Source: a virus (Duplodnaviria > Heunggongvirae > Uroviricota > Caudoviricetes). From it: a stretch of 44,601 nucleotides of DNA. The notes below the pieces were generated by a model that was not told the origin of the DNA, did no database searches, and saw only the letters and a program-made list of their open reading frames with translations. Of the stretch, positions 1-44,601 are shown piece after piece. The translations under genes were made by a program, and so were the position numbers. The stretch lies in IMG/VR virus record IMGVR_UViG_2711768005_000013. The stretch is one strand, 5' to 3'. How positions within the stretch are numbered: the first letter of the stretch is position 1; each line of letters begins with the position of its first letter.

Positions 1-501
1 GTTAAACTGCACGCCAGCTCCCCACGCCAGAGACGTGTTGCTGTGGCGACCGTCATCACTTCCGGTCAGCACGTCGTGCGTTTTCCCCTTGTTGTCAGTT
101 ACGCGGAGATAATCCCCGGAGAAAGTCGACACACGGCTGTAAGCCACACCCGCCATCGCATACGCGCTGAACCATTCATTCACGCGCACAGACGGCCCCG
201 CCATTACGCTGAACCAGCGGTTACGAACGGAATCTTCATGCCAGCGGGTATCGCTGTAACGGGTCAGCTGGCGATTCTTGTCTCCTGCATAGCTGAATGA
301 CGTCACCAGCCCCAGCGTATCCGTAAACTCATAACGGTATTTCACGTTAATCCCGTTCAGATCATCACTGCCGGGAACGTTGGTCCGGGCATGAAGATAC
401 CCCGCGCTCAGCGTGGACTGATGTTCAGACGCCCATGCAGGCGCACCGGATACGGCCAGACAAATGGCTGCGGACAAAATGGCGGCACAAACTTTACGCA
501 T
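1..501 (-). CDS. lom: Lom-family outer membrane protein, partial (C-terminus lies beyond window start)
   Basis: Minus-strand frame from ATG at 499-501 translates MRKVCAAILSAAICLAVSGAPAWASEHQSTLSAGYLHA..., near-identical to lambda Lom N-terminus; frame open to position 1. Confidence 0.85.
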   Translation of the reverse strand, partial: MRKVCAAILSAAICLAVSGAPAWASEHQSTLSAGYLHARTNVPGSDDLNGINVKYRYEFTDTLGLVTSFSYAGDKNRQLTRYSDTRWHEDSVRNRWFSVMAGPSVRVNEWFSAYAMAGVAYSRVSTFSGDYLRVTDNKGKTHDVLTGSDDGRHSNTSLAWGAGVQFN

Positions 502-523
502 AATTACCTCTCGCTTTTCTGCA

Positions 524-549
524 ATAAAAAAGGCGTCATTCCTGACGCC
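524..549 (-). terminator. Intrinsic terminator between J and lom
   Basis: Minus-strand hairpin GGCGTCA-GGAA-TGACGCC (532-549) followed by TTTTTT (526-531 plus strand AAAAAA). Confidence 0.5.
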
Positions 550-571
550 ATTTATTGGGGTTATAAATATT

Positions 572-3500
572 TCAACGAATACTGATGCCGGAAGCCGCTT
601 TTTTGGTCACAATCACCGTACAGTCGGTGATATTGCCTGCCCCCTGATTGCCTTTCTGGAAAATCTTAAACTCCAGAGTGACGCTACCACCACCACTAGG
701 CATATCAATAACTGCACTGTAACTACCGGGAATGGCCCCTTTAGTTTCTCTGGATGCGATTAATACGCCGTTTTTGCGAACTTCAAAACCATAACCCGTG
801 TATCGCGTGCCTCCTGGGTTATTTCCGCTCCCCGGATCGTCATACGCTATACCGTTAAAAATAATGGGCGGAATAATAATCTGGCGGTCAAAGTTATGAT
901 CATCGCTGATGGTGACTGTAACCGTACCGTCTGGTGTTTCCGTGTTACCCCACGTACCGACTTTTTTCGGGAAGGCTTTTGATACAGCTTTAACGAAATC
1001 CCCTCTGACCTGGGTCGCCTCCAGCATGCCCTTAATCGTACAGTTCTGGTTAATCGTGACATTGTTGAGCGTTCCTGAGTTCGCATTCACACTACCACTG
1101 ATATCCGCATTTTTAGCGGTCAGCTTTCCGTCTGATGTCAGGGAAAATACCGGAGGACTGCCACCGCTGGTAATGGCGGGGGCTGTCAGGCGCTTCAGGA
1201 ACACGTCGTTCATGAATATCTGGTTGCCCTGCGCCACAAACATCGGCGTTTCATTCCCGTTTGCCGGGTCAATAAACGCGATACGGTTAGCGGCAACCAG
1301 AAACTGGCTCAGTTTGCCTTCCTCCGTGTCCTCCATGCTGAGGCCAATACCCGCGACATAATGTTTGCCGTCTTTGGTCTGCTCAATTTTGACGCCCCAC
1401 ATCGCATTCCATTTATCGTTAGCGTCCTTCCACTCTTTCGAAAACTCATCCAGTCTGCTGGCGTTATCCTCCGTCAGATCAACTTTTTCCAGCAGCTCTT
1501 TACCGAGATGGGATTCGGTTATCTTGCCTTTGAAAAAATCCAGGTAACCTTCCGCATCATCGCTCGCCCGACCGACGGCCTCCACGAATGCCGATTTGCC
1601 AACGGTGTTCACACTGCGGATATAAAAGTAATAATCATGGCCCGGTTTGATATTGATACTGGCGGCTATCCAGTACAGCCCCGCGCCAAGGTAGCGGGCT
1701 GTGGTTTCAACCTGCCTGATATCGGTAATCCGCGTTTCCGAGAACCAGAACTCAAACTGTACCGTCGGATCATAAACCGCAAGATGCGGCGTGGCAGTTA
1801 TCTGAAAATAGCCCGGCGTCAGCTCAATCCGCGACGGTGCTACCGGTGCGGCAATCCTGAACGATACCGACGCCGGATCGCCCTGCTGTCCCCAGGCATT
1901 TACCGCCCGGACTGTCAGCGTGTACCGTCCCAGCGCCAGTTGCGTGAAGCGGTATGTGGTTTCCGTCGTCCGGGCCGTGCTGACCAGCCGCTCACTGCCG
2001 TCATCCGCTGCCACGGTCAGGCGAAGCATAAAGCTCACCCCCTTCACCACCTTCGGCGTGTCCCAGCGCGCCAGCACCTGATATTCCCCGCTGTCTGCGG
2101 TGACTTCGGCAGTCAGGTGCTGCACCGCTGGCGGCGTGACACCATTCACCGTGCCGCTCTGGTCGCCGTCAAAGTGCGCCCCGTTATCCACGATGGCTTC
2201 TTTTTCCGGTACATGCTGCACGGCAGTGATGGCATACGTGCCGTCATCGTTCTCACGGATACTCACACAGCGGAACAGGCGCTGGCGCAACGTCGGCAGC
2301 TTCAGCCCCCACACGCTGTATTCAGCAACGCCGTCAGGAACACGGCTCACTTTCACCTTCACGCCGTCGGTGACGGACTGAACCTCCACGCTGACCGGAT
2401 TGCCACTTCCGTCAACCAGGCTTATCAGCATGGTACCGGAGGATGGCAGCGTGATTTCACGGTCGAGCGTCAGCGTCCGGGTCTGGCTGTTTACCGCCAG
2501 CACGCGCCCGCCGATGCTGATACCCGCATAGTCATCATCACAGATTTCAATGACATCGCCCGGCACATGGCGAAGCCCTTCTGCGCCCACGCTGAAGTCC
2601 ACGGTCTGCGTTTCCAGCAGTTCTGTTTTAATCAGCCACAGCCCGGCGCGGTGTGCCTGCCCCCGGCNNNNNNNNNNNNNNNNNNNNNNNNNNNNNNNNN
2701 NNNNNNNNNNNNNNNNNNNNNNNNNNNNNNNNNNNNNNNNNNNNNNNNNNNNNNNNNNNNNNNNNNNNNNNNNNNNNNNNNNNNNNNNNNNNNNNNNNNN
2801 NNNNNNNNNNNNNNNNNNNNNNNNNNNNNNNNNNNNNNNNNNNNNNNNNNNNNNNNNNNNNNNNNNNNNNNNNNNNNNNNNNNNNNNNNNNNNNNNNNNN
2901 NNNNNNNNNNNNNNNNNNNNNNNNNNNNNNNNNNNNNNNNNNNNNNNNNNNNNNNNNNNNNNNNACAGCGCATCGCCGAGCAGAAATCACTGAGCACATC
3001 CCACGCCTTGCGCTGTGTGGTCAGGTACGCATTACAGGTGATGCGCGGCTCCGTGCCGCCAAAGCCGTCCGGCACTGACTGGTCGCAGTACTGGCCGATG
3101 ACATACAGCGCCCATTTGTCCACATCCGCCGCACCAAGACGTTTCCCCATGCCGTAGCGCGGGTGGGTCAGCATATCCCACAGACACCAGGCCATGTTGT
3201 TGCTGTATGCTGGTTTTAACGTTCCGTCCCAGATACCGCTGTATTGTCGCGTCTGCGGGTTATAGTTCGACGGCACCTGCAGAATGCGCCCGCGAAGATG
3301 ATAATTACGACTCACCTGCTGGCTGCCGAACTGCTCCGAGTCCACCTGTACGCCGACCAGTGCAGTGTTCGGGTAGCACTGTTTCACATCGATGATTTCG
3401 GTGTATGACGACCAGAGCGTTTTGTTCTGCAGCTGGTCTGTGGTGCTGTCCGGTGTCATCCTGCGCATCCGGATACTGAACGGGCGCGGAGGCAGGTTAT

Positions 3501-4008
3501 CCACCACCACCGAGACCAGATACTGCGAGGTGGTTTTGCCCTTAATGGTGATGTCTTTTTCCGTCACCCAGCCACCGTTACGCTGTATCTGAACCAGCAG
3601 GCGGACTTCCGACGGATTCCTGTCTCCCTTTGAGGTGGTTTCCACCAGTGCCTGTACACCGAAGGTAAAGCGCAGACGGTCGATGTTTGCCGACGTGATG
3701 GTCCGGGTGATCGGCGTGTCATATTTCACTTCCGTACCCAGCACCGTCTCGGAGCCGGAGGATTCAAACCCCTCCGGCGGTGACTGCTCCTGCTCACCTG
3801 CCCGGAACACCACCGTGACGCCGGAGATGTTGGTATTCCCCTCATTGTCCAGCACCGGCGTACTGTTCAGCAGCACGCTTTTTAATCCATCCACCGGACC
3901 TTCAACCGGCCCTTCACTGATGGCATCGATCACACTCAGCAGCTGCGTGGACTTCAGGTTGTCCTTCGCTTCGCGCGGGGTATGCCCCTTACTGCTGCCT
4001 TTACCCAT
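572..4008 (-). CDS. J: Tail tip / host specificity protein J (interrupted by an N run)
   Basis: N-terminus [34 protein letters not shown] matches lambda J; conserved central region; C-terminal about 150 aa diverges from lambda J; total length not a multiple of 3 because of the N run. Confidence 0.9.
2669..2964. other. Run of N (unresolved or masked sequence) inside J
   Basis: Contiguous n characters in the sequence. Confidence 1.
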
Positions 4009-4068
4009 TCCTCACGCTCCATAAACGACAAAACCGCCCGGAGGCGGTTTCACATAAAACATTTTGCA

Positions 4069-4716
4069 TCAGCGACCAATCACCACAACCTGACCACCAT
4101 CCCCTTCGTCTGCCGTGCTGATCTCCTGAGAAACCACACGTGACCCCACGCGCATTTCCCCGTACAGAACAGGCAGAACATTACCCTGGGCAACCATGTT
4201 ATCCAGTGACGAGAAATACGTGTTCTGTTTGCCGTTATCTGTACTGGCTGCCGTGGGCGTCCTGGCTTTCGGTGCCAGCATCTGCGCCACACCACCCAGG
4301 ATCATACTGGCCCCTGCTGCATACATACCCGATACAGCCGCGGCCCCCAGCCAGCCCACAGGGTTCCACCATGCCACCGCAATCAGCGCCGCACCCAGCA
4401 CCGCCTGAAACACACCGCCACTTTTGGCACCCGCCAGACGCGGAACGATGTGGATCACGGCACCATTTGCCAGCGGTTCATTAAGACGGGCAGATAATTC
4501 ATTTTCGCCTGCATCACGCCCGGCAATGCGCACCTGATACCAGCCGTCGCTCAGTTTCTGACGAAATGCCGGGAGCTGTGTGGCCAGTGCCCGGATGGCT
4601 TCGGCCCCCGTTTTCACACGAAGGTCGATGCGGCGGCCAAATCGCTGCAAATCCCCGTAAAGGCAGATGCGTGCCATGCCCGGTGACGCCAGAGGGAGTG
4701 TGTGCGTCGCTGCCAT
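4069..4716 (-). CDS. I: Tail assembly protein I
   Basis: MAATHTLPLASPGMARICLYGDLQRFGRRIDLRVKTGAEAIRALATQL matches lambda I; overlaps the K 3-prime end as in lambda. Confidence 0.85.
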   Translation of the reverse strand: MAATHTLPLASPGMARICLYGDLQRFGRRIDLRVKTGAEAIRALATQLPAFRQKLSDGWYQVRIAGRDAGENELSARLNEPLANGAVIHIVPRLAGAKSGGVFQAVLGAALIAVAWWNPVGWLGAAAVSGMYAAGASMILGGVAQMLAPKARTPTAASTDNGKQNTYFSSLDNMVAQGNVLPVLYGEMRVGSRVVSQEISTADEGDGGQVVVIGR

Positions 4717-5357
4717 TTGTCGGTGTACCTCTCTCGTTTACTCAGTTGTTCAGGAATATGGTGCAGCAGCTCGCCGTCACCACAGTAAATGGCGGCATGA
4801 TTCGGCACCGATGAACCAAAACAGCACAGCAGCACATCGCCCGGCTGCGCCGTTGACAACGGCACCTGATACAGCCCTGTAGCCTCCAGATTATCCAGAT
4901 AGAGATTCTGACCGTGACGCCACCAGTCATCCCCGCGATGAAAATCCGGCATCTCAATCCCCGCCAGATGGTAAGCGTCCCGGAACAGCGTGTAACAGTC
5001 CGTCACCCCGTGCTCAAAGCGCCGCCCGGTGAGATGCGGCACACAGCGGAACTTGTGAATCGCCCCGCGGCAGACCAGCCACCACGACAAATCACTCTGC
5101 ACCTGCAGCCGCCGGTCGGCCTCACTCAGCCAGGGCAGACCACCGGGGTGGCTGTGGACCAGCGCCACAATCTCACCCTGCATCTCTGCCTGCAGCCAGT
5201 CCTCCGGAGCCATCCGGAAATACTCCTCCGGCTCACCGGAAATATTCACGCAGGGAAAATATCTTTCCCCCTCCGGTGTTCTCACCACGAAGCCGCACGA
5301 CTCCGCTGGCGCACATCGCCGGGCGTGCGCCAGAATCGCTGATTCTGTCTGTGTCAT
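4614..5357 (-). CDS. K: Tail assembly protein K (JAB/MPN + NlpC/P60-like)
   Basis: MTQTESAILAHARRCAPAESCGFVV matches lambda K N-terminus; HSHPGG JAMM-like motif. Confidence 0.85.
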   Translation of the reverse strand: MTQTESAILAHARRCAPAESCGFVVRTPEGERYFPCVNISGEPEEYFRMAPEDWLQAEMQGEIVALVHSHPGGLPWLSEADRRLQVQSDLSWWLVCRGAIHKFRCVPHLTGRRFEHGVTDCYTLFRDAYHLAGIEMPDFHRGDDWWRHGQNLYLDNLEATGLYQVPLSTAQPGDVLLCCFGSSVPNHAAIYCGDGELLHHIPEQLSKRERYTDKWQRRTHSLWRHRAWHASAFTGICSDLAAASTFV

Positions 5358-5362
5358 GGGAT

Positions 5363-6061
5363 TTACTGCGAAAGTTTGTTAATGGAAAGGAAGCCGCCAA
5401 AGTTGCCGACGTTATTGCGGAACTTACAACCGCTCAGGCATTTGCTGCATTTATCCTTCGTGATATCGGACGTTGGCTGGTCATATTCATCCGCGACAGC
5501 CGGACCGTGATAACCGCACTCATCACCGCGATAGGTCCAGGTGCAGGTATTAGCAAGCATGATGCGCCCCGGAAAAACAGCGCCGTCCGTTTCCGTCGGC
5601 GTGGACAGTACAAAGGAGGCACTGACCGCGCTCAGTTCGCTGCACTGCTCAATACGCCAGCGGCTGATCACCTCCTGCTCCGGATCGGCGTCACTGTTTC
5701 CGTTGACGAAGTTCACCGCATCCAGAAAACGGGCGTAAACCTTACGCCTGACCACCGTTCCGCCGACCAGACTCTGCAGGTCTTCCGCCATCCCGGTGAC
5801 CATGCCGTGCAGATTAGAGACTTTCAGCGTTGGCCTTGCACTGGCACCTTTGCCGTTCATCTCAAATCCACTCCCCTGAATGGGATAGGCCTGATACTGC
5901 CGACTCTGCCAGGTGACAGACTCTCCTTTCTCGTTCTGCTCATTGCAGAAAAAGTAGCGATCCCCGCCTACCTCGGTCAGGTCGATTTCCCAGAGCACCA
6001 CGCTGGCCGACTGCTCCGCACGAATGCATTCATTCAGCGTTTCCTGTTGTATGTCCTGCAT
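5363..6061 (-). CDS. L: Minor tail protein L
   Basis: 232 aa, position and size as lambda L; C-terminal Cys cluster (CSKCLSGC). Confidence 0.8.
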   Translation of the reverse strand: MQDIQQETLNECIRAEQSASVVLWEIDLTEVGGDRYFFCNEQNEKGESVTWQSRQYQAYPIQGSGFEMNGKGASARPTLKVSNLHGMVTGMAEDLQSLVGGTVVRRKVYARFLDAVNFVNGNSDADPEQEVISRWRIEQCSELSAVSASFVLSTPTETDGAVFPGRIMLANTCTWTYRGDECGYHGPAVADEYDQPTSDITKDKCSKCLSGCKFRNNVGNFGGFLSINKLSQ

Positions 6062-6399
6062 CAGATCACCACTTCGTCAAACTGACACGAAAAATCGGTA
6101 TAGGTGATATGTTCTGTCGCTGACCACGTTCGACACACCACTCTGATTTTTCTGTTAATACCCGGCGGGCGCCAAAAAAAAGATTTATAGCCTTCATGCC
6201 GGGCTAAAAATTTTTCAAATGAATCACGTTCATTCGCCTCAACTTTGAAATCACAGGTGAAAACGCGCAGAGAATGATTAAGTCCATTTGGACTTCGTTG
6301 CTCATAACCATCACCAAATCTTACAGTTTTTATCGATGGTTTATTTTCTGTTTTCATTCCATCCTCTGGTAACCAGTGAAATTCTTCCGTATTAGCCAC
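6061..6399 (-). CDS. M: Minor tail protein M
   Basis: 112 aa between H and L with [10 protein letters not shown] motif resembling lambda M (VRFGDGYSQR). Confidence 0.75.
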
Positions 6400-9300
6400 T
6401 TAACATTCCCCCATCACGTCGCATATTTAACAGATTGCCCTGCACCCGCTGATCAACCATCCCCATAAGTGCTTTTATTGCCTGAGGGCCAATCTCTCCA
6501 TTCTGGCCGTCATTTTGAATAGTGATTTGGTATACAGGGGCATAGGTAATATCTCCGCCTCCATTACCACTTTTACTATTAATAGCTCTGACACCAAGAG
6601 AACCATCGGAAGTTCGTGTTAATGGCATAATGGCTTCCGGTCCAGCCTCACCAAAAACACCAGCCCCTTTTGCAAAAGCAAAAAATTGCGGGGAATCATA
6701 AATACCGTTCGAATACGTGCTCAATGACGGAGACTCATAAACACCGCCCTTTGCATTCGGAATAAATTTACTAATAGCACTCCCGATAGTTCCTAAAATC
6801 CCCCCAGAAGAACTGTTACTAATGCTGTCGAAAATCCCAGTAATTGAAGCCTTTAATGCTATTCGACTAAGATCCGAAATCACGGAAGTAGCGAAAGAAC
6901 GAAAATTTGCCTTGCCTGTCGTGACAAAATCACCCAGCGCATCGGTCATCCCATCAAACATCTGAGTCGTGGTTGATTTTATCTGCTCACTGATATCCTT
7001 AGTGTCATCCAGCCAGTTATTGAATCCCTGGGAGGCACCACTAACCCAGTCTCCTGCCTGAATATCGAGCTGCTCGTTTTTCTGTCTGACAATTTCTTTT
7101 TCCCGTTCCAGAGCATCATTCAGAGCCTGCATTTTCTCTTGAAAAACATGATCTGACATTCCACGGGATTTATCTGCATAGTCACGTTCAAGTTGCAGAC
7201 GCTGATTGTTATATCCATGTTCAATCCGCAGTAATTCCTGCTGGCGTTGCTGATTTTTATCGCCAACCCCATAACCAGCAATCTGAATATCATACCCCTG
7301 CTGACGATTATCAATCGAAGCCTGCAATGAATCACGCCATGCTGTTATTTCGGCGGATTCCTTGATTAGCCTGTTATTTTTTTCAATCGCAACATTTTTC
7401 TCCATCAACGTGGTTATTTCTTCCCGGTGTAAGAGAAGCGATTTCTGATCCTGGGTTAATTTCGATGATGGTCGTGACTCTAGGTCGGCAATCCGCTGAC
7501 GCCACTTAACCAGTTCCTGTTCAGAGGAACTTAATTTAACGGTCAACTCAGCTTGTGAACTTAGTAACGCATTCTGTTGATTCAGATGATCAATCATTCG
7601 TTGGGCTGCATCATCAGAATAACCTTTCGCCTTTGGTTGCTTTGGATCTTTATAACGCTCATTTATTTGAGCGATAAGATTATTATATTCTTCCTTTGAA
7701 TACTGATTCTTTAGCTTTTCCAGTTTTGCAAGTTCACTAGCTCTCTGCTGCTCCCGGGTCTGATATTGTTTTGAAAAGGCATCTGCTCTCTGTCTGAGTT
7801 CAATTCCTTCCTGTTGTCGCTTGTTGTAATCGTTTATTGATGAATTTAGTACGTCCTGAGCAATTTTTTCTGCTTGAAGTACGCCCAATTGCTGCTTTAA
7901 TCGTGCCAGCCTTTTATTTTGAGCTCCGCCATCTCCAATGCCACCTAACCCGAAAACTCCGGGTCGGGTATTTTTTTCTATTTCATCAATTTGACGGAGA
8001 ACATCTGAGATTTTTTGATCAAGGGAGGCCTCACGGCCAATATCCAGCATGGAATCCCATGCCCATTTTGCGGAGTCTGCGACAGCTTTCCATGCAGTCT
8101 CAAGATAACCAAGATTTTCTTTAATCTGGTTGGTGCGCTGGATCATTGAGGATGAGTATTCTTCTGTCGCAATGCGGGCGGCCTCCTGCTGGTTCCCTTC
8201 ATCCTGTAGCGCCTTAATCTGGTTATAAGTCGCAAGTGTCAGAAAATGGTACTGATCATTAAGTTTTGATATGGCACTGACAGGATCCTTTGCAATTTCA
8301 TTGAAGTCATTAACCAGTTGTTCGGTTGATATTCCTGTTACTTCGCTCGTTTTTACTATCGCTGTCGTCACTTGCTCCAGCGAACTGCTCGCTACCTTTC
8401 CCGAACGCACAAGCTGATTTAATACTGCCGCCGCAGCACCAGTTGTCGAATCAGCCGCATTCCCGGCACGTTGAGCTATATCGCCCAATTGCCCGCTGGT
8501 TGTCCCCAACTGATTTCCGGTAAGAATAAGAGATTTATTAAATTCGTCCTGCTCCTGAGAGCCTTTATAGTAAGCCAGTCCTAAGACCCCAACGGCTGCT
8601 GCGGCCAGGGTAAAAGGATTAATTAATCCCAGCACATAAGAACCTACACCTTTGATCGCCGGGCCAATCCCACCGAACATATCTTTTAGCTGGCCGCCCT
8701 GCTGCATTAACACCATAAATGGCGACTGACCAGTGGACAACCCAACAACAATATCCGTCATTTGTACAGGCAACATGCGCATAGCAAAAGCCGTTTGTTT
8801 TGCCGACATTCCGGTTTTGCTTAATTGTGATTGAGTAACCTCAAGCTCACTCCGCATAGCACGAAGTTTTCCAGAAAGCTCCTCATACATTTCAGGAGAA
8901 AGCATCCCCTTAGCTTTTGCTTCATTGAGCTGTTTCTGTTGTTCTACCAGACGATTAAAAGCAGTTCCGACAGGATCAAGTTGAGCAATCAGACGTTGCA
9001 AAGCAACAACCTGTTCATCATGCGCTTTTGCTGCTTCTCGCTCTGCCTGAGCCTCTCCGGTAAGCTCTCGCCGTGTTTCCTGTATTTTTCGGCTATAATT
9101 CTCAAACTGAGAACCATTTATTTTCCCGGATGCAAACGCAGCATTAAGTTCATCATGCTGTTGTTCAAGATTTCTTAGCGCCGCAGCCAGAGGGTCGATC
9201 TTGTCCAGCATTCTTTGAAAGGCCTGAGCCTGCGCTTCCTGCTGGGCGGCAGCAAGTTTTCCGGCCTTCTCGGCTTCTCTCTGCGCTTGCGCAACCCCGC

Positions 9301-9625
9301 TCAATTCCTCTGTGGTTTCATTAAGTTTACGGACAAGAAATTCATATTCTTCTTTATCAATAAGCCCTTTATCGAAAAATTTCTTTAATTCAGAATAGCG
9401 TCGACCGACAGTATCAATTGCGGCACCAACTGGATCAATAGCTGCTTTTAATTTTGCGAGCGCGTTCTTCTCATCTTCTGTTGCCTTAGTCACTTTCCCT
9501 GCGCTATTTGCAGCAGTTTCCCCAGCCTGCGTCATTTTGACTAATGAGGAGGTCAGATTGTCAGCATTATTTTTCGCTCCAGTGCTATCAATAATTATTG
9601 CGAGACGCGAGGTTTGCTCTGCCAT
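6392..9625 (-). CDS. H: Tail tape measure protein
   Basis: 1077 aa, coiled-coil-rich with repeated Q/E/A/K-rich segments and a hydrophobic central block; positioned between G/T and M. Confidence 0.9.
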
Positions 9626-9640
9626 TTATTAAAACTCCTG

Positions 9641-9669
9641 ACAACAAAAAACCCACCGCGAAGTGGGTT
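9641..9669 (-). terminator. Terminator-like hairpin with U-tract about 20 nt upstream of the tape measure start
   Basis: Minus strand: AAACCCAC-TTCGCG-GTGGGTTT (perfect 8-bp stem) followed by TTTTTTGTTG. Confidence 0.45.
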
Positions 9670-9790
9670 TCAGGCGACATAATAGTAGATATAGCGATTA
9701 CGAGGCCACGCAATGCTTTTCTCCAGGAGCATCATCGATTTAATTAAAGACACCATCACATCTCTGTAACAGAGTGTACGTAATTAACAA

Positions 9791-10111
9791 CTACACACAC
9801 TGCTCCTGAAAATACTGGTCATCCAGTGCAAAGATCACTGCTTCAAATTCATCGCGCTCAATCAATACCGGATGAGTGGCTAAATATTCATTTATCTCTG
9901 TCAGAGATAAAGGCAAAGGCACCCCAGCCATTCCAGCATAACGTCGGGCACGGGATATTACCGAATAGGCGTACAACAACTCCTTAAGCACCGGGTCTAT
10001 TTCTGGTTCCGGTATCGGTGGCAACCTGAGTTTTTCTCGCTTCCATCTTGCCTTTTCCCCCCTTTCTCCCCCGAACTCCGATAACCACCGCTGGGCAGCT
10101 ATGGCTTTTTT
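9791..10111 (-). CDS. T segment of the G-T tail assembly chaperone fusion (reached by -1 frameshift from G)
   Basis: The -1 frame is open with no stop from the slippery heptamer through 9791 (AIAAQRWLSEFGGERGEKARWKREKLRLPPIPEPEIDPVLKELLYAY...). Confidence 0.6.
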   Translation of the reverse strand, partial: KKAIAAQRWLSEFGGERGEKARWKREKLRLPPIPEPEIDPVLKELLYAYSVISRARRYAGMAGVPLPLSLTEINEYLATHPVLIERDEFEAVIFALDDQYFQEQCV

Positions 10112-10560
10112 ATCGTATCCTGCTTCTGCTGCTCTTTACCCTGGGCGATGCTGGCTGCTTCTGCAAGGATCTGCCAGTACAACTCTGGATTCTGCTTAAG
10201 CAGCGCGATCCCTCGTTCTGCCGTATATTCCAGTGCAACCTCAACACCATTAACCAGTTCACCAACCCCTTTCCAGTCTTTCAGCAGATAACGAGCGGCA
10301 TTATCAATGAGTAAATCATCAACAGAATCCACCTCGGAAACCTTTGAAATATCAAACTCCTTCGTTCCGACGTGCAAACTGGCATCCATTTTCTCAATGT
10401 GGCGACGGATTAATGCATTACGGGAGCGATACTGATCGTTATCGCTGCTTGCCACCAACAGTTTTAACCCGTCTACAGGTTTTAAGTCCTTCATTGGCGT
10501 AAACCAGCGTTCTCCACCAATGATAATTTTCTGATTAAGAATAAACATCCATAACCTCAT
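10099..10560 (-). CDS. Tail assembly chaperone G
   Basis: 153 aa ORF immediately upstream of the slippery site; alternative ATG at 10548 (MFILNQ) with GAGG SD; not lambda G-like in sequence but in the G position. Confidence 0.65.
   Translation of the reverse strand: MRLWMFILNQKIIIGGERWFTPMKDLKPVDGLKLLVASSDNDQYRSRNALIRRHIEKMDASLHVGTKEFDISKVSEVDSVDDLLIDNAARYLLKDWKGVGELVNGVEVALEYTAERGIALLKQNPELYWQILAEAASIAQGKEQQKQDTIKKP
10105..10111 (-). promoter_or_regulatory. Programmed -1 ribosomal frameshift heptamer A_AAA_AAG
   Basis: Minus-strand AAAAAAG with zero-frame codons AAA AAG, two codons before the G stop codon TAG (10099-10101). Confidence 0.6.
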
Positions 10561-10608
10561 TCAATGCGTCCCCCTGTAGGGCAGTACCACAGGAGGAATA
10601 ACGGAAAA

Positions 10609-11571
10609 TCAACTAATCGCCTCAGCACTGGCTTTTGCGATCACGGCAGCCGGGGAATTTTTTTTTCTGGTTATCGTAGGTGCTTCATCTGCTGCGGTAA
10701 TGCTCAATTGAACCTGGATAATGTCGCTATTACCCCCATCAGGCCATTCACCTGACACCTGAACCTTCGGGAAACTGAAAGTGTATGCCCCCTCTCCATT
10801 CGAAAGCGTGAAGCTGAACGGAACTGTTTCTCCAGTCAGTGTTTTACTCCAGATTTCCCACGCGGCTTTAGACCATGAAAGCGTCACCGTACCGGACGGT
10901 GTAAAAGTAGTCGGAATATTTGCTCCTGCATAAGGCGAGCCAGTCCCGATACAACGCTGTGTCTGGAGTTTGTTATCGAACTGAATATCAAAACTGTCGA
11001 TACAAAAACCGTTACCTCCGGCAACACCATTCAGGCTTACTGCTGAAACCTCCTTAAACGAATAACGTAGCTTTCCTGCACTATCCACAGGTTCGCCTTT
11101 GATAAAATTCGTATCATCGGCCTTTGATTCCCAGTCCAGTCCGGCAAAGGTTACGGTCGCTGTAATATCGCCGTCGTTAGGGATCTGCATTTTCCATGAG
11201 CCAACCTGCGCTCCTCTGACGACAGAGGCAATTCCGACATCGGACGCATAGGTCGCCAGAGAAAATGTTATTCGCTCATTCCCCATTGTCAGAGAATCGC
11301 CTGACCATTCCGCGCCGAAACAGGATGCAAGAAAATCATCATGTTGACCCCAGCGAAATTTGGTACCAACATCACCGCCGACATCCACAGTGCCAGGCGT
11401 CGCCCCCTGAGCCATCCGGGAGCCACCAATCTCATTATTTTCGCCTTTATTCTGGGTGGGTTTTACTCCCCAGCTTGTGCGTTTTAATAAACTCCAGTCA
11501 CCACTTGCTGGCGTAGTGCCTGCAACCGTCTCCCGGATAAATGCCGAGATAACCTTTGCACCTGAACTCAC
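10609..11571 (-). CDS. Major tail protein
   Basis: 320 aa, position upstream of G/T; Thr/Ser/Gly-rich beta-type composition. Confidence 0.75.
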   Translation of the reverse strand: MSSGAKVISAFIRETVAGTTPASGDWSLLKRTSWGVKPTQNKGENNEIGGSRMAQGATPGTVDVGGDVGTKFRWGQHDDFLASCFGAEWSGDSLTMGNERITFSLATYASDVGIASVVRGAQVGSWKMQIPNDGDITATVTFAGLDWESKADDTNFIKGEPVDSAGKLRYSFKEVSAVSLNGVAGGNGFCIDSFDIQFDNKLQTQRCIGTGSPYAGANIPTTFTPSGTVTLSWSKAAWEIWSKTLTGETVPFSFTLSNGEGAYTFSFPKVQVSGEWPDGGNSDIIQVQLSITAADEAPTITRKKNSPAAVIAKASAEAIS

Positions 11572-11597
11572 AGGAGCCTCCTATGTCATTAATTGCG

Positions 11598-11990
11598 CTA
11601 GAGCGCGCGATATGGAATTTGAAGATTAAGCTGGAACCAGCCATTCTTTTCGCCAACGGCTATTGAGGAAACAGCCTGGTAACTGAGACGATCGTCATCC
11701 TGAAACTCAAACAGTTCCCGCAATTTATCGGCTGTCTCAGTAATGAGTTTTGAACCAGAACCTGCGGGGACAAATAACTGAATAATGATTATCCCCGTGC
11801 GATAAACAACCGGCCCCGCGCCAATTTCATTAACTCCAGCCTGCCCGGGAATATTACTTAACCGCGCCCAGATTAACTTACCGGAAGGATCGAACGTTGG
11901 CCCGTTCGGATACAATACGTCTTTTCCATCAATAATCGTCTGTGCCGTCATTCTGGAAATAACCGTATTTCTGATTTCAGTAAACTTCAT
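11598..11990 (-). CDS. Tail terminator / tail completion protein (U-like position)
   Basis: 130 aa ORF directly upstream of the major tail gene. Confidence 0.45.
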   Translation of the reverse strand: MKFTEIRNTVISRMTAQTIIDGKDVLYPNGPTFDPSGKLIWARLSNIPGQAGVNEIGAGPVVYRTGIIIIQLFVPAGSGSKLITETADKLRELFEFQDDDRLSYQAVSSIAVGEKNGWFQLNLQIPYRAL

Positions 11991-12367
11991 TTGTAAGCCT
12001 GTAAAACACCATGAAAAGCGTTGGCATACACGCCAGTTGGCGCTTGTTGTGAATGACCGTTTTCAAGAGCCTCTGCATAAGGAAGGTTATTCTGGATATA
12101 AATAACCCCGTAATTTGCAGCTTTCGAAATAACCCCGATCCCACGCTGAACAGCAATCGTACCGTTCGGATCCACGTTATCAGATATACCAAAATCGGGA
12201 TGCTGTAACGACACCAGGTTGTTATTTCTGAAACGTCCGGTATCAACCGGAGCAGCAATATCAATAGCAGTAAGAATCTGCATAGCGATGTAGCGAATCT
12301 TCAGCCCTACATCTTCCTCAATCATCCCGGCAAATATTGACGGTTCTATATCCCATGCCTTTGCCAT
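11987..12367 (-). CDS. HK97 gp10-family tail component
   Basis: Contains PVDTGRFRNN, the characteristic VDTGRLR motif of the HK97 gp10 family. Confidence 0.55.
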   Translation of the reverse strand: MAKAWDIEPSIFAGMIEEDVGLKIRYIAMQILTAIDIAAPVDTGRFRNNNLVSLQHPDFGISDNVDPNGTIAVQRGIGVISKAANYGVIYIQNNLPYAEALENGHSQQAPTGVYANAFHGVLQAYK

Positions 12368-12751
12368 TTACGCTCTCCTTAACTGGATAGAGTAAACTGA
12401 TGCGGAAGGATCTACACTTGCTGTAATTACCTCGTATCGTTGTAACTGCCTTGATACAGGATCATAAATCTCAATAATATGGTCGACAGCTGGTTTATCC
12501 GTAACCTCGCATACCAGAGCGGTTAATTTAAGGTCACCATGCAAAATATTAATCCCATCAATTCTGCCCAGCTTATAACGTGTCAACACGCCTCGCCCGG
12601 TATAGATTGCGGTTGATTCGCCGCCAGTTTCCGTCACAGGATCCCAGTGCCGGTGCGTAACGTAAGAACCAGAAAAATCACTCACGGCGTCCGCTAAATC
12701 CTCATCAAAAGCAGCGGCAACCTCTGACTGAATCTCTTCACGAAGCCCCAT
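12368..12751 (-). CDS. Head-tail joining protein
   Basis: 127 aa ORF in the head-tail connector block; 1-nt coupled with the neighbouring gene. Confidence 0.4.
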   Translation of the reverse strand: MGLREEIQSEVAAAFDEDLADAVSDFSGSYVTHRHWDPVTETGGESTAIYTGRGVLTRYKLGRIDGINILHGDLKLTALVCEVTDKPAVDHIIEIYDPVSRQLQRYEVITASVDPSASVYSIQLRRA

Positions 12752-13146
12752 TATCCCCCCCTCACAACCCTGACTTGTGAGCGACTAAGTCCGTACGGTT
12801 TCAGCAGTGCTATCGCAAGCTGTAAATCGGGTTCAAGCAATGCAGTGCTGTTTGCTGGCAACTCAGAAAATGATTTCGATACACTGACCCCGTCAGCCGA
12901 CACGGCTTTACTGATAACAACGCCAGAATCATTTTTCTGCTGAAACAACTTACCGAATGAGGCAATTCTGGCTGCATATGCTCCCGCAAGTTTTACCTCT
13001 TCCGGAATACGGGATGGGTTAATTTTCAGGTTGAAGCCATTAAGCCAGGCATTAGCCATTAAAACAGCTTTATTTTTAGCGTTCTCACTCGTCCAGGCGT
13101 TCCCAAACGCATTATCAACGTCATCACAGGTCACGTAAGTGATCAT
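12751..13146 (-). CDS. Head-tail connector / adaptor protein
   Basis: 131 aa ORF in the connector block; start ATG overlaps stop of upstream small ORF. Confidence 0.4.
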   Translation of the reverse strand: MITYVTCDDVDNAFGNAWTSENAKNKAVLMANAWLNGFNLKINPSRIPEEVKLAGAYAARIASFGKLFQQKNDSGVVISKAVSADGVSVSKSFSELPANSTALLEPDLQLAIALLKPYGLSRSQVRVVRGG

Positions 13147-13149
13147 GTG

Positions 13150-13326
13150 TTACTCCTGAGTTTTCCAGCCCATAGCCTTCCAGTTGTCAACTTCATCAGG
13201 ATGAACATTAGCGATAGTTGGTGCGCCGGGAAACATCTGATAATCGGTCACCATAACCACTAACTCAATTTGCGTTTTTTGTGCGGCTTCACGCTGTGCT
13301 CTTTGCTCTTTAGTTAATCCGGCCAT
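13150..13326 (-). CDS. Small head-module protein (58 aa), not in the supplied ORF track
   Basis: ATG at 13324-13326, TAA at 13150-13152 abutting the next gene start; translates MAGLTKEQRAQREAAQKTQIELVVMVTDYQMFPGAPTIANVHPDEVDNWKAMGWKTQE. Confidence 0.4.
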   Translation of the reverse strand: MAGLTKEQRAQREAAQKTQIELVVMVTDYQMFPGAPTIANVHPDEVDNWKAMGWKTQE

Positions 13327-13368
13327 ATGCCCCCCATTAAAAATGGGGCCGAAGCCCCGTTTGAATGT

Positions 13369-14508
13369 TTAACCAAGAATCAGACAACCATGTGCCGGCT
13401 TCACTGATGAAACACCCCATGCCAGTCCAACTTCATAGCGCACCTGGCGATACTGACGATACAGTGCAATCTGGAACGTAATCCCTGAAATCGGGTCCGT
13501 AACATTCATTACATCATCAGCATTATCGCCACCTTCCGGCATTGCCGGAGTACGGGATGCCAGCAGAAACGCGTTGCGATCAAACGCCATATTTGCAGTA
13601 AAGGCCCCAACAACTGTGATGGCAGTATCATCGGCCAGATCCTGACGCAGTCCGGGCGCTGCAAGAGTAATCAGATTGCTGGTCGCTGCTGCCACAACAT
13701 ACTGATTCGGATCACCAGCGAACGTAACAATCTGACCTGCAGAAATACTCCCCGAACCAGTATCAATGGAAATAAGAACATCGCCTTCTTTTTTCTCTCC
13801 ATTCACGAGATAACCAGTTGCAGCAACCTTTGGCGCTCGTTTCACACCTGCCGAACTGTGAATATTGAATCCCTCCAGACGCCCCAACACGCCCTCACGC
13901 AGTAGCTGTTCAGTGCCGGATTCATTCACTTTAAACAATACAGACTGTTTTCCGCGCAAATTAGCAATGGCAGTGGAGCCAAGCACCATCTGCAGATCGG
14001 TTGTCGGTGCGCCGTTATCCTCCAGAACCTGACGAGCCAGAGCAGCATCAGAAAGATCATCTTTAACACCAAACGGCGTTGTCCCTGCGGTTCCCACGGC
14101 GCGGGAAGCACCGAAATACAACGCACCAAGATCAGCCTCAACCTCGTTTGCAAGGGCGCGAAAAGCCTGCTTGAACTGATCAGCCAGAATGGTGTTGTAA
14201 GTCCCTGAAGGGCCAAGAGCCAGTTGTTCTTCACCATTCCATTTAACCGGTGCCATTTTGGATTTAGTAATTTTTACATCAACAGTGCCAATATTTTGAT
14301 CACCGGTATTCGGAGCTGACGGCCCCGGTACGATATCTTCGGTTTTCGCCTCAGGCGCAACTGGCGCGGTTACCGTCTGATCTTTTGCTGCGGCGTCAGC
14401 TTTTGCGTTTTTTGCTACCGCAGGGATAAAACCTACCTGCTCACGGGATACAACATCCAGGGCGGTATAAATAGTCGGGATCAACCCGGTCAGGGTATTT
14501 CCAGCCAT
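13369..14508 (-). CDS. Major capsid protein
   Basis: About 380 aa from ATG at 14506-14508 (MAGNTLTGLIP...); the ORF-track start at 14601 is upstream and less likely; located after the scaffold gene. Confidence 0.7.
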   Translation of the reverse strand: MAGNTLTGLIPTIYTALDVVSREQVGFIPAVAKNAKADAAAKDQTVTAPVAPEAKTEDIVPGPSAPNTGDQNIGTVDVKITKSKMAPVKWNGEEQLALGPSGTYNTILADQFKQAFRALANEVEADLGALYFGASRAVGTAGTTPFGVKDDLSDAALARQVLEDNGAPTTDLQMVLGSTAIANLRGKQSVLFKVNESGTEQLLREGVLGRLEGFNIHSSAGVKRAPKVAATGYLVNGEKKEGDVLISIDTGSGSISAGQIVTFAGDPNQYVVAAATSNLITLAAPGLRQDLADDTAITVVGAFTANMAFDRNAFLLASRTPAMPEGGDNADDVMNVTDPISGITFQIALYRQYRQVRYEVGLAWGVSSVKPAHGCLILG

Positions 14509-14606
14509 AATTAAATATTCCTTAAAAATTTGCGTAATTGTGAATAGATGGAGTAATGAGCTATCCAGCCCTGACACCAGCTCCCATCCGGAAGCTGACA
14601 AATGTG

Positions 14607-15371
14607 TTAATCAACGATTGTGATACCGTCTTTCAATGCGTTTTGCTTACCTGCAACATCCAGTGCATCAAAAGCAGAGCGTTTCATCGTTTTCTGACCA
14701 ATATCATGCTGTGTCGGACGGGAGCCGCCGCCATTGTTGCCACTGGCTTTCAGGATGTAGTCTTTCTGAGGGTAATTTTCGACAAGGAACTCCAGCGCCT
14801 CATCAAACTGCGCCAGTTCGCCAGGCTTCGCGCGGGAATAAATTTTGTTGCCGGAAGCGTCATAAGCAACGATCCTCCCTTCTTCCACTTTGAATGCCTG
14901 CCCGAAGCGGGCTTGTAATAAATCTGCCGGGATCGCAATTTTATCGGCAATATATTTTGAACCCGCAAAACTACCGCCAATCATAGAATCGTAAAGCTGC
15001 TTCTCCAGCATCTGAGAGCGTTGCTTTTCTTCATCTAATTGCTGCTGAAAATTTTTCGTAATTTCTGCCTTAACCTGGTCAACCTGTCCCGCATCGAGCA
15101 GCTTTTTCTGGTCGATTTTTGACAGCATTTCCAGTGCCTCGATCGCCTTCTTCGGGTCTTCGATAGCGGCAAACTTAGCCAGTTTTTCCTCTGCAGCTTC
15201 TTTAGCCAGGCGATGATTTTTTGCCTCGCCATTAAGCTCTGTAATTTTTTTTGTCGCCAGCGGTGCATCGAAGCCAATTTCTTTACCATCGTCGTGCACA
15301 TAAACTGGCAGGCCAGCAGTATCAATTTCTGCGTATTGTTTTCCGTTAATCTCGACCGTTTTCAGTTTCAT
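14607..15371 (-). CDS. Scaffolding protein
   Basis: K/E/A/Q-rich coiled-coil-type protein between the F-like head protein and the capsid gene; start taken at ATG 15369-15371 (MKLKTVEING). Confidence 0.5.
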   Translation of the reverse strand: MKLKTVEINGKQYAEIDTAGLPVYVHDDGKEIGFDAPLATKKITELNGEAKNHRLAKEAAEEKLAKFAAIEDPKKAIEALEMLSKIDQKKLLDAGQVDQVKAEITKNFQQQLDEEKQRSQMLEKQLYDSMIGGSFAGSKYIADKIAIPADLLQARFGQAFKVEEGRIVAYDASGNKIYSRAKPGELAQFDEALEFLVENYPQKDYILKASGNNGGGSRPTQHDIGQKTMKRSAFDALDVAGKQNALKDGITIVD

Positions 15372-15475
15372 ATTAGTACCTGGTTTAAGTCTTCCGACAG
15401 TTACGCTGCTCACCATCCGGATCGCAGCAATAAAAAAGGCCACCCGAAGGTAGCCTGTTGTAATAAATGATTTAT

Positions 15476-16591
15476 TTAAATCCCTGCTTTTCTGAATACC
15501 TGTGCATCACGCTCACGGAGCTGCTTCAGCGTCAGCCATTCGCCTTTATCGGTGTAAAATTCATCTGGCGACATACCACCATCCCGAATCAGCTTTGCTC
15601 GGCTTTCCCCCACAATCTGTTTTTGTCTGGTGTAAGGCTGACGCAAAAACCATTCCCTGTAGGTTGTATCTCCGGCCACCACGCCATCCATGCTGGCCCG
15701 CTCAGCCGGGGAAATATCGCGAACATCAATACCCAGTTCCTTCGCTGATTTCAGAATGAACGTTTCCGTTGAGCGGCAGCAGAAATGAATTTTTCCCGGC
15801 CCCTGCAAATAAGGCACGCTGTGACCTACAGGTTTATTATTCAGCGTATATTTGAGGCGATCCCTGATTCGACATTGTGGCGTAGTACGATTATCAAGCG
15901 TTGATAACCATTGCTTACCCTTAATCAAATCATTATTCGCGCTGGCAAAACTCTCACGGGCAGTAGCAGCAAGATGTCCAACCGCTGTTTTTGCAATGCT
16001 GGCCGCATTAGCCCGGCTCATCTGCAATGCACCATCCTGAAATCCCTTACTGACATGTCCCCGAATTTTTCTTGCGATCTGCTCATTGGTATCCCCCAGC
16101 AAAAAACCCTGACGCACTGTATTTGTTATGCGTCTGAGCCGATCCGCCTCAAGATCTGAGGCCCACTCACTGAGCAGTCGTCCCTGGAATGGTCGCGCCA
16201 TTGCAGCGGCATAAAGTGCATCAGGAGAGATACCAACCAGAGGGTGAACATCAGCAACAAAATCAGGTAGCATAGAATCAAACAGACTTAACTGATAACC
16301 AGCCTCATAAATTGCCAGCTCGTTCAGCTCTCCGGAGAGACTGGTAAACATGCTGTTAATAGCAGTGCGGTTAACCTCTCTGACGCTCGCCAGAAGTGAC
16401 TCCAGGCGCTTAACGGTAAAACTACCTGGATCGAGGCTGTCCAGTGCTATCAGCAGGCGAGCAGTAAGTTCCGCATCGCTGTCATTCAGTATTTTCACCA
16501 TTCTGGCAGCCACGCCAGTGCTATAGCGGGATATCCAGACTGCATGAGCAATTGATTCATCACGCAGCCGTTCATTCACGGTTTGCATCAT
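15476..16591 (-). CDS. Head morphogenesis protein (Mu F / SPP1 gp7-like minor head protein)
   Basis: 371 aa directly downstream of portal, the conserved position of F-like proteins. Confidence 0.7.
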   Translation of the reverse strand: MMQTVNERLRDESIAHAVWISRYSTGVAARMVKILNDSDAELTARLLIALDSLDPGSFTVKRLESLLASVREVNRTAINSMFTSLSGELNELAIYEAGYQLSLFDSMLPDFVADVHPLVGISPDALYAAAMARPFQGRLLSEWASDLEADRLRRITNTVRQGFLLGDTNEQIARKIRGHVSKGFQDGALQMSRANAASIAKTAVGHLAATARESFASANNDLIKGKQWLSTLDNRTTPQCRIRDRLKYTLNNKPVGHSVPYLQGPGKIHFCCRSTETFILKSAKELGIDVRDISPAERASMDGVVAGDTTYREWFLRQPYTRQKQIVGESRAKLIRDGGMSPDEFYTDKGEWLTLKQLRERDAQVFRKAGI

Positions 16592-17978
16592 TGATTTCCA
16601 TCAGCATTACACTCTGATTTTTTAATTCATCGATCACTTCCTCTGGACGGGAATCCTGATCGATAAATTTCAACGCCTGCAACACCCGAACCGCATCAAT
16701 CTGACGTATATCACCGCCCTGACGCAATGACTGAACAGCCAGCGCGGAGGATGAGTCAAACACCTGGGCAGATACATCCAGTTCAGTGCGCACATCCACA
16801 TTGCCACCGCAACTCTCTCCGATCCATTCCGCCATTATCTGGAGAATATTATCGAGGGCATCTTCGAGGGAGTTCGCCATTGTATAAAGCGGCGAGTTTT
16901 CCTGCATTCGCTCTTCATTAGTCTGATCAACAGATTTGGTGGATGTATTTTCAGCACGCAGAAGTTTAGCGCCGGCATGACGCATCTGATTTTCCAGCTT
17001 CTCAAGTGATGTTTCGCCAGATTCTATCGCTGCGCCACTATGTTCAACATATTCGAGGCCATTTTTTGTTCTGTCCTCAAAAATCGTAGCGGTGGATGCA
17101 CCAACCGTCAGTTCTTCATTCCTGTCCAGCCCGTAGGCCACCAGCAATGGAACGCGGGCAACATGAAGAATATTGTCCTGCTCGCTCTGGCTTTGCCAGT
17201 GCTTGATATTCAGCAAGCCAAGATTAAGCAATGGCGGTGTACCACGCATAAATCCTGTTTTCTTCGTGTACAGTGTTACCAGAGGAATATCATCACGGCT
17301 GGTATTCCATGACTCATGAAGCGTCCAGACAGATTCGCCATTAGTGCCTTCGCTACGTCGATAAATTTCAACTCGACGGGGCATAATATGGCGGATCTGC
17401 TCCACCTTCTTCTGCCCGAAATCATCACCATCAATAATGATGACCTCTTTTATACGCAAATCAGTGAGAACAACTTTCCCTTTTTCAACTTTCGATTTCC
17501 ATCCAATAACCTGGCGTGGATTCAGCATCGTAACGTACGGACGACCACCGGTCGCGTTTTCATCGGCTTTTGTCCGAATCTCTTTCATATCCGTTCGTGG
17601 ATAGTCCACCAGCGCATGTGCCACACCATACTGAAATGCGAGGCTGAAAAATTGCTGCGCCCACACATCCAGTCGGCTCCCCTCCATGTCGATATTTTCT
17701 GCATATTCCCTGATTTTTGCCGGCGTTTCCTCACTCAATACTGTCGGCTCTGCAAATATGCGCCCAATATTTTGCTTGATGCTTTCTTCATACACAGGAA
17801 GTAGCGTAGCCACAGACAGGCGTTTTTTATAAGCGTCTTCATCTTCGTTAGGCCATTTTGGGAGATAATTTTCCCCCTGCCTGCGCATTTCAAGCGTACC
17901 GCCCATCAGTGCGTCGTTAATATCCCACGCCTCCAGCATATCGTTATAGTCGAGGTTGGGTGTTGATATATCAGCCAT
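16572..17978 (-). CDS. Portal protein
   Basis: 468 aa immediately downstream of terminase large subunit. Confidence 0.8.
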   Translation of the reverse strand: MADISTPNLDYNDMLEAWDINDALMGGTLEMRRQGENYLPKWPNEDEDAYKKRLSVATLLPVYEESIKQNIGRIFAEPTVLSEETPAKIREYAENIDMEGSRLDVWAQQFFSLAFQYGVAHALVDYPRTDMKEIRTKADENATGGRPYVTMLNPRQVIGWKSKVEKGKVVLTDLRIKEVIIIDGDDFGQKKVEQIRHIMPRRVEIYRRSEGTNGESVWTLHESWNTSRDDIPLVTLYTKKTGFMRGTPPLLNLGLLNIKHWQSQSEQDNILHVARVPLLVAYGLDRNEELTVGASTATIFEDRTKNGLEYVEHSGAAIESGETSLEKLENQMRHAGAKLLRAENTSTKSVDQTNEERMQENSPLYTMANSLEDALDNILQIMAEWIGESCGGNVDVRTELDVSAQVFDSSSALAVQSLRQGGDIRQIDAVRVLQALKFIDQDSRPEEVIDELKNQSVMLMEINDANRE

Positions 17979-17980
17979 AA

Positions 17981-19288
17981 TTAAATCCGAAGTGATGTGA
18001 CTCTTCCGGTCGGTTTGACAATAGGGAATTGCTTAACGATGAAATAACCTCCGGCATCATTCGGGTGATCATTGCCAGATTTTTTATCAGGCTCCCCCTT
18101 CTCATCCCAGACCTGTTGCTCCAGAGATTCGGCATATAACGGGCAACGCTTCACATTAACTTTATAGCGACGCTCACCATTGGCATTGCAGAACATTGCA
18201 TTCATTGAGTTAACGCGATCTTTTACTGGCGGGTTCGAGCTGTTCACCACAACGTTAAAACCAGCCTGCTTAAGCTGGGCTATATCCGTCGTACTTGCGT
18301 TACTTGATTTTCTGGAATCCCCGGAAGCATCTGGATAAATATAAATTTCCCTCACTTTCCGGTAATCATTCCCATCATACAGCCAGAAGCGTTCTTTAAT
18401 GATGCGGATCATATCCGGCGTATCGTAGGCATTGATGATTTCAGTTACCGCACATGGAAGCCCCAAACGCAGCACATGGACGATTCCCGCCATCTTTCCA
18501 ACGTTAAAATCCATCCCAATATAAATCGGCTCCCCTGGCTGCTCCACTTCTTCGCAATTATTCAGTTTCCGGTCAAACTGATGGTAAACAGTACCACTTG
18601 TCAGGTTAGTAAACTGTCCTCGAAGATAGGCTTTAATCAGCTCTGGAGGGTATGATTCAAGAAGCGAAGGAATGTAATCTGCTGGCAGGTTCTTTTCATT
18701 ATCGAAAGTAGATGCCTGCACCAGACCATACAGTGAGGCCAGCTCTGTTTTTTCACGCACGGCTTTAACAAACTGCTCGTAGACAAATTTGAATCCTTCC
18801 GGCGTGGTTGTAACGTCAATACCGTTGCGAAGTCCATCAATCTTATAACGCATACGTGCAATTATCTTGCGCCACGCCGTTCTGGCTTTTTCCTTCGGCA
18901 AAATGTCCAGTTCATCCACCAACGCATTACCAATTTTGAAACCGACGATCGTTTGTGGCTTCTCCATCGATCTGCAGATAGTGGTTCCCCGATACTGGCG
19001 TCCGTAATAAAAGTGAACCTCTTTATTTCCCTCATTAATTTTTACGTTCAATCCCCAGTCAGCAGCAACTTCTTCCACTGTAGGGTAAAAAATATCGCGA
19101 ATTTGGGGATACGTTGGCGCAAAATATCCCTGATTTATACCTGGATGCTCCCAAATCCCCTTGCATATGCCGCCACACCCAACCCATGTTTTGCCCGAGC
19201 CAAAACCAGCAATATAGGCTTTAAATTTATGGGGCATTGAAAGAAATCGCGCCTGAGGCACATTAAGCGTCGGAGAGATCATCTTCAT
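17981..19288 (-). CDS. Terminase large subunit
   Basis: Walker A-like AGFGSGKT near the N-terminus, acidic C-terminal nuclease-like region; start taken at ATG 19286-19288 (ORF-track GTG at 19291). Confidence 0.8.
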   Translation of the reverse strand: MKMISPTLNVPQARFLSMPHKFKAYIAGFGSGKTWVGCGGICKGIWEHPGINQGYFAPTYPQIRDIFYPTVEEVAADWGLNVKINEGNKEVHFYYGRQYRGTTICRSMEKPQTIVGFKIGNALVDELDILPKEKARTAWRKIIARMRYKIDGLRNGIDVTTTPEGFKFVYEQFVKAVREKTELASLYGLVQASTFDNEKNLPADYIPSLLESYPPELIKAYLRGQFTNLTSGTVYHQFDRKLNNCEEVEQPGEPIYIGMDFNVGKMAGIVHVLRLGLPCAVTEIINAYDTPDMIRIIKERFWLYDGNDYRKVREIYIYPDASGDSRKSSNASTTDIAQLKQAGFNVVVNSSNPPVKDRVNSMNAMFCNANGERRYKVNVKRCPLYAESLEQQVWDEKGEPDKKSGNDHPNDAGGYFIVKQFPIVKPTGRVTSLRI

Positions 19289-20357
19289 CACTCCTTACTC
19301 TGGCATCAACCACATTAATATTGATCGCCACAGGCTGGGGATGTTCATTATCTTCCACCGTTTCGATCTCTTTGCGCAGCTTCTGGTTTTCCATTCTGCG
19401 CCGTTCAATTTCCAGTTCCCGTAGCCGCTTATCTGCACATAAAGCCCCGCCAGCAGAAAACAAACGCAACAATTCACGCCGGGCGGCAGCCTTATCCTCC
19501 AGCAGGATCTCAACGCCGAATTTTCCGAATTTTGCCCCTGCATATAATTGCCGCGCATCCCCATCAAGCAGAGTGGTATCAGCCATATAAAGCTGTCCCG
19601 TTCCCTCACCGCAGCACTTCGGGCAGTCCGGATTGGGTATGGCGTTATCAACAAAGCCGAGGCCTCCATATTCCGGTTCGGGTTTGCCATCTCTGGAAGC
19701 CTGCGCCGCTGCCTTGTCGAATTCTGCTATATCGCGCCACTGGTAGAGATGATTCTCGCCCCAGCAATAACGGCAGTTAACACGGCGAAATTGTGCAAGC
19801 TGATTGGGGTCGGCCAGGACAATAGCCATCAACTGACTCACTAGTAAATCCAGGTCTGCGGTATAGCGTTTCTGGTACTGATTGCGGAAGTAGCTGATAG
19901 CGCGAAAAACCCTGGCATTTCTAAGCATACGACTGGCGTTGCTGTTAGCTGTCGCACCTTGCCCCTCATAACCGGCTAGTCGGTACGCCTCTGTCGGCTT
20001 TTTACCCTGAGCAACAAGCATCGCAAACTTAGCCTGCTGGTCAGAAATGCCGAATTCATCGGGACAGAACGAAAATTCCTCCGCGTCGCCCTCATTCAGG
20101 CCCGCATCGAATACTGGCTTTTTTTCCTGAGATTTTTCGTTCCGCTTTTGTGCAGTCTGCGCAGATTTTTTCTGCGCACTTTTTTGCGCAGTTTTGCACA
20201 TTTCTGTCTGCGCATTTTTCGGAGTTTTTTTGATGTAACGACGGGCTGTTGCGTAATTCAGTCCCCTTGCTTCACACCATGCCACCGGAGATATACCGGA
20301 GCGGGTGTATTCAGCAATATACTCCTGCTGCAACGCCCCCCAGTCCGGTCTGCTCAT
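19263..20357 (-). CDS. Terminase small subunit-like protein with N-terminal HTH and K/A/Q-rich linker
   Basis: Directly upstream of and overlapping terminase large subunit; N-terminal HTH-like segment; unusually long (364 aa). Confidence 0.5.
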   Translation of the reverse strand: MSRPDWGALQQEYIAEYTRSGISPVAWCEARGLNYATARRYIKKTPKNAQTEMCKTAQKSAQKKSAQTAQKRNEKSQEKKPVFDAGLNEGDAEEFSFCPDEFGISDQQAKFAMLVAQGKKPTEAYRLAGYEGQGATANSNASRMLRNARVFRAISYFRNQYQKRYTADLDLLVSQLMAIVLADPNQLAQFRRVNCRYCWGENHLYQWRDIAEFDKAAAQASRDGKPEPEYGGLGFVDNAIPNPDCPKCCGEGTGQLYMADTTLLDGDARQLYAGAKFGKFGVEILLEDKAAARRELLRLFSAGGALCADKRLRELEIERRRMENQKLRKEIETVEDNEHPQPVAININVVDARVRSDEDDLSDA

Positions 20358-20360
20358 CAG

Positions 20361-20612
20361 TTAGTCCTGATTTTTATCCACCCTGAGTAGTTCGCGCAGA
20401 GCAAAGGCATCCCCTTTTCTGGCAAGCTTAAACAATGCCGCTCGTAACTCGGCTTCACCTTTCGCTCTGCCCTTACGGATGGCCGCATAAAAATCTGTCA
20501 TTGCTTCCCGATTTTCTTTCAGTCGGTTCAGATCAACATCCAGAACGTCAGCGATTTGTTGTGCAGTCATCCGGCACGCTGCCAGAGACTCGACTTTCGA
20601 ATACGGAATCAT
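20361..20612 (-). CDS. Hypothetical small protein with HTH-like segment
   Basis: 83 aa ORF whose stop abuts the terS-like start (TAACTGATG); possible internal start at MTAQQIADV. Confidence 0.35.
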   Translation of the reverse strand: MIPYSKVESLAACRMTAQQIADVLDVDLNRLKENREAMTDFYAAIRKGRAKGEAELRAALFKLARKGDAFALRELLRVDKNQD

Positions 20613-21498
20613 TTGTCACCCCCATTGATATGCAGGGTGTCTTCTTCCTGTATTTTTCGTGAAGGATTTTTACTGCAGCGTTGTTCCAGGTGACCTGATG
20701 GTGAATGCGTTTATGACTGGCACCCATAAGTGAGATTTTTACGCACGACGGCGCATACATGACGGAGTAAAAACTTTTAACGTAGGTTCCGGAATCCAGA
20801 TACAGCTCGGTCATTCCGCCGCTGTTTTTCTGCGTCTGTTTCTGCCCTAACTGGACAGCACCGATCGTCATAAACAATTCACCACAGCGACCGAGATTCG
20901 TGTACGTATTCACATCCTCGTTAATGCGCCCCATGAATGAGAACGGTCGATCAACCGAACAGATAAAGCTGTTCATTGCCTTGCGTTTCACCCACGAAGC
21001 ATGGCCGCCATTGTCACCAAGAAAATCCCCGCCCTGCGACATAGCGATGGAAAGAGCAGGTATTGATTCGTAGTACGCAAGCATTTCAGAAAGGATCTCA
21101 TCCAGTTTCCTTATCGGGAAATAGGCCTGGTCATAGTTGCGATCCACCCGAAACTGGAACTCGTGATAATCATCATCGAGCTGAATGAAGTATTTACACC
21201 CGACCAGTTTTGCCTGGTCGAAACAGGCATTACGGGCGTAAAAAATTGAGCGGCGGTCACTAAAATTATCGGCTTCGTCAAAACGACTAGCAATATCGGC
21301 TTTGGAAAATACCAGCACCTGTTCACCAAATTCAGCCATGTACTGATGCCGTGTCTTATCTTCATCATCAACAACGATAAAAATTTTCCCGGTATAGCCA
21401 GCACGACGCAACGTCCGGTAAGTCAGAACTTTGTCCGGTCGCCCGTGAGTCAGAATAAAGGCGCAAAAATCATCACGCATATTCCTCCTCCCCGCCAT
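20548..21498 (-). CDS. Putative GT-A-fold glycosyltransferase-like protein
   Basis: N-terminal FILTHGRPDKVL...IFIVVDDED and a DxD-type motif YFIQLDDDY; assignment from motifs only. Confidence 0.35.
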   Translation of the reverse strand: MAGRRNMRDDFCAFILTHGRPDKVLTYRTLRRAGYTGKIFIVVDDEDKTRHQYMAEFGEQVLVFSKADIASRFDEADNFSDRRSIFYARNACFDQAKLVGCKYFIQLDDDYHEFQFRVDRNYDQAYFPIRKLDEILSEMLAYYESIPALSIAMSQGGDFLGDNGGHASWVKRKAMNSFICSVDRPFSFMGRINEDVNTYTNLGRCGELFMTIGAVQLGQKQTQKNSGGMTELYLDSGTYVKSFYSVMYAPSCVKISLMGASHKRIHHQVTWNNAAVKILHEKYRKKTPCISMGVTNDSVFESRVSGSVPDDCTTNR

Positions 21499-22261
21499 GC
21501 ATGATCTCCACCATGCGCTGCGTCATTCGGACAAATCCATTTTCAATAGCCTGCTGATAATCAATGATCACCAGCGCCGACTCCTCGAAAAGGCACTGAA
21601 TTTCAGCGGGGGCATGAGCGTAATAGTCCGCAATTCTGCTGAAATTAAACACCGTGTGACGTTCTGCTGCACACAGGAGGAATTTCTCAATATCAGGATC
21701 AAGGGACGCCGAACGTATCCGGCTGATCAGCTCCTGAGTTTTCGTATCGTCGTACAGTTCACTGATATCCGGTTTACCGCCTGACGGCTCATAAACAGGC
21801 GTATCAATTTTCGTCGTATACGGCTCCTCCTCATTTCCTGTACCGGGCAAAACATCCGTCAACAGTTCATCAATTTCTGCCGGGATGAAGCCTGTCAGGG
21901 AGACATCAAAATCAGCATTGATTAGGTCCGACAGCTCCATCCGCAACAGATCTTCATCCCAGCCAGCATTCATCGGCAGGCGATTATCTGCCAGGCGGTA
22001 CGCCTTTTTCTGCTCATCCGTCAGGCCAGACAGAACAATGACCGGAACAGAATCCATTTTGAGCATTTCAGCCGCCATAACACGACCGTGACCCGCAATA
22101 ATTTCGCCCTTTTCGTCAATCAGCACCGGATTAGTCCAGCCGAATTGCTTAATACTTTCTACCAGTTGTGCCACCTGCTCAGTACTGTGCGTCCTGGCGT
22201 TGTGCGCATACGGTGACAATTCTTGTAATGGGCGATAGACTATCTTTAATTTCTCGCTCAT
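21473..22261 (-). CDS. ParB-like nuclease domain protein
   Basis: N-terminal ParB/Srx-type motifs (NPVLIDEKGEIIAGHGR); K-12 ynaK is probably a short N-terminal remnant of this gene. Confidence 0.7.
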   Translation of the reverse strand: MSEKLKIVYRPLQELSPYAHNARTHSTEQVAQLVESIKQFGWTNPVLIDEKGEIIAGHGRVMAAEMLKMDSVPVIVLSGLTDEQKKAYRLADNRLPMNAGWDEDLLRMELSDLINADFDVSLTGFIPAEIDELLTDVLPGTGNEEEPYTTKIDTPVYEPSGGKPDISELYDDTKTQELISRIRSASLDPDIEKFLLCAAERHTVFNFSRIADYYAHAPAEIQCLFEESALVIIDYQQAIENGFVRMTQRMVEIMHGGEEEYA

Positions 22262-22398
22262 ACAGCCTTGCTTTATGAATAAAACGCACCCCAGCAGCCA
22301 GTGCTACTGGGGGCGGAGGTGTTGCTGGTAAAGTTAGGTATTGGATCAATGAGTGAGTCAACATAATATTAAACTCACAATTATAAATCAGCCATATA

Positions 22399-23856
22399 TT
22401 AGGAGCGCCAAAAAAAACCTGAAAACAATATAATAACAGGATAAATTTCAAGGCGACCAAGAATCATAGCTATGCACATTAAATATTTTGCAATGTCATT
22501 AAGCACTCCGAATGACGATGCAGTAGCCCCAAAACCTAATCCCATATTATTAATACATGCAGCCACTGTTGCAAATGATGTAAGAAAATCATATCCCATA
22601 CCATTTAACACCAGTATAAAAAACACCGTGAAGAGAGTATAAAGAAAAAAGAAACTCCATACAGACCTCATTACACGATCTGTAACTATCTTCCCTCCTA
22701 CATTTACACTCAACAACGCTCTGGGATGAGAAAGCTGATTTATCTCGTGTTTGCTTTGTTTGAAAAGTATAAGAAATCGAAGTGACTTAATTCCACCACA
22801 GGTTGAACCTATACATCCCCCAAAGAAACTTGACAACAGCAAAAACACTATCGTGTGCGTGGGCCAGTTTGCATAATCCTGCGTAGCTAAACCATTATCA
22901 GTGAGCATGGAGCTGGCAAGAAAAAACGAATGAATAAAACTTCCATGCAAGTCATACATACCTATATGCCAGACCTGGAAAGAGGTAACAATGATCACCC
23001 CTAAGGCTATTAACAGAAAGAAACGAAGTTCAATATCTCTGATTAAAGGTTTTATCGTTTTTCTGCTAATAACAATATACCAAAGAGTGAAGTTGAAAGC
23101 CGATAGCAGGGAAAAAGAACCAGCCACCAGCTCAACCAAATAGTTATTAAAATATCCGATACTCTCGCTATGAGTTGAGAAACCACCAAGCGAAACTGTG
23201 GAAATCCCGTGACAAATAGCATCAAACAAAGGCATTCCTGCAAGTCTATAACAGACAATACAAGCAATACCTAATAAAGAATAAGTTATCCACAGTGTCC
23301 GTGACGTATCGGCCAGGCGGGGAGTGAGTTTGTCATCCTTAAATGGCCCCGGCATTTCTGACTGATAAAGCTTTGCACCACCAATACCCAATAATGGCAA
23401 TACTGCAACCGCCAGAACAATAACTCCTAAACCACCTATAAAATTTAACTGTGACCGATAGTACAAATATGCCCGAGGTAATGAACTAACATCATCAATT
23501 ACAGTTGCTCCTGTTGTTGTTATTCCAGAAACCCCTTCAAACAGAGCATCAATGAACGTTAAATTAAGTTCTGAGTCAATCCATAAAGGGAATGCACTAA
23601 TAACAGAAAACAAAATCCAAAACATTACAATTATAATAAACCCATCACGGGTACGTAATTGAATGCCAGATTTCTTAGTTGTATACCACGCTCCGCCACC
23701 AATGCAAAAAAATATAACGAAAGTTATAAAGAAAACGAACAGGCTTTTTTCTTTATAAAACAATGCTACAACCATTGGTGGCAACATTGAAAGACTATAG
23801 AGCCAAACCAGGAACCCACACATATGAGTAACAACTCTTACATGAGATGTATTCAT
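22399..23856 (-). CDS. trkG: Trk-system K+ uptake protein TrkG
   Basis: 485 aa from ATG at 23854-23856 (MNTSHVRVVTHMCGFLVWLY), multi-pass membrane protein with TrkH-family GxTTTGATV motif; visibly AT-rich. Confidence 0.9.
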   Translation of the reverse strand: MNTSHVRVVTHMCGFLVWLYSLSMLPPMVVALFYKEKSLFVFFITFVIFFCIGGGAWYTTKKSGIQLRTRDGFIIIVMFWILFSVISAFPLWIDSELNLTFIDALFEGVSGITTTGATVIDDVSSLPRAYLYYRSQLNFIGGLGVIVLAVAVLPLLGIGGAKLYQSEMPGPFKDDKLTPRLADTSRTLWITYSLLGIACIVCYRLAGMPLFDAICHGISTVSLGGFSTHSESIGYFNNYLVELVAGSFSLLSAFNFTLWYIVISRKTIKPLIRDIELRFFLLIALGVIIVTSFQVWHIGMYDLHGSFIHSFFLASSMLTDNGLATQDYANWPTHTIVFLLLSSFFGGCIGSTCGGIKSLRFLILFKQSKHEINQLSHPRALLSVNVGGKIVTDRVMRSVWSFFFLYTLFTVFFILVLNGMGYDFLTSFATVAACINNMGLGFGATASSFGVLNDIAKYLMCIAMILGRLEIYPVIILFSGFFWRS

Positions 23857-23993
23857 ATCTAAATATTCTTTCAATTATAACCACCTTGCTGCAATATTAT
23901 GATTATACTGTATAAAATTTAACTCCTCTTAGATCTTACTTCACTGTTCCTTATGAAACAATCATCAAAATGAATCATATTGTAGTTAAGATT

Positions 23994-24458
23994 TTACTTT
24001 AAACACTGCTCGGTTATGTATTGCTGAGCACCTTCAAGTTGGGCCTGCATCATTACCAGTCGTTCCCGGAGGGTGAAATAATCCCGTTCAGCGGTGTCTG
24101 CCAGTCGGGGGGAGGCTGCATTATCCACGCCGGAGGCGGTGGTGGCTTCACGCACTGACTGACAGACTGCTTTGATGTGCAACCGACGACGACCAGCGGC
24201 AACATCATCACGCAGAGCATCATTTTCAGCTTTCGCATCAGCTAACTCCTTCGTGTATTTTGCATCGAGCGCAGCAACATCACGCTGACGCATCTGCATG
24301 TCAGTAATTGCCGCGTTCGCCAGCTTCAGTTCTCTGGCATTTTTGTCGCGCTGGGCTTTGTAGGTAATGGCGTTATCACGGTAATGATTAACAGCCCATG
24401 ACAGGCAGACGATGATGCAGATAACCAGAGCGGAGATAATCGCGGTTACTCTGTTCAT
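23994..24458 (-). CDS. rzpR: Spanin inner-membrane subunit (Rz)
   Basis: N-terminal TM segment then coiled-coil; final gene of the lysis cassette; contains embedded Rz1 frame. Confidence 0.8.
24053..24238 (-). CDS. rzoR: Spanin outer-membrane lipoprotein subunit (Rz1), embedded in Rz in an alternative frame
   Basis: 61 aa with lipobox LVVVGC and Pro-rich mature region ([15 protein letters not shown]). Confidence 0.75.
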
Positions 24459-24946
24459 TGCTGACCCCACAAACAGATTTCACGCTCAATCTCACGACGA
24501 GTCATGAGACCTTTCCATTGCTTACCGCCAGCATATGTCCAGCGACGTAGCTGATCACATGCGCCTTTGATATCGCCCTGGTTTATTTTGCGANNNNNNN
24601 NNNNNNNNNNNNNNNNNNNNNNNNNNNNNNNNNNNNNNNNNNNNNNNNNNNNNNNNNNNNNNNNNNNNNNNNNNNNNNNNNNNNNNNNNNNNNNNNNNNN
24701 NNNNNNNNNNNNNNNNNNNNNNNNNNNNNNNNNNNNNNNNNNNNNNNNNNNNNNNNNNNNNNNNNNNNNNNNNNNNNNNNNNNNNNNNNNNNNNNNNNNN
24801 NNNNNNNNNNNNNNNNNNNNNNNNNNNNNNNNNNNNNNNNNNNCCAGACCATCGTTACCACTTGGGCCAGTGATTAACACTGATGCTATAGCAATTGCTC
24901 CGCCACCAATAGCAGCAGCAACGACTTTTCGTAATGATGGAGGCAT
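24455..24946 (-). CDS. SAR endolysin (phage 21 R-type lysozyme), interrupted by an N run
   Basis: N-terminus [34 protein letters not shown] (signal-anchor-release domain) and C-terminus [38 protein letters not shown] match the phage 21 lysozyme. Confidence 0.85.
24595..24843. other. Run of N inside the endolysin gene
   Basis: Contiguous n characters. Confidence 1.
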
Positions 24947-25161
24947 TATTCACCTCTCGCAGCCTTGCGCTTATCTTCTTTAATCTTGAAATAAAGGTTT
25001 GTCAGGTACGTCAGCAGGCCAAATACCAGACTACCCAGCACACCGATTGCAGCCCACTGTGACGGAGTTACTCTATCGAGCAACTGTAAAAACCAGTAGC
25101 CAGCACTGCCTGCGGAGGTGCCGTAGGCAATGCCTGTTGAAATTTTGTCCATGGATTTCAT
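24946..25161 (-). CDS. S21-type pinholin with dual start (Met1/Met4)
   Basis: [45 protein letters not shown]... closely matches phage 21 S; GGAGGTG SD 7 nt upstream; ATG codons at 25159-25161 and 25150-25152. Confidence 0.8.
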
Positions 25162-25264
25162 AGCCTCACCTCCGCACGGAACGGATGGCATAGTTATTAT
25201 GTGTAGGCTTTCAGACACATCAATCAGAGCCTTAATTGATATATATGCTGGAGACGATGCAATA

Positions 25265-25287
25265 TAAAAAGCTCGCCGTAGCGAGCT
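25265..25287 (-). terminator. Intrinsic terminator downstream of the lipoprotein pair
   Basis: Minus-strand hairpin AGCTCGC-TACG-GCGAGCT followed by TTTTTA. Confidence 0.45.
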
Positions 25288-25412
25288 AATAAAATGTATT
25301 TCTCTGATATTATGTTTATTTGTATTAGCTCAGACTTGACATCACAGGTTTCGTATATAGAACATCATCAAATCTGTCAGTTTGCTATGAATGAGATATA
25401 GTAATTGAAGAG

Positions 25413-25808
25413 CTAACCTCGCATGTCAAAGCCAGATTTCTGAAAATCTCTGTAGACTTCCGGATTGTTGAAGGCCGGAAATTTGGCTTTATGAGCTGCG
25501 GACTTTATCGCTTCGCAATAGGCTTTATCACCGTTACTGGTAGATATTTTTAACGCCGTGCCATCCTGAGAGAATTCCATATGCAACCTGCATTTTTTCC
25601 CTTTCCAGTTATGCGGCTCATCAAGTTTGGCATTAATTGCAGCTCTGATTCCCCGCGCTTGCGCCCCCCATTCATCCTGATCATCCCAGCGTCCTGAACT
25701 GCAACTACCTGTAGCAGTAGTTTTGTGGCAATCTGAAGGGTGTAAAGGTGTGCATCCCGCAACAAAACCGACCCAAAAAGTCAACATAACGATTTTCTTT
25801 AATCCCAC
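25413..25808 (-). CDS. Lipoprotein with TolA domain III-like C-terminal domain (paralog 2)
   Basis: GTG start with GAGGAG SD 4 nt upstream; signal peptide MGLKKIVMLTFWVGFVAGC with lipobox; C-terminal region aligns in pattern with the E. coli TolA C-terminal domain (GKKCRLHMEF..DG..LKI...GD...C.A...AA..AKFP....EVYRDFQ). Confidence 0.6.
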   Translation of the reverse strand: MGLKKIVMLTFWVGFVAGCTPLHPSDCHKTTATGSCSSGRWDDQDEWGAQARGIRAAINAKLDEPHNWKGKKCRLHMEFSQDGTALKISTSNGDKAYCEAIKSAAHKAKFPAFNNPEVYRDFQKSGFDMRG

Positions 25809-25958
25809 TTCTTGCTCCTCAATCCATTAAAATCTCAGCAATAGTAGTTGTTACGTCCGCCACTGGCTCAGAGCTGACTATCCGCTAAATTTAGCTCAGT
25901 GCCGTAGCTGTGTCAGAACAAACCTAAGCCGAAACCGTTTATTACAAAACAATAAATA

Positions 25959-26387
25959 TCAGGGTTTAAAATCCAGCACCCCATTTTGAAATACTTTATA
26001 TACTTCCGGCGAAGGGGGGGCAGGTATATCAGCATTCTTTATCGCATTCATCGCTTCACGACATAAATCGAGGTCTCCACTTTCTCTTTTAACCTCCAGT
26101 AGAAGGCCATTCGGGGCCATATGCATTCTCAGTGTACACTCTTTTCCTGAATACTTACTCGCATCCCCGAACTGTTTTTCGATGGCGCTCTTGATTTGAT
26201 GGGCATACAGACGGATATCCTCACTAACATCAGAAGTACGTTCAGATGAACTCACATACTGTGTCTCTATTGCTTTATCGGAGTAATATGATGTACGGTC
26301 ATGATAATTTGTCGATACAGCATCAGTGCACCCGATAATAATCCCACTAATAATCAACGTAAGAATTGATGCGCTACGAAAACCCAT
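25959..26387 (-). CDS. Lipoprotein with TolA domain III-like C-terminal domain (paralog 1)
   Basis: GAGGA SD before ATG; signal peptide with lipobox IIGC; C-terminus YAHQIKSAIEKQFGDASKYSGKECTLRMHMAPNGLLLEVKRESGDLDLCREAMNAIKNADIPAPPSPEVYKVFQNGVLDFKP closely resembles the TolA C-terminal domain as I recall it. Confidence 0.7.
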   Translation of the reverse strand: MGFRSASILTLIISGIIIGCTDAVSTNYHDRTSYYSDKAIETQYVSSSERTSDVSEDIRLYAHQIKSAIEKQFGDASKYSGKECTLRMHMAPNGLLLEVKRESGDLDLCREAMNAIKNADIPAPPSPEVYKVFQNGVLDFKP

Positions 26388-26416
26388 TTTTCCTCACATA
26401 TGTCATATAGTAAAGG

Positions 26417-26446
26417 ATTATATATACCGTTGTTTTGGACGCTCAA
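26417..26446 (-). promoter_or_regulatory. Candidate sigma70 promoter for the lipoprotein pair
   Basis: Minus strand TTGAGC - 18 nt - TATAAT about 30 nt upstream of the lipoprotein-1 ATG. Confidence 0.35.
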
Positions 26447-26976
26447 ACAGCGAATCAGATCAAATAAAACGCACATTTGTTAACATTTACACAAAGTCTG
26501 CGTGGGATATTCTGAAAGAATATCCATAATGTGGAGAGAATCTATTGAAGTGCATGGTGCCGGGTGCCTCCCGGTGAACAAAATGTTCGTGATACCTGTC
26601 GGCGACAGAAAAGGTTAATGGTATCACCCCACCGCACAGGGGGATTCACCATGCAGGAGTTTTCTTAGCAAACTCACTGCGCGCCCGGCAACTCCCAACC
26701 ACATAAAATGCGGAGTTTGTGGCATTTATGCATATAACTCGCAGGAATTATCTTAAAAAACTGATGTCGATCCGGATTAAAAAGAAGCAGGTCATCATCA
26801 GATGACTGGAAAAAAGGAAAACAAAAAATACTCATCATACAGTTTTGATTGCAGGGATGAGCCTGCTATGCACAATATGCAGAATATAAGCAAGATAAAA
26901 ATATGCAGGCATATTATTTCGGATCTTGTTATTAACACAACCTTTTTAATAATCATTTGGCATACAATAAACCAGC

Positions 26977-27004
26977 CCAAAAAGAACCGCCTAAACAGGC
27001 GGTT
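26977..27004 (-). terminator. Intrinsic terminator in the Q-to-lysis intergenic region
   Basis: Minus-strand hairpin AACCGCCT-GTTT-AGGCGGTT followed by CTTTTTGGG. Confidence 0.45.
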
Positions 27005-27323
27005 GGTCAATACAAAGGATGCTTCGTCTTTATTATAGTAATCTGAGGCGTCGGGTGTCTTGTATCAGACAACATATTGTCCCGCTAAACAGCGAATTAC
27101 AAACCACCCTGCAATGATCTCTCATCTCATTTTATATGAGTTGACGACATCAGGATAACGCATCATCAGCCCCTGCCAAGAAATATCAAAACTCCCGCCA
27201 GCAATGTGTTATCACAATATTGTAAAAAAAACACAGCACCGAAACTATAACTGGTCTCTGTTATAATTTGGAGCAGAAAGACCAGTTGCCCAACTAGCAG
27301 CATTCTCCCCTGCTTTCCTGACG

Positions 27324-27351
27324 TAAAAAAACCGCATTAAGCGGTTTTTTT
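27324..27351. terminator. Perfect palindromic bidirectional terminator about 80 bp downstream of Q
   Basis: AAAAAAACCGC-ATTAA-GCGGTTTTTTT: stem flanked by A-run and T-run, so a U-tract follows the hairpin on either strand. Confidence 0.55.
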
Positions 27352-27431
27352 ACGATGTCCATGTCTGCAATCCGCCTCGCGATACAGCTTTGCGAAGCAT
27401 AGCAAAATTGAAGCAGTTTATACGTAAGAAA

Positions 27432-27974
27432 TCAAGCCATTTTCTCAGCAAATGATTCACGCATGGGAATATATAGGGCATACTCAGCAACAGCTAACCA
27501 ATTAGCAATCCGTTTTTCGCATGTGCTAAAACACCACTCTGGGTGTGCATCATTTAGCAATTCAGCCATTTTGCGCTTAGTCATCCCCCGCCCTTCATAG
27601 CGTTGCCGGAGAATGCAAATCAATCCTGGATGCTCTGCCAGCACCTCACTTATGACTCGATCAATACATAACGCCTCTGCATCAGTACAATGCGCCAGCC
27701 AGCTCTTTTGCTTGCCGTTGATCATCTCTCGCAAAAACGCTTCCAGCTCAGCTTTCTCTATTCCCGCTTTTTTCATTCTGCGCAGGGCTTCATTAATGGC
27801 TGTTTTCGTCAGTTTTTTGGATGCCAACAACTGATTGAACATATTCCCTGACCTGCCACCGCCAATATACGACCAGCGCCCCCACATACGTAGTTTTCCC
27901 TGAATCCAGACACTTTCCAGCGTGGTGAGGCGAAGGTGTTCTCCGCTTTTTCCTGTATTCGTTGGGTAAATCAT
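27432..27974 (-). CDS. Q-like late antiterminator
   Basis: 180 aa in the Q position (between nin-type genes and the lysis cassette) with LRMWGRWSYIGGG segment resembling Q-family proteins. Confidence 0.55.
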   Translation of the reverse strand: MIYPTNTGKSGEHLRLTTLESVWIQGKLRMWGRWSYIGGGRSGNMFNQLLASKKLTKTAINEALRRMKKAGIEKAELEAFLREMINGKQKSWLAHCTDAEALCIDRVISEVLAEHPGLICILRQRYEGRGMTKRKMAELLNDAHPEWCFSTCEKRIANWLAVAEYALYIPMRESFAEKMA

Positions 27975-28261
27975 AAATGACCTTTCTTTCTCCAGATTTC
28001 TTGTGTGCGAAAAACCCCTTCAGCATGCATCAGGCGCAATTCTTCTTTGGTGTAATCGCTGGTTTTTACCCGCCCGTCGATTAGATCGTGGCATGAGCTA
28101 CAGGCTATCGCCGCCTGCATATCATGTGGTTTTGTCGCTGTTCCGCACGTCCCCGCCAGCCTGTAATGCGCCAGCACAGAGGTTTCGGGATTGTGATTGC
28201 AGTAGCCAGGGATTCTGATCTGGCACATCTGGCCTTTAGCCGCTTTACGTAAATTCACCAT
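27971..28261 (-). CDS. DUF1364 / YbcO-like putative nuclease
   Basis: 96 aa, MVNLRKAAKGQMCQIRIPGYCNHNPETSVLAHYRLAGTCGTATKP...CSSCHD; Cys pattern and sequence resemble DLP12 YbcO as recalled. Confidence 0.65.
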   Translation of the reverse strand: MVNLRKAAKGQMCQIRIPGYCNHNPETSVLAHYRLAGTCGTATKPHDMQAAIACSSCHDLIDGRVKTSDYTKEELRLMHAEGVFRTQEIWRKKGHL

Positions 28262-28860
28262 TACGCAAACTCCAGTAGTTGTGCGGCCACATTTTCAACT
28301 TCCTCCTGAGAGGAGAATTTACGGAACAGAATCCAGTTCCACAGCACATTCAGTACAGATTTATAAACCTGCTGAAACTCGACTTCGTCCATATTCGCAA
28401 AAGCGATGGATTTTGCCCGACGCCCACGGCTACCGTCCGGATAAATATGCTCGGTGTAAAATCCGGCCTGAATGGTTACCCACTCGCGGAAAGCCTCAAA
28501 CGACTTTAGCAACGCCGTATCCCGGGTTCTACGAGTCGCAACGGTGTTAAGGTATTGCTCTGCGGCATCACTCAGGGCTGGCGTGTGTTCCCGACCAACT
28601 GATTCGCACAGGTAATCAACGAAACCAGACAGCAGTTCTCGTTCGCGAGGCGTGATCGCCCCACCGACCGGAGTCCAGTAATCGAATCCCAGTTGCAGGA
28701 GTTTGAAAAAACGCTTGTGGAATGCGTAGTTACGCACACGCTTAAAGTCTGCGTGTATCCACTCACCTATTTTGATTTGATGCAGAAAATCGCAACTCTC
28801 CGGCGTCGCCGGGAGAAGTAAACCAGAAGAGGTTTGTTTGACCAGTTGTATATGCGCCAT
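28261..28860 (-). CDS. DUF1367 / YbcN-like protein
   Basis: 199 aa starting MAHIQLVKQTSSGLLLPATPE with FEAFREWVTIQAGFY segment; nin-region position. Confidence 0.6.
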   Translation of the reverse strand: MAHIQLVKQTSSGLLLPATPESCDFLHQIKIGEWIHADFKRVRNYAFHKRFFKLLQLGFDYWTPVGGAITPRERELLSGFVDYLCESVGREHTPALSDAAEQYLNTVATRRTRDTALLKSFEAFREWVTIQAGFYTEHIYPDGSRGRRAKSIAFANMDEVEFQQVYKSVLNVLWNWILFRKFSSQEEVENVAAQLLEFA

Positions 28861-29140
28861 TTCTCAATCTCTCGATGGCGCAGCGCAGCAGATGCCAGTT
28901 GTTCAGGCTGACGAATAAAGTATAAATAAACTGGCTATGGTGTAAAGCCCCACATAGCATGAACAAACACTACATATCAAATAGCTGGTACAAGGATAGA
29001 AATACGACACTTATTATTAAAAACGATTAGATAAATTACATTTTAATGTTATGCAAAAGTTCTTTTTTATCATAACATTTCAATAAAAGCATTACAGATG
29101 CAATCATCCCGTCATCATCAATTATTTAAGGTGGTTAAAC

Positions 29141-29227
29141 ATGGAAAATAACAAGTTCGCACATCTCGCTCCTTTTTTATCCGTAATCCTTTTCGCTTGT
29201 TGTTTTATATGGGCATTATTTTTATAA
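29141..29227 (+). CDS. Candidate small hydrophobic membrane peptide (28 aa), not in the supplied ORF track
   Basis: AAGGTGG SD 6 nt upstream of ATG; translates MENNKFAHLAPFLSVILFACCFIWALFL; lies in an 800-bp AT-rich stretch with no other credible ORF. Confidence 0.4.
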   Translation: MENNKFAHLAPFLSVILFACCFIWALFL

Positions 29228-29673
29228 AGTAGCCACATGATAAGTTGCTGGAATCATATTTCCCACTCAAGTCATTAACATTTGATAAGATATATCTAAA
29301 AGGACGCCTTTACATTATTTATGCGTATATAATTTATTTATATACACAGTAAAGGTATCCTGGGAAAATATTTATCGTTAAAAAATACATCATAAATAAT
29401 TAAGCTGAAATTTCAGAACACAACTAATACACACAATAAGGTTCAGTAACAGTAATCTATGTGGACTACATCGAGATTTTTTGATTAAACTTTAATAACT
29501 TATTCCTAACACACAGAATGCATAAACTAAAAGTAAAACAAATAGTTATACGAAAAACAACCATATTTATTCTATCTTCTCCTCTAATCAACATATCAAT
29601 TATGTGTTTCATAACAGCTTGACATAACCCTCCAAAAGATGCATTTTTAATGCATGTTTTGGAGGAGGTGGTT

Positions 29674-30012
29674 ATGACACACAAGAGAATTCCTAAAGAT
29701 TGGGTAATCAAACGCTCAACTCCGTTCTTCACAAAAGAGAACGTACCTTCAGCGTTATTAACACATCATAATACAGCAGCAGGTGTTTTTGGGCAGTTGT
29801 GCGTAATGGAAGGCACTGTAACATATTATGGTTTTACTGATGAGAATGCTACTGAACCGGAGATAAAAGTAGTCATTAATGCTGGCGCTTTTGCAACAAG
29901 CCCACCACAATACTGGCACCGTGTTGAACTAAGCGATGATGCTCAGTTTAATATTAACTTTTGGGTCGCTCCAGACTTTTCGGGCGAAAAAGTCTATAGC
30001 ACCAAAAAATAG
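29674..30012 (+). CDS. DUF1971 (TehB N-terminal-like) domain protein
   Basis: GGAGGAGG SD before ATG at 29674 (ORF-track start 29650 is upstream); motifs HHNTAAGVFGQL...PQYWHRVELSDD match the DUF1971 pattern HNTK.G.WG.L....P..WHRVE.LSDD. Confidence 0.6.
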   Translation: MTHKRIPKDWVIKRSTPFFTKENVPSALLTHHNTAAGVFGQLCVMEGTVTYYGFTDENATEPEIKVVINAGAFATSPPQYWHRVELSDDAQFNINFWVAPDFSGEKVYSTKK

Positions 30013-30041
30013 ATGATCATATTAAAAATGCTTTAACAGTC

Positions 30042-30078
30042 AGACCCGGCAGGGCTATCCCCGACGGGTCTCATTTTT
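30042..30078 (+). terminator. Intrinsic terminator downstream of the DUF1971 gene
   Basis: AGACCCG...CGGGTCT stem followed by CATTTTT, 30 nt after the stop codon. Confidence 0.45.
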
Positions 30079-30632
30079 GTAAATATATTGGTTCTACATT
30101 GACAGGAGACTTCAACCATAAGAAGTAATCTGAATACTTGAGCAATAAATTTACTTAAGATTAATGAGCGCACCTTGCCGGACAAAGATAAACCAAGGTA
30201 ACACCTTTTTTCTAGCCAGTATGTAATCAATCAGAAAGCCGCTCCATAAGAACAACAGCAAGACAATAAATTGCCATTACAGCCGCAATAGCCAGCGCAC
30301 ATTTGAGAACCAGCACGACAACCCCCTGTATTAGACGCACACCAGTCCTGATAAATATGAGGCTGTCTCGTCAGTGATTCAATACAACTATTGGGTATAG
30401 TTTCTGTGATTTTATTCTGTAGAAATGGAACACAACAACCAGTCACCACCAGCACTTCCTTAAATGCTCTAAGTCAGAAACAAGCCAACATTTTAGTCCG
30501 CTTTGAGCGATCTGCAGACATTGCTAGCAGCCTTCTGTGTGAATTCTCAGGGAGCAGGTCGGCATAGCATCACGTTGAGGCTCTTACCCTACTTGTTCAC
30601 ACCAACCCTAACTCCACAGACTGATTCATAAA

Positions 30633-31634
30633 TTAGTAATCTGCGTGTTTCGCACTTTTCAGAAATGCTTTCATATTTTCATTAGGTCGCTCAATTTCGA
30701 AGTTACTTCCATATAACTCTTGTAATTTTGGCCATAACTTACTTAATAACCCTCTCCTGCGATAAAATGGATGTATCCAAACGGTAGATAGGTACGGAGA
30801 ATTTGCATTTGAATTGTTTATTGTGACCAGCCCAACTAAACATTGTCGATAACCACTATTATCCATTGATTGTATTTCTTCGACGAATGGATACGCGATT
30901 ACATCAGTCCAACCATGATCGGTTGTATCCCATTGCATTCCGTCATGACATTCCTTCGACTGATAGCGGCGTAAAGCTACACACGCGAGCTTTTGCCAAT
31001 CTGGAGAATTAATTGTGATCTCTTCATCGTATGACGCGCCTATTGGAGCGGGTATTGGTCTGATTAATCCAGCATGGCATTCATCATAGAACTTCATGTT
31101 TCCCTCAGAAACGTTGTGTACGTTGGGTTGCTCCATGTGTGCGCCATTCAAAAATAGCTCTGATAGTAGTGTATCTACACTGTAATCTTTATTGATTATT
31201 GTCGGCTTAGAGTTTTTCTTATTAAGGCCGCGAGTAACGATTTTTTGATCAATGTTAACAACATGGAATAATCCGTCGGGGAGGCTAGCGAACCACGATG
31301 GGGCATCGGACCAGAATAGCATGCCTTTTGTACTTCTTAAGAGTTTAATTAAGTTAATACAAGCTTCTTCACTAGTCTTGCCGTTGATGCGAAGTATGTT
31401 AGGACTAAAGTAATATTCATCCATATCAGGGAATGCAGCTTCGCAAAACTCCTGTACATAATTTAGCACCTGGATTCTACAGAGATCATCATAGCTGGTA
31501 ATAACTAAGGGGGTATCTTCATTACTATTATGATTATCAATAATGCAATCTATAGCGAGACTTACTGCTTTGCGTATCACTTCAGTTGAATCTAACGACT
31601 CTAAAAATTTTGTCTTTCGTGTGCGAATATCCAT
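30633..31634 (-). CDS. Uncharacterised protein with C-terminal GNAT-like acetyltransferase motif
   Basis: 333 aa; C-terminal VWIHPFYRRRGLLSKLW...NENMKAFLKS resembles GNAT motif A; N-terminal about 220 aa unrecognised; 15 bp downstream of the preceding ORF. Confidence 0.45.
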   Translation of the reverse strand: MDIRTRKTKFLESLDSTEVIRKAVSLAIDCIIDNHNSNEDTPLVITSYDDLCRIQVLNYVQEFCEAAFPDMDEYYFSPNILRINGKTSEEACINLIKLLRSTKGMLFWSDAPSWFASLPDGLFHVVNIDQKIVTRGLNKKNSKPTIINKDYSVDTLLSELFLNGAHMEQPNVHNVSEGNMKFYDECHAGLIRPIPAPIGASYDEEITINSPDWQKLACVALRRYQSKECHDGMQWDTTDHGWTDVIAYPFVEEIQSMDNSGYRQCLVGLVTINNSNANSPYLSTVWIHPFYRRRGLLSKLWPKLQELYGSNFEIERPNENMKAFLKSAKHADY

Positions 31635-31649
31635 GTATGACCTGCGCTA

Positions 31650-32672
31650 TTAAAATTCATGAATGAACGGTTTGTCATCTGGTTGCAAAATGGTGGTTTT
31701 ATTCGTTGCTACATTTAAACTGTTGTAGAGCATAATTGCCAGGTTCGATGCATTTTCAATCAGCGTTTCAAGATCCTGGTCTGTAATCACTACGAGGTTC
31801 CCTTCTTTATCCTTTCCACCACGATGCACTAAGTGATTTCGATTGAGGGTTGCCAATTCAATAGCTTCTATCGGACAGTCTTTTTGTACTTTTATATCGA
31901 ATGTAGCTTCATAGCGGTCGATTACCTTTTTAGTGCTATGCCAGCTTGCACTGATCAAGTGTTCCTTGATTGACCTGATTAGCTCTCCCCTAATTTTCTC
32001 GATGGGTTCACCCTTGAAAGGCAACGCAGCAATATCTTTGCTTACTTTAAATTCAGTCTTACCTTTTTCTATACAATTGGCTATGTAGACATCATCTTTC
32101 TCTATAGAATTAATGAATAGCTCAACATAAAGCGTTTCCAAAGCTGTAATAACATTCGTGTAGAGCAAACTAAGCAAGTGGTTTTTTTGCTGTTGTTCAG
32201 TTTTATCTTTTGCAAGTTTTTTTATTTTATCGATATTATCAATGAATTTTAAATACGGATTACCGGAAGACGTTACAGCGTCGTAGATATCATCATCGTA
32301 CCAATCATCTATATTATTTGAGTTTCCAGACCAGTCAAAACATTGTGTTTGTAATTCATCTACTAATTCCTCAATATACTCAGATTTAACATATTGACCG
32401 AAGATGGATTGTAGTTCTTCGCTCGCATCATACGGCCCGCCATATATGTAAGCATAGCCACCTTCTCTACTTTCATACGGACAAGCATTTGCCGGATCTT
32501 CAAAGTTTTCAAAGAACCAGTTTTTCATTACTTCGAGTTGATCTTTTTTGCTTATGTATTTTAAAGATTTTAGTGGAACTTTCTTTCCATTAACCTCGAA
32601 AACAATTTTCACGATGTAACGCTCCCTTGTATCAATTGCGCAACTATTATACCACAGCGAAATACAGGGCAT
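31650..32672 (-). CDS. Uncharacterised protein with C-terminal HEPN-type Rx4H motif
   Basis: Start taken at ATG 32670-32672 with AAGGAGG SD 6 nt upstream (ORF-track GTG start at 32741 less likely); RNHLVH at 31824-31841; rest of protein unrecognised. Confidence 0.45.
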   Translation of the reverse strand: MPCISLWYNSCAIDTRERYIVKIVFEVNGKKVPLKSLKYISKKDQLEVMKNWFFENFEDPANACPYESREGGYAYIYGGPYDASEELQSIFGQYVKSEYIEELVDELQTQCFDWSGNSNNIDDWYDDDIYDAVTSSGNPYLKFIDNIDKIKKLAKDKTEQQQKNHLLSLLYTNVITALETLYVELFINSIEKDDVYIANCIEKGKTEFKVSKDIAALPFKGEPIEKIRGELIRSIKEHLISASWHSTKKVIDRYEATFDIKVQKDCPIEAIELATLNRNHLVHRGGKDKEGNLVVITDQDLETLIENASNLAIMLYNSLNVATNKTTILQPDDKPFIHEF

Positions 32673-32810
32673 AACCTGCCTCCTTAAACTAACATACCAT
32701 GAGCCAGCAATGTCCGCTATTGGCACAAAGCGGACAACCACGCTAGCTCTCCCCTGTGCCAGAAAAATGTCAATTTACATATGAACTAATGCTCTTTGAT
32801 CTAGTAACGT

Positions 32811-33242
32811 CTATAAATACCGAAGATTTCCTTGATAAAATGCCAGTACACGTTTCATAACTTCACTCTTCCGGCACTCGCGACAGATTATGTTCTGACG
32901 CCTGTCATAGCGGCGTATTTCTCCGTCTGGTAATGACCAGATAAGGTCAGGATCAACCACAACCGTTTTTTTCACCTTTGCCCTGGATAGTTTTTTGCGG
33001 GCGTTTTTCCAATCCTTACGAGCCTGTTCAGACGGGAATAACCCATAGCCAGAGTTGTATACATCGCCACTGGCAACCAACTCTCTGGCAAGAATGCTCA
33101 TCAGATATCTTGTCGCACCTGTCTTGGCCTCCAGTTGCCTTAACGTCTCGCGCCCACTCTGGCGTACCAACTCAACAACCTGCTCCTTAATTTTTTCACG
33201 CTCTTCCTGTGTAAAAACTTTTGCCATAAGCGCCTCCGGCAA
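32811..33242 (-). CDS. Hypothetical phage protein (possible Cys-containing DNA-binding protein)
   Basis: 143 aa ORF contiguous with the replication-module genes; CRECRK segment. Confidence 0.35.
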   Translation of the reverse strand: MPEALMAKVFTQEEREKIKEQVVELVRQSGRETLRQLEAKTGATRYLMSILARELVASGDVYNSGYGLFPSEQARKDWKNARKKLSRAKVKKTVVVDPDLIWSLPDGEIRRYDRRQNIICRECRKSEVMKRVLAFYQGNLRYL

Positions 33243-34004
33243 TCACTTTTCCGACACAATACGACTGGAGGAATCGACAATCTGTCGGACAATATCCCGG
33301 TGCTTGTTCAGCTCCCGCAGCGCGGCGCAGACTCGCTCCCACTTCTGGACATGATTTTTCGCCCGACGCAGTTCGCGGTTTGCCATATGCAGCGATGGTA
33401 AAACTAGGTCATCCGCTTGCGTTTCAGTAAACGATGGCAGCGACTGCACAATGTCCGCCACAGTTTCTGTTTTAATATCTTCCTGTGTTGCCGCTTCCTG
33501 TACTGGTAACGCAACACCGGCTGGCTGAGGAAAGGCTTTACCATCAGTTTCCGCTACCGATGCAGCTTTCGGCTCTGCTGGTAAATTATCGCCCGGCATG
33601 CAGTAACGAAATTTACTGTTCTGGTTTACGCGAATCAGGCGTCCTTTGCTGATTGCCATTGCCAGCGTTGAAGCAACTTTGCGGGATGTTGTACCGAACA
33701 GCGTAGCCAGTTCATCCGCCGTTTGTGGTCCGCGTTGTTCAATCGTCGCGGTTAAATCGCACTCTGAGATTTTCACTACAGTTGCCGTGGTGGTTTCTTC
33801 CGGCAGTTCTGCCTGCATTGGCTGTTCCTGCTGAACGTTGTTATCAGCCACACGCCAGGTGTACGCGCTTTTATCAACGAAACCAGCTTTTTTCAGTTCC
33901 CATAGTTCGTTCAGCACTTCTTCACGACTGATATCAAGTCGCGCAGCAAGTTCTATGGATGTGGCTTTTCCCATTGCTTTCAGTGCGTCAAAAACAGTCT
34001 CCAT
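33243..34004 (-). CDS. Hypothetical protein with two winged-helix-like segments
   Basis: Start at ATG 34002-34004 with GGGAGG SD; [43 protein letters not shown] and a second HTH-like segment. Confidence 0.4.
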
Positions 34005-34026
34005 AAAAATTTCCTCCCGGTAAAAA

Positions 34027-34806
34027 TTACTTCTCAATTCCTGGCTGGACGACATTCGGACGCCAGCTCTCCCAGTTAAAATTCACCCATCGCCCGCCGT
34101 NNNNNNNNNNNNNNNNNNNNNNNNNNNNNNNNNNNNNNNNNNNNNNNNNNNNNNNNNNNNNNNNNNNNNNNNNNNNNNNNNNNNNNNNNNNNNNNNNNNN
34201 NNNNNNNNNNNNNNNNNNNNNNNNNNNNNNNNNNNNNNNNNNNNNNNNNNNNNNNNNNNNNNNNNNNNNNNNNNNNNNNNNNNNNNNNNNNNNNNNNNNN
34301 NNNNNNNNNNNNNNNNNNNNNNNNNNNNNNNNNNNNNNNNNNNNNNNNNNNNNNNNNNNNNNNNNNNNNNNNNNNNNNNNNNNNNNNNNNNNNNNNNNNN
34401 NNNNNNNNNNNNNNNNNNNNNNNNNNNNNNNNNNNNNNNNNNNGATAGCTGCCGCTAAGTGGTTCTTCCCGGTACCAGGTTTTCCGCTGAACGCAAAATT
34501 TGTACACCCGGTCATCAGTTCATCAGCGATGGATTTCGCCTGACTCAACGCGTATCGCTGCGCTTCGTTCTGCACCTGGTAATTCGAAAACGAGCATTTG
34601 CGGTGCAATGGCTGGATGCCAGAGCGATTCAGAATTTTTTCCACCCGCAACTGACGATTCTGACGGTTGATCTCCTCACAACGTTTCTGGCCTTCGGAAA
34701 GTTGCCACTCGCGCCACTCCGCTACCGTCTTGAATGGCGCGGTTACATGTGACGGGGCCAGTCTGCGGATACGTTCAAGAACGTCGCCTGTCGCAATATT
34801 TTTCAT
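34027..34806 (-). CDS. ydaV: DnaC-like replication / helicase loader protein, interrupted by an N run
   Basis: Walker [16 protein letters not shown]; position after ydaU-like gene as in Rac. Confidence 0.7.
34101..34443. other. Run of N inside the DnaC-like gene
   Basis: Contiguous n characters. Confidence 1.
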
Positions 34807-34812
34807 GGTCAG

Positions 34813-35670
34813 TTACCCCCTGAAGCCTGGCGGGATCGCACTATCCGGTAACGAGACGGTGTTAACCTGTCGGAGTAACGTCTCAGGTCGAACACCTTTC
34901 GGCGCGAACAAGCCCTGGTATTCATTGGCGATGCTGTGTCGAATCACCTGCTCAGGTGAAAAACCCTGCTGGCGGAATTTTTCCAGCTCCCGTATCGCCC
35001 CGTTAGCGCCCTGCTCCGTTCGAATCGGTTTTCGCAATGCCTGGCGAAATTCAACCCACTCACGCCAAAGCGAGACAGAAATCCAGTTCGGCAAAGCAAT
35101 ATCCAGAGGGTCAAACTTTTTGACACCTCGATTCCCCCGGGGGGGATTTAGGGGGGGATCTGTTTTTAGATCTTTATCTGTATCTTTATTAGTTGCCTTT
35201 GTGTTGACATCATGTTCAAACACCACTTCAACATCTGTTTGAACACCTGTTAAATTTCTCTCTTGTTTTGTTTGAACATCTGCTTCCTTTCTGCTTCTTC
35301 TGGCCTGAACAGATGCTTTTCCTGCGGCTGATTTTTTGGTTAATTTTTCCCTGACTGATGCCAGATCTTCCTCAATCCGAAGATGCACCCATTCCTCGCC
35401 GTTATCGCAAAAAAACTCCTGCAAGGATGGTTCAACATCAGCCCATCGCTCGTTAGTCAGACGGGCAATTTTTGCCAGCCTGTTTTTAGGTATTGGCTTT
35501 CCTGTTTGCCAGTAATTGAACATCAGCAACAAATACGCACCATGCTCCTCTGCTGACAAATGCATGGTGTCAGCCAGGTAATCAGCTATGTACAGTTGCA
35601 TGTATGGTAATGCGGCCATAATTGCCCCGTATGATGCTGCCCGGTGGCTTAGAATAAGCACAAACAGCAT
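34813..35670 (-). CDS. ydaU: Replication-module protein YdaU-like
   Basis: 285 aa as I recall for Rac YdaU, in the Rac position; alternative start ATG at 35617-35619 (MAALPYMQ). Confidence 0.55.
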   Translation of the reverse strand: MLFVLILSHRAASYGAIMAALPYMQLYIADYLADTMHLSAEEHGAYLLLMFNYWQTGKPIPKNRLAKIARLTNERWADVEPSLQEFFCDNGEEWVHLRIEEDLASVREKLTKKSAAGKASVQARRSRKEADVQTKQERNLTGVQTDVEVVFEHDVNTKATNKDTDKDLKTDPPLNPPRGNRGVKKFDPLDIALPNWISVSLWREWVEFRQALRKPIRTEQGANGAIRELEKFRQQGFSPEQVIRHSIANEYQGLFAPKGVRPETLLRQVNTVSLPDSAIPPGFRG

Positions 35671-35682
35671 GGAAACTTTTGC

Positions 35683-36105
35683 TTAATGAACAATGACAGA
35701 ATCGTCGGAAGACCCGCCGCCGCTGAAATGCGCTTTCCGGTAAACGGCTTGGACTGCATCATCATGCGCATCAATTGCCGTACTTAACGCTTCCTGCGCC
35801 GCCAGTAATGCACGGCGTTCCAGGGTATCGAAGATGCAGAGTCGGTGACGCAGCTCGCGCGGAAGGATTGCCAGAATTGCTGGGATCAGCTTCTGAATTT
35901 TTTCTCTTTGCGTTTTCGTTTCACCTTTCAACCAACGGTGATAGATATTCTGCTGATTATTCCAGTCCTTGCCTGGTACCAGGGGCAATTCGCCGCCCCC
36001 CTGGCGCAGATATTCTTCAGTAATGGCATTGGCTACCCATGCCTGCCCTTTTTCGGCTGCCAGGGCTAACAACACTGACTCGATGTGCTCATGCTTGATT
36101 TTCAT
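35683..36105 (-). CDS. ydaT: YdaT-like protein
   Basis: 140 aa, matching recalled YdaT length and position downstream of ydaS. Confidence 0.6.
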   Translation of the reverse strand: MKIKHEHIESVLLALAAEKGQAWVANAITEEYLRQGGGELPLVPGKDWNNQQNIYHRWLKGETKTQREKIQKLIPAILAILPRELRHRLCIFDTLERRALLAAQEALSTAIDAHDDAVQAVYRKAHFSGGGSSDDSVIVH

Positions 36106-36356
36106 GAATCAACTCCCATCAGCTTTTTCGTAGTAGTTTTATTTCTGCCAATAGTTAAAATTACATCAGCAGAAAATAATCCGTTTGATGCATGAGCGAT
36201 TTTTTCAGCGTAATTTGTTTCGCCGGTATATTCTGTGCGAGGCAATTTTCCGTTATCCATCCATTTGTAGATTGCTCTTTGGCTGACACCACAAACGTCG
36301 GCCACAACAGAAACGCGAACAGTTTTGATTACATCTTCAAGTGTTTTCTGGTTCAT
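36102..36356 (-). CDS. ydaS: Cro-like HTH protein YdaS-like
   Basis: HTH segment VADVCGVSQRAIYKWM; start taken at ATG 36354-36356 with GAGGG SD (ORF-track start 36428 is upstream); divergent from racR. Confidence 0.55.
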   Translation of the reverse strand: MNQKTLEDVIKTVRVSVVADVCGVSQRAIYKWMDNGKLPRTEYTGETNYAEKIAHASNGLFSADVILTIGRNKTTTKKLMGVDS

Positions 36357-36417
36357 ATCACCCTCACAATGTGAACTTTGAGTACATGCTATAACAGAAC
36401 TGACAGTACATTCAAGA

Positions 36418-36855
36418 GTGAATATCATTGAACTTATGGTTCATGAAGATAAAGCGCGTAAAGAGTTCGCCAGTAGGCTTGCGCTAGCCTGTGAAAACGC
36501 TGGTTATGAACAACATGGAAGGCAGGCAGAAATTGCCCGTCGAATGAAATTAACACCAAAAGCGGTTAGCAAATGGTTTAATGGCGAAACAATTCCTCGC
36601 CGAGAGAAATTAAGGGAATTAGCAACACTCATTGGAACAACACCAACCTATCTTTTGGGAGAGGATACAGAAGAAAGTGGACAGGTACGTTTCTATCAGG
36701 AGTTAAATCCAAGACAAAAAATCATCATTGACCTTCTGGACGAGCTCCCTGACAGTGAGACAGATGAACTTTTAAAAACTCTTGAGGAGAAAAAACAGAA
36801 GTACAATGCAATTTACGAAGAGCTAGCACGAAAGAAAAAACAAAAAGCCTCTTAA
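36418..36855 (+). CDS. racR: Prophage repressor RacR-like (HTH)
   Basis: HTH segment RQAEIARRMKLTPKAVSKWFNGETIP; divergent to ydaS; start codon uncertain (GTG 36418 or ATG 36436). Confidence 0.6.
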   Translation: MNIIELMVHEDKARKEFASRLALACENAGYEQHGRQAEIARRMKLTPKAVSKWFNGETIPRREKLRELATLIGTTPTYLLGEDTEESGQVRFYQELNPRQKIIIDLLDELPDSETDELLKTLEEKKQKYNAIYEELARKKKQKAS

Positions 36856-37145
36856 ACCAGCATAAATCCGGTAGCGTCCCCCTCCGGGTTTGTGCTTCAC
36901 TTTATCCCATCTCATTTTTTTACACACAAAATGTACTTATAGTACTTTACATCAATGAACACAAAGTACATTATATACCTACCAACCCACCCCGCCCCAC
37001 AGAACGCAGGGCAATACTTCGAGTTACCAGGCAGTGGTCAGGGGTTAAGTAGCCAGCCCGAGGCGTATGAACATGACGGCAGGGTTCAGATTTTGCAGTG
37101 CAGCAGGTTTCAGTTCCGCCACCCGGCGTTAAGGGGAGAGATAAG

Positions 37146-37280
37146 ATGGTGCATTACGAAGTAGTTCAGTATTTGATGGATTGTTGCGGTATCACTTACA
37201 ACCAGGCTGTGCAGGCTTTACGCAGCAACGACTGGGATCTCTGGCAGGCAGAAGTCGCTATACACAGCAACAAGATGTGA
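37146..37280 (+). CDS. ydaG: Small protein YdaG-like (44 aa)
   Basis: MVHYEVVQYLMDCCGITYNQAVQALRSNDWDLWQAEVAIHSNKM; Rac position. Confidence 0.55.
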   Translation: MVHYEVVQYLMDCCGITYNQAVQALRSNDWDLWQAEVAIHSNKM

Positions 37281-37290
37281 GATTCGCAAA

Positions 37291-37446
37291 ATGCAAAAAA
37301 TCGACCTCGGCAACAACGAATCCCTGGTGTGCGGCGTGTTCCCCAACCAGGATGGAACGTTCACTGCCATGACGTATACCAAAAGCAAAACATTTAAAAC
37401 CGAAACTGGTGCGCGCCGATGGTTGGAGAAGCACACAGTAAGCTAA
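37291..37446 (+). CDS. ydaF: Small protein YdaF-like (51 aa)
   Basis: MQKIDLGNNESLVCGVFPNQDGTFTAMTYTKSKTFKTETGARRWLEKHTVS; stop overlaps convergent sieB stop. Confidence 0.55.
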   Translation: MQKIDLGNNESLVCGVFPNQDGTFTAMTYTKSKTFKTETGARRWLEKHTVS

Positions 37447-37931
37447 CGATTAAAACGTCTACTCCTGCTGTTCCAGAATAACTTCATAAAATGGGAGTAT
37501 TTTTCGGTGACGAGATAATAAGAACAGTTTGCGCTATCACTCTGATGTTGAATGATGCCCTTCCGTTCTAATTTTTTCATAACCGGGTTACGGCAAGGAG
37601 AAGTGATAATAAGATTTCCTGTTTTAAGGAAATCTTTAAATACAGCGATTTCTTTCTCAGATAAACGAAGCAATACTCGTTGCTCTGGTAGTAATGAATA
37701 ATGCTTTTGAATATGTGCTCGCAATCTTGAGAAGGAAATGGCGACCACGAAAGAAAAGGCAAAAACGATAATCTGAAAGAGCCAAGGTATTTCAGTATAA
37801 GCATTGAATGCGACAGTAAACTCTTTCGGTATCAGCCAGAGAGTGAGACCAAAAATGATAATCGTATACATAAGTATTTCGAGTGGCTCGTTAGCAAAAA
37901 GTTTCAACAATGGAGTAAATACATCCAACAT
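37443..37931 (-). CDS. sieB: Superinfection exclusion protein B
   Basis: 162 aa from ATG at 37929-37931 (MLDVFTPLLKLFANEP...) with membrane segments; Rac position. Confidence 0.7.
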   Translation of the reverse strand: MLDVFTPLLKLFANEPLEILMYTIIIFGLTLWLIPKEFTVAFNAYTEIPWLFQIIVFAFSFVVAISFSRLRAHIQKHYSLLPEQRVLLRLSEKEIAVFKDFLKTGNLIITSPCRNPVMKKLERKGIIQHQSDSANCSYYLVTEKYSHFMKLFWNSRSRRFNR

Positions 37932-38372
37932 ATCAATAACTCTCAACTGTAAGGGTATTGAAATGTTAACACAAGCTCTCGCTGTAGGGGTATAGCCGAG
38001 ACCACCGAAGCCCGGAGGTGGTGAAATAAAACCGGGCACAACACGAAGGCGCATTTCCGATATCCATAAAGAGTCGGTCTTGTCTGTTAAATTTAAATGG
38101 TGGGAGTGCGCCTCCGGTTGTAAATAACGACATTGCTGTGTGTAGTCCTGGCGGCATCAGTTTTTTTCTTGAAGTTCGGCTGATGTCCGCCCTTTTTAAA
38201 GTGAATTTTGTGATGCGGTGAATGCGGCTAAGCGCACGTGGCACAGTTAAAAGTCATGTTAGTCCTTATTGGTTTGGGTGGGAAAGCCGACTGTAATTGT
38301 TAACTGGTTGCAGTCACCTGGAGGCACCAGGCACCGCATCAACAAAGTTCATTTGTAAAAATGGAGATAATT

Positions 38373-38594
38373 ATGATTGCACATCACTTCGGAACTGATG
38401 AAATACCACGTCAGTGTGTGACTCCTGGCGATTATGTTCTTCATGAAGGCCGGACATATATTGCCTCGGCAAACAATATTAAAAAGCGAAAACTATATAT
38501 TCGTAACCTGACCACAAAAACATGCATTACTGACCGCATGATTAAAGTCTTCCTCGGTCGTGATGGTTTACCTGTAAAGGCGGAGTCATGGTGA
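38373..38594 (+). CDS. kilR: Cell-division inhibitor KilR
   Basis: 73 aa [73 protein letters not shown]; GGAG SD. Confidence 0.8.
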
Positions 38595-38763
38595 TGACTA
38601 AGAAAATAAAATGTGCTTACCACCTTTGCAAAAAAGACGTTGAAGAAAGCAAAGCTATTGAAAGAATGCTTCACTTCATGCACGGGATTTTATCAAAAGA
38701 CGAACCGAGAAAATATTGCAGTGAAGCTTGTGCCGAAAAAGACCAGATGGCACATGAACTTTA
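38594..38763 (+). CDS. ydaE: Small Cys-rich protein YdaE-like (56 aa)
   Basis: [19 protein letters not shown]...YCSEACAEKDQMAHEL; in-frame ATG also at 38588. Confidence 0.55.
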
Positions 38764-38838
38764 ATTAATTGACTATTCGAAACTGAATTTATGCCAGAAA
38801 TGGCAGGTATTCGCTCAACCTTAATTAAGGAGAAAAAC

Positions 38839-39114
38839 ATGATTACCAATTATGAAGCCACTGTTGTAACTACCGATGACATTGTTCACGAGGTGAATCT
38901 GGAAGGAAAGCGCATTGGCTACGTAATTAAAACAGAAAATAAAGAAACCCCATTCACTGTGGTTGATATCGATGGTCCATCAGGCAACGTAAAAACACTT
39001 GATGAAGGTGTCAAAAAAATGTGCCTGGTGCATATCGGAAAGAATCTGCCCGCAGAAAAAAAAGCCGAATTTCTGGCAACTCTAATTGCAATGAAATTAA
39101 AAGGTGAAATCTGA
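38839..39114 (+). CDS. racC: RacC
   Basis: 91 aa from ATG with AAGGAG SD (MITNYEATVVTTDDIVHEV...); immediately upstream of recE. Confidence 0.65.
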   Translation: MITNYEATVVTTDDIVHEVNLEGKRIGYVIKTENKETPFTVVDIDGPSGNVKTLDEGVKKMCLVHIGKNLPAEKKAEFLATLIAMKLKGEI

Positions 39115-39215
39115 AAGAAATAGCCTGCGTATGGCGCAGGCTATGAACAGTGTGTATCCGGCAAGATCATTCACTGAACAAAACGAATTTTAATCTGAGT
39201 TGAGGTTAAAAAACA

Positions 39216-41816
39216 ATGAGCACAAAACCACTCTTCCTGTTACGGAAAGCGAAAAAATCATCCGGTGAACCTGACGTCGTCCTGTGGGCAAGCAACGATT
39301 TTGAATCGACCTGTGCCACTCTGGACTACCTGATCGTTAAGTCAGGTAAAAAACTGAGCAGCTATTTTAAAGCTGTTGCCACGAATTTTCCTGTCGTTAA
39401 TGACCTGCCCGCTGAAGGTGAGATCGATTTTACCTGGAGTGAACGCTATCAACTCAGCAAAGACTCCATGACATGGGAACTAAAACCGGGAGCAGCACCA
39501 GACAACGCTCACTATCAAGGCAATACCAACGTCAACGGCGAAGACATGCCTGAGATTGAGGAGAATATGCTACTCCCAATTTCTGGCCAGGAACTGCCCA
39601 TTCGTTGGCTTGCTCAACACGGCAGCGAAAAACCGGTAACGCACGTTTCACGCGACGGACTCCAGGCATTACACATTGCTCGGGCTGAAGAACTACCGGC
39701 TGTTACTGCCCTGGCTGTTTCCCACAAAACCAGCCTGCTCGACCCGCTGGAAATTCGCGAACTCCACAAACTGGTTCGTGACACTGACAAAGTTTTCCCT
39801 AATCCTGGTAATTCAAACCTGGGACTGATAACTGCTTTTTTCGAAGCATACCTGAACGCTGACTACACCGATCGAGGACTGCTGACAAAAGAGTGGATGA
39901 AGGGTAATCGTGTTTCACACATCACTCGCACGGCTTCCGGTGCTAATGCTGGCGGCGGAAACCTCACCGATCGCGGCGAAGGTTTCGTACACGATCTGAC
40001 GTCACTGGCGCGGGACGTAGCCACTGGCGTACTGGCCCGTTCAATGGATCTGGACATCTATAACCTTCATCCGGCACACGCTAAACGCATTGAGGAAATT
40101 ATCGCTGAAAATAAACCGCCCTTTTCTGTTTTCCGCGACAAATTCATCACCATGCCTGGCGGGCTGGATTATTCCCGCGCCATCGTGGTTGCGTCCGTAA
40201 AAGAAGCACCAATTGGGATCGAGGTCATCCCCGCGCACGTCACTGAATATCTGAACAAAGTACTGACTGAAACCGATCATGCCAACCCTGATCCGGAAAT
40301 CGTGGATATTGCCTGCGGTCGCTCCTCTGCCCCGATGCCGCAGCGAGTAACAGAAGAAGGAAAACAGGATGATGAAGAAAAACCGCAACCATCTGGAACA
40401 ACGGCAGTTGAACAGGGAGAGGCTGAAACAATGGAACCGGACGCAACTGAACATCATCAGGACACGCAGCCGCTGGATGCTCAGTCACAGGTAAATTCTG
40501 TTGATGCGAAATATCAGGAACTGCGGGCAGAACTCCATGAAGCCCGGAAAAACATTCCATCAAAAAATCCTGTCGATGCCGATAAATTGCTTGCTGCATC
40601 ACGTGGTGAATTTGTTGACGGAATTAGCGACCCGAACGATCCGAAATGGGTAAAGGGGATCCAGACTCGCGATTGTGTGTACCAGAACCAGCCAGAAACG
40701 GAAAAAACCAGCCCGGATATGAATCAACCTGAGCCAGTAGTGCAACAGGAACCGGAAATAGCCTGCAATGCCTGCGGCCAGACTGGCGGGGATAACTGCC
40801 CTGACTGTGGTGCGGTGATGGGCGACGCAACATACCAGGAAACATTCGATGAAGAGAGTCAGGTTGAAGCTAAGGAAAATGATCCGGAGGAAATGGAAGG
40901 CGCTGAACATCCGCACAATGAGAATGCTGGCAGCGATCCGCATCGCGATTGCAGTGATGAAACTGGCGAAGTCGCAGATCCCGTAATCGTAGAAGACATA
41001 GAGCCAGGTATTTATTACGGAATTTCGAATGAGAATTACCACGCGGGTCCCGGTGTCAGTAAGTCTCAGCTCGATGACATTGCTGATACTCCGGCACTGT
41101 ATTTGTGGCGTAAAAATGCCCCCGTGGACACCACAAAGACAAAAACGCTCGATTTAGGAACCGCTTTCCACTGCCGGGTACTTGAGCCGGAAGAATTCAG
41201 TAACCGCTTTATCGTAGCACCTGAATTTAACCGCCGGACAAACTCCGGAAAAGAAGAAGAGAAAGCGTTTCTGAGGGAATGCGCAAGCACAGGAAAAACG
41301 GTTATCACTGCCGAAGAAGGCCGGAAAATTGAACTCATGTATCAGAGCGTTATGGCTTTGCCGCTGGGGCAATGGCTTGTTGAAAGCGCCGGACACGCTG
41401 AATCATCAATTTACTGGGAAGATCCTGAAACAGCAATTTTGTGTCGGTGCCGTCCGGACAAAATTATCCCTGAATTTCACTGGATCATGGACGTGAAAAC
41501 TACGGCGGATATTCAACGATTCAAAACCGCTTATTACGACTACCGCTATCACGTTCAGGATGCATTCTACAGTGACGGTTATGAAGCACAGTTTGGAGTG
41601 CAGCCAACTTTCGTTTTTCTGGTTGCCAGCACAACTATTGAATGCGGACGTTATCCGGTTGAAATTTTCATGATGGGCGAAGAAGCAAAACTGGCAGGTC
41701 AGCTGGAATATCACCGCAATCTGCGAACCCTGGCTGACTGCCTCAATACCGATGAATGGCCAGCTATTAAGACGTTATCACTGCCCCGCTGGGCTAAGGA
41801 ATATGCAAATGACTAA
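39216..41816 (+). CDS. recE: Exonuclease VIII RecE
   Basis: 866 aa; C-terminal nuclease domain; overlaps recT start (ATGACTAA). Confidence 0.9.
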
Positions 41817-42618
41817 GCAACCACCAATCGCAAAAGCCGATCTGCAAAAAACTCAGGGAAACCGTGCACCAGCAGCAATTAAAAATAACGACGTGATTAG
41901 TTTTATTAACCAGCCATCAATGAAAGAGCAACTGGCAGCAGCTCTTCCACGCCATATGACGGCTGAACGTATGATCCGTATCGCCACCACAGAAATTCGT
42001 AAAGTTCCGGCGTTAGGAAACTGTGACACTATGAGTTTTGTCAGTGCAATCGTACAGTGTTCACAGCTCGGACTTGAGCCCGGTAGCGCCCTCGGTCATG
42101 CATATTTACTGCCTTTTGGTAATAAAAACGAAAAGAGCGGTAAAAAAAACGTTCAGCTAATCATTGGCTATCGCGGCATGATTGATCTGGCTCGCCGTTC
42201 AGGTCAAATCGCCAGCCTGTCAGCCCGTGTTGTCCGTGAAGGTGACGAGTTTAATTTCGAATTTGGCCTTGATGAAAAGTTAATACACCGCCCAGGAGAA
42301 AACGAAGATGCCCCTGTTACCCACGTCTATGCTGTCGCAAGACTGAAAGACGGAGGTACTCAGTTTGAAGTTATGACGCGCAAACAGATTGAGCTGGTGC
42401 GCAGCCAGAGTAAAGCTGGTAATAACGGGCCGTGGGTAACTCACTGGGAAGAAATGGCAAAGAAAACGGCTATTCGTCGCCTGTTCAAATATCTGCCCGT
42501 ATCAATTGAGATCCAGCGTGCAGTATCAATGGATGAAAAGGAACCACTGACAATCGATCCTGCAGATTCCTCTGTATTAACCGGGGAATACAGTGTAATC
42601 GATAATTCAGAGGAATAA
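41809..42618 (+). CDS. recT: Recombinase RecT
   Basis: 269 aa from [25 protein letters not shown]. Confidence 0.9.
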
Positions 42619-42673
42619 TTCAGCCTGGCGGTGTAATGCACCGCCAACTTGAAATATTTTTATGAGAAAAATT

Positions 42674-42823
42674 ATGAGATATGACAATGTTAAACCATGT
42701 CCATTTTGTGGTTGTCCATCAGTAACGGTGAAAGCCATTTCAGGATATTACCGAGCGAAGTGTAACGGATGCGAATCCCGAACCGGTTATGGTGGAAGTG
42801 AAAAAGAAGCACTCGAACGATGA
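42674..42823 (+). pseudogene. ralR: ralR (restriction alleviation / toxin) truncated by an in-frame TGA at codon 50
   Basis: MRYDNVKPCPFCGCPSVTVKAISGYYRAKCNGCESRTGYGGSEKEALER then TGA (42821-42823); the same frame continues NKRTTGNNNGGVHV to TAA at 42866-42868, giving 64 aa if TGA were TGG. Confidence 0.6.
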
Positions 42824-42860
42824 AATAAACGAACCACTGGAAATAATAATGGAGGTGTTC

Positions 42861-43049
42861 ATGTATAAAATTACCGCCACTATTGAAAAGGAAGGTGGCA
42901 CTCCTACTAACTGGACAAGATATTCAAAATCTAAACTAACGAAATCAGAATGCGAAAAAATGCTCTCAGGTAAAAAAGAAGCAGGCGTTTCCAGAGAGCA
43001 GAAAGTAAAACTGATAAATTTTAATTGCGAGAAACTTCAGTCCTCGTGA
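42861..43049 (+). CDS. ydaC: YdaC-like small protein
   Basis: GGAGG SD before ATG 42861 (MYKITATIEKEGG...); alternative in-frame ATG at 42849. Confidence 0.5.
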   Translation: MYKITATIEKEGGTPTNWTRYSKSKLTKSECEKMLSGKKEAGVSREQKVKLINFNCEKLQSS

Positions 43050-43148
43050 ATTGCATTGTATTCAAATTAAAACTTCATAGCTGATTATTAATAATCAACA
43101 TCGGGCGTCAATTTAAGTCTAACATTGGCGCCTGCCAGAGGTGATGCG

Positions 43149-43364
43149 ATGGCACAAGTAATCTTTAATGAAGAGTGGATGGTTGAATACGGCCTGATGC
43201 TTCGCACTGGTCTGGGGGCCAGACAAATTGAAGCATACCGCCAGAACTGTTGGGTGGAAGGCTTCCACTTCAAACGAGTATCTCCTTTAGGGAAGCCAGA
43301 CAGTAAGCGAGGGATTATCTGGTATAACTATCCAAAGATAAATCAGTTTATCAAAGACTCATGA
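43149..43364 (+). CDS. xisR: Excisionase
   Basis: 71 aa immediately upstream of int; start ATG 43149 with GAGGTG SD ([15 protein letters not shown]). Confidence 0.65.
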
Positions 43365-43365
43365 T

Positions 43366-44601
43366 ATGTCTAAATTACCAACAGGTGTCGAGATTCGAGG
43401 TAAATACATTCGCATCTGGTTCATGTTTCGAGGAAAACGATGTCGGGAAACATTGAAAGGCTGGGAGGTTACTAACAGTAACATTAAAAAAGCCGGGAAT
43501 TTAAGAGCGTTGATAGTTCATGAAATCAATTCCGGTGAGTTTGAGTATTTAAGACGTTTTCCCCAGTCCAGCACTGGGGCAAAAATGGTGACAACGAGGG
43601 TCATAAAAACGTTCGGGGAGCTTTGTGATATCTGGACAAAAATTAAAGAAACAGAGTTAACAACAAACACAATGAAGAAAACGAAATCACAATTAAAAAC
43701 ACTCAGGATAATAATTTGTGAGAGTACTCCGATATCGCATATTCGTTATAGCGATATCTTAAACTACCGGAATGAACTGCTGCATGGAGAAACGCTTTAC
43801 CTGGATAATCCAAGATCCAACAAAAAAGGAAGAACCGTGCGCACAGTTGATAACTATATCGCCCTGCTCTGTTCGTTGTTACGTTTTGCGTATCAGTCGG
43901 GATTTATATCAACCAAACCATTTGAAGGAGTAAAGAAATTACAGAGAAACAGAATAAAGCCTGACCCGTTATCTAAAACAGAATTCAATGCATTAATGGA
44001 AAGTGAAAAAGGACAGAGCCAGAACTTGTGGAAATTTGCCGTATACTCCGGGCTTCGTCACGGGGAACTGGCTGCTCTGGCGTGGGAGGATGTGGATTTC
44101 GAGAAGGGAGTTGTGAATGTCAGAAGAAACCTGACGATACTGGATATGTTCGGTCCCCCAAAAACAAATGCGGGGATCCGGACGGTAACACTACTGCAGC
44201 CTGCTCTTGAAGCACTGAAGGAGCAATACAAACTGACCGGGCATCATCGCAAAAGCGAAATCACTTTTTATCATCGGGAGTACGGCAGAACCGAAAAGCA
44301 AAAACTGCATTTTGTTTTCATGCCCAGAGTGTGTAACGGAAAACAGAAACCTTATTACTCGGTAAGCAGTTTGGGTGCGAGATGGAATGCAGCAGTAAAA
44401 CGTGCTGGTATTCGCCGCCGTAATCCGTACCATACGCGGCATACTTTTGCCTGCTGGCTGTTGACGGCAGGAGCGAACCCGGCGTTTATAGCCAGCCAGA
44501 TGGGGCATGAAACTGCGCAGATGGTGTATGAAATTTACGGTATGTGGATTGATGACATGAACGACGAACAGGTAGCCATGTTGAATGCGCGGTTATCGTA
44601 G
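43366..44601 (+). CDS. intR: Tyrosine site-specific integrase
   Basis: 411 aa with C-terminal catalytic region (HTRHTFACWLL...GHETAQMVYEIY); stop codon is the last 3 bases of the window. Confidence 0.9.
   Translation: MSKLPTGVEIRGKYIRIWFMFRGKRCRETLKGWEVTNSNIKKAGNLRALIVHEINSGEFEYLRRFPQSSTGAKMVTTRVIKTFGELCDIWTKIKETELTTNTMKKTKSQLKTLRIIICESTPISHIRYSDILNYRNELLHGETLYLDNPRSNKKGRTVRTVDNYIALLCSLLRFAYQSGFISTKPFEGVKKLQRNRIKPDPLSKTEFNALMESEKGQSQNLWKFAVYSGLRHGELAALAWEDVDFEKGVVNVRRNLTILDMFGPPKTNAGIRTVTLLQPALEALKEQYKLTGHHRKSEITFYHREYGRTEKQKLHFVFMPRVCNGKQKPYYSVSSLGARWNAAVKRAGIRRRNPYHTRHTFACWLLTAGANPAFIASQMGHETAQMVYEIYGMWIDDMNDEQVAMLNARLS

Follow-up and report, generated by a model that had tools for sequence, protein, structure and literature searches.

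The heptamer A_AAA_AAG at positions 10111..10105, on the minus strand of the 44,601-nucleotide stretch of tailed-phage DNA analysed here (the window), is very probably a programmed -1 ribosomal frameshift site through which two tail assembly chaperones would be made from one message. Confidence in this reading is high because the gene order, the frame relation, the in-register heptamer and the comparative signatures all fit the lambda-type G/G-T arrangement. What we infer is that the ribosome slips, how often it does so, and what the G and T domains do. The site itself is real but ordinary: an expected feature of a Rac-like E. coli prophage, built on a well-known heptamer, that database annotation has missed.

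The zero frame is a G-like tail assembly chaperone gene (10099..10560, minus strand) that encodes 153 aa from ATG 10560 and ends at the stop TAG 10101..10099; the start conserved among homologues is ATG 10548, which gives a product of 149 aa. On the minus strand its last codons read ...CAG GAT ACG ATA AAA AAG CCA TAG, so that, relative to the G frame, the heptamer (10105..10111) has the register X_XXY_YYZ: AT[A AAA AAG] CCA TAG. A preliminary description had placed A_AAA_AAG in the zero frame just before the G stop; its coordinates are correct, and one codon, CCA (10104..10102), intervenes. It had also described the -1 frame as open for about 105 codons to 9791, in agreement with the 104 codons found after the slip, and a -1-frame stop between the heptamer and 10024, which would have spoken against the proposal, is not present. 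The T segment (9791..10105, minus strand) runs in the -1 frame from GCC 10105..10103 to the stop TAG 9793..9791 and would reach expression solely as an extension at the C-terminus of G. Upstream, that frame is closed by TAA 10138..10136 and is open from 10135 until TAG 9793..9791, and joining of G to T by a -1 shift is thus confined to a 12-codon overlap, where A_AAA_AAG is the sole slip motif. Joined across ...QDTIKK|AIAAQRWL..., the predicted G-T fusion has 256 aa, or 252 aa if translation begins at ATG 10548, and the predicted junction peptide is K/AIAAQR with trypsin or ...TIKKAIAAQRWLSE with Glu-C or Asp-N.

How would the two products arise? Most ribosomes would stop at 10101..10099 and release G, of about 150 aa. 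A minority, holding AAA in the P site and AAG in the A site, would slip back by one base; both tRNA-Lys would re-pair with AAA AAA, decoding would resume at GCC 10105..10103, and translation would run on through T to 9791 to yield a G-T fusion of about 252-256 aa. By analogy with lambda (PMC5009743), the tape measure protein would be coated by G and by the G portion of the fusion, and recruitment of the tail tube protein would fall to the T portion. As in lambda, neither G nor G-T would be expected to end up in the virion.

The neighbourhood is that of a tail operon. Immediately upstream of G lies the tail tube (major tail) protein gene (10609..11571, minus strand; Pfam PF18906 Phage_tube_2, E = 9e-32), and downstream of T lies the tape measure protein gene (6392..9625, minus strand; Pfam TMP_2, E = 4e-81, and Tape_meas_lam_C, E = 4e-26). 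The gene order is therefore tube, G, T, tape measure, with the G/T pair between the major tail and tape measure genes. In PHROG 313 ('tail assembly chaperone'), G alone covers profile positions 13-149 of 258 (E = 4e-46). The fusion matches the same profile nearly end to end, over positions 13-246 of 258 (E = 6e-51), and scores 174 bits vs 159 bits for G alone; PHROG 313 thus already includes fused G-T members. The T open reading frame on its own matches PHROG 1189, a family of unknown function (E = 1.4e-36). Other family resources gave less. G has no match in the local Pfam copy; its precomputed Pfam family is PF27119, which that copy does not contain. Among six fusions searched against Pfam, the only match was a sub-threshold one to Phage_TAC_18 (PF23812), on the T of the window. 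NCBIfam returned no match for G or T, and a PDB sequence search with the family profile returned nothing relevant. The spiral tail assembly chaperone fold of HK97 gp13 and Bacillus subtilis YqbN (PDB 2OB9 and 3KLU; Pell et al., 2013) counts among the closest known systems.

AAAAAAG occurs 24 times in the window, both strands counted, and 73 in-frame X_XXY_YYZ heptamers fall in open frames of at least 100 codons. Among these 73, only the one at 10111..10105 sits at the 3' end of a genuine gene and enters a long -1 extension. Three have longer -1 extensions, with host open frames of just 103-115 codons. One of them, at 13935, lies within the capsid gene (13369..14601), whose own frame provides the extension, and it was rejected; the other two are assumed to be artefacts of the same type, spurious frames that overlap real genes.

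The comparison of relatives drew on 91 enterobacterial loci containing the motif, taken from phage records, one-genome-per-species contigs and IMG/VR, with 63-100% amino acid identity to the window. These collapse to 54 distinct sequences, of which 53 were used; locus L017 was dropped, as its T frame is broken. A scan of genome contigs with G found only close relatives (Shigella, Escherichia ruysiae and Citrobacter). The in-frame heptamer is kept in 91/91 enterobacterial loci (53 distinct sequences), and the zero-frame stop is mobile, lying 1, 8, about 40 or about 70 codons past the heptamer according to lineage. As the alignment has it, the fixed element is the heptamer and not the zero-frame stop.

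Conservation of the heptamer extends to its synonymous sites. Of the 99 zero-frame third positions upstream of it, 90 are variable in the set of 53 sequences, and the three third positions inside it are invariant across all 53. The codons of the heptamer region do have synonyms (GTA/ATA for Val/Ile; AAA/AAG for Lys), and the next codon, CCN, shows all four third bases. Taking a 0.09 chance of invariance per site, the probability of three invariant sites is about 8e-4. It is about 8e-3 with only the two heptamer sites that are free of T-coding constraint, the G of AAG being set aside because it is also the first base of a T-frame Ala codon. A coding constraint for Lys-Lys could explain part of the conservation, though the synonymous sites are fixed as well. 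The variable sites switch from zero-frame to -1-frame third positions exactly at the heptamer, and from the G stop to GTG 9991, the start that PGAP gives the small open reading frame, 11/35 first, 9/36 second and 34/36 third positions of the -1 frame are variable. Within the compared sequences, these patterns show that the heptamer is under selection and that, from there on, the -1 frame is selected as protein-coding sequence.

Might G and T instead be two independent genes, with T translated from an internal start (GTG 9991, TTG 10024 or ATG 9931) or by ribosomes that reinitiate once past the G stop, and with the heptamer incidental? This is how GenBank and RefSeq present the locus, as 'YdaY' plus a hypothetical protein of 61-66 aa; joined coding sequences were never found in the annotation examined. 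TTG 10024, however, is present in only 21 of the 53 sequences and GTG 9991 in 24, and no -1-frame start codon is conserved before ATG 9931, which lies 60 codons into T. Inspection of the sequences upstream of 10024 and 9991 revealed no plausible Shine-Dalgarno element. In addition, the stretch ahead of the candidate starts evolves as -1-frame coding sequence, with 34 of 36 third positions variable vs 9-11 of 35-36 at the other two positions, and the synonymous sites in the heptamer are invariant. The amino acid sequence of T between the G stop and the candidate starts is conserved out to Pseudomonas. Independent translation of T is for these reasons considered extremely unlikely, and frameshifting at the heptamer is the preferred reading.

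Searches with the fusion (tblastn) recovered both halves, as two pieces, in phages of Klebsiella (~65% identity) and Erwinia (55%), and also in Pseudomonas phages (32%) and some Acinetobacter phages (31%). In each of the six relatives retrieved, the T frame is offset by -1 from that of G. When homologue fusions from five genera were built at the candidate slip sites and then aligned, the slip-site Lys (AAG) fell in one invariant alignment column, K152. The motif at this junction differs between genera: A_AAA_AAG in Escherichia coli and Klebsiella, C_GCA_AAG followed directly by TAA in Erwinia, G_GAA_AAG in Pseudomonas and G_GGA_AAG, the heptamer of lambda, in Acinetobacter. The common denominator at the junction is an in-register A_AAG and not a homopolymer run. 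A_AAG alone and X_XXA_AAG sites also shift (PMC5009743), and G_CGA_AAG-type sites are used by IS1222 (PMC5009743).

One of these distant loci has already been annotated as a recoded gene. In Acinetobacter phage vB_AbaS_TRS1 (NC_031098), TRS1_19 is a 'tail assembly chaperone' coding sequence joined from two pieces. Its T domain is a true homologue of the one in the window (38.8% identity, E = 4e-6), and it shares the gene position, the junction column and the AAG Lys. It differs in that its G_GGA_AAG lies 27 codons before its G stop and in that the G parts are only about 25% identical.

The variation among junction motifs bears on a second alternative, in which RNA polymerase, not the ribosome, slips at the A6 run and inserts one extra A. 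For bacterial RNA polymerase to slip efficiently, a run of about nine or more is generally required. The protein product would be identical, as the site is a run of six A residues and one added A also gives ...IKKAIAAQ...; moreover, homopolymer length does vary in near-identical relatives at an A-run in the tube gene. Yet homologues have only A3 or A4 at the same column (GCAAAG, GGAAAAG, GGGAAAG), lengths too short for plausible slippage by the polymerase, and what is conserved is the frame in which the AAG codon stands, not how long the run is. The shared A_AAG without a homopolymer run thus argues for ribosomal over transcriptional slippage, and ribosomal slippage on A_AAG is well documented (PMC5009743). 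Transcriptional slippage is accordingly judged very unlikely as the source of the fusion.

The breadth of the junction also bears on the idea of a decayed locus, a defective prophage remnant where mutation has split the G and T frames and no recoding takes place. Rac in E. coli K-12 is indeed defective and retains only a truncated G, ydaY, and some database copies carry indels here (L017, P0002 and P0004). Nevertheless, the -1 relation of G and T holds in all analysed loci except L017, including Salmonella phage SPF_0923, and extends to the sequenced Klebsiella, Erwinia, Pseudomonas and Acinetobacter phages. Since mutation cannot yield a frame offset conserved across genera at one column, decay is excluded for all practical purposes, with next to no probability left to it.

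With programmed ribosomal frameshifting as the favoured mechanism, what might stimulate it? A hairpin of 11 bp (10078..10104, minus strand) follows the heptamer directly, with a spacer of 0, but it is specific to the window. It was rejected as a stimulator, as the 92-nt region has a z score of +0.96 against shuffled sequences and the hairpin is broken in most relatives; it is probably not a stimulator. No conserved downstream stem-loop or pseudoknot was found in the relatives, where the consensus fold is -3.3 kcal/mol and there is no covariation. Shine-Dalgarno-like elements that stimulate -1 shifting from upstream do so at a distance of 9-14 nt (PMC5009743). The only upstream candidate, AGGA at -10..-7, does not vary, one synonymous site included, but it stands 6 nt from the heptamer vs the 9-14 nt range; a correctly spaced upstream Shine-Dalgarno-like element is thus absent, and a role for AGGA as upstream stimulator is unproven.

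The heptamer might need little help. A_AAA_AAG, the natural shift site of dnaX, exceeds related heptamers by far in its tendency to shift in E. coli (PMC5009743), a property attributed to the single E. coli tRNA-Lys that reads both AAA and AAG (PMC5009743). CC is the most shift-prone 3' dinucleotide context (PMC5009743), and CC is what follows the heptamer in the window. The inherent slipperiness of A_AAA_AAG in E. coli is probably what the site works through, without a stimulator. Given an AGGA at just 6 nt and the lack of a conserved structure, one would expect a low efficiency similar to that of lambda, and our own reading, by analogy, is that of an unstimulated slip at the level of lambda, where the G:GT ratio is about 30:1 (PMC5009743).

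The resemblance to lambda is one of arrangement. Lambda G and G-T are said to have been characterized as tail assembly chaperones by Levin, Hendrix and Casjens in 1993 and by Xu, Hendrix and Duda in 2004, 2013 and 2014, and Levin et al. reportedly found in 1993 that the lambda site functions without a structured stimulator. In both phages, two overlapping open reading frames lie between the major tail and tape measure genes, the second in the -1 frame and lacking its own start; shortly before the G stop (5 codons in lambda vs 1 here) comes a heptamer that ends in A_AAG; and no structured stimulator is evident. The preliminary description had likened the locus to the lambda G/G-T arrangement with a different slippery sequence, and had given the lambda slip site as G_GGA_AAG. 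The latter was confirmed on NC_001416, and the former holds in gene order, frame relation, heptamer and comparative signatures. On every point that could be tested, the locus agrees with the conserved G/G-T frameshift arrangement of Xu et al. (2004).

There are differences as well. The heptamer is G_GGA_AAG in lambda vs A_AAA_AAG here, and the lambda T has 144 aa (in a fusion of 279 aa, 135 of them from G) vs 104 aa here. No homology to lambda gpG/gpT could be detected, as hhalign of the six-member fusion profile against lambda G-T gave a probability of 0.1. Lambda gpG belongs to Pfam Phage_TAC_2 and gpT to Pfam Phage_tail_T, whereas G and T here belong to PHROG 313 and 1189. As far as profiles can tell, the arrangement is the same as that of lambda G/G-T, and the protein families are different.

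The dnaX gene is the other obvious comparison. Its Shine-Dalgarno-like stimulator lies about 10 nt upstream of the slip site, and the shift efficiency is about 50%. E. coli dnaX (gamma/tau) and the transposase of IS911 and the IS3 family use the identical A_AAA_AAG and the single tRNA-Lys (PMC5009743). The biological purpose is different in dnaX and IS911, and dnaX reaches its high efficiency with an upstream Shine-Dalgarno-like stimulator and a downstream stem-loop, whereas the present locus has neither a conserved structure nor the right spacing. The features of a dnaX-type stimulated -1 frameshift, an upstream element at 9-14 nt together with a downstream stem-loop, were not found here.

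Could the expectation of a low efficiency be wrong? Several-fold higher shifting is conceivable because this is the shiftiest known E. coli heptamer and the 3' CC is favourable. If it occurred, the G:GT stoichiometry for tail assembly would differ from that of lambda. The Rac remnant of K-12 could likewise still make a frameshifted YdaY-T, since K-12 keeps the heptamer and an intact T open reading frame. That one or other of these holds, i.e. that the site shifts several-fold above the ~3% of lambda or that the K-12 remnant makes a YdaY-T retained by the host, is a speculative suggestion and an unlikely one.

Positions 9500..10700 of the window, used as a 1,201-base query, are 100% identical to Salmonella phage SPF_0923, and the locus is present as a Rac-like prophage in 1073 of 5426 complete E. 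coli genomes, about a fifth, as well as in several sequenced phages. E. coli K-12 ydaY, of 119 aa (L098 2493-2852), corresponds to window positions 10458..10099 (minus strand) and is a 3' remnant of the G gene, joined to a remnant of ynaK by a deletion in Rac; similarity to the window starts at 10450, 8 nt past the ydaY start. By this alignment, ydaY is the truncated 3' part of the predicted Rac tail assembly chaperone gene G. K-12 keeps the in-frame heptamer and an intact, unannotated T open reading frame of 104 codons, followed by ynaA, a tape measure remnant. RefSeq YdaY equals the 3' 119 codons of G, and in intact prophages PGAP has reused this truncated model, with the start at TTG 10458 and not at ATG 10548 or 10560. 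A search of the literature on ydaY with frameshifting or with Rac found, among the papers listed, no title or abstract that concerns this site.

The value of the site lies mainly in annotation, and understanding of the mechanism is unchanged. The K-12 orphan gene ydaY is given an identity, and the truncated start propagated to intact prophages is corrected. A well-supported A_AAA_AAG example is added to the chaperone frameshift sites available for training and testing predictors, and one homologous junction offers a natural series of slip-motif variants.

Several database proteins resemble natural in-frame fusions of G and T and were set aside. P0001 (E. coli NB16F79_39920) is a deletion variant: a deletion in the region that corresponds to window positions ~10150..10111 joins G to the -1 frame upstream of the heptamer, with the junction ...WQILAEA|GYDKKAIAAQRW..., and makes a constitutive in-frame G-T fusion of 240 aa. 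On a reading of the window sequence, the deletion would lie between two GCAGAAGCAG repeats. P0002 and P0004 are homopolymer indels, each with a single base lost from the A-run. These three proteins are evidence neither for nor against recoding. In L017, the T frame is broken by a one-base deletion in a G6 run at ~10056..10051.

The region around the tape measure gene has features of its own. In L003 (Klebsiella phage ST846-OXA48phi9.2), L005 and L006 (Pseudomonas) and L007 (Acinetobacter phage TCUAN1), T is separated from the tape measure gene by one to four additional small open reading frames, and direct adjacency of the two is thus not constant in this family; the Erwinia locus L004 has no extra frames there. 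In the window, the 165-nt gap from the T stop (9791) to the tape measure start (9625) contains a hairpin that resembles an intrinsic terminator (9648..9671, minus strand), consisting of GAAACCCAC TTCG CGGTGGGTTTT followed by a T-run. This is an unexpected site for such an element within a tail operon, and the hairpin may serve as an attenuator. The tape measure gene itself contains, at 8402 (minus strand), an in-frame G_GGA_AAG, the lambda G-T heptamer; its -1 extension has 28 codons, and it is probably incidental.

The A-run of the tube gene is an A9 run, an in-frame A_AAA_AAA, at 10658..10666 (minus strand), 17 codons ahead of the stop of that gene. Near-identical relatives have A9 in 21 loci, A8 in four and A7GC in L056. 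The run may reflect an error in sequencing, mark a mutational hot spot or serve as a slippage site, and a -1 shift there would produce merely a short alternative C-terminus.

Follow-up and report, generated by a model that had tools for sequence, protein, structure and literature searches.

A ParB-like gene and a TAGT-family glycosyltransferase gene form a conserved pair ahead of the terminase genes of a Rac-type prophage

Two adjacent genes in a Rac-type prophage of E. coli, one that codes for a ParB-like protein, the other for a glycosyltransferase (GT), constitute a functional pair, as the initial annotation of this DNA had supposed, since the two are linked in a near-obligate manner across phyla. 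Quite possibly, although we hold this view tentatively, they make up a module of the ParB-Tls locus type, a glycosyltransferase of two subunits that is directed at DNA. Throughout, the window is the whole stretch of DNA that was analysed, 44,601 nucleotides in length; the pair with all features inside it, the terminase genes, and the hairpin and small ORF described below lie on its minus strand.

The gene pair and its prophage

The gene order in the window agrees with that described initially: the pair sits between trkG (22399..23874) and the genes for the small (TerS; 19263..20357, Pfam Terminase_2) and large (TerL; 17981..19291, Pfam Terminase_6N/6C) terminase subunits. With its low GC and its own terminator, trkG is a clear moron. 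A terminator-like hairpin followed by a T-run (22289..22312), found by consensus scan and inspection of the sequence, separates the trkG stop from the start of the ParB-like gene. A small ORF of 83 aa (20361..20612; 69 aa in RefSeq) with a TerS-like HTH segment (phrog_309, E 8e-23) lies between the GT and TerS genes and is kept after the GT gene in Pantoea, Serratia and other loci.

The ynaK-type ParB-like gene (21473..22261) is an ORF of 262 aa with matches to Pfam ParB_N and phrog_620. The longest ORFs, 21473..22261 and 20548..21498 (316 aa), are as first described and share 26 nt, but the start of the second had to be moved. According to the alignment of homologs, the GT begins at the second ATG (M7, 21478-21480), and a Shine-Dalgarno sequence, GGGGAGGAGG, lies ahead of it at 21484-21493; we therefore take the GT gene to be 20548..21480, encoding 310 aa as in RefSeq and matching Pfam PF20691. 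The true overlap between the GT start and the ParB-like stop is thus 8 nt (ATGCGTGA). This junction (21473..21493), with its short overlap and internal Shine-Dalgarno sequence, indicates that translation of the GT is coupled to that of its acidic 262-aa partner. Both are genuine and intact genes: of 5426 complete E. coli genomes, 867 cover at least 80% of the 2.1-kb region, and homologs of the GT and of the ParB-like protein each number in the thousands, so that neither ORF is due to chance.

The ynaK and ydaY genes of K-12 Rac had been regarded as probable remnants of the two genes. For ynaK this is correct, as it corresponds to the truncated 5' end of the ParB-like gene, whose first ~84 codons are left, but ydaY has a different origin. 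Comparison of a K-12-type locus (L002) with the window by blastn, together with the annotations, revealed that a segment of 11,557 bp (10451..22007) is cleanly deleted in K-12 Rac, removing the GT, terminase, head and tail-tube genes; no trace of the GT is left in K-12. The ydaY side aligns to window positions 8691-10450 in the tail region, and ydaY itself corresponds to the gene at 10099..10458, which is flanked by those for the tail tube and the tape measure; it was therefore rejected as a GT remnant. It abuts the truncated ynaK in K-12 because the intervening segment was deleted there.

The glycosyltransferase and its partner

Over residues 14-228 the GT scores 118.8 bits (E 4e-34) in its match to Pfam PF20691 (TAGT, TET-associated glycosyltransferase), for which the cut-off is 27.5. 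The AlphaFold2 (AF2) models of the GT and its partner are only moderately confident overall (pLDDT 65 and 69, respectively); in that of the GT the N-terminal half exceeds a pLDDT of 90 and the C-terminal third is unreliable. The best Foldseek matches of the GT model are viral TAGT proteins (E 2.7e-19), and SpsA, SunS and glycogenin are found among GT-A enzymes; a sequence search of the PDB gave no match at E<=1. The fold check thus returned a GT-A transferase, and the earlier assignment of the 316-aa product to GT-A/DxD glycosyltransferases is borne out. So are the two Asp-rich motifs on which attention had first fallen, FIVVDDED and IQLDDDY, since D44/D47 in the former and D108-D110 in LDDDY are invariant in an 18-sequence alignment reaching down to 59% identity. 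The catalytic residues R20 (21439-21441), D108-D110 (21169-21177) and E194-D195 (20914-20919) are invariant in the aligned homologs, and the R...DDD...ED motif that they form is the one reported for phage DNA GT-A enzymes (preprint 10.1101/2023.12.21.572611). Identity between GTs is 43-65% across phyla, an archaeal virus included. Neither the GT nor its partner has a transmembrane (TM) segment or a signal-like hydrophobic stretch. Judged by sequence and model, the GT is a TAGT-family enzyme of the GT-A type, located in the cytoplasm and with its nucleotide-sugar/metal motif intact. In RefSeq it is named 'GREB1-related protein'. The GT has a basic median pI of 8.8, with a pI of 9.6 for its C-terminal segment (residues 223-290), and the partner is strongly acidic (pI 4.5; median pI 4.6).

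That the 262-aa protein is of the ParB/Srx type was confirmed by Pfam ParB_N (PF02195; 29.3 bits, cut-off 26.3), by phrog_620 (E 1.7e-90) and by Foldseek matches of its AF2 model to Noc, ParB (ParB-CDP), PadC and KorB (E 6.5e-7 to 1e-4); its score against TIGR00180 (38 bits) lies below the cut-off of 58, and a Pfam scan found no recognisable HTH family. ParB_N and a short helical module occupy residues 1-135 (21857..22261), as judged from phrog_498 (E 6e-51), PADLOC and alignment to Spo0J. The PADLOC model MTase_II matches residues 13-151 (E 1.5e-38), and the ParB_N module is the same as that at the N-terminus of phage ParB-methyltransferase fusions. In the alignment to Spo0J, the arginine patch reads GHGR (22082-22093) instead of GERR; N21-x-R23 and D92-N93 are conserved. 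A predicted disordered linker follows, which is modelled unreliably (pLDDT <50 for residues 137-157). From conservation and pLDDT we delimit in it a linear motif, Y148-T-x-K-I-x-x-P-x-Y157-x-P159 (21785..21820; more generally Y-x-x-K-I-x-x-P-x-Y-x-P), whose Y/P/Y residues are invariant across phyla. The helical and acidic C-terminal domain (C-domain; residues 140-255, 21497..21844) was delimited by its conservation and its occurrence as a standalone protein. It has 1195 representative clusters, no Pfam family and no PDB relative by sequence, a profile search of the PDB having returned only chance-level helical matches (best E 0.017). No database carries an annotation for it. It is better conserved than ParB_N, and it is the C-domain rather than ParB_N that makes up the invariant part of the partner.

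Linkage across phages and the probable acceptor

We sampled loci at one genome per species across many phyla. In these species-representative loci the end of the partner gene falls no more than 60 nt from the GT start for 58 of 61 evaluable GT genes, the remaining three being second copies in tandem cassettes; an overlap of 8 or 11 nt is found in 48 of the 58 cassettes, and the partner is present in every GT cassette. In the other direction, a TAGT gene follows the C-domain in all four C-domain representatives looked up. The archaeal virus HHTV-2 and phages of Lactobacillus, Nocardia and Vibrio have the pair as well. The pairing spans Proteobacteria, Firmicutes, Bacteroidota and an archaeal virus and holds for essentially every cassette examined. 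The C-domain may stand beside the GT without ParB_N (L100, L114, L119, L120, L139 and the Vibrio phage L156), and such cassettes are flanked by the genes for DNA polymerase A and the beta clamp or neighbour those for primase/helicase. No natural partner-GT fusion occurs among 150 C-domain representatives; the single candidate, P0241, proved to be an E. coli junction fragment and was discarded. The only alternative N-terminal domains fused to the C-domain are of the divergent ParB_N/GmrSD_N type. Membership of a defence system was also considered and rejected, the only PADLOC match being to the ParB_N segment of an MTase model.

It is very unlikely, given such linkage, that the two genes are independent, with the ParB-like protein serving packaging or partition as a nuclease or DNA-binding accessory and the GT an unrelated moron, acting for example in lysogenic conversion of surface glycans. 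ParB-like 'nuclease' genes are indeed frequent beside terminase genes, and a moron, trkG, is the immediate neighbour. However, the two genes occur together in nearly 100% of cases, their 8/11-nt overlaps being conserved across phyla and in either gene context, conservation of the partner falls on a non-ParB domain found only beside TAGT-type GTs, both proteins are devoid of TM and signal-like stretches, and no ParA is annotated in the prophage and no HTH was detected in the partner. Furthermore, the pair often decays in lysogens, as 743 of the 1610 E. coli genomes with a match fall below 80% coverage of its region, which argues against a gene that benefits the lysogen.

If the pair is the DNA-directed module that we tentatively favour, it would be transcribed in a late operon comprising lysis genes, trkG, ynaK, GT and terminase. 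The C-terminal domain of ~110 aa and/or the linker motif would bind the GT and then activate or position it, while the ParB/Srx NTP-binding module, as fused to orphan phage DNA methyltransferases, would couple the enzyme to replicating or packaging DNA. An NDP-sugar would donate the sugar, which would be placed on phage DNA ahead of packaging or in its course and would protect that DNA, once injected, against host restriction or other defences. To our knowledge, all characterised phage members of the TAGT family glycosylate DNA bases. The contexts of the cassette are all DNA transactions, either ahead of terminases or inside replication modules. Moreover, the downstream terminases belong to at least five Pfam families, as assigned by Pfam scans of the other loci, and phmmer found the window's terminase proteins to be non-homologous to those of the other loci; conservation of the GT beside unrelated terminases and capsids argues for a universal acceptor. 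Direct DNA binding by the partner is unsupported, as this protein is strongly acidic and has no recognisable HTH. Counted against the DNA-directed reading were the dispensability of ParB_N in some lineages, the GHGR in place of GERR, and the absence of a hydroxymethyl-pyrimidine pathway from the surroundings of the cassette.

For known TAGT, JGT and TET-linked GTs the acceptor has to be 5hmC, 5hmU or a sugar that is already in place. The annotation of the prophage contains no TET/JBP, thymidylate-synthase-like hydroxymethylase, alpha-GT or beta-GT; acceptor-supplying genes of these kinds are likewise absent among the top-25 neighbour families listed for ~27 loci, and the complete genome of Lactobacillus phage c5 (31.8 kb) has none annotated. 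The suggestion that the pair is a DNA-modification or packaging-associated module therefore stands in part: it fits the published ParB-Tls prediction, as that is related in citing papers, but the prophage has no annotated source of a hydroxymethyl-pyrimidine acceptor. One bolder form of the proposal, which we consider unlikely, is that the cassette is a self-sufficient two-subunit enzyme placing sugar directly onto canonical DNA without a hydroxymethyl-pyrimidine precursor, either on an exocyclic N or O of an ordinary base or at replication or packaging DNA ends. If this were true, phage DNA modification would gain a new chemical class, spread over bacterial and archaeal viruses and encoded in about one-sixth of complete E. 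coli genomes, and the C-terminal domain would represent a new type of subunit, which activates or targets the GT.

The missing hydroxymethyl-base source also speaks for a protein acceptor, be it linker Tyr/Thr residues of the GT's own partner, in the manner of glycogenin, or a packaging or virion protein. The invariant linker motif, albeit in a low-confidence linker, offers two Tyr residues, and Foldseek matched glycogenin as well as SunS/ThuS, which are peptide S-glycosyltransferases, although such matches are generic to the GT-A fold. In addition, the TAGT relative GREB1 is reported to be a protein O-GlcNAc transferase (PMC7968844), and mycobacteriophage GTs near structural genes have been proposed to modify capsids (PMC4351075). 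However, the GT and C-domain are conserved across phages with non-homologous terminases, portals and capsids, which makes a virion protein an unlikely acceptor; the occurrence of the cassette in replication modules and the ParB_N module shared with DNA methyltransferases also weigh against protein glycosylation, and on balance we regard it as unlikely, although self-glycosylation of the partner would be compatible with all of our results.

Improbable, in our view, is a small-molecule substrate, whereby the ParB/Srx domain would be an NTP-using enzyme and the pair an anti-defence or metabolic module that modifies or depletes a nucleotide, nucleotide-sugar or immune signal. ParB/Srx-fold phosphotransferases (sulfiredoxin and a serine kinase) are among the structural matches, the putative NTP-pocket residues of the partner are conserved, and no macromolecular acceptor is evident. 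Nevertheless, many functional-looking cassettes lack ParB_N, the cassette heads a late packaging operon or sits in replication modules rather than among early anti-defence genes, and PADLOC gives no match beyond the MTase-type ParB_N.

Solitary TAGTs, with no hydroxymethyl-base pathway, are common in phages, and the window places one in E. coli, the most tractable host, for which K-12 without the GT is a natural null background. Our comparative results narrow reconstitution to two proteins, the GT and a specific partner domain, with ParB_N optional. Should the pair modify DNA, this would reveal either an acceptor so far hidden or a modification with new chemistry, with a bearing on evasion of restriction and other defences, host range in phage therapy and sequencing-based methylome calls. 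Should a protein be the acceptor, the family, at present annotated as enzymes acting on DNA, would be redefined in part.

Comparison with known systems

The GT-A enzymes associated with TET/JBP or thymidylate synthase (Burke et al.) have the Pfam family, fold and R...DDD...ED motif in common with the GT of the window. They differ in that they glycosylate 5hmC/5hmU supplied by an adjacent MTase and TET or hydroxymethylase, whereas the window's cassette has neither. In that work ParB-like genes and terminase are listed among the frequent GT-A neighbours, and ~65% of GT contigs, which have no TET/hydroxymethylase-type neighbours, were set aside as of unclear role (10.1101/2023.12.21.572611). Similarly, 'solitary' TAGTs were flagged as unexplained in 288 of 753 phage genomes (PMC13216743). 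The T6 TAGT, like the TET-linked GT-A enzymes (10.1101/2023.12.21.572611), acts on DNA. The beta-glucosyl-HMC-alpha-glucosyltransferase of T2/T6 is assigned to PF20691 in the literature and thus resembles our GT in family, with DNA as its substrate, but it adds a second glucose onto alpha-glucosyl-5hmC and depends on the hmC pathway and an alpha-GT. At E<=1e-5, tblastn detected no similarity between the T-even enzymes and the window's GT, and no T-even phage was among the matches. For want of that similarity and of an hmC/alpha-GT context, we rejected the PHROG 842 label "beta-glucosyl-HMC-alpha-glucosyltransferase" as a statement of function.

ParB-like NTPases are known to serve DNA-modifying enzymes, as DpdB does for DpdA and as does DndB (PMC12839542). 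The Dpd and Dnd systems resemble the pair in having a ParB-like NTPase as an accessory of a DNA-base-modifying enzyme; in contrast, their catalytic partners are unrelated to the GT (a tRNA-guanine transglycosylase homolog and the PAPS-reductase-like DndC), and they reside in host defence islands, not phage late operons. With Spo0J, Noc and KorB the partner shares the ParB/Srx N-terminal fold, but it is strongly acidic, has GHGR rather than GERR, and is without an HTH/parS-binding domain, a ParB C-terminal dimerisation domain or a ParA. As GERRxRA, HTH, dimerisation domain and cognate ParA are all wanting in the sequence, the partner does not appear to be a partition-type ParB.

The closest parallel is with the ParB-Tls loci of phages and prophages, named after ParB and the terminase large subunit (Iyer et al. 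2013, NAR 41:7635), whose definition we took from citing papers (PMC6536676, PMC4738411). As described there, a ParB predicted to direct a modification apparatus to phage DNA during packaging is followed by one or more DNA-modifying genes and then by terminase, which is the gene order of the window, and the ParB_N module fused to MTases in such loci is that of the window. By the same accounts, the pair differs in three respects: its enzyme is a TAGT-type glycosyltransferase instead of a methyltransferase, the enzyme is joined through a dedicated C-terminal domain of the partner instead of by fusion, and that domain also occurs without ParB_N, away from terminase, in replication modules. Insofar as those papers define it, the pair matches a class of DNA-modification loci, linked to packaging, that had already been predicted. 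Cassettes of this kind have thus been predicted computationally before, and the pair described here is a further member, known from its sequence and from models.

Organisation of the locus and its partial loss from K-12

The window is a lambdoid prophage of the Rac type from E. coli, 100% identical to strain EC2 across the region of interest. On the minus strand, the lysis genes are followed by trkG (22399..23874), the ParB-like partner of 262 aa (21473..22261), the glycosyltransferase (GT) ORF with a longest reading of 316 aa (20548..21498), a small ORF of 83 aa (20361..20612), TerS (19263..20357), TerL (17981..19291), and then portal, head and tail genes. The pair is thus present as described in the initial annotation, with both ORFs correctly placed; only the GT start and the overlap required refinement. 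Since GT homologs begin at the second methionine, M7, with its own upstream signal, GGGGAGGAGG, just 5' of the ATG at 21478-21480, we take the GT to be 310 aa long, as in RefSeq, where it is named "GREB1-related protein". This ATG and the partner stop codon share the sequence ATGCGTGA, and the true partner-GT overlap as read from it is 8 nt, a translational-coupling junction of the classic kind.

trkG has a terminator-like hairpin of its own (22289-22312), which lies between it and the cassette. The GC content of trkG is low (36-41%), and the gene looks like a moron inserted in the late operon; in relatives that lack trkG, such as Pantoea L007, the cassette comes after the lysis region and a few small ORFs. 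The small ORF at 20361-20612 matches the HTH portion of TerS family phrog_309, keeps its place right behind the GT in a few distant loci as well as in Pantoea, Serratia and Superficieibacter, and may be a DNA-recognition subunit split from the terminase.

The K-12-type Rac locus aligns with window 8691-10450 and 22008-24438. The two aligned blocks overlap by 2 nt where they meet, and on this alignment K-12 Rac carries a single clean deletion of 11,557 bp (window 10451-22007; junctions 10450/22008), which takes out the GT, terminase, portal, head and tail-tube genes and puts a truncated ynaK beside ydaY. Both K-12 genes had been proposed as remnants of the pair. This holds for ynaK, the initial ~84 codons of the ParB-like gene. 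It fails for ydaY: since ydaY corresponds to window 10099..10458 and the GT is absent from K-12, it is not a GT remnant, and its counterpart in the intact prophage lies between the tail-tube and tape-measure genes, in the position of a tail-assembly chaperone. E. coli K-12 is a clean test bed for the putative function of the pair.

The EC2 copy of the prophage is probably defective, because an IS1 breaks up its tape-measure gene and its tail-tube gene carries an annotated frameshift (window ~6270-6960 and ~10609-11571; 5968-6665 and 10311-11272 in the EC2 locus); the ParB-like/GT pair is intact nonetheless. RefSeq (PGAP) labels the ParB-like gene of EC2 a partial pseudogene 'missing C-terminus' (window 22004-22261; 21705-21962 in the EC2 locus). 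Despite this label, which was probably anchored on the truncated 87-aa K-12 YnaK, the 262-aa ORF is unbroken and, compared with its homologs, complete. The window contains runs of N, that is, masked sequence, at 2668-2964, 24594-24843 and 34101-34443, the second of which falls within the lysozyme (rrrD-like) gene. In an E. coli genome collection, 16 of 1629 matching places lay in plasmid sequences; these may represent phage-plasmids or prophage fragments that were captured.

The glycosyltransferase and its ParB-like partner

The GT matches Pfam PF20691, TET-associated glycosyltransferase (E 4e-34), and phrog_842. Confidence in its AF2 model is high for the N-terminal half and poor beyond residue 225; the top matches of the model are viral TAGT-domain proteins (E 2.7e-19), and against the PDB it matched the GT-A enzymes SpsA, SunS and glycogenin (E ~1e-4). 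In an alignment with identity down to 59%, R20, D44, D47, D108-D110 and E194-D195 are invariant along with many others, in agreement with the R...DDD...ED motif reported for phage DNA GT-A enzymes. The earlier recognition of a DxD motif in the 316-aa protein is borne out by the Pfam match, the invariant D108-D110 and the GT-A matches of the model. GTs of this kind are basic (median pI 8.8, n=62), and residues 223-290, outside the span of the Pfam model, form a basic segment.

The N-terminus of the partner is a ParB/Srx domain (Pfam 29.3 bits; phrog_620 E 1.7e-90), with Noc, CDP-bound ParB, PadC and KorB as matches to its model. We rejected a role as a partition ParB: the arginine patch reads GHGR, the HTH and the ParB C-terminal domain are both missing, and the annotation of the window's prophage includes no ParA. 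Partner proteins are uniformly acidic (median pI 4.6, n=49), and no hydrophobic stretch that could form a TM helix occurs in either protein of the pair.

Conservation of the pair across phages

A scan of one genome per species gave 66 loci, with GTs 45-99% identical, from Proteobacteria, Bacteroidota, Firmicutes, Planctomycetota, Acidobacteriota, Saccharibacteria and others. The pair occurs in Pantoea prophages, in a Sphingomicrobium contig with the gene order HNH-ParB-GT-GT, in Lactobacillus phages phi jlb1 and c5, where the partner gene is annotated, in archaeal virus HHTV-2 (genes 21/22) and in Vibrio phages of ~195 kb; GT homologs are also found in phages LL-Ku and phiLdb and in Nocardia phage NTR1. 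Enough upstream sequence was available for 61 full-length GT genes; in 58 of these a partner homolog ends no more than 60 nt from the GT start, with an overlap of 8 or 11 nt at 48 of the 58 junctions; the other three are second GT copies of tandem cassettes that possess a partner. That the two genes are functionally independent is very improbable given this near-universal pairing.

The best-conserved region of the partner across phyla is not ParB_N but C-terminal residues ~140-255 (hereafter the C-domain), in which an invariant Y-T-x-K-I-x-x-P-x-Y-x-P in a predicted disordered linker precedes a helical domain. No Pfam family covers it, and no sequence-related structure has been solved. In several lineages this region alone constitutes the partner (e.g. 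L100, L114, L119, L120, L139 and a Vibrio phage, whose 139-aa protein is 55% identical to window partner residues 141-244). A search of 1.84 billion representative proteins with the C-domain as query returned 1195 clusters, in which the domain is always C-terminal and its carriers take two forms, proteins of ~250-300 aa with a sometimes divergent ParB_N and standalone proteins of 128-200 aa; a TAGT gene directly followed in all four representatives whose contigs were examined.

Cassettes containing ParB have terminases downstream, which fall into at least five Pfam families for the large subunit and several for the small subunit; in Lactobacillus phage c5, whose genome is complete, the order is cos, ParB-like, GT, two small ORFs, TerL. 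Those without ParB_N are located within replication modules: between DNA polymerase A and the beta clamp (order polymerase, C-domain, GT, clamp in L119 and L120), beside a primase-helicase (L114), or, in the Vibrio phages, near primase, exonuclease and helicase. Both contexts are DNA transactions. DNA methyltransferases and helicases are present among the top 25 neighbour families listed for ~27 loci, from which TET/JBP and thymidylate-synthase-type enzymes are absent, although rare singletons are possible; the annotations of the window's prophage and of phage c5 likewise include no enzyme of the latter kinds.

Several cassettes are elaborated (L138 3581-5272; L003 2207-3938; L135 9172-10870; L159 1262-2230), with tandem GT-GT behind one partner, a radical-SAM gene between GT and TerL, or, in Hyphomonadaceae, two GTs, one of which carries a fused class-I SAM methyltransferase domain. 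Such variants suggest longer or decorated glycans in some phages. The Bacteroidales/Lachnospiraceae phage-like loci with a standalone C-domain and GT between PolA and the beta clamp (L119, L120, L139) also encode RecA, and two of the three carry a dATP/dGTP diphosphohydrolase N-terminal domain (PF18909). Enzymes of this type are linked to genomes with a non-canonical base, 2-aminoadenine.

Proposed function and relation to known systems

We tentatively favour, at somewhat less than even odds, a two-subunit DNA-directed glycosyltransferase. The pair would be made from the late transcript; the GT would be the catalytic subunit, bound by the acidic partner via its C-domain and linker motif; and the ParB_N module, where present, would couple the enzyme to DNA undergoing packaging. 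DNA would be the acceptor, with a putative anti-restriction role. The initial annotation had suggested that the pair could be a DNA-modification or packaging-associated module, and its interpretation is supported in part: the GT identity, the pairing and the DNA-transaction contexts speak for that suggestion, whereas its appeal to ydaY as a GT remnant falls away. The main objection is chemical: the characterised relatives all depend on a hydroxymethyl base or on a sugar already in place, and neither is supplied here. Moreover, an acidic partner and a ParB_N that can be dispensed with both make it less likely that ParB brings the enzyme to DNA. The chief rival, which we consider unlikely, is that the GT glycosylates protein, including self-glycosylation of the invariant Tyr/Thr motif of the partner; it would avoid the need for a modified base, and the DNA-transaction contexts favour a DNA acceptor. 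A small-molecule acceptor faces the same contexts and is less probable still.

Our literature search found no experimental study of the cassette and no account of the C-terminal partner domain. The kind of locus is already known, as a computational prediction. ParB-like genes and terminase were reported as neighbours of phage GT-A genes, ~65% of GT contigs having no 5mYOX or ThyS neighbour (2023 preprint, 10.1101/2023.12.21.572611), and solitary TAGT homologs, their role unexplained, occur in 288 of 753 phage genomes (2026 paper, PMC13216743). Dpd and Dnd DNA-modification systems use ParB-like NTPases as accessory subunits (PMC12839542). Passages of PMC6536676 and PMC4738411 credit to Iyer et al. 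(2013) the "ParB-Tls locus" of phages and prophages, in which a ParB-like gene and the terminase large subunit flank methyltransferases "and other DNA modifying genes", and in which ParB, sometimes fused to the methyltransferase, was proposed to steer the modification apparatus at packaging. Residues 1-~140 of the partner are a much closer match to the N-terminal part of phage ParB-DNA-methyltransferase fusions than to chromosomal ParB (phrog_498 E 6e-51; PADLOC MTase_II E 1.5e-38).

Follow-up and report, generated by a model that had tools for sequence, protein, structure and literature searches.

Two small lipoprotein genes, here called P1 and P2, lie on the minus strand of a Rac-type E. coli prophage, between its Q-like antiterminator and its P21-type holin, and each of them encodes a lipid-anchoring cysteine, a tether of 25-35 residues modelled with low pLDDT, and a TolA domain III that is complete. 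The two genes were acquired independently of each other, each as a moron cassette, and the family of TolA-III lipoproteins to which they belong is under purifying selection. The best-supported explanation of their role, which on the evidence of the sequences has about an even chance of being right, is that they act as decoys for the ligands of TolA domain III. Positions given below refer to the window, the whole stretch of 44,601 nucleotides that was analysed, and all features described lie on its minus strand.

Two lipoproteins with a TolA domain III

P1 (25959..26387) encodes a lipoprotein precursor of 142 residues and has a GAGGA Shine-Dalgarno sequence (26391..26395) 4 nt before its ATG. 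P2 (25413..25808) encodes a precursor of 131 residues that begins with GTG, 7 nt after a GAGGA of its own (25816..25820). The upstream GTG is favoured over the later ATG chosen by PGAP because P2-type homologues on plasmids have an ATG at the equivalent codon. In P1, residues 1-20 (26328..26387) form the signal peptide and lipobox and read MGFRSASILTLIISGIIIG-C20, with a positive n-region, a hydrophobic core, the lipobox IIGC and Thr at position +2; the P2 N-terminus reads (GTG)MGLKKIVMLTFWVGFVAG-C19, with the lipobox VAGC and again Thr at +2. Both lipoboxes fit the pattern [LVI][ASTVI][GAS]C. The initial annotation had placed both open reading frames at these coordinates and strand, with a Shine-Dalgarno sequence, a signal peptide and a lipobox for each; the ORF calls agree, and GAGGA, IIG-C20 and VAG-C19 can all be read directly from the sequence.

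The C-terminal part of each protein is TolA domain III, at residues 54-142 of P1 (25962..26228), where the chain ends in VFQNGVLDFKP as it does in TolA, and at residues 41-131 of P2 (25416..25688). The Pfam model PF06519 matches P1 with 82.6 bits (E 2.4e-23) and P2 with 54.6 bits (E 1.3e-14) against a cut-off of 25, and phmmer searches against the TolA chains in the PDB gave E-values of 5e-28 and 5e-9, respectively. P1 is 59-60% identical to residues 334-421 of E. coli TolA and 60% identical to the solved chains, while P2 is approximately 32% identical to TolA III. In the AF2 models both domains, of the alpha/beta type with a three-stranded sheet known from the solved TolA III structures, have pLDDT values above 90, with residues 1-39 of P2 mostly below 50, and a Foldseek search with the P2 model found TolA structure 3QDP (E 5e-9, TM 0.92, rmsd 1.1 Å). 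Sequence alignment and structure prediction, proposed beforehand as the way to check the resemblance to TolA III, thus both showed strong similarity, and the second copy is the more diverged, as had been noticed from the letters.

P1 and P2 share with TolA domain III (E. coli TolA 334-421; PDB 1S62, 3QDP, 1TOL and 2X9A) the fold, the disulfide and the terminal β3 strand. TolA itself is a protein of 421 residues, whereas P1 and P2 lack its N-terminal transmembrane anchor and its long helical domain II and are therefore expected to be uncoupled from TolQR; in place of these they have a lipoprotein signal peptide and a predicted outer-membrane anchor, and they are encoded on mobile elements. Cysteines equivalent to the disulfide pair C363/C388 of TolA are present in P1, in P2 and throughout an alignment of the close family; of 55 family representatives no more than 50% identical to each other, 98% have them, and the domains of P1 and P2 are in all likelihood disulfide-bonded.

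Across the same 55 representatives the best-conserved surface is formed by the C-terminal β3 strand (F412, K413, N414, L417, D418, F419 and K420, each 55-85% conserved) and the helix (Y340, A341, I344, A347 and I348, 62-87%), although the helix residues are partly replaced in P2, for example Y340 by Gln. The family proteins terminate exactly at the β3 strand, as TolA does. In TolA this strand is bound by g3p-N1, colicin N and TolB through backbone β-augmentation, and the single mutation D418P or K420P abolishes the binding of all three (PMC4339652). The lysines specific to colicin A binding are less well kept: P1 has lost one of them (K368 to His), P2 has lost all three (K368, K379 and K396, replaced by Glu, Ser and His), and conservation at these positions across the family is 0.24-0.49; the colicin A site is not retained.

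Cassette borders and regulatory sites

The two genes lie outside any tolQ-tolR-tolA-tolB-pal cluster, and their neighbours are the Q-like antiterminator and the phage lysis genes. The antiterminator (DUF1133; 27432..27974) matches PF06576 with an E-value of 2.5e-107, and PF06530 with 26.1 bits against a cut-off of 26; the P21-type holin S (24946..25218; PF04971, E 4.5e-35) is the first lysis gene. RefSeq annotates the lysis end as essD, rrrD and a lysis protein, followed by trkG. The set of holin, endolysin and Rz/Rz1 is already complete in this phage.

Each gene has its own borders. The homology with another prophage breaks off precisely where the P1 stop codon stands, and the block shared with the related locus L017 (25958..26764) takes in an STnc100-type RNA element (26498..26684; Rfam RF02076, 86.6 bits against a gathering score of 47) that lies just upstream of the P1 cassette and accompanies P1 in other prophages, with up to three repeats around the gene. 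The P2 cassette, in the extent common to I-complex plasmids, covers 25356..25922 (82% nucleotide identity by blastn to the IncK2/Z locus L003). A longer block, 24945..26675, is common to the window and phage mEp460, whose Q differs. The description of the genes as moron-like insertions between Q and the holin is supported by these discrete borders. Their description as tandem paralogues has to be withdrawn: P1 and P2 are only 27% identical overall and their homology blocks end independently, and recent tandem duplication was rejected on the grounds of this low identity, the separate cassette borders and the different distributions of the two genes.

A hairpin between P2 and the holin (25270..25287), found by consensus scan and folding, has the form of an intrinsic terminator: AGCUCGC-UACG-GCGAGCU is followed by U5 (in the sequence, UUUUUAUAUU), and the computed fold has an energy of -13 kcal/mol (z = -4.35), which bears out the terminator of the initial annotation. 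The promoter proposed with it is a candidate site. The sequence TTGAGC-18-TATAAT is present upstream of P1 (26417..26446) and matches the sigma-70 consensus at 10 of 12 positions, but it is a consensus match only, in an AT-rich region where 11 promoter-like sites fall within 2.7 kb against 6.4 ± 2.3 in shuffled sequences, approximately 2 sd above expectation. The site is kept in four of five related loci, being intact in mEp460 and carrying one change in the -10 element in two prophage loci, and is absent upstream of a P1 variant of 66% identity.

Distribution, neighbours and selection

A profile search returned 587 cluster representatives of the TolA-III family. Among the best 150 of these, 79 were 100-190 residues long, and 57 of the 79 had a lipobox; the combination of lipobox and TolA III therefore occurs in at least 57 clusters, each no more than 50% identical to the others. 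No member has Asp at position +2 (0 of 56 lipobox-bearing representatives), because of which P1, P2 and the family are predicted by the +2 rule to be sorted to the outer membrane, and retention in the inner membrane was rejected.

P1-type genes are known from prophages only. Of 5426 complete E. coli genomes, 898 have a relative of P1 in the Q-holin gap of a prophage, and 782 E. coli genomes carry the sequence at 99% identity or more. P2 relatives are found between nikB and trbC, directly after the relaxase gene nikB, on approximately 600 I-complex plasmids (the reference plasmid pESBL is without one), and on the chromosomes of many Enterobacteriaceae, where 24 of 26 species representatives were placed. 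The P2-type gene has different surroundings in almost every species, with 69 neighbour clusters at 22 loci, and some strains have pseudogenised copies; in the Enterobacter cloacae complex the locus is stable and its neighbourhood does not look mobile. Deposited phage genomes contain the family once in 50,697 (mEp460_ev081), and searches for the locus with single proteins recovered only near-identical contigs of Rac-type prophages. Prophages, I-complex plasmids, cloacin plasmids and defence islands have recruited the family recurrently, and it is not specific to phages.

Several of the neighbours of family genes belong to defence or bacteriocin systems. The genes adjoining those of the P2 type include a fused PARIS AriAB gene (E 1e-180), ATPases of the PtuA/Toprim and OLD/AriA-like kinds and an NsnA-like gene; a family member on a Klebsiella IncR plasmid is 3.4 kb from Gabija GajA (E 2e-217). 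Approximately 400 small cloacin plasmids of Klebsiella encode, in one operon, a TolA-III lipoprotein and a TonB C-terminal domain with a signal peptide, so that both colicin import hubs stand side by side. The cloacin plasmid also encodes a release/lysis protein, and the TolA-III/TonB pair is divergent from the cloacin-immunity-lysis operon. The reference plasmid CloDF13 was considered as a further carrier and rejected, since according to a published account it lacks such genes.

The defence models of PADLOC-DB 2.0 gave no match to P1 or P2 at E-values up to 1, and none to the cloacin-plasmid pair at E-values up to 1e-5. Two PHROG families matched, both of unknown function; PHROG 5772 matched P1 with E 1.6e-62 and P2 with E 6.7e-65. 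Both proteins belong to this family and to the NCBI family 'cell envelope integrity TolA C-terminal domain-containing protein', which are computational bins that carry no function. Full-text literature searches found no functional description of prophage or plasmid TolA-III lipoproteins, and the initial annotation had likewise been aware of none. 'TolA' genes on a cloacin plasmid are mentioned once, in passing; the other matches were TolA reviews or unrelated 'TolA-like' eukaryotic proteins, again with no functional description, and the transposon studies of I-complex plasmids do not mention the P2-type gene.

Substitution rates show purifying selection on both types. For P1, dN/dS was 0.09-0.35 in the domain and 0.4-0.76 in the tether; the P2 subfamily had a median of 0.10 (296 pairs, dS approximately 1). 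In P2 the order of constraint is the other way round, since the Cys-rich segment at the mature N-terminus (C19...W47, 25680..25754), highly conserved across genera and with C19, C27 and C36 invariant, has a dN/dS of 0.078 against 0.117 for the TolA-III domain. A plain decoy role leaves this stronger conservation of the tether unexplained.

Candidate functions

The predicted location of P1 and P2 is the place where TolA III normally meets the N-terminus of TolB, and where the translocation domains of colicins and the g3p-N1 domain of filamentous phages make their first appearance in the periplasm. At this site the two proteins would present the β3 strand and helix groove of TolA uncoupled from the TolQR motor, and ligands captured by them would therefore go nowhere. 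Candidate ligands are TolA-binding epitopes of the colicin N type, the g3p-N1 domains of Ff or If1 phages, and the TolB N-terminus as mobilised by TolB-dependent colicins. P2 relatives are carried by I-complex plasmids, and I pili are the receptor of phage If1. The complex of the If1 g3p N1 domain with TolA III has been solved (PDB 2X9A). A lysogen or plasmid host would gain tolerance to Tol-dependent bacteriocins, to filamentous phages, or to both. TolA III binds colicin N with a Kd of 1 µM and TolB with one of 40 µM (PMC4339652), and given this difference a modest level of decoy could keep invaders out while stopping short of a full tol phenotype. The position of P1 and P2 would place them inside the Q-dependent late transcript, so in the proposed model they would also be made during lytic growth. 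The conservation of β3 and helix, the predicted sorting to the outer membrane and the defence and bacteriocin neighbours are all consistent with the decoy idea.

Several known systems come close to this arrangement. In the tolerance conferred by g3p/pIII, one partner of the TolA III-ligand pair is likewise saturated and the entry of Tol-dependent colicins or phages blocked, but there it is the ligand that is overproduced and masks the co-receptor, whereas P1 and P2, which have no sequence relation to g3p, would be copies of the co-receptor that mop up the ligand. When g3p-N1 is present in the periplasm and sequesters TolA, cells are protected against colicin A and phage uptake falls by 4 logs (PMC10424213). 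Llp of T5 and Cor of phi80, N15 and the mEp phages are small phage lipoproteins that sit in the outer membrane's inner leaflet and prevent entry from the side of the periplasm; they do so by binding and plugging FhuA, whereas P1 and P2 would instead mimic a periplasmic host protein, and in a Pfam search of P1 and P2 at E-values up to 1 the only matches were to domains of the TolA/TonB type and, at chance level, one to But2, with nothing Llp- or Cor-like. Engineered periplasmic TolA III or TonB C-terminal domains provide the precedent that a free import-hub domain disturbs the native system; these constructs are soluble and overexpressed, whereas P1 and P2 are natural, lipid-anchored, under selection and carried by mobile elements. 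Exported TolA III is said to give tolerance to group A colicins, a finding attributed to Levengood-Freyermuth et al. in 1993, and the periplasmic TonB C-terminal domain reportedly inhibits transport by FhuA and FecA, as found by Howard et al. in 2001. Overexpressed periplasmic TolA III releases periplasmic proteins and makes cells leaky (PMC6195910, citing Wan & Baneyx 1998), and such leakiness might be a cost of P1 and P2 or might point to a different purpose for them.

A rival reading is modulation of the envelope to the advantage of the element itself: the lipoproteins would bind the N-terminus of TolB and locally switch off Tol-Pal, mainly from the Q-dependent late operon, and the loosened outer membrane would bring leakiness, vesiculation, easier lysis or easier release of virions or bacteriocin. 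We consider this unlikely, although the position of both genes between Q and the holin puts them in the late transcript, the TolB-binding β3 strand is conserved, periplasm-directed TolA III lets periplasmic proteins leak into the medium (PMC6195910, citing Wan & Baneyx 1998), and one family member shares a cloacin plasmid with a release/lysis protein. Help with lysis would make no sense on chromosomes, on conjugative plasmids behind a relaxase gene or in defence islands, and this phage has its full set of lysis genes already; the cassette has a promoter-like site and terminator of its own, the cloacin-plasmid pair is transcribed away from the cloacin-immunity-lysis operon, and the pairing with a TonB C-terminal domain is left unexplained. 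At the other extreme, the RefSeq annotation labels P1 a pseudogene, 'tolA, incomplete, missing N-terminus', which implies that such genes are non-functional remnants of captured tolA 3' ends. Consistent with such an origin, P1 scores 107.8 bits against the TolA equivalog model NF007065, below its cut-off of 213. P2 scores 53.7 bits against this model, and the looser TIGR02794 is passed by P1 alone (75.6 against 59.45) with a match confined to model positions 265-362. The open reading frames are nevertheless intact, with Shine-Dalgarno sequences, signal peptides and lipoboxes, and P1 is preserved at 99% identity or more in those 782 genomes. Because the P1 domain and the P2 subfamily have dN/dS values well below 1, and because at least 57 clusters no more than 50% identical to each other show the same architecture, pseudogene status was rejected; the remnant reading is effectively refuted, and the RefSeq call on P1 is an annotation error.

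The stable neighbourhood of the P2-type gene in Enterobacter would also fit a housekeeping role in the envelope, which counts against the decoy reading. P1 and P2 might on these grounds be ordinary accessory envelope proteins of Enterobacteriaceae whose partner is something other than an invader, perhaps a peptidoglycan- or porin-associated factor contacted through the Cys-rich N-terminal segment, their carriage on mobile elements being incidental. The chromosomal location of P2-type genes in 24 of 26 species representatives, their strong purifying selection at a dS of about 1 between genera, their stability in the E. cloacae complex and the tighter constraint on the N-terminal segment than on the TolA fold all speak for this. 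We nonetheless regard it as quite improbable, since the genomic context changes with almost every species (the 69 neighbour clusters at 22 loci), some strains have pseudogenised copies, P1-type genes occur only in prophages, and prophages, I-complex plasmids, cloacin plasmids and defence islands have taken the family up again and again.

The decoy reading can be extended, tentatively and with rather less than even confidence, to the proposal that mobile elements of Enterobacterales carry widespread and unrecognised 'import-hub decoys': TolA III tethered to the outer membrane, joined on cloacin plasmids by a secreted TonB C-terminal domain, intercepting the epitopes of bacteriocins and filamentous phages. 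Such decoys would act in the periplasm on Tol- and Ton-dependent bacteriocins and on pilus-specific filamentous phages, and by mimicking energy-transducing proteins of the host would confer a broad tolerance that extends beyond any single receptor; P1 and P2 stacked in Rac-type prophages would broaden the range of ligands. If the lipoproteins do act as decoys, periplasmic co-receptor mimicry would represent a novel way of defending the host or competing, distinct from surface-receptor modification and intracellular immunity, and it would be present in approximately 16% of complete E. coli genomes, on hundreds of resistance plasmids of the I-complex and on the small cloacin plasmids that clinical Klebsiella pneumoniae commonly carries. 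Such mimicry would help to explain differences between strains in tolerance to colicins and klebicins and in susceptibility to filamentous pilus-specific phages, and would be relevant to bacteriocins or plasmid-dependent phages as proposed antimicrobials. The family would also supply natural variants for dissecting the surfaces of TolA III that are used by TolB, colicins and g3p.

Two lipoproteins built on TolA domain III

An ORF reading of 25100..26700 places two genes on the minus strand: P1 (25959..26387), encoding 142 residues from an ATG start, and P2 (25413..25808), encoding 131 residues from a GTG start. As read from the sequence, their N-termini are MGFRSASILTLIISGIIIG-C and MGLKKIVMLTFWVGFVAG-C, each signal peptide having a positively charged n-region, a hydrophobic core and a canonical lipobox. 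GAGGA precedes the start codon by 4 nt in P1 and 7 nt in P2, so that the two lipobox genes, each with its own SD, are present as the initial annotation had proposed. Because plasmid homologues of P2 have ATG at the codon equivalent to its GTG, this start is preferable to the later ATG of RefSeq. RefSeq/PGAP begins P2 at that later codon (124 residues), truncating the n-region of the signal peptide, and lists P1 as a 'tolA' pseudogene lacking its N-terminus (261 nt).

The C-terminal part of each protein matches the Pfam TolA C-terminal family PF06519, over residues 49-140 of P1 (E 2.4e-23) and 44-125 of P2 (E 1.3e-14). A phmmer search of all PDB chains returned E. coli TolA as the sole match (1S62, 3QDP, 2X9A, 1TOL and full-length cryo-EM chains), with best E-values of 5e-28 for P1 and 5e-9 for P2. 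Identity to TolA residues 334-421 (domain III, TolA III) is 59-60% for P1 and about 32% for P2, and both disulfide cysteines of the domain are kept in P1, P2 and the close-family alignment. The AlphaFold2 models are confident in the domain (pLDDT above 90; P1 residues 54-142, P2 residues 41-131), with the signal peptide and tether of both proteins falling below 50. In a Foldseek search the P2 model is closest to TolA III (3QDP; E 5e-9, TM 0.92, rmsd 1.1 Å), followed by TolA complexes with g3p and colicin A. Alignment and fold comparison thus bear out the suggested TolA III-like C-termini, and the second copy is indeed the more diverged. Unlike TolA, P1 and P2 have neither the membrane anchor nor domain II, and neither reaches the cut-off of the TolA equivalog model NF007065; they are not TolA itself.

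On TolA III, the first helix and the C-terminal β3 strand form the binding site shared by phage g3p-N1, colicin N and the TolB N-terminus (PMC4339652; PMC7391070), and D418P or K420P singly abolishes binding of all three (PMC4339652). Colicin A binds strand 375-380, using K368, K379 and K396 (PMC3365938). P1 retains the terminal LDFKP exactly and most of the helix residues; P2 keeps an F-D-M-R-G pattern and D418, with several helix residues changed. At the colicin A site, K368 is His in P1 and all three lysines are gone in P2. Across 55 representatives the β3 and helix positions are 55-87% conserved, against 24-49% for colicin A-specific positions. Because part of this conservation is structural, it lends support without being decisive.

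Prophage setting, cassette borders and selection

Upstream of P1 lies a DUF1133/Q-like antiterminator gene (27432..27974, minus strand), with YbcO and DUF1367 genes before it. Downstream of P2 is a P21-type holin gene (24946..25218, minus strand), followed by lysozyme (partly N-masked), Rz/Rz1 and, directly after these, trkG (22399..23874). The annotated position between Q and holin is therefore correct. From the order of the Q and lysis genes, trkG and the RalA antitoxin sRNA (42867..43045), the window is identified as a Rac-type lambdoid prophage. It retains Q, lysis and head genes, which the Rac remnant of E. coli K-12 is not known to have. Runs of N occupy 2668..2964 (297 bases), 24594..24843 (250 bases, taking out the middle of the lysozyme gene) and 34101..34443 (343 bases).

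The promoter-like site TTGAGC-18-TATAAT (26446..26417, minus strand) matches 10 of 12 consensus positions. As a P1 promoter it is a plausible but unproven candidate, because 11 such sites occur in the 2.7-kb region, where shuffled sequence gives 6.4 ± 2.3. The predicted downstream terminator is supported by the computed fold of a hairpin at 25287..25270 (minus strand; -13 kcal/mol, z -4.35), which is followed by a U-run. Directly upstream of the promoter-like site is an STnc100-type RNA element (Rfam RF02076; 26498..26684, minus strand). Lambdoid prophages have repeated copies of such elements between Q and holin, for instance at 5704-5877, 6599-6803 and 6854-7061 of the prophage locus L017, and in some prophages the copies flank the P1 cassette; they may represent duplicated late leaders or moron recombination borders. 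A further hairpin (27320..27347, minus strand; -14.4 kcal/mol, z -4.5), flanked by A- and U-runs, directly follows the Q-like gene, and about 630 bases without an annotated gene separate it from the STnc100 element. At 43-45%, the cassette is slightly poorer in G+C than the early-late genes around it (47-52%).

The two genes had been described as tandem paralogues, and this did not hold. P1 and P2 are 27% identical overall, P1 resembles P2 less closely than it does E. coli TolA, and blastn of window positions 23000..29000 against related loci gave three separate homology patterns. Phage mEp460_ev081, with a different Q, has 24945..26675 in common with the window (97%); another lambdoid prophage, whose Q is the same, matches over 25958..26764, comprising P1 and the STnc100 element and stopping exactly at the P1 stop codon; and in an IncK2/Z plasmid the homology is confined to 25356..25922, which holds P2 and short flanking stretches (82%). 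A duplication was accordingly rejected. P1 variants in other prophages (91%, 74% and 66% identity) stand alone in the Q-to-holin gap, behind Q genes of the DUF1133 or PF03589 type.

In the P2 subfamily (26 sequences, 296 pairs) the medians were dN 0.10, dS 0.96 and dN/dS 0.10, with a highest pairwise dN/dS of 0.28. The 25 mature N-terminal residues (25680..25754, minus strand; C-x-PLHPS-x-CHKTTATGSCSSGRWDDQDEWG, with two extra invariant Cys and a mostly low-confidence model) gave a dN/dS of 0.078, against 0.117 for the TolA fold, and so are the more strongly constrained part. P1 variants gave 0.09-0.35 in the domain and 0.4-0.76 in the tether, so that the RefSeq pseudogene call for P1 is wrong. 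P2-type copies are disrupted in two species representatives, which shows that some lineages can do without the gene; the premature stops are in Enterobacter quasiroggenkampii and Leclercia adecarboxylata NCTC13032 (L198 7001-7135; L202 7001-7050).

Distribution and neighbouring genes

Of 5426 complete E. coli genomes, 775 have matches spanning 80% or more of the 1182-bp region, nearly all of them with identities of 99% or higher. A P1-family gene is present in 898 E. coli genomes, chromosomal in all but three, and about 125 IMG/VR prophage contigs carry P1/P2 genes; among 50,697 deposited phage genomes, one has either gene. Some 600 E. coli and Shigella plasmids carry a P2-type gene, which, in the plasmids examined, is flanked by nikB (relaxase) and trbC and has the orientation of nikAB. 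On the IncK2/Z plasmid L003 (NZ_CP027324.1, 6005-6400) and the IncI1/B/O plasmid L002 (6004-6435) the gene, at 88% nucleotide identity, is directly 3' of nikB; the IncI1 reference plasmid pESBL has no P2-type gene. Chromosomal P2-type genes are present in Citrobacter, Enterobacter, Klebsiella, Leclercia, Raoultella, Kluyvera, Pantoea, Serratia and others, with a different gene neighbourhood in almost every species.

When 1.84 billion cluster representatives were searched with a profile, 587 proteins matched at E <1e-3. Among the best 150 of these, 79 are 100-190 residues long and 57 of the 79 have a lipobox. None of 56 lipobox-bearing representatives has Asp at +2, and nearly all end in a VFKNAxLDFK(P/L)-like motif, the β3 strand that also ends TolA. 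Members from Serratia, Rahnella, Dryocola and Klebsiella carry generic names only.

P2-type genes adjoin a fused PARIS AriAB gene in Klebsiella indica (E 1e-180; L180 8320-9948), a PtuA/Toprim-type ATPase in Leclercia tamurae (L192 7679-9646), an OLD/AriA/GajA-like ATPase in L. adecarboxylata (L195 7467-9326), an NsnA/PD-T4-2-like gene with a HEPN protein in Serratia (L009 8957-10736) and an integrase in Raoultella. With P1 as query, tblastn matched 722 plasmids, of which Klebsiella accounts for 655. In one IncR plasmid of this genus (L204, NZ_CP079134.1, 1-6258) the TolA-III lipoprotein gene is 3' of a thioredoxin-like gene, and Gabija GajA (E 2e-217) lies 3.4 kb away together with a UvrD-like gene. 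Mobilisable ColRNAI plasmids of K. pneumoniae (10-12 kb) encode a cloacin-like bacteriocin with its immunity and lysis proteins and, divergently, a two-gene operon (L203, NZ_CP101570.1, 9153-9886). One gene encodes a TolA-III lipoprotein related to P1 (lipobox LTA-C; PF06519 E 2e-24), the other a 121-residue protein combining a signal peptide and a TonB C-terminal domain (PF03544 E 9e-11). The latter gene is found on 399 plasmids, nearly always beside the TolA-type gene.

Possible function

TolA III is itself a known domain, and the proteins already fall into Pfam, PHROG 5772 and NCBI-named groupings. In agreement with the initial annotation, the searchable literature yielded no description of the stand-alone lipoprotein architecture, its breadth, mobile-element contexts or function, which therefore appear undescribed.

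The best-supported reading is that P1 and P2 are competitive mimics of the TolA C-terminal hub. It builds on directly established features, namely fold, lipoprotein signal, selection, β3 site retention, mobility and association with defence and bacteriocin loci; the lipoproteins would probably lie at the outer membrane, where their TolA III domains may bind ligands and so protect the host. Its main rival is that the proteins weaken the envelope on purpose, while the phage grows lytically or bacteriocin is released; the late-operon position of P1 and P2 agrees with this, as does the leakiness caused by exported TolA III (PMC6195910). Such weakening, however, leaves the chromosomal, conjugative-plasmid and defence-island copies and the TonB partner unaccounted for. 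A housekeeping role in the envelope is less likely, as is pseudogene status.

Competitive mimicry is the mirror image of g3p-N1 tolerance, an experimental precedent in which periplasmic g3p-N1 sequesters TolA, protects against colicin A and lowers phage uptake by 4 logs (PMC10424213). TolA III binds colicin N at 1 µM and TolB at 40 µM (PMC4339652), and this 40-fold gap between invader epitopes and TolB could permit protection without crippling Tol-Pal. We rate the P1/P2 class as candidate entry-blocking lipoproteins of mobile elements on a TolA III fold; the decoy hypothesis makes a specific claim, testable at little cost, about genes that are very common. On I-complex plasmids, the place behind nikB would fit defence against filamentous phage specific for I pili, the receptor of If1. 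The N1 domain of If1 g3p has a solved complex with TolA III (2X9A).

Follow-up and report, generated by a model that had tools for sequence, protein, structure and literature searches.

A Putative Q-Dependent Late Promoter Cassette and a Decayed Structured RNA Downstream of a DUF1133-Type Antiterminator Gene in an E. coli Lambdoid Prophage

Results

Layout of the locus

The analyzed window is a 44,601-nucleotide stretch of Caudoviricetes DNA (IMG/VR record IMGVR_UViG_2711768005_000013). The segment studied here had been assigned in an initial annotation to a Q-to-lysis intergenic region, and that assignment is supported, the prophage being lambdoid. Read in the late direction, on the minus strand, the segment begins with a Q-like antiterminator gene and continues through a promoter-like cassette, a palindromic terminator, a short mosaic spacer and a structured RNA module that ends in a second terminator. 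A 45-codon open reading frame overlaps the spacer and the module, and an extended -10 element lies on the plus strand.

The Q-like gene

The gene at 27432..27974 (minus strand) encodes a 180 aa protein that was matched to DUF1133 in a Pfam search (E 2.5e-107) and, at the borderline, to PF06530 (Phage_antitermQ; 26.1 bits, cut-off 26). A profile of 15 family members returned phage 21 Q (6p18/6jnx) as its best PDB match (E 1.1e-4). The alignment is colinear with Q21 residues 6–31 and 57–152 and leaves a gap of 13 residues within the DNA-binding C-terminal region of Q21; we infer that the missing residues are those of the loop in its helix-turn[loop]helix. The sequence link between DUF1133 and Q21 is weak, and an AlphaFold2 model made with 15 sequences (pLDDT 55) was too poor to judge the fold. 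Relatives of the window Q that are 84–89% identical directly precede true isrK in loci L004 and L008, and the Gifsy-1 antiterminator AntQ is likewise reported to lie directly upstream of isrK (PMC4825925). Judged by its sequence, the gene upstream of the cassette is a predicted Q antiterminator of the DUF1133 type, AntQ-like and distantly Q21-like. Its closest Q cluster alone holds ~1,200 member sequences. Genome pipelines currently apply the label “DUF1133 family protein”, and a full-text literature search returned no paper using the name DUF1133.

A conserved cassette abutting the Q stop codon

A promoter-like cassette, TTGATT-17-TTCAAT-5-TATGCT, occupies 27435..27396 on the minus strand and abuts the Q stop. 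The -35-like TTGATT of the proposed late promoter (27430..27435) overlaps the TGA stop codon of Q, and the proposed -10, TTCAAT, occupies a conserved hexamer position at 27407..27412. A second -10-like element, TGcTATGCT (27396..27404), has its hexamer 5 nt after the first and is proposed to be a sigma-70-dependent pause element at approximately -1..+5. Beyond it lies an initial transcribed box, TCGCAAAGCTGTATCGCGAGGCG (27373..27395), which is near-invariant in E. coli/Salmonella-type cassettes. No convincing minus-strand late promoter had been recognized in the initial annotation, because the candidate promoter lies upstream of the first terminator, between it and the Q stop, and not between the two terminators.

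The window contains a single match to the motif TTG-N20-TTNAAT-N5-TANGCT, where 0.00 are expected. The motif was found once, always after Q, in 108 of 126 fetched loci from many genera, nearly all of these loci having been picked for a DUF1133-type Q gene. In each of the 44 distinct cassettes, TTG stands exactly 17 nt upstream of TTnAAT, and TAnGCT, with A as its second and T as its sixth base, follows the first hexamer by 5 nt. The first hexamer itself reads TTCAAT in 23 cassettes, TTGAAT in 11, TTAAAT in eight and TTTAAT in two. Conservation is confined to the first ~59–62 nt past the Q stop (86–98% identical), beyond which the sequence is mosaic; homology with mosaic relatives ends at 27373–27370, and matches in the phage database are restricted to the first 68 nt past the stop. 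The phage database records held nothing useful on regulation, and those of Rac-SA53 and Rac carry no annotated promoter or terminator.

The spacing is maintained even where the upstream sequence is not homologous. The -35-like TTG is found within TTGCAT in L008, within TTGCAA after a TAA stop in L122 and within TTGTAG in L014. An isrK-C4-antirepressor insertion moves the cassette by ~850 nt in L008, and the cassette follows an earlier stop in L122 and L014; in all three a new TTG again lies 17 nt upstream of TTCAAT. Rac-SA53 has the same -35/17/-10/5/-10-like layout with different hexamers, including TATCTT at the first -10 place. The cassette is absent within the fetched DNA of L004/L005, which are close in Q and where an IS element intervenes. 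From its architecture, the cassette is predicted to place a -10-like, sigma-dependent pause element within the initially transcribed sequence.

The same cassette may be read differently. TTnAAT lacks the usual, near-universal A at position 2 of a -10 hexamer, so the real -10 may be TGnTAnGCT, with a start near 27389. TGcTATGCT (27404..27396) would then be a true extended -10 promoter producing a ~65-nt leader, and the upstream TTG...TTCAAT would represent Q-binding or other sites. TAnGCT does keep the critical A2 and T6 in 44/44 cassettes, it is preceded by TG in most of them (TGTGA, TTTGC), and Q21 binds a direct repeat upstream of its own pause element (10.1101/651190). The TG is missing, however, from the common TCCGG, CCCGG and TCCAG variants, and on this anatomy the downstream sequence would lack a conserved -10-like pause element, which Q cassettes have by definition. 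The re-creation of TTG exactly 17 nt from TTCAAT in non-homologous contexts and the better first hexamer of Rac-SA53 also count against it, and we consider it a genuine but minor possibility. The preferred reading retains TTGATT-17-TTCAAT as the promoter and TATGCT as the pause element.

Blocks of cassette sequence co-vary with Q divergence: in genera whose Q is 55–64% identical, TCGCAAAGCTGTATCGCGAGGCG is swapped as a block for CGGGACGTTAAAGCGAACTGAGCA. No Q-binding site could be defined. The structure papers on phage 21 Q (6P18, 6JNX) count three Q families, and DUF1133 is not among them. It is conceivable, though we regard it as doubtful, that the DUF1133 proteins constitute a fourth, Q21-related Q lineage without part of the Q21 DNA-binding region, and that their loading site is the tripartite TTG-N20-TTnAAT-N5-TAnGCT plus the ~25-nt box that directly follows the pause element. 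The box is near-invariant within a lineage and is exchanged wholesale where Q diverges. On that proposal the transcribed region, either as DNA or in the nascent RNA, would contain part of the specificity determinant, whereas in lambda and phage 21 the determinant is only upstream.

The first terminator and a predicted leader RNA

The perfect palindrome at 27322..27354 has the form cgtAAAAAAACCGC-attaa-GCGGTTTTTTTacg, with 14-nt arms and a 5-nt loop, and is read here as tR' on the minus strand, although it could function on both strands. The perfect palindromic terminator that the initial annotation placed ~80 bp past the Q stop, at 27324..27351, is the core of this element. Its core stem, CCGC/GCGG at 27332–27335 and 27341–27344, lies between A7 and T7, and its near edge is 78 nt from the Q stop at 27432. 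The hairpin folds with -19.0 kcal/mol on the minus strand, where U7 follows, and with -18.4 kcal/mol on the plus strand. Of 59 distinct downstream sequences, 55 have a hairpin with a T-run 66–107 nt past the Q stop; in the window it lies at 100 nt. The window stem is the weakest variant in the family, with only four G-C pairs and -6.0 kcal/mol when the A-U extension is left out. A generic terminator scan of the window gave 3 terminator-like sites against 1.7 expected and missed the palindrome, probably because the maximally extended stem takes in the T-run. Both terminators of the segment are nevertheless conserved features in the comparative data, and each of 27354..27322 and 27004..26985 combines a hairpin with a T-run as expected of a predicted intrinsic terminator.

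Transcription from the cassette to the palindrome would produce a late leader RNA of ~76 nt (27325..27400, minus strand) resembling 6S, StxS and IsrK, its 5' end being placed at the putative start site. Its 5' hairpin pairs 27398–27392 with 27380–27374 and is followed by the terminator hairpin; the whole folds with -24.8 kcal/mol (z -2.94). Among cassettes the 5' hairpin showed no compensatory changes; the only changes are wobble substitutions and those of a few variants that break it. The isrK model (RF01394) gave a weak full-length match at 27398..27325 (21.6 bits, E 0.036) that does not reach the gathering score of 50, whereas true isrK in L004 and L008 scores 67–81 bits. IsrJ, which in Gifsy-1 occupies the position taken by the displaced cassette in L008, was considered as a candidate for the cassette RNA, but searches of the window, L008 and four Salmonella loci gave no isrJ match. 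The first hairpin most plausibly terminates a short late leader RNA of the 6S-like kind. To this extent the initial proposal of a late promoter/terminator region with a short 6S-like RNA holds; its placement of the promoter between the two terminators does not.

A structured late-strand RNA module and the second terminator

A structured non-coding RNA of ~300 nt, of which the window carries a decayed copy, spans 26975..27275 on the minus strand. Alignment A4 (12 sequences) defines helix 1 (27267–27262 with 27249–27244) and a long helix 3/4 (27226–27141); the STnc100/PasD-like 3' domain spans 27127–26975. The 78 pairs of A4 are formed in 94.9% of cells, and 19 are changed on both sides, compared with 7.5 ± 1.8 in shuffles (0/500 reaching 19) and 5–12 in slid controls; the structure was derived from the same alignment in which the pairs were counted. 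The consensus energy is -71.7 kcal/mol for the late strand and -31.8 kcal/mol for the opposite strand. Compensatory changes above controls, on a strand-specific fold, point to a structured RNA.

The module ends in the second intrinsic terminator (26979..27004, minus strand), a stem of AACCGCCT/AGGCGGTT at 27004..26985 followed by CTTTTT (-13 kcal/mol), which the generic scan also found. It is kept, with varied loops and one closing pair changed on both sides, in the 11 homologues aligned there, a number that leaves out the JNE070796 segment, which stops inside the terminator. The minus-strand terminator listed at 26977..27004 in the initial annotation is therefore genuine in view of this conservation, but its attribution to the Q cassette is not upheld, as it appears to be the 3' end of an STnc100/PasD-family RNA also present behind unrelated Q genes. 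Homologues of the module occur after tRNA arrays as well.

Only 59/78 pairs form in the window copy, which also has a 20-nt deletion; the copy is decayed and, being degenerate, may be non-functional. A covariance model built without the window (R1) scores the window copy at 42.4 bits and recovers PasD2 (E 6e-5) and two genuine STnc100 copies (E 6e-4 and 8e-4). Against the STnc100 model (RF02076), the L072 copy scores 27.3 bits (E 3.6e-4), short of the gathering threshold of 47, and the window copy gave no match at E ≤ 5. The 3' domain of the module appears to belong with STnc100 and PasD, a relationship supported only through the custom model R1. The better-preserved L072-type branch is present in 427 of 5,426 complete E. 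coli genomes, and E. coli W and 042 are examples of strains with an intact copy.

Other signals within the module and spacer

The generic scan also detected a promoter-like AAGACA-18-TATAAT inside the module (27032..27061, minus strand), which bears on an alternative that takes the first hairpin as no more than the terminator of the early-right (Q) operon and places the real late promoter elsewhere. With 10/12 positions this site is the best sigma-70 match in the region, a terminator stands ~45 nt beyond it, and a TAnAAT-like hexamer is conserved at its -10 place in 11/12 homologues, the twelfth having TTTAAT. On the other hand, its -35 was created by the 20-nt deletion specific to the window, a second -10-like element is lacking, and the module that contains the site moves independently of Q type and so cannot carry a Q-specific loading site. 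A promoter at 27061..27032 would also leave the Q-linked conserved cassette at 27435..27373 unexplained. We regard this alternative as very unlikely and retain the first hairpin as the end of the late leader.

The 45-codon frame (ORF45, 27166..27303, minus strand) is present as initially described. Its start and the left arm of an inverted repeat fall in the mosaic spacer (27276..27321, minus strand), which has ~73% identity with L087-type loci only and differs from them by frame-shifting indels. In Gifsy-1, translation of orf45 couples to the downstream gene (PMC4825925), and ORF45 could by analogy be a real small hydrophobic protein read from 27303 to 27166: it has the same length and the same place after an IsrK-like RNA (PMC4825925), and its stop overlaps an ATG (TGATG) at 27168–27164. 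ORF45 has no Pfam family match, however, and its Shine-Dalgarno spacing is poor. The frame is broken by indels in the L087, RM10740 and L072-type homologues and conserved in no diverged homologue, its 3' half falls within helices 1–4 of the structured RNA, and neither a C4 RNA nor an antirepressor gene was found in the window. What looks like a mini-ORF downstream is in fact the 3' arm of helix 3, a covarying helix of 29 bp. A protein product is extremely improbable, in agreement with the doubt about translation expressed from the outset, and ORF45 was judged non-coding. As a homologue of Gifsy-1 orf45 it was rejected on the frame, which is not kept in homologues. A leader peptide, MMRYPDVVNSYKMR (27166..27122), first read as a conserved small ORF with a Shine-Dalgarno sequence and synonymous changes, was rejected because it is that same 3' arm of helix 3.

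On the plus strand, the extended -10 element TGtTATAAT described in the initial annotation is present as TGTTATAAT at 27259..27267, as is the 7-bp inverted repeat around it (CTGGTCT, 27251–27257; AGACCAG, 27281–27287). The proposal was that this promoter directs an antisense RNA, ~78 nt by our coordinates, which would be terminated by the bidirectional palindrome and would counteract late transcription. In its favor, the TGnTATAAT match is perfect, the palindrome folds about equally well on the plus strand and is followed there by T7, the predicted RNA has a fold z of -2.84, and the two closest homologues retain TATAAT or TATAGT. There is also precedent in PasA for antisense-to-late sRNAs in such regions, annotated “> < >” (PMC8550237 table S6). 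Against it, TGNTATAAT is found twice in the window with 1.62 expected, a count reached by 45/100 shuffles, and the site has no -35. The hexamer is the complement of the 5' arm of helix 1 (27267..27262), which covaries with its partner, and it is replaced by TCATAG or TTACA in 9/12 homologues, the remaining 3/12 having TATAAT or TATAGT. The z-score comes mostly from the shared palindrome, and the sequence has no homology to PasA. An antisense RNA is accordingly unlikely on these counts; the element was judged incidental and looks like a by-product of the late-strand RNA. PasA/PasC as the identity of either the module or the plus-strand RNA was rejected on comparison with the E2348/69 locus.

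Discussion

The segment probably contains parts of two independent late-strand (minus) units of an E. coli lambdoid prophage, a Q-dependent cassette and a decayed structured RNA. In the first unit, the proposed sigma-70 promoter TTGATT-17-TTCAAT would direct a start near A27400. As at lambda PR', sigma-70 would be captured again by TATGCT, at approximately -1..+5, and RNA polymerase would pause after transcribing ~15 nt. When Q is absent, transcription would proceed only as far as the palindromic terminator 27354..27322, yielding the ~76-nt leader RNA. When Q is present, a terminator-resistant polymerase would pass the palindrome and the downstream terminators and reach the genes for a TolA-like lipoprotein and the holin and endolysin. 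We infer the start site, the pause and the Q dependence from the observed conservation, motif architecture and terminator positions. The second unit, recognized by its RNA covariation and strand asymmetry, would be a mobile module that moves among late leaders with unrelated Q genes and tRNA arrays. Either RNA might conceivably act in trans.

Although it had not been annotated before, the region is an ordinary representative of known kinds; current concepts are unchanged and annotation is filled in. For a very common prophage antiterminator family, the analysis provides a testable layout of promoter, pause element, leader and tR'. The window-type region is present in ~450 of 5,426 complete E. 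coli genomes. In the relatives Rac-SA53 and L008 the same cassette precedes toxin genes of the LT-II/pertussis-like and ArtAB types, and it is consequently the likely control point for toxin release. The module would add a third, unannotated branch to the STnc100/PasD structured-RNA family and suggests that RNAs of this type travel as modules between the late leaders of prophages with unrelated Q proteins.

Comparison with known systems

The predicted window leader is ~76 nt long, whereas the lambda 6S RNA is 194 nt. The window Q is unrelated to lambda Q (PF03589), and the -35 of the window cassette, unlike that of lambda, overlaps the Q stop codon. The order of elements in lambda PR'-6S-tR' is the same: directly after the Q gene come a promoter and a -10-like pause element that borders the start site, and a terminator then precedes the late genes (PMC9388147). 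The spacing of the -10 and the pause element is also close, with an offset of 11 bp in the window and 13 bp in lambda, where the third positions lie at -10 and +3 (10.1101/2022.01.24.477500). Phage 21 Q/PR'21 (PF06530; 6P18, 6JNX) supplies the best structural-database relative of the window Q and the same cassette logic. It differs in the C-terminal DNA-binding region, where the window Q has the 13-residue gap, and in its Q21 binding site, a tandem 8-bp direct repeat of which no counterpart is evident in the window.

The Gifsy-1 arrangement AntQ-IsrK (RF01394)-orf45-AnrP apparently involves the same Q family. As in the layout predicted for the window, an RNA of ~77 nt with a 5' hairpin and a terminator directly follows the Q stop, the -35 overlaps that stop and a 45-codon ORF comes next. 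The window RNA nevertheless scores 21.6 bits against the isrK gathering score of 50, and the window has neither the C4 RNA nor the antirepressor gene. The isrK module of L008 is an insertion between Q and a window-type cassette, so the two leaders are not orthologous. StxS, the PR'-tR' RNA of Stx phages, is similar in being a short RNA that lysogens transcribe constitutively from the late promoter and terminate at tR' (PMC7547250), but its Q family and its sequence differ from those of the window.

PasA and PasC, the precedent for the antisense idea, are sRNA genes opposite the late operon and near lysis genes (PMC8550237 table S6). They have no sequence homology with the window, and PasA lies just upstream of the holin gene instead of beside tR'. 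The closest counterparts of the module are STnc100 (RF02076) and PasD1/PasD2, which share with its 3' domain a long-range helix, an CGGGAGGCACCCG hairpin and a terminator. The module scores below the Rfam threshold for STnc100, and the window copy is decayed. Their late-strand orientation and location in the Q-to-lysis leader region are also the same (10.64898/2026.05.13.724894; PMC12370729), and the module is distinguished from them by an extra 5' domain composed of helix 1 and the 29-bp helix.

Prophage setting and the Q protein

The region lies in an E. coli lambdoid prophage; in the genome search, several hundred E. coli chromosomes matched the queried stretch at 99.8–100% identity. On the minus strand, the late order is DUF1367 gene, YbcO gene, DUF1133 gene (27432..27974; 180 aa, Pfam), the region studied, STnc100 RNA, lipoprotein genes and lysis genes. 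The STnc100 sRNA (RF02076; 26498..26684) is a bona fide member at 86.6 bits. Between Q and a phage-21-type holin (24946..25218) lies a pair of paralogous genes (25959..26387 and 25413..25808) for lipoproteins with a TolA C-terminal domain; in relatives this cargo position is taken by toxin genes, namely eplBA in the related prophage Rac-SA53 and an ArtA-like gene in the Salmonella locus L008. The SAR-endolysin gene (24455..24946) contains masked bases (N) at 24583..24861, and its translation has an X block. RalA antitoxin RNA (RF02694; 42867..43045, minus strand; 225 bits) is the sign of a ralR/ralA toxin-antitoxin locus of Rac type and assigns the prophage to the Rac-like group.

It is credible that the DUF1133 protein acts as a Q antiterminator. 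Its match to the Pfam Q21 family barely reaches the cut-off (26.1 bits; cut-off 26), and the best solved-structure relative of the DUF1133 family profile is phage 21 Q (E 1.1e-4), the alignment being colinear across most of Q21 but missing 13 residues as a gap within the DNA-binding region at the C-terminus. True isrK lies directly downstream of DUF1133 homologues 84–89% identical to the window protein, and Q directly upstream of isrK is the arrangement of the experimentally active Gifsy-1 antiterminator AntQ (PMC4825925). This enterobacterial prophage Q was also found in contigs labelled as a ‘Candidatus Nanosynbacter’ MAG (100% identity) and ‘Vagococcus sp.’ (58%) (L007, L013), host labels that probably reflect contamination or mis-binning of the assemblies.

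A proposed late cassette downstream of Q

The set comprised 115 loci encoding DUF1133 proteins (one genome per species plus viral contigs), with 5 more from Salmonella assemblies. Across them, 86–98% identity is kept only over the first 59–62 nt past the Q stop (27431..27370); the DNA beyond is mosaic, and the same break appears in the E. coli genome search. In 44 distinct cassettes, the conserved block joined to the final bases of the gene reads TTG-N3, 17 nt, TTnAAT, 5 nt, TAnGCT. This layout matches the window exactly once (0.00 expected from shuffling). Of 126 loci, 108 have it a single time, downstream of Q and on its strand, and these include genera whose Q is only 55–64% identical.

From sequence, TTGATT (27435..27430, minus strand, overlapping the Q stop codon) and TTCAAT (27412..27407, minus) are read as the −35 and −10 of a late promoter starting near A27400, and TATGCT (27401..27396, minus), which abuts the start, as a putative sigma-dependent pause element. 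The promoter assignment is supported by loci in which the spacing has been re-created. L008 has an isrK–C4–antirepressor module inserted after Q and the cassette ~850 nt further downstream, where a TTGCAT contributed by unrelated upstream DNA again stands exactly 17 nt ahead of TTCAAT; two loci with an earlier gene stop (L122, L014) fill the −35 position with TTGCAA or TTGTAG in non-coding DNA. Rac-SA53 keeps the spacing with other hexamers (TTGATT-17-TATCTT-5-TAAGAT). This assignment is weakened by the absence of an A at position 2 of TTnAAT, and for this reason some probability, although a small one, is left to another anatomy, in which TGnTAnGCT would be an extended −10 and transcription would begin at ~27389.

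The inserted isrK, C4 RNA and antirepressor genes lie between the DUF1133 Q stop and the conserved late cassette in Salmonella and E. coli relatives (L008 3588..4470; L004 3575..3776). The isrK −35 (TTGACT) likewise overlaps the Q stop in these loci, and the TTGA common to Q stop and −35 suggests a recombination joint.

Downstream of the proposed promoter at TTGATT/TTCAAT, a perfect palindrome (27322..27354) starts 78 nt past the Q stop. It is best read as tR', the terminator of a predicted ~76-nt leader RNA, since a hairpin with T-run starts 66–107 nt past the Q stop in 55 of 59 distinct loci (median 101 nt; window 100 nt) though its sequence differs among them (CCCGC-type, CCACC-type; CCGC with A7/T7 in the window). 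The leader has a predicted 5' hairpin (27398–27392 with 27380–27374) and a fold of −24.8 kcal/mol (z −2.94). Rfam isrK matches exactly the leader span, full-length but sub-threshold (21.6 bits), which is resemblance and not membership. Many relatives (L003, L006, L072, L075, L124–L126) carry two tRNA genes ~350–500 nt after the Q stop, just past tR'.

All features listed in the initial annotation are present, and its interpretation is partly supported. It had proposed a late promoter and terminator region with a 6S-like RNA; the first hairpin agrees with this, but the proposed promoter is not between the two terminators. No convincing late promoter had been seen because the proposed one sits upstream of the first terminator, its −35 overlapping the stop codon.

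A structured RNA module

In a distant search with 27325..27090, copies of 60–80% identity came up in E. coli prophages whose Q genes are unrelated, placed immediately behind tRNA arrays and a further terminator; more copies lie ~600–900 nt past DUF1133 Q genes in other loci. The late-strand consensus of a 12-sequence alignment has 78 pairs, with 94.9% of cells paired. Changes on both sides were observed for 19 pairs, compared with 7.5 ± 1.8 in shuffles (0 of 500 reaching 19) and 5–12 in slid-partner controls, and a long-range helix occurs in three compensating versions (GAGGUG/CACCUC, GAGGCG/CGCCUC, GAGACG/CGUCUC). Consensus energy is −71.7 kcal/mol on the late strand and −31.8 on the reverse strand, which folds worse because the module has many G-U pairs.

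The module is a further STnc100/PasD branch and carries an additional 5' domain made up of helix 1 and a 29-bp helix. The copy in locus L072 matches the full STnc100 model at 27.3 bits (E 3.6e-4), under the gathering score. A covariance model of the 3' domain, built without the window sequence, scores the window copy at 42.4 bits; its matches also include PasD2 of E2348/69 (E 6e-5) and the STnc100 copies of locus L017 (E 6e-4) and of the window (E 8e-4). Common ancestry of PasD and STnc100 has already been proposed (10.64898/2026.05.13.724894).

The window copy is decayed, with 59 of 78 pairs forming; a 20-nt deletion has cost the CGGGAGGCACCCG hairpin one of its arms and has given rise to the AAGACA ‘−35’ picked up by the promoter scan. 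The second minus-strand terminator noted initially (stem 27004..26985 plus CTTTTT) is the terminator of this module. The window thus holds two tandem superfamily members, one decayed and one intact (26498..26684), the latter having a 3' hairpin without a clear U-run. A −10-like hexamer (27032..27037, minus; alignment columns ~274–280) lies ~45 nt upstream of the module terminator U-run in 12 of 12 homologues, as TATAAT, TACAAT, AACAAT or TAAAAT, with TTTAAT in one; it could serve as an internal promoter for a ~47-nt RNA or be a single-stranded, A/U-rich stretch that is conserved. The better preserved L072-type module was detected in 427 of the 5,426 complete genomes of E. coli, strains W, 042 and E24377A among them, at up to 5 copies per genome and with 40 copies plasmid-borne, and carries no annotated feature in almost all matches listed (H97–H121).

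Plus-strand motif and short ORF

The plus-strand extended −10 (TGTTATAAT, 27259..27267) had been suggested to drive an antisense small RNA. Late leaders are known to hold antisense sRNAs, PasA among them, but three observations together make one here unlikely. The motif TGNTATAAT has 2 matches in the window (1.62 expected), not above chance; its TATAAT is the exact complement of the helix 1 5' arm (27267..27262, pairing with 27249..27244); and the plus strand reads TCATAG or TTACA there in 9 of 12 homologues, the −10 being kept only in the three closest relatives.

Doubt over the 45-codon ORF (27166..27303, minus) was justified: it has no family match, and none of the diverged homologues keeps its reading frame intact. 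Another mini-ORF with ‘synonymous’ changes was rejected, being actually the 3' arm of helix 3. The 7-bp inverted repeat noted initially (27251..27287) also occurs, as ACTGGTC/GACCAGT, in L087-type loci (L087, about 3660..3740) with another, longer loop, is absent from the remaining module homologues and competes with helix 1 in the window; it may represent an alternative structure or a scar left by recombination.

Discussion

We propose that the late promoter would fire in the lysogen, with polymerase pausing at TATGCT, and that termination at 27354..27322 would yield the ~76-nt leader. After induction, DUF1133 Q would load at the paused complex and allow read-through of tR' and of the module and STnc100 terminators into the lipoprotein and lysis genes. 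The first two steps rest on conservation; we infer their activity and the whole of the third. The main value lies in spelling out, in testable form, the cassette anatomy of a Q family that is very common but uncharacterised.

Both units belong to known kinds: the first is read as a Q-dependent late cassette, the second as a prophage RNA of the STnc100/PasD type. The isrK–C4–antirepressor insertion of relatives is P1 immI-like and matches Gifsy-1 isrK-orf45-anrP, which prompts the question whether IsrJ of Gifsy-1 is the displaced late leader RNA. The tRNA pair after tR' is also a feature of Stx phages, whereas the window has no tRNA genes there. Lambda 6S is a constitutive PR'-tR' RNA. StxS is the constitutive PR'-tR' RNA of Stx phages (PMC7547250). 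The cassette layout mirrors lambda PR', which has a 13-bp offset between −10 and pause element (10.1101/2022.01.24.477500), compared with 11 bp in the window.

Follow-up and report, generated by a model that had tools for sequence, protein, structure and literature searches.

Features of the locus

The window, by which we mean the whole 44,601-nucleotide stretch of viral DNA that was analyzed, was identified as an E. coli prophage of the Rac-like lambdoid type, and an Rfam match to the RalA antitoxin sRNA was located at 42867-43045. The features that are discussed below are collected in Table 1. The RefSeq/PGAP annotation of an identical record is blank between the DUF1367 and DUF1971 genes, as the original prediction had implied when it called a small open reading frame (ORF) in this interval unannotated. 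The AT-richness that it described was also evident, with a GC content of 26-33% across 28900-29700 compared with 46-56% in the phage genes that flank it on the left. As evident from the sequence and the ORF list, the ATG at 29141, the AAGGTGG motif at a 6-nt spacing and the 28-residue product were all as predicted. The ORF closes with a TAA codon at 29225-29227 and spans 87 nt with its stop. No in-frame alternative start was present 5' of the ATG, and an in-frame stop was found at 29084.

Table 1. Positions of the features at and around the small ORF in the window.
Feature	Position	Strand	Description
DUF1367 gene	28261-28860	−	RefSeq/PGAP
Promoter/leader of the DUF1367 operon	28861-28946		Part of the stretch described as gene-free
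Sigma-70-like promoter TTTACA-16-TATACT	28919..28946	−	10 of 12 matches; points into the DUF1367-DUF1364-DUF1133 (Q-like) operon
Autonomous cassette (box, leader, Shine-Dalgarno sequence, ORF)	28990..29231	+	About 240 bp; left end between ~28988 and 29007
Box, TTATTATTAAAA-N4-TTA-N3-AAATT-N2-ATTTTAATGTTATG	29011..29053	+	43 bp, nearly invariant; no other non-coding part of the cassette is as conserved
Candidate -10 hexamer TATTAT	29012..29017	+	Invariant; position weight matrix (PWM) scan
Leader hairpin AAUGUUAUG / CAUAACAUU	29045..29079 (arms 29045-53 / 29071-79)	+	Stem of 8-9 bp, loop of 17 nt
Candidate antisense promoter, -35 TTTCCA, 15-nt spacer, -10 AATAAT (window allele)	29121..29147	−	-35 is the complement of TGGAAA in the start region
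Shine-Dalgarno sequence AAGGTGG	29128..29134	+	6-nt spacer to the ATG at 29141
Small ORF, ATG to TAA	29141..29227	+	28 codons, product MENNKFAHLAPFLSVILFACCFIWALFL; from the sequence and the ORF list
AT-rich spacer linked to DUF1971	29232-29673		About 440 bp; always travels with the DUF1971 gene
DUF1971 gene	29674-30012	+	RefSeq/PGAP
Cargo ORF, weakly GNAT-like	30633-31634		
Cargo ORF, weakly HEPN/RES-like	31650-32741		
Early-right operon, HTH gene	36102-36428	−	Followed by YdaT, DUF1376 and DUF1627

The peptide begins with a short polar head (MENNKxAH), followed by a predicted transmembrane helix, hydrophobic and 19-20 residues long, that runs to the C-terminus; the GRAVY value of residues 9-28 is 2.5. 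The polar N-terminus and single predicted helix of the original prediction are thus supported by the peptide sequence. Its description of the Shine-Dalgarno sequence as strong applied to some alleles only: the calculated duplex with the 3' end of 16S rRNA amounted to -10.2 kcal/mol in the window allele and -8.5 kcal/mol in the B1 allele, compared with -5.9 kcal/mol in the L046 allele and a weak -4.4 kcal/mol in the commonest, hokD-linked allele (AAAGTGAG).

The surrounding 800 bp had been described as gene-free and without credible ORFs. Instead, the stretch resolved into three parts, namely the promoter and leader of the DUF1367 operon, the small-gene cassette and the DUF1971-linked segment. 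The left part is conserved because the promoter of the DUF1367 operon lies there, outside the cassette; this promoter was identical in the hokD- and IteAS-type loci and was the top minus-strand PWM match in five DUF1367-adjacent loci that were scanned. After the cargo, the gene order is DUF1971 and the small ORF on the plus strand, followed by DUF1367, DUF1364 and the DUF1133/Q-like antiterminator on the minus strand. Since the neighboring phage genes to its left and right are encoded on the minus strand, the small ORF points against early-right transcription. The cassette lies at the edge of a variable hot spot for toxin and defence cargo just upstream of the DUF1367-DUF1364-Q-like genes.

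Approximately ten further ORFs of 20-88 residues were present in the ORF list for the same 800 bp, so that, taken alone, the small ORF does not exceed chance expectation, and the argument for a gene rests on comparison. Two other kinds of ORF were considered and rejected. A 38-residue ORF on the opposite strand (29122-29238) is not a conserved frame, as no minus-strand frame was open in more than 11 of 20 alleles. Small upstream ORFs that start in the box (ATGTTATGC...) lacked a Shine-Dalgarno sequence, and their length was not conserved.

Searches of Pfam, NCBIfam, PHROGs and PADLOC returned nothing above threshold, the best matches having E-values of 0.05-0.4, scoring far under the cut-offs and covering hydrophobic segments only. 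Rfam gave no match in 28700-29800 at either gathering or permissive thresholds. The search of small-protein and type I toxin families that the original prediction had proposed likewise ended without a match above threshold. No annotation was found under the ORF match among the RefSeq/PGAP rows listed or in four phage records that contain the ORF, and the six commonest peptide variants had no exact match in a collection of 15 billion proteins. The minimum gene length of Prodigal is 90 nt; absence of an 87-nt gene from the protein collection is therefore expected. The peptide string was not found in the literature searched or in the supplement of an EHEC translatome (Ribo-seq) study, the latter being consistent with our finding that the O157:H7 genome examined lacks the cassette. 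A preprint on the small proteome of UPEC CFT073 (2026), in the part accessible to us, describes six new small membrane proteins and gives no sequences.

Distribution, architecture and selection

The 840 bp around the ORF matched 852 of 5426 complete E. coli genomes, which is about one in six (~16%). Approximately 460 of these showed the arrangement of the window, and approximately 366 carried a version with 76-79% identity whose match spanned exactly 28861-29228, that is, ended at the stop codon. Each genome contained one copy of the small ORF, rarely two. A peptide-pattern scan, which misses distant relatives without both MENN[KN]xxH and PFLS[VI]ILF, revealed 193 relatives in viral contigs and, among one-genome-per-species representatives, matched only Shigella flexneri and Escherichia ruysiae. 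Scanning with the upstream box alone revealed at least 120 further viral loci. When the box copies of all fetched loci were pooled, 207 of the 209 were readable far enough, and each of these was followed 85-92 nt later by an intact ORF of 28 codons, with no pseudogene or disrupted copy among them. The original prediction had listed a lack of conservation in related prophages among its grounds for refutation; in the readable copies, the ORF was conserved throughout.

Altogether, we found 47 distinct cassette sequences, 20 nucleotide alleles of the ORF and 16 peptides, all of 28 codons. The carriers were Rac/lambdoid prophages and prophage remnants of Escherichia. In K-12, the cassette was absent from the DLP12 region and from the inspected part of Qin. 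The family is confined to Escherichia, with a divergence of approximately 25-30%. It is a young family, and the counts that it yields are small.

Comparison of the cassettes revealed two conserved islands in diverged surroundings: the box (29011-53, together with C29010), and the Shine-Dalgarno sequence with the ORF. The per-column diversity was 0.03-0.08 in the box versus 0.26-0.36 on either side of it, and 0.02-0.23 in the ORF versus 0.26-0.36 in the leader. Homology ended 1-4 nt past the stop codon. The left flanks fell into a few classes, and the right flanks were of four unrelated kinds (7 identity clusters). In the window type, the AT-rich spacer and DUF1971 always occurred together (467 genomes); strains with the window allele include NCTC9066, NCTC10444, NCTC9112 and LD39-1. 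In another type, a convergently oriented hokD gene, the immediate neighbor in most alleles, contributed its 3' end and terminator. In the IteAS type, a bidirectional terminator was followed by the anti-phage iteS/iteA pair; a literature search for IteA/IteS returned nothing relevant. The further contexts contained a 752-residue ORF with an NTPase-like motif, which was read by eye, or a 601-residue ORF. At locus L046, both flanks were unrelated to those of the window, and the box, leader and ORF were retained. The differing left flank of a further locus, L036, was due to an IS insertion.

The DUF1367 backbone was found in 1330 genomes, versus the 852 that matched the small-ORF region, and the O157:H7 (EHEC) genome examined had this backbone with other cargo and no cassette. 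The cassette is thus optional and autonomous, and its neighbors differ on both sides. Being optional, autonomous and AT-rich, it has the anatomy of a moron; the moron features found were these three and the opposite orientation, with its own promoter and terminator as predictions.

The reading frame carried marks of selection. Of the six frames, the reported one (+0) was alone in containing no stop in any of the 20 alleles. The variable sites were distributed over codon positions 1, 2 and 3 as 6, 10 and 17, respectively. Half of the single-step changes (20/40) were synonymous, compared with an expected 21-28% (P = 5e-5 to 2e-3, varying with the transition bias), and pN/pS between clades or main allele groups was 0.11-0.4. 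In particular, the window and L046 alleles differed by 10 synonymous and 5 non-synonymous changes, corresponding to a pS of 0.62 and a pN of 0.07. At the protein level, M1-E-N-N4, H8, C21, W24 and A25 were invariant in 16 of 16 peptides, positions 11-14 were PFLS in all but one of these, and no variation was seen at I16-L-F18 or F27-L28 in six aligned peptides.

These tests rest on just 40 changes because the family is confined to Escherichia and only approximately 25-30% diverged. Part of the conservation also reflects recent common descent, as allele and cargo are linked, for example the window allele with DUF1971. On the strength of the conserved frame and length and the purifying selection, we take the peptide to be made and of consequence, and the small ORF is very probably a real protein-coding gene as judged from comparative sequence analysis. 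The alternative of an ORF that arose by chance in AT-rich DNA, for which the many ORFs of 20-88 residues in the same 800 bp might speak, is contradicted by the conservation, the pN/pS values and the single open frame, and we consider its probability negligible.

The box probably holds the promoter and the 5' end of the mRNA. In the hokD/IteAS-type alleles, the PWM scan gave a plus-strand promoter TTGCTG-16-TATTAT, while the window allele had a poor -35 element, TACAAG. A consensus promoter scanner run on the window did not report the TATTAT candidate. A plus-strand start is predicted near 29024, which would give a leader of approximately 115 nt.

The stem of the leader hairpin was kept in all 47 distinct cassettes, and the sequence of its 17-nt loop varied. 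The internal C>U and A>G changes in the stem give G.U or U.G pairs on the plus strand and mismatches on the minus strand, while a change in the terminal pair favors the minus strand instead. Across the whole leader, RNAalifold revealed no conserved structure with net covariation on either strand, and no consensus RNA structure spanning the ORF was found.

Possible antisense control and other alternatives

The most serious competing explanation is that the small ORF encodes the toxin of a new type I toxin-antitoxin pair, whose peptide would damage or depolarize the inner membrane. Its translation would be repressed by an antisense RNA with complementarity to the leader, expressed from a promoter over the Shine-Dalgarno sequence and start codon, and by a leader fold that occludes the Shine-Dalgarno sequence. 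The size and composition of the peptide fit this proposal: type I toxins are hydrophobic peptides of fewer than 60 residues, and the 28-residue product kept its hydrophobic stretch in the 16 variants. The genomic setting also fits, as hokD adjoins the cassette in most alleles and the position is a hot spot for toxin and defence genes. The family searches gave no match to Hok, Ldr, Ibs, TisB, ShoB or another family, or to an Rfam RNA, which argues against it.

Further support came from the minus strand of the hokD/IteAS-type (B-type) alleles. A consensus scanner revealed a candidate promoter TTTCCA-16-TATGAT over the Shine-Dalgarno sequence and start codon (9 of 12 matches), and a weak terminator-like hairpin, CGCTTTTAATAATAAGCG, with a T-rich tail was located in the box approximately 105 nt downstream of this promoter. 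A -10-like xATrAT was kept at the antisense site in all four allele types. However, matches to antisense promoters and terminators were no more numerous than in shuffled sequence, and the -35 element is constrained by the coding sequence anyway (codons ATG-GAA-AA). In the window allele, the spacer of the antisense promoter was 15 nt and the terminator hairpin was broken, and in L046 the hairpin lacked the T tail. No antisense unit that was conserved across all alleles was found. Another antisense promoter candidate, just past the stop codon (TTATCA-17-AATAAT), was rejected, as the conserved cassette does not include its -35 element and its -10 element is destroyed in IteAS-type alleles.

The RNA structures gave a similarly divided picture. 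The conserved leader stem with its variable 17-nt loop resembles antisense recognition loops, and in the B-type leaders a 7-bp helix between the Shine-Dalgarno and anti-Shine-Dalgarno sequences was kept through U-A > U.G > C-G changes. Against this, the accessibility of the Shine-Dalgarno sequence was not below that of shuffled controls, its pairing partners varied between alleles, the fold of the putative antisense RNA reached a z of just -1.2 to -2.0, and the RNAalifold result, with no net covariation on either strand, applies here as well. No RNA complementary to the leader was found elsewhere in the window; leader matches to 37789-37968 lay inside a sieB-like gene and were at chance level. 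The usual occurrence as a single copy per genome also speaks against a type I toxin.

Because the evidence is mixed, we keep the type I toxin as a live alternative, of low but appreciable probability, and do not file the small gene as a member of this class. The original prediction had offered type I toxin peptides and small regulatory membrane proteins as possible identities. The membrane-protein part stood up, on the conserved length and frame, the purifying selection and the polar head with its helix, while the toxin part found neither a family match nor an antisense unit common to all alleles. A broader form of the proposal has a similarly low but appreciable probability. Here, the locus would be an as yet unrecognized type I toxin-antitoxin-like or abortive-infection module, in which a membrane-active 28-residue peptide is checked by an RNA that is antisense to the leader and expressed from a promoter over the peptide's start codon. 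The module would be a constant sentinel bordering the hot spot with its hokD, IteAS and NTPase-like genes.

In a second alternative, what is conserved is a signal in the RNA or DNA, and the ORF is incidental. Such a signal could be a leader with a regulatory function, an sRNA, an operator or an anchor at which cargo is exchanged by recombination. We found the box to be more conserved than the ORF, and GCTCCTTTTTTATC inside the ORF was nearly invariant even at synonymous sites. The sharp break in homology after the stop codon would also suit such a signal, as would a palindrome around the -10-like hexamer (CRCTT-N8-AAGYG) that co-varies between the B-type alleles and L046. In contrast, the excess of variation at third positions, pN/pS values clearly lower than 1 and the fact that +0 is the sole frame open in all alleles are signatures of translation, and neither a consensus structure across the ORF nor an Rfam match was obtained. 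An incidental ORF is therefore improbable, while the box and the invariant GCTCCTTTTTTATC suggest an additional constraint at the level of the nucleic acid.

The small ORF might also be a cis-acting leader peptide or uORF that controls a downstream gene, here DUF1971. It is short, lies on the same strand as DUF1971 and, in the window allele, never occurs apart from it. However, four of the five contexts retained the ORF next to a downstream gene that was unrelated or convergently oriented (hokD, iteS and the 752- and 601-residue ORFs). In addition, approximately 446 bp separate the small ORF from the DUF1971 start, and DUF1971 has a very strong Shine-Dalgarno sequence of its own (-19 kcal/mol). 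This makes control of DUF1971 very unlikely.

We give equally little credit to a lipoprotein signal peptide, in which cleavage before Cys20 would release a 9-residue lipopeptide. The window allele ILFA|C fits a relaxed lipobox, and weak NCBIfam matches to a Borrelia lipoprotein signal region were obtained (E 0.05-0.75, far below the cut-off). Position -1 of a lipobox must be G, A or S. The commonest alleles, VLCC and VFCC, have L or F at this position, and the lipobox [LVI][ASTVI][GAS]C was not conserved. To our knowledge, a mature lipopeptide of 8-9 residues would be unprecedented, which counts further against this explanation.

Proposed function and relation to known systems

The best reading of these results is that the small ORF is a moron that encodes a single-pass inner membrane peptide. 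In full, we propose a peptide expressed in the lysogen, inserted in the inner membrane with its N-terminus in and its C-terminus out, and functioning there as a small membrane protein of a modulating or exclusion type, and we assign this whole statement a probability of roughly 0.6. Transcription in the lysogen would start from the gene's own promoter, with the -10 element TATTAT in the box, and the AT-rich DNA of the cassette may be silenced by H-NS. The peptide would insert through its single helix and most likely bind a membrane protein of the host, for example a transporter or a component used for phage entry, to the benefit of the lysogen; both partner and benefit are conjecture on our part. 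Upon induction, early-right transcription would run antisense through the small gene and could switch it off.

Some points run counter to this proposal. The plus-strand promoter consists of just a -10-like hexamer, with a poor -35 element in the window allele, and the commonest allele has a weak Shine-Dalgarno sequence. The peptide might equally be toxic to the membrane.

A gene present in about one-sixth of complete E. coli genomes has been invisible to standard pipelines, as its 87 nt fall below the minimum of common gene callers. The kind of gene is unsurprising; it is widespread and cleanly testable, and the catalogue of small membrane proteins gains a case for which a series of naturally occurring alleles exists and carrier strains are publicly available from the NCTC. 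In addition, the cassette is a conserved landmark for the edge of the prophage hot spot in which toxin and anti-phage genes are exchanged. Should the peptide prove to act as a toxin or in exclusion, a factor that contributes to the fitness of lysogens would have been overlooked despite being widespread; otherwise, the gene still corrects the annotation of E. coli prophages.

To place the small ORF among known systems, we compared it with type I toxins, morons and small inner membrane proteins. The type I toxins Hok/Gef, Ibs, ShoB, TisB, Ldr, DinQ and ZorO are likewise shorter than 60 residues and consist almost entirely of one hydrophobic helix. They also occur as short stand-alone cassettes with a long leader in prophage or hot-spot DNA, and the small ORF often lies beside one of them, hokD. 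In hok/sok, the antisense promoter overlaps the translation start, where the small ORF has a candidate one. The differences are that the small ORF showed no sequence or profile similarity to these toxins, had no fold hiding the Shine-Dalgarno sequence beyond chance and occurs in a single copy.

Morons such as bor and lom of lambda and gp15 of HK97, which acts in superinfection exclusion, are likewise optional, of lower GC content and oriented against the flanking operon. Like the cassette, they are bounded by the terminators of their neighbors and are present in part of otherwise identical backbones. The described morons are far larger than the small ORF, and the promoter and terminator of the cassette are predicted only.

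YnfS, a 29-residue protein of the Qin prophage, is likewise prophage-borne, with an MNN start and a CC pair in its helix; a kinship with it had been suggested by eye, and BLASTP found no similarity. More generally, the small inner membrane proteins of E. coli, among them MgtS, AcrZ, PmrR, YohP and YnfS, resemble the product of the small ORF in that they have 25-50 residues and a single transmembrane helix and were missed by gene callers.

Cargo upstream of DUF1367

Comparison of the related loci (L003-L007, L036, L046 and L212, from other genomes and contigs) with the window revealed that the site directly upstream of DUF1367, corresponding to window positions 29232-32741, is a cargo hot spot. 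The cargo at this site differed between loci and was one of the following: hokD; IteAS, an anti-phage pair; a 752-aa ORF carrying an NTPase-like motif; DUF1971 with two unannotated genes showing weak HEPN/RES-like and weak GNAT-like matches; or, in O157:H7, an ATP-binding protein together with an O-methyltransferase. The coordinates of individual features are collected in the table.

Features in the window and in the O157:H7 locus L212
Feature	Position	Strand	Remark
STnc100 sRNA	26498-26684	-	Rfam gathering-level match, 87 bits
Near-consensus sigma-70 promoter, TTTACA-16-TATACT	28919-28946	-	precedes the DUF1367-DUF1364-Q-like operon by ~50 nt
10-nt direct repeat CTTTTTTATC	29062-29071 and 29172-29181		copies in the leader-hairpin loop and inside the small ORF
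Spacer, ~440 bp	29232-29673		26-31% GC, no credible ORFs
DUF1971 gene	29674-30012		TehB N-terminal-like
Two-gene cargo, 363 aa + 333 aa	30633-32741	-	weak domain matches
RalA sRNA	42867-43045	-	Rfam gathering-level match, 225 bits
hokD 3'-end/terminator-like sequence (AAACCCGCCGAAGCTGGTT...)	L212 3650-3720		directly upstream of DUF1367

The spacer and the DUF1971 gene were always found together, in 467 E. coli genomes, and an insertion of roughly 55 bp was present in the spacer of some alleles. The DUF1971 gene was preceded by an unusually long SD, GGAGGAGGTGG (-19 kcal/mol). The 363-aa product of the two-gene cargo gave a weak N-terminal HEPN/RES domain match below the cut-off (E 2e-4), the 333-aa product gave a weak GNAT acetyltransferase match (E 9e-4), and PADLOC returned no match for the two genes, which may constitute an uncharacterised toxin or defence pair. 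The direct repeat was found only in the window-type, DUF1971-linked allele, where its second copy lay at codons P-F-L-S of the small ORF.

Many genomes carrying the hokD-linked allele had a prophage that stopped right past hokD and was followed by host genes (L005/L006 3469-6376), namely an MFS transporter, gamma-glutamylcyclotransferase and LysR. The small gene and hokD therefore persist at the border of a decayed prophage remnant.

Operon promoter and the O157:H7 locus

The promoter preceding the DUF1367 operon was identical across the related loci scanned. For the late-regulatory region of a lambdoid phage, it is unexpected that a Q-like antiterminator operon should have a separate promoter ahead of it. 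Homology to this region in the one O157:H7 prophage compared (strain ECP19-798) ended ~50 nt upstream of DUF1367, short of this promoter. The place taken in other strains by the cassette (the small ORF with its leader and upstream box) was occupied by the hokD 3'-end-like sequence without a hok gene, which looks like a hok remnant. Its presence there suggests that the cassette and promoter segment was gained or lost as one ~300 bp block.

Small RNAs in the window

Two sRNAs, STnc100 and RalA, were identified in the window. RalA acts as antitoxin to RalR in a type I system; its match identified the element as Rac-like.

Follow-up and report, generated by a model that had tools for sequence, protein, structure and literature searches.

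Several described systems stand close to the locus analysed here. In TehB, whose activity is carried by a SAM-dependent methyltransferase domain, the N-terminal ~100 residues (3m70) form a DUF1971 domain. STM1808 of Salmonella, a protein of 113 aa, is reportedly a zinc metalloprotein in which H32 and H82 are needed both for zinc binding and for NO resistance. Secondary literature lists STM1808 under “putative cytoplasmic protein; NsrR regulon” and assigns it a role in virulence (PMC7527575). NsrR itself is a repressor recognising an 11-1-11 inverted repeat, and a site of this type serves YeaR of E. coli (yeaR-yoaG), which is NsrR-regulated and nitrate/NO-induced (PMC5320621). Phage morons, such as lambda bor/lom, Gifsy-2 sodCI and hokD, are autonomous promoter-gene-terminator units placed between phage operons. 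The DUF1971/YeaR/STM1808 family, NsrR operators and morons are, each taken separately, known already. Not found described is their combination, i.e. an STM1808 orthologue with an NsrR operator as a moron in Rac-like E. coli prophages: the literature searched gave no account of a prophage gene under NsrR control, nor of a prophage-borne STM1808-type copy, and the cold-plasma and lac-operon preprints mentioned yeaR alone of this gene family.

The locus studied here belongs to a lambdoid prophage of E. coli that resembles Rac, the analysed stretch of which (44,601 nucleotides) is further referred to as the window. Its 112-aa product is 79% identical over the full length to the product of the Salmonella gene located beside dsbB, which we take to be STM1808 (from LT2 numbering and a secondary description), and has the same H32 and H82. 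Both genes have immediately upstream a strong predicted NsrR operator overlapping the candidate promoter (23.6 and 20.7 bits in Salmonella loci L081 and L032), but the Salmonella gene belongs to the core chromosome, downstream of dsbB, with 27 nt between operator and ATG, whereas the prophage copy is mobile cargo, with only 15 nt in the same place. YeaR, too, consists of one DUF1971 domain and is similar in size, but it represents a distant paralogue rather than an orthologue (89 bits against 201 bits for 3dl3), and its operator is weaker than that of the prophage (22.5 versus 26.9 bits). The prophage gene lacks a yoaG partner, since a terminator comes 29 nt past its stop codon. The relation to TehB is limited to the homologous N-terminal domain. 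With classical morons the locus shares an autonomous promoter and terminator, position between phage operons, atypical composition, presence/absence polymorphism and, apparently, expression from a repressed prophage for the benefit of the host. It differs from them in that its promoter has a predicted high-affinity operator for one specific stress sensor of the host, NsrR, and this operator came along with the gene from its chromosomal ancestor.

Judging from sequence and comparative evidence, we consider it likely that promoter, operator, Shine-Dalgarno (SD) element, STM1808-type DUF1971 gene and terminator make up a prophage moron, the promoter of which is subordinated to the host NO sensor NsrR. 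Exposure of the lysogen to nitric oxide would then probably turn on the phage gene.

The predicted NsrR operator and its promoter

The features on which this reading is built are the following (positions in the window, strand, what it is, and the basis in brackets):

29229..30211, no strand: slot for variable cargo (morons), bordered by the DUF1367 nin-like gene and by the genes of the replication side (BLAST against prophage L082; GC)
29619..29624, plus strand: −35 hexamer TTGACA, 6/6 (read from sequence)
29636..29658, plus strand: predicted NsrR operator, 11-1-11 inverted repeat AAGATGCATTT-T-TAATGCATGTT (matrix score, conservation)
29642..29647, plus strand: candidate −10 hexamer CATTTT, 17-nt spacer from the −35, inside the operator (suggested by geometry)
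29661..29668, plus strand: Shine-Dalgarno element GGAGGAGG, 5 nt 5′ of ATG (read from sequence)
29674..30012, plus strand: coding sequence for 112 aa, single-domain DUF1971, STM1808 type (Pfam, PDB, alignment, dN)
30042..30078, plus strand: intrinsic terminator, interrupted GC-rich hairpin 30042-30071 and T-run 30074-30078 (fold)

The preliminary description of this DNA had noticed two ATGCAT palindromes upstream of the gene and suggested that they could be a regulator site. The suggestion proved productive, but the coordinates given for the pair (29650..29666) were wrong by 11 nt, the actual position being 29639-29655. Both hexamers (29639-29644 and 29650-29655) fall within the 23-bp inverted repeat, and the paired ATGCAT motifs are the core of this predicted NsrR operator. 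By itself the bare pattern ATGCAT-N5-ATGCAT is unremarkable, as with one mismatch allowed it was found in 35 of 100 shuffles, while the full 23-bp site is, unlike it, highly non-random. For its estimation a symmetrised matrix was made from 26 distinct CFT073 sites of Mehta et al. 2015, Table 4 (PMC5320621), on which published sites span 11–30 bits. The operator at 29636-29658 scores 26.9 bits; none of 300 random windows (first-order Markov) attained this value, the maximum being 22.4, and the second-best site in the window reached 12.5 bits. Among the published sites ytfE alone is scored higher (30.3 bits, against 24.2 for hcp, 22.5 for yeaR and 19.5 for hmp), and 20 of the 23 positions are identical in the ytfE and prophage sites. 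Table 4 of predicted NsrR sites for CFT073, which is the ChIP-seq strain, contains no such sequence (PMC5320621).

The operator begins after a gap of 11 nt from TTGACA, lies between this hexamer and the SD and spans both candidate −10 hexamers. The CATTTT element corresponds to TATAAT in 3 of 6 positions and is therefore weak. Based on this overlap with the promoter geometry, one can assume that NsrR bound at 29636-29658 would occlude the core promoter. The SD element, announced earlier as very strong, was indeed found as GGAGGAGG at 29661-29668. An alternative in-frame ATG at 29650, which would give an ORF of 120 aa, was rejected, as it lies inside the operator and has no SD, and all orthologues begin at the MSH/MTH position. 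Dual control by Fur was considered as well and rejected: the Fur box present upstream of the Kluyvera/Leclercia orthologues is missing from the prophage copy, where the best match is 11/19. Inspection by eye for NarL and FNR sites gave none that was convincing.

A footprint scan covered the orthologous locus from 80 species, with 250 bp taken upstream of each gene. In 54 of them a site scoring 18 bits or more (median ~28 bits) precedes the orthologue, while a site of at least 15 bits appeared elsewhere in the remaining ~8 kb at only 3 of the 80 loci. The 54 site-bearing loci take in every Enterobacteriaceae genus sampled and two Photobacterium species, and the operator is separated from ATG by 15-43 nt (by 15-27 nt in Enterobacteriaceae). 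Most Vibrionaceae orthologues lack an NsrR site, and control by NsrR is therefore not universal in the orthologue family. A −35-like hexamer (TTTACA, TTGACG, TTGCCT or TTGACA) precedes the operator by 11-12 nt in 48 of the 55 promoters of orthologues, and operator positions 7-12 of the chromosomal orthologues read TATTTT, TATATT or CATATT, i.e. form a −10 element at a spacing of 17-18 nt.

It might be argued that in the prophage the palindrome no longer works as an NsrR site, being a relic or belonging to another regulator, and that the gene is either constitutive or silenced, for instance by H-NS, and contributes little. The 3/6 match of the −10 element speaks in favour of this opinion, and so does the composition of the surrounding DNA. 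GC content is 26-30% at 28950-29700, i.e. over ~800 bp upstream of the DUF1971 gene, against 48-52% in the neighbouring nin-like genes, which bears out the AT-rich context mentioned in the preliminary description (GC of the gene itself is 41%). Such a flank could be silenced by H-NS. It appears to be a leader without known sRNA or riboswitch, because the Rfam scan of 28800-30700 revealed nothing relevant except a chance match to mir-616 with E = 0.12. Variability of the operator may be read in the same way. In the nine E. coli copies sampled the alleles score 27.8, 26.6, 25.7, 20.7 and 17.7 bits (uniform-background matrix), and the apparently commonest one, AACACGCATTTATAATGCATGTT, belongs to the lower part of this range with 20.7 bits. 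From the −35 to the SD, 5-6 substitutions are clustered in 55 bp between alleles which elsewhere diverge by no more than 1%, while their coding sequences are identical or nearly so (at most 3 substitutions). This cluster could be a conversion patch, a trace of regulatory tuning or a sign of relaxed constraint.

Against a non-working site, even the weakest allele sampled, with 17.7 bits, remains within the validated range to which hmp (19.5) belongs, and the allele of the window surpasses every published site but ytfE. The operator is kept at a fixed position in 54 species, though its surroundings are not conserved. Purifying selection acts on the coding sequence, as follows from dN of 0.11-0.15 at saturated dS in comparison with the chromosomal orthologues. 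The motif has no second copy in the prophage, which argues against a site for a phage repressor. Taken with this evidence, loss of NsrR control from the palindrome seems to us unlikely, and the promoter is further treated as one that would be governed by NsrR.

The cassette in the Rac-like prophage

A stretch of 901 bp from the window is identical in E. coli strain LD39-1, where the integration site of the prophage adjoins ttcA and the genes follow in the order tfaR...trkG...lysis genes...DUF1133, DUF1364, DUF1367...ydaF, sieB, kilR, recET, ralR, xisR, intR. The Rac antitoxin sRNA RalA was recognised by Rfam at 42867-43045 of the window. In the identical prophage the DUF1971 coding sequence is the sole annotated plus-strand gene in the whole region that separates tail and replication genes, and all its neighbours are on the minus strand. 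Thus the 112-aa plus-strand ORF amid minus-strand genes, as it was initially described, is confirmed from ATG 29674 to TAG 30010-30012 (339 bp).

Comparison with the hokD-carrying prophage L082 by BLAST showed that homology stops at 29228 and restarts at 30212, so that the cargo slot comprises 983 bp. Here it is occupied by the DUF1971 cassette and in prophages L082 and L089 by hokD, while in other prophages and in the isolated phage vB_EcoS-666R9 the DUF1971 and Hok/Gef genes are found side by side. This alternation, together with the expression signals of its own, substantiates the initial idea of an acquired, self-contained moron in opposite orientation. Nucleotide homology to the chromosomal orthologues (~73%) extends from 29633-29636, the edge of the operator, to the stop codon, and therefore the gene and the operator travelled together. 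The −35 element, the AT-rich leader and the terminator of the prophage copy are not alignable with the chromosomal orthologues.

The hairpin with a T-run, which had been placed 30 nt past the stop codon, begins 29 nt past it with no ORF between. Its stem is built of AGACCCG (30042-30048) and CGGGTCT (30065-30071) with an inner GGG/CCC pairing, and is followed by C-A-TTTTT. The fold has an energy of −17.2 kcal/mol (z = −2.2), which was equalled by 8 of 200 shuffles. The terminator is kept in E. coli alleles, and in L087 the inner stem bears a compensatory change from GGG/CCC to GAG/CTC. A simple terminator/promoter scanner missed both this terminator and the promoter on the plus strand, because the interrupted stem and the 3/6 −10 element are outside its rules; both were resolved by folding and comparative geometry. 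Since no A-rich sequence precedes the hairpin, RNA of the minus strand would have no U-run at this place, and the terminator should therefore spare early-right transcription of the phage.

The gene was found in 458 of 5426 complete E. coli genomes (~8%), almost always on the chromosome. Some Shigella genomes also have it (L002 is a chromosome of S. flexneri). Among isolated phages, it is carried at the same position by Rac-like ones, e.g. vB_EcoS-666R9. In some strains the gene persists in a prophage stump adjoining host genes.

The position of the cassette allows another interpretation, in which it is the phage and not the host that profits from the gene, through lytic development, interplay with superinfection or defence, or as an antisense brake, and any function in stress is incidental. 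The cassette is indeed convergent with the transcript that has to run through it on the way to the Q-like antiterminator gene at 27432-27974, and its slot otherwise holds hokD, with variable genes of unknown function in the neighbouring one. In a related idea the NO-de-repressed promoter would fire head-on into the early-right (PR-type) transcript crossing 29660-30078, and convergent transcription or antisense RNA would dampen Q, so that NsrR would gate a brake on induction. If that were true, lytic development of the Rac-like phage would become NO-sensitive under nitrosative stress, and the cluster of substitutions in promoter, operator and SD would reflect tuning of the brake. Such a brake is, in our estimation, quite improbable, and we attach equally small probability to a gene working for the phage in general. 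The orthologues are ordinary chromosomal genes of many genera without phage context, only 3 of 50,697 phage records contain the gene, and the terminator acting on the plus strand only suggests an insulated rather than an interfering cassette. A defence system was rejected by PADLOC, which matched neither the DUF1971 protein nor the two cargo proteins next to it.

The DUF1971 protein and its orthologues

Formal profile search confirmed the DUF1971 signature that had been read from the translation: residues 14-94 cover positions 1-80 of the 80 in Pfam PF09313, with 92 bits against a cut-off of 23.1 and E = 2.3e-26. The closest solved structure is 3dl3 (E = 3.5e-59, ~80% identity over 111 aa), a stand-alone protein of 119 aa, followed by E. 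coli YeaR (3bb6, E = 1.6e-24). H31, H32, H82, E85 and C43 are invariant in an alignment of 17 diverse sequences, and the residue numbers reported for STM1808, H32 and H82, coincide with invariant histidines of the prophage protein. The product is presumably a small metalloprotein of cupin-like type, for which, having the conserved pair H32/H82, zinc binding would be expected.

A database search placed the protein in a tight orthologue group with 73-82% identity and 99-100% coverage, which includes Salmonella enterica, Klebsiella, Raoultella, Citrobacter, Kluyvera, Leclercia, Vibrio, Aliivibrio, Photobacterium and Shewanella. It has the properties of the STM1808-type group: a single domain, ~112 aa and full-length similarity. 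The Salmonella orthologue, annotated as “cytoplasmic protein”, is present species-wide in the gene order fadR-nhaB-dsbB-DUF1971. All this points to the prophage gene being an orthologue of STM1808, which belongs to the nitrosative-stress regulon of NsrR. In the NJ tree the prophage copy does not group with Salmonella; it stands on a long branch as sister to the Kluyvera/Leclercia/Enterobacter clade, which likewise has short operator-to-ATG spacing. GC3 of the prophage copy is 34%, versus 56-67% in the enterobacterial orthologues (56% in Salmonella).

The likeness to the N-terminal domain of TehB pointed out in the preliminary description is real, but the tellurite framing attached to it fell away. 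That the protein is a TehB-like determinant detoxifying tellurite or a related oxyanion can be given almost no credence: weak similarity to the N-terminal domain (3m70, E = 5.4e-11; NCBIfam TehB, E = 4e-13), the name “TehB family protein” used for some RefSeq entries and the deposition of 3dl3 as “Tellurite resistance protein B” are outweighed by a length of only 112 aa, a match confined to profile positions 11-106 of 289 with 49.1 bits against a cut-off of 303, a missing SAM-dependent methyltransferase domain, because of which the prophage protein is not TehB, and a conserved regulatory signal that is an operator of the NO sensor with nothing tellurite-linked. The label “TehB family / tellurite resistance” of the prophage gene is thus misleading and is corrected here; the same 339-bp coding sequence is otherwise designated in RefSeq as “DUF1971 domain-containing protein”.

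Proposed regulation and its meaning

The moron under NsrR control would operate as follows. As long as the lysogen is not exposed to NO, NsrR, an [Fe-S] repressor, would bind the operator at 29636-29658 and block RNA polymerase. NO would nitrosylate the cluster of NsrR, the protein would leave DNA, and the gene would be transcribed independently of phage regulators and antisense to the early-right operon, from an otherwise silent prophage. The transcript would end at the terminator acting on the plus strand only, leaving phage transcription towards Q unblocked, and the product, by orthology with Salmonella STM1808, may raise tolerance to nitrosative stress. What we infer is binding of NsrR in vivo, induction by NO, zinc binding and a protective phenotype of the prophage gene. 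To our knowledge, the E. coli chromosome otherwise (K-12) has no STM1808-type gene. With the prophage E. coli would gain a member of the NsrR regulon which Salmonella, Klebsiella, Citrobacter and Kluyvera have on their chromosomes.

If this is true, the gene, whose Salmonella counterpart contributes to nitrosative-stress resistance and virulence, exists as a mobile copy inducible by NO in ~8% of complete E. coli genomes, in some genomes of Shigella and in free Rac-like phages. The prophage gene would have arrived pre-wired into a stress regulon of the host, because its operator travelled along, and would represent a strain-dependent extension of the E. coli NsrR regulon that is invisible to studies of K-12 and CFT073. 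Natural operator alleles placed over near-identical coding sequences offer a ready series for the analysis of NsrR affinity and regulatory evolution.

Regulatory sequences upstream of the DUF1971 gene

Comparison of the window with two other loci, L002 (S. flexneri chromosome) and L085 (E. coli E308), revealed 5–6 differing positions within the 55 bp (29619–29673) that hold the −35 element, the predicted NsrR operator and the SD, while in the same alleles the coding sequence is identical and divergence of the flanks is ≤1%. Where one allele has AAGATGCATTTTTAATGCATGTT as its operator, another has AACACGCATTTATAATGCATGTT; on the uniform-background weight matrix for published CFT073 NsrR sites this is a fall from 27.8 to 20.7 bits. 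Such a cluster of substitutions across −35, operator and SD could be either a conversion patch or a product of regulatory tuning.

Immediately 5′ of the −35 element of chromosomal DUF1971 orthologues, a Fur-box-like sequence (for instance GATAATGAGATTTATTATC) was registered, which matches the consensus at 14–17 of 19 positions.

Approximately 60–85 nt upstream of the DUF1971 ATG: Fur-box-like sequence, in loci L003–L024 and also in L055 and L075

It is present in 20 of the 80 orthologue loci versus only one of 80 control stretches, and its bearers belong to Kluyvera, Leclercia, Pantoea, Buttiauxella, Silvania and Pseudescherichia, as well as to two Photobacterium species. This suggests that chromosomal orthologues in these genera are under dual control of Fur and NsrR. 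No Fur box was found at the prophage copy, where the best match reached 11/19. Directly upstream of the DUF1971 gene in three Oceanospirillales loci (L066, L069 and L076, from Neptunomonas and Parendozoicomonas) there is no NsrR-like site; one scoring 22–24 bits lies elsewhere inside each 8-kb locus. In Oceanospirillales the gene may belong to a more extensive operon or neighbourhood under NsrR control.

Variable slots and neighbouring elements

Contents of the slot between the DUF1367 gene and replication-side genes (29229–30211 in the window) were compared with those of loci L082, L088 and L084, representing various prophages, and of the isolated Rac-like phage vB_EcoS-666R9. This slot, a recombination hotspot for small cargo, is occupied by hokD only, by DUF1971 only or by DUF1971 together with a Hok/Gef gene. 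A two-gene cargo block adjoins it. Of the encoded proteins, one (333 aa) matches GNAT weakly in its C-terminal part (E 9e-4) and the second (363 aa) gives a weak match to a HEPN/RES N-terminal domain (E 2e-4); neither was matched by PADLOC.

30633–31634, minus strand: first gene of the cargo block
31650–32741, minus strand: second gene of the cargo block

At the same position the otherwise identical prophage of E. coli LD39-1 carries three different hypothetical genes; the position is a second variable slot, with occupants that are possibly an uncharacterised defence or abortive-infection pair.

The unannotated 299 bp at 30212–30510 are ~90% conserved across many E. coli genomes, and in other prophages their counterpart directly precedes hokD on the minus strand. 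A 37-aa hydrophobic ORF and two terminator-like hairpins lie within this stretch, all of them on the minus strand, and Rfam gave no match for it; it could encode a small membrane peptide or, alternatively, a toxin-like element. Two sRNAs were recognised by Rfam in other parts of the window.

30227–30340, minus strand: 37-aa hydrophobic ORF, MRLIQGVVVLVLKCALAIAAVMAIYCLAVVLMERLSD
26498–26684, minus strand: STnc100 sRNA (86.6 bits), on the upstream side of the lysis region
42867–43045, minus strand: RalA (225 bits), the sRNA that serves as antitoxin to the toxin RalR, close to recT

The cassette in prophage stumps

In some strains, such as E. coli E308 (L085) and 30EVA2 (L082), a prophage stump adjoins host genes for an MFS transporter, gamma-glutamylcyclotransferase and LysR, and its last surviving piece is the DUF1971 (or hokD) cassette. 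The cargo gene thus survives longer than the phage, in keeping with its domestication.

Follow-up and report, generated by a model that had tools for sequence, protein, structure and literature searches.

A prophage-borne HEPN and GNAT gene cassette matches the published anti-phage system DS-33 and is bounded by REP-like palindromes

In a Rac-like prophage, at a site between its replication module and the nin/Q genes, the window (the whole 44,601-nucleotide stretch of viral DNA analyzed here) carries two adjoining genes of which a first-pass annotation, made from the sequence alone, had suggested that they encode a HEPN-motif protein and a GNAT-like protein and might form a phage defense system. 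The locus thus raises the questions of what this pair does, which of the two genes is responsible, and how the pair is passed on. We found that the pair at 30633 to 32672 is a prophage-borne HEPN and GNAT cassette which has already been published as the anti-phage system DS-33. The two open reading frames, 30633 to 31634 (333 amino acids) and 31650 to 32672/32741, do run in the same direction on the minus strand and are separated by 15 bp (TAGCGCAGGTCATAC). The higher AT content of the block, which had been judged by eye, was confirmed by computed GC contents of 0.390 for the whole unit (0.361 for A and 0.391 for B), against 0.489 and 0.488 for the flanking phage genes and 0.467 for the window. 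The neighboring genes place the cassette as described, with DnaC-like, DUF1627, and DUF977 genes upstream and DUF1971/TehB, DUF1367, DUF1364, and DUF1133 genes downstream, and the same site holds different cargo in other E. coli strains, as anticipated for a moron hotspot. The genes and their junction are as follows.

31650 to 32612, minus strand: gene A (DS-33A; WP_014639476.1), 320 amino acids, starting at GTG 32612
31635 to 31649, minus strand: the 15-bp A-B junction, nearly invariant across diverged cassettes
30633 to 31634, minus strand: gene B (the DS-33B allele with P289; WP_000354966.1), 333 amino acids

The product of A is identical to the DS-33 HEPN protein at 320 of 320 residues, and that of B matches the DS-33 GNAT protein at 332 of 333, with P289 in the window and L289 in the tested clone (Table S8, PMC13092281). 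The two genes also have the same order and the same 15-bp spacing; the window and DS-33 contain one operon, with different alleles of B. DS-33 comes from the DefensePredictor study (Science 2026; PMC13092281), where it bears the working name "GNAT" and is listed in Table S6 with defensive = TRUE. The clone, carrying the L289 allele of B, was assayed in E. coli MG1655 on a low-copy plasmid with the native promoter region and protected against T7, T3, Bas26, and Bas67 by 2 to 6 logs. For the wild-type operon, log10 protection in two replicates was 3.8/2.6 (T7), 3.3/2.4 (T3), 4.0/2.0 (Bas67), and 5.0/5.9 (Bas26). Deletion of the HEPN gene left at most 0.55 log10 of protection for every phage, and the R258A substitution abolished defense, with at most 0.8 log10 for every phage. 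The strain with the GNAT gene deleted was viable and defended well, with values of 4.8/4.3 (T7), 3.3/3.3 (T3), 4.0/3.3 (Bas67), and 5.0/4.9 (Bas26); defense was thus kept and was often stronger (strain list and Table S7, PMC13092281). The defense role proposed from sequence is therefore borne out, and nearly all of the experiments that had been suggested (a phage panel challenge of a clone with its native upstream region, a point mutant of the motif arginine, and single-gene deletions) had already been done (PMC13092281).

The main text of PMC13092281 does not discuss DS-33 by name, and searching the literature for sequence strings, for WP accessions in main texts, and for HEPN plus GNAT keywords gave no match; the match came from the DefensePredictor supplement. 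Since the cassette had already been tested, our finding mainly confirms that a sequence-only scan can find true defense systems. What it adds to the published work is a caveat on the role of B, arising from the P289L substitution, together with the boundaries, predicted promoter, and mobility of the cassette.

The product of A is assigned a HEPN/RES-NTD1 domain (residues 1 to 115, approximately) followed by a predicted HEPN RNase domain (about 120 to 310). The R-N-H-L-V-H motif reported from the first reading is indeed encoded at 31824 to 31841 and represents the Rx4H motif R258-N-H-L-V-H263. Because R258, H263, and R264 (R278, H283, and R284 in the 340-residue numbering) are invariant in 56 of 56 A-family sequences, this motif is more than a chance occurrence. 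The fold check that had been proposed gave the all-alpha, up-down helical bundle of the HEPN superfamily for A and an alpha/beta GNAT fold for B. PF18735 (HEPN_RiboL-PSP) matched 25 of the 56 aligned family members, with a best E value of 7e-11, and did not match A of the window even at E ≤ 10. PF18870 (HEPN/RES-NTD1) matched 40 of the 56 at E ≤ 1e-3 and the N-terminal part of the window protein at E = 2.3e-5 (25.2 bits, below the gathering score of 27.4); the conserved NTD1 motif of the family is WFxxNFEDPxxxxPYxSxEGGYxYIxGGPY. A is a putative RNase; in the HEPN superfamily such activity is metal-independent and depends on the motif, whose R258A substitution abolished defense (PMC13092281).

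This two-domain architecture is that of the MAE_18760 and RiboL-PSP families (HEPN/RES-NTD1 plus HEPN). The description of the architecture as undescribed hence did not hold: fusions of NTD1 to HEPN or RES domains, including a Klebsiella example, were catalogued in 2013 with a predicted role in defense or conflict (Anantharaman et al. 2013, PMC3710099), and the operon itself has since been cloned and experimentally validated (2026). The 2013 catalogue differs from the present case in being computational only and in describing no GNAT partner. According to the HHblits comparison of the DS-33 authors, the nearest earlier-known defense protein is PD-T4-2_B (probability 96.1, coverage 0.55; PMC13092281), a RiboL-PSP-HEPN protein of system PD-T4-2 from E. 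coli ECOR65 (Vassallo et al. 2022). Both proteins have a RiboL-PSP-type HEPN domain, but their homology is remote and confined to the HEPN half, and PD-T4-2 differs from DS-33 in its partner genes and in its specificity for phage T4. The PADLOC check envisaged in the first-pass annotation yielded no meaningful match for either protein to any system model of PADLOC-DB v2; for A the best hits, at E values of 0.01 to 0.03, were to unrelated models rather than to those of PD-T4-2, which did not match at E ≤ 1, and for B there were zero matches. Searches of both proteins against PADLOC, NCBIfam, and PHROGs likewise left them without a functional name, the label of PHROGs 17908 and 16994 being "unknown function." AbiD/AbiF (= Abi_2), AbiJ, and ApeA share the logic of A, an N-terminal regulatory or sensor domain followed by a C-terminal HEPN RNase, and like A they are sufficient alone and are found in defense islands and prophages; that A acts by abortive infection is our proposal. 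The RiboL-PSP HEPN family is distantly related to AbiD/F (PMC3710099). An hhalign comparison of the A family with a Shewanella Abi_2 protein gave no significant profile match (probability of 0.1).

The first reading started A at ATG 32672, behind a perfect AAGGAGG (32685 to 32679), giving a protein of 340 amino acids. Both elements exist, but as the start of A they are disfavored: A most likely begins at GTG 32612, with 320 amino acids, since all 55 homologues start at the MK(I/V)VF position. The PGAP call also has 320 amino acids, and residues 1 to 19 of the 340-residue model are disordered. The position of the ATG reads ATA in three diverged cassettes (L028, L029, and L033), and in three others (L027, L030, and L058) an in-frame TAA follows it. 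What the diverged cassettes conserve is the GTG together with its Shine-Dalgarno sequence (AAGGGAG/AAGGAGG) and, lying between ATG and GTG, an extended -10 element. The noncoding features within the cassette are listed below.

32670 to 32685, minus strand: AAGGAGG plus ATG of the first reading, upstream of the conserved -10 element; probably not the start of A, the ATG being lost or followed by a stop in six diverged loci
32646 to 32654, minus strand: predicted cassette promoter, an extended -10 element (TGgTATAAT) with no good -35, conserved across loci with unrelated upstream DNA
32622 to 32628, minus strand: AAGGGAG as Shine-Dalgarno sequence 9 nt before GTG 32612; every diverged cassette has AAGGGAG, AAGGAGG, or AAGGAAG there
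30526 to 30632, minus strand: noncoding trailer downstream of B, conserved across loci with A plus B

We predict from this conservation that the extended -10 element is the cassette's own promoter. Its hexamer varies (TACAAT, TAAAAT, TATAAT), with T1, A2, and T6 always kept. A scan for consensus promoters and terminators upstream of A found nothing, and the extended -10 was missed there because it lacks a -35. A sigma-54 promoter (TGGC(A/T)C-N5-ATGT) was considered and dropped because the -12 GC element is absent. When leader and trailer were folded as RNA, no significant structure emerged (z-scores of -0.5 and -0.05), an Rfam search of both found no relevant family, and no intrinsic terminator was detected inside the cassette unit. 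The likely true start of A and the conserved, predicted promoter should be useful to anyone cloning DS-33.

The GNAT-like C terminus ascribed to the downstream gene is present (VWIHPFYRRRGLL). B comprises an N-terminal domain of ∼170 residues without an assigned family and a divergent GNAT acyltransferase domain at about 175 to 333, in which the motif A loop, R292-R-R-G295-L-L297, is preceded by an invariant H288-P289-F290. The loop fits Q/R-x-x-G-x-G/A except at the last position, which is L/M rather than G/A. H288, P289, and R292 are invariant in 44 sequences (for P289, in 44/44 and 17/17 aligned sequences), which makes this motif, too, more than a product of chance. The C-terminal half scored 21.4 bits against PF00583, whose gathering score is 20.7, and acyl-CoA binding and transfer are predicted for it. 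The closest solved structures are protein lysine or N-terminal acetyltransferases (ATAT-2, ESCO1, NatD, HAT1, and MYST), and the nearest structures together span protein and small-molecule acetyltransferases. With the GNAT toxins TacT, AtaT, ItaT, and KacT, B shares a GNAT fold of ∼160 residues and residence on mobile elements, but it differs from them in its additional N-terminal domain of ∼170 residues, in having no RHH/DUF1778 antitoxin neighbor, and in being kept alone in a Rahnella deletion derivative; it matched no toxin model of NCBIfam or Pfam. P289 occurs on at least 1,000 contigs and L289 on 31, and at least 97% of sampled copies, like B of the window, have an intact HPF motif. The only published experiment on the GNAT gene was thus done with an uncommon allele in which an invariant residue is changed, so that B with full activity could be more important than that experiment indicates.

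To relate the two genes to each other, we compared their inheritance. Both are under purifying selection (median omega of 0.17 for A and 0.27 for B), their nonsynonymous divergences are correlated (dN of A versus dN of B, r = 0.95 over 66 pairs), and they are strictly coinherited across dS values of up to about 0.7; roughly 4% of the complete E. coli genomes carry B in this conserved, coinherited form. The nearly invariant junction makes it likely that A and B are cotranscribed and that their expression is coupled. More distant A homologues (≤72% identity) occur without B in more than 50 loci of several phyla, with neighbors that include AbiH, a DpnII/MboI restriction enzyme, Mrr, DUF4145, and DUF2326. 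Full-length B occurs without A in at least 14 loci of varied context (SIR2_2, Mrr_cat, Abi_2, a Mu-like prophage end, and ddrB-ParB). For neither solo A nor solo B was a conserved alternative partner found. Individual cassettes have also decayed in both directions: A is deleted and B kept in Rahnella, A is frameshifted beside an intact B in L043 and L052, and A is removed in a DnaC'-'B fusion, and conversely L016 combines an intact A with a frameshifted B. In strain MB56, IS elements separate A, which is intact, from B. The IS insertions seen in two E. coli cassettes were uninformative, since A is intact in both. As judged from these distributions, and in agreement with the published deletions, A occurs alone in defense islands and B is an accessory that codiverges with it. 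The suggestion that GNAT is the effector did not survive, as protection was undiminished by its deletion and most lineages have A without B.

The reading that we favor, and consider probable as a whole, is therefore that of a mobile DS-33 cassette with a single HEPN effector and B as an accessory. In the lysogen, the cassette would be transcribed from its own predicted promoter, with A held autoinhibited until infection, probably via the NTD1 domain or the oligomeric state. Upon infection, A would cleave RNA at a composite HEPN active site, its putative activity, and this cleavage would stop translation of the phage and probably also of the host, in the manner of a single effector of the abortive-infection type. 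B would be nonessential, most probably tuning A downward or serving a separate function.

A possible, though less probable, reading is that A and B are independent single-gene modules that happen to lie in one cassette, with B acting against phages outside the panel or modifying a host or phage factor to the benefit of the phage. The solo loci of B agree with this, as do its purifying selection and its match to PHROG 36762. Its catalytic module also exists as a stand-alone family of ∼160 amino acids (E values of 1e-37 to 1e-20), including two phage members whose genes are coupled to the 3' end of one that is primase/helicase-like. Moreover, B was not needed for defense against five phages, and its DefensePredictor score is only 1.08 log-odds (PMC13092281). 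Full independence is harder to reconcile with the invariant junction, with the strict coinheritance, and with the reproducible shift in A-dependent protection upon deletion of B. A GNAT domain also recurs beside HEPN-type genes (Abi_2 and HEPN_Toprim_N), a weak argument because the association amounts to two to three independent cases and may just reflect colocation in defense islands.

More speculative, and in our view rather doubtful, is a variant in which a GNAT with an intact HPF motif serves as an acetyl-CoA-dependent brake that acetylates DS-33A or its substrate and so sets the firing threshold. Such a brake would be new, an acetylation-based equivalent of MntA, the antitoxin that AMPylates, and the published dispensability of the GNAT gene would then understate the role of B, the clone having carried the rare P289L. 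Deletion of even the L289 allele raised protection against T7 by 1.0 to 1.7 logs and against Bas67 by 0 to 1.3 logs.

We regard as improbable the stricter proposal that A and B form an obligate pair of toxin and enzymatic antitoxin like the type VII pair HepT/MntA, in which the GNAT acetylates and silences the HEPN protein, the candidate target being a conserved lysine in the HRGGKDK stretch beside the catalytic histidine, and infection lifts the brake. Both systems join a HEPN RNase to an adjacent enzyme able to modify it covalently, but the partner of HepT is an MNT nucleotidyltransferase rather than a GNAT, and the gene order is reversed; no nucleotidyltransferase domain was found in B or its neighbors. 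The tight linkage and codivergence, the loss of A from loci that keep B (as expected for decay of a toxin), the resemblance of B to protein acetyltransferases, and the gain in protection upon its deletion would all fit such a pair, and the tested allele may be a hypomorph owing to P289L. The HEPN gene was, however, tolerated in the viable GNAT-deletion strain (published, for the L289 allele), where it defended well. The more than 50 loci with A alone, the intact A beside a frameshifted B in L016, and the IS-separated A of MB56 likewise argue against an obligate antitoxin.

A search of the window for the palindrome pattern found at the cassette ends returned exactly two sites, where none is expected by chance.

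30496 to 30525, plus strand: R-type palindrome at the downstream cassette end, core GTCCGCTTTGAGCGATCTGCAGAC (30496 to 30519) plus inner flank ATTGCT
32706 to 32735, minus strand: L-type palindrome at the upstream cassette end, core GTCCGCTTTGTGCCAATAGCGGAC (32735 to 32712) plus inner flank ATTGCT

In comparisons between loci with unrelated flanks, homology starts exactly at the L palindrome and ends exactly at the R palindrome. By this comparison, the cassette is a self-contained mobile unit of 2.24 kb (window 30496 to 32735) that is bounded by REP-like palindromes and, by prediction, self-promoted. Its carriers are conjugative plasmids as well as prophages. K-12 Qin, an IncF plasmid, and other Rac-type prophages have the L palindrome too, at sites where cassettes have been exchanged at shared flanks. 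Other cargo between such palindromes includes Gabija-like pairs, flxA (whose cassette adjoins relBE-hokD in K-12 Qin), and a PAAR toxin-immunity module. It is very improbable that the cassette serves mainly as an addiction or stabilization module of its carriers, with phage protection as a side effect: it does share palindrome-bounded exchange sites with relBE-hokD in K-12 Qin and an IncF plasmid and does travel on conjugative plasmids and prophages, but the cassette cloned alone gives strong and specific phage protection, A is tolerated without B, and the neighboring cassettes of palindrome arrays carry Gabija-like defense pairs.

The boundary repeats are 24-nt intergenic palindromes in inverted L/R pairs, and they occur in arrays (L026, L028, L029, and L033). 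A Pantoea agglomerans megaplasmid has about 13 of them in 40 kb, mostly as intergenic [R]-14 bp-[L] doublets, and doublet spacing overall ranges from 14 to 18 bp. Palindrome matches were present in 1,857 plasmids and in 3,392 of 5,426 E. coli genomes. Like REP/BIME elements (REPINs), they are short, intergenic, numerous per replicon, and arranged as inverted doublets, and in bracketing discrete modules that can be exchanged they are comparable to Acinetobacter pdif sites and to attC sites. They are unlike the E. coli REP consensus, dif/XerCD sites, and attC cores, a comparison made by inspection. An integron attC site was rejected on the same grounds, as neither the cores nor the inner flanks (ATTGCTGGC and GCTAGCAAT) follow the core consensus; an XerCD/dif-like site was rejected by inspection of the palindrome cores, and transposon terminal repeats with target-site duplication were rejected because inspection of the flanks showed no duplication. 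Integron cassettes have a single 3' attC site with RYYYAAC...GTTRRRY cores and are promoterless, unlike this cassette, which has a palindrome at each end and a conserved leader with a predicted promoter of its own. Among the cassettes viewed, no RAYT (TnpA-REP) transposase, of the kind associated with REP/BIME repeats, and no integrase or other dedicated recombinase was identified.

The DS-33 cassette is thus one of a wider population of modules that are bounded by a single family of REP-like palindromes and swapped between prophages and plasmids. A dedicated exchange mechanism, if real, would help to explain how defense and toxin cargo is shuffled among the mobile elements of Enterobacterales. 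One palindrome adjoins an IS110-family transposase, and the spacer GTGCCAA of the L palindrome presumably resembles the sfx core of the R64 shufflon.

The cassette consists of two genes, A (upstream, encoding a HEPN protein with HEPN/RES-NTD1 and HEPN domains) and B (downstream, encoding an N-terminal domain followed by a divergent GNAT domain), with the following features:

30633..31634, minus strand: B ORF, 333 aa
30768-30770, minus strand: codon 289 of B, P289 in the window
31650..32672/32741, minus strand: A ORF, co-directional with B
31824..31841, minus strand: sequence encoding the R-N-H-L-V-H hexapeptide of A
32685-32670, minus strand: AAGGAGG-ATG pair

Both ORFs, their 15-bp gap (TAGCGCAGGTCATAC) and the hexapeptide were found as described in the first-pass annotation; the start codon given there for A is probably wrong. 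Computed GC content bore out the AT richness that had been judged by eye: it is 0.390 across the unit (A, 0.361; B, 0.391), compared with 0.489 and 0.488 in the flanking phage genes and 0.467 over the entire window. Three masked N runs (2668-2964, 24594-24843 and 34101-34443) give artificially low GC in the composition profile, and the last of them breaks a DnaC-like replication gene (34027-34806). The stretch adjoining the cassette (29000-30495) is likewise AT-rich (GC, 0.35) and carries a DUF1971/TehB-family gene (29650-30012) on the opposite strand, and thus probably represents further accessory cargo; its far side showed no boundary palindrome. An identical copy of the cassette lies inside a Rac-type prophage of E. 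coli FORC_081 (ttcA-intR ... ydaT, ydaU, DnaC, DUF1627, DUF977, A B, DUF1971/TehB, DUF1367, DUF1364, DUF1133, lysis genes), where A and B are both annotated as "hypothetical protein," and at least 80% of the region is present in 205 of 5426 complete E. coli genomes.

PADLOC returned no match to the cassette, and main texts searched by keyword and by accession yielded no description of the A/B pair. The accession WP_014639476.1 was found in the supplementary tables of the DefensePredictor study (Science 2026, PMC13092281). There, Table S6 lists the operon WP_014639476.1 plus WP_000354965.1 from an E. coli strain, under the working name "GNAT," as defensive (TRUE); this is the anti-phage system DS-33, which is absent by name from the main text. 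A of the window is identical to DS-33A at 320 of 320 residues. The challenge with 24 phages was carried out in MG1655, with DS-33 cloned on a low-copy plasmid together with its native promoter regions (PMC13092281).

Protection by DS-33 and its derivatives (log10 protection, two replicates; PMC13092281 Table S7)
Wild type: T7 3.8/2.6, T3 3.3/2.4, Bas67 4.0/2.0, Bas26 5.0/5.9, T5 0.8/0.1
HEPN deletion: T7 0.08/-0.30, T3 -0.48/0, Bas67 0/-0.18, Bas26 0.52/0.30, T5 0.54/0.08
R258A: T7 0.78/0.46, T3 -0.30/0.30, Bas67 0.52/0, Bas26 0.74/0.43, T5 0.37/0.30
GNAT deletion: T7 4.8/4.3, T3 3.3/3.3, Bas67 4.0/3.3, Bas26 5.0/4.9, T5 1.7/0.5

A and R258 are required for protection, and R258, whose change to alanine abolishes it, is the arginine of the Rx4H motif singled out in the first-pass annotation (PMC13092281). 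The HEPN and GNAT fold calls made there were right, as was the defence hypothesis, since the same operon is protective as DS-33; the architecture was called undescribed, but the system is already published, and nearly all the experiments proposed have been done by others (PMC13092281). A literature search found no follow-up paper on DS-33. The nearest known defence protein to DS-33A in the authors' remote-homology column is PD-T4-2_B (RiboL-PSP-HEPN; probability, 96.1), and the DefensePredictor defence score was low for B (1.08) compared with A (9.45) (PMC13092281). The best-supported reading is a putative single-effector HEPN nuclease system with the GNAT gene as an accessory; A would act by cleaving RNA, with a presumably abortive outcome.

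The 340-aa start of A proposed earlier (ATG 32672) is probably 20 codons too long, as judged from the PGAP call (320 aa), from aligned homologues, all of which start at MK(I/V)VF, from the AlphaFold model of the 340-aa form, in which residues 1 to 19 are disordered, and from diverged cassettes sitting in unrelated contexts. Among the latter, the ATG is replaced by ATA in L028, L029 and L033 (L numbers denote comparison loci from other genomes, plasmids or metagenomes) and is followed by an in-frame TAA in L027, L030 and L058; GTG 32612 is kept, as is the purine-rich Shine-Dalgarno sequence that belongs to it (AAGGGAG, 32628-32622). An extended -10 element, TGgTATAAT (32654-32646), is predicted between the ATG and the GTG, and its variants TACAAT and TAAAAT retain positions 1, 2 and 6; the ATG would thus likely lie upstream of the cassette promoter. 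A second extended -10-like element, TGGTATGTT (32691-32699, minus strand), lies within the conserved leader 45 bp upstream of TGGTATAAT and could serve as another promoter or as the site of a regulator. Both elements are followed by AG (TGGTATnnTAG), with the AAGGAGG-ATG pair between them.

Genomes supplied 12 B loci and metagenomes 80 A loci, all of which were then searched with both profiles. A and B were adjacent only where A shared at least ∼83% identity with the copy in the window; B was missing from more than 50 loci whose A homologue had ≤72% identity, and most B homologues (39 to 86% identical) were without A. No conserved replacement partner for solo A or solo B was found in these loci. 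Neighbours of solo A were AbiH, a DpnII/MboI-type restriction enzyme, Mrr, DUF4145, DUF2326 and integrases, and those of solo B were SIR2_2, Mrr_cat, a HEPN_Toprim_N protein, Abi_2 and prophage ends. In the A+B clade, purifying selection acts on A and B alike (median omega, 0.17 for A and 0.27 for B), their divergences correlate (r = 0.95; 66 pairs; dS up to ∼0.8), and the 15-bp junction is nearly invariant across cassettes. Decay products have usually lost A and kept B: a deletion derivative in Rahnella contaminans (L006, 7817-9002), surrounded by an antirestriction/RadC island, retains the L palindrome (the repeat at the upstream cassette end), the leader, the -10 element and the last ∼60 nt of A, followed by intact B, and a prophage deletion yields a DnaC'-'B fusion. 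From these patterns of co-occurrence, selection and decay, we infer that A suffices on its own as the effector and that B is an accessory linked to it. The published tests match this comparative picture, in which the HEPN gene defends and the GNAT gene is dispensable.

Several loci show other arrangements. In E. coli MB56 (L099, 1769-5131), A is flanked by two ISSen4 copies, of which one occupies the junction with B and the other lies 73 bp ahead of the start of A; they split A from B and from part of the leader and leave it intact. L014 (1-2483) carries a B homologue (43% identical) 15 bp upstream of a gene for a 504-aa SIR2_2-domain protein, with the same spacing as the A-B junction, reversed order and a different effector. 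In a Shewanella genome, and likewise in metagenome-assembled genomes of Colwellia and Paraglaciecola (L102/L103, 3626-4996; L008 and L011, 7626-8996), a B homologue with 53% identity is preceded at a distance of 61 bp by a conserved ORF of ∼102 to 104 aa, and this may be a different B-containing module; at the Shewanella locus, an Abi_2 (HEPN) gene lies further upstream.

The N-terminal ∼170 residues of B had no match in domain or profile searches, and an exhaustive profile search recovered this domain only in full-length B relatives. The same search showed that the GNAT module also forms a stand-alone family of ∼160 aa (E, 1e-37 to 1e-20), two members of which are phage genes overlapping the 3' end of a primase/helicase-like gene. 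These (L107, 4929-5411; L108, 2938-3420) overlap a DUF3987 primase-like gene or an 802-aa gene and immediately precede terminase; their subfamily is uncharacterised, with conserved SxxWQ, RRY and HPFxR motifs.

A single residue separates window B from the DS-33B that was tested: the window has P289 and the clone L289. P289 belongs to the HPF motif, which immediately precedes the CoA pyrophosphate loop, and it is invariant in the B family (44 of 44 sequences), in the B-CTD/mini-GNAT alignment (17 of 17) and among the B copies of the gathered loci (42 of 42). The P289 allele of the window was recorded in at least 1000 contigs and L289 in 31. Since L289 is rare and P289 invariant, the GNAT deletion was compared against a possibly weakened B, and the published dispensability of GNAT may reflect that allele. 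Deleting the L289 allele raised T7 protection by 1.0 to 1.7 logs in both replicates (PMC13092281 Table S7), which hints at a negative, tuning role of B; a polar or expression effect would explain it equally well.

Comparison of A+B loci with unrelated flanks placed the start of homology exactly at GTCCGCTTTGTGCCAATAGCGGAC (window 32735-32712, minus strand) and its end precisely at GTCCGCTTTGAGCGATCTGCAGAC, the inverted copy (30496-30519, plus strand), within these regions:

30496-30525, plus strand: inverted 24-nt palindrome with flank
32706-32735, minus strand: inverted 24-nt palindrome with flank

The window holds these two sites and no others (chance expectation, none). The 2240-bp unit so bounded includes a conserved leader of ∼100 bp, with the predicted promoter, and a conserved trailer of ∼110 to 190 bp. 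The upstream (L) type reads GTCCGCTTyGTGCCArrAGCGGAC, with the spacer GTGCCA, and the downstream (R) type has the spacer TCGCTC; besides the window, L026, L028, L029, L030, L033, L096, L097, L100, L101 and L106 carry them. They also enclose other cargo, in arrays with 14- to 18-bp separation. Among this cargo are two Gabija-like pairs, each composed of an OLD-type ATPase-TOPRIM protein and a UvrD helicase, as well as an orphan N6/N4 DNA methylase and PhzF-like and unknown proteins. A 39-nt probe matched 3392 of 5426 E. coli genomes and 1857 plasmids, mostly conjugative and chiefly from Klebsiella, Enterobacter and Pantoea. A Pantoea agglomerans megaplasmid carries dense intergenic repeats (∼13 in 40 kb) as [R]-14 bp-[L] doublets, which enclose a PAAR toxin/Imm74 module, a small GNAT gene and other cargo.

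Exchange of cargo could be followed at one slot beside relB, where the K-12 Qin prophage (L096) and IncF plasmid NZ_CP069974.1 (L097) have identical outer flanks (...ACGGTGATCACT / ATTAGCATAGGCTAT...):

L096, 3501-3524 and 4492-4515: L and R palindromes enclosing ydfV/flxA, next to relBE-hokD

The slot holds ydfV/flxA in K-12 and A+B, the DS-33 cassette, in the plasmid, whose R palindrome is a hybrid of the two, so the crossover fell inside it. In strains EEC_W5 and fS25a, the Rac position of the window is filled by another cassette, of ∼1 kb, enclosed by the same palindromes. In our reading, the palindromes form a REP/BIME-like repeat family, the halves of which move together with the cargo and serve as exchange points. 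Exchange may proceed by short-homology recombination, e.g., by RecET or Red in prophages, or may involve a site-specific enzyme. Palindrome-bounded exchange makes DS-33 one of a wider collection of defence and toxin modules that are shuffled; it retains interest for a system already published, as do the common B allele and the trigger and target. Searches of the literature for the palindrome sequence strings, and of Rfam, gave no matching description. IS110-family elements are known to target palindromic repeats, and at L029 (6650-7773) an IS110-family transposase gene lies 57 bp from an R-type palindrome.
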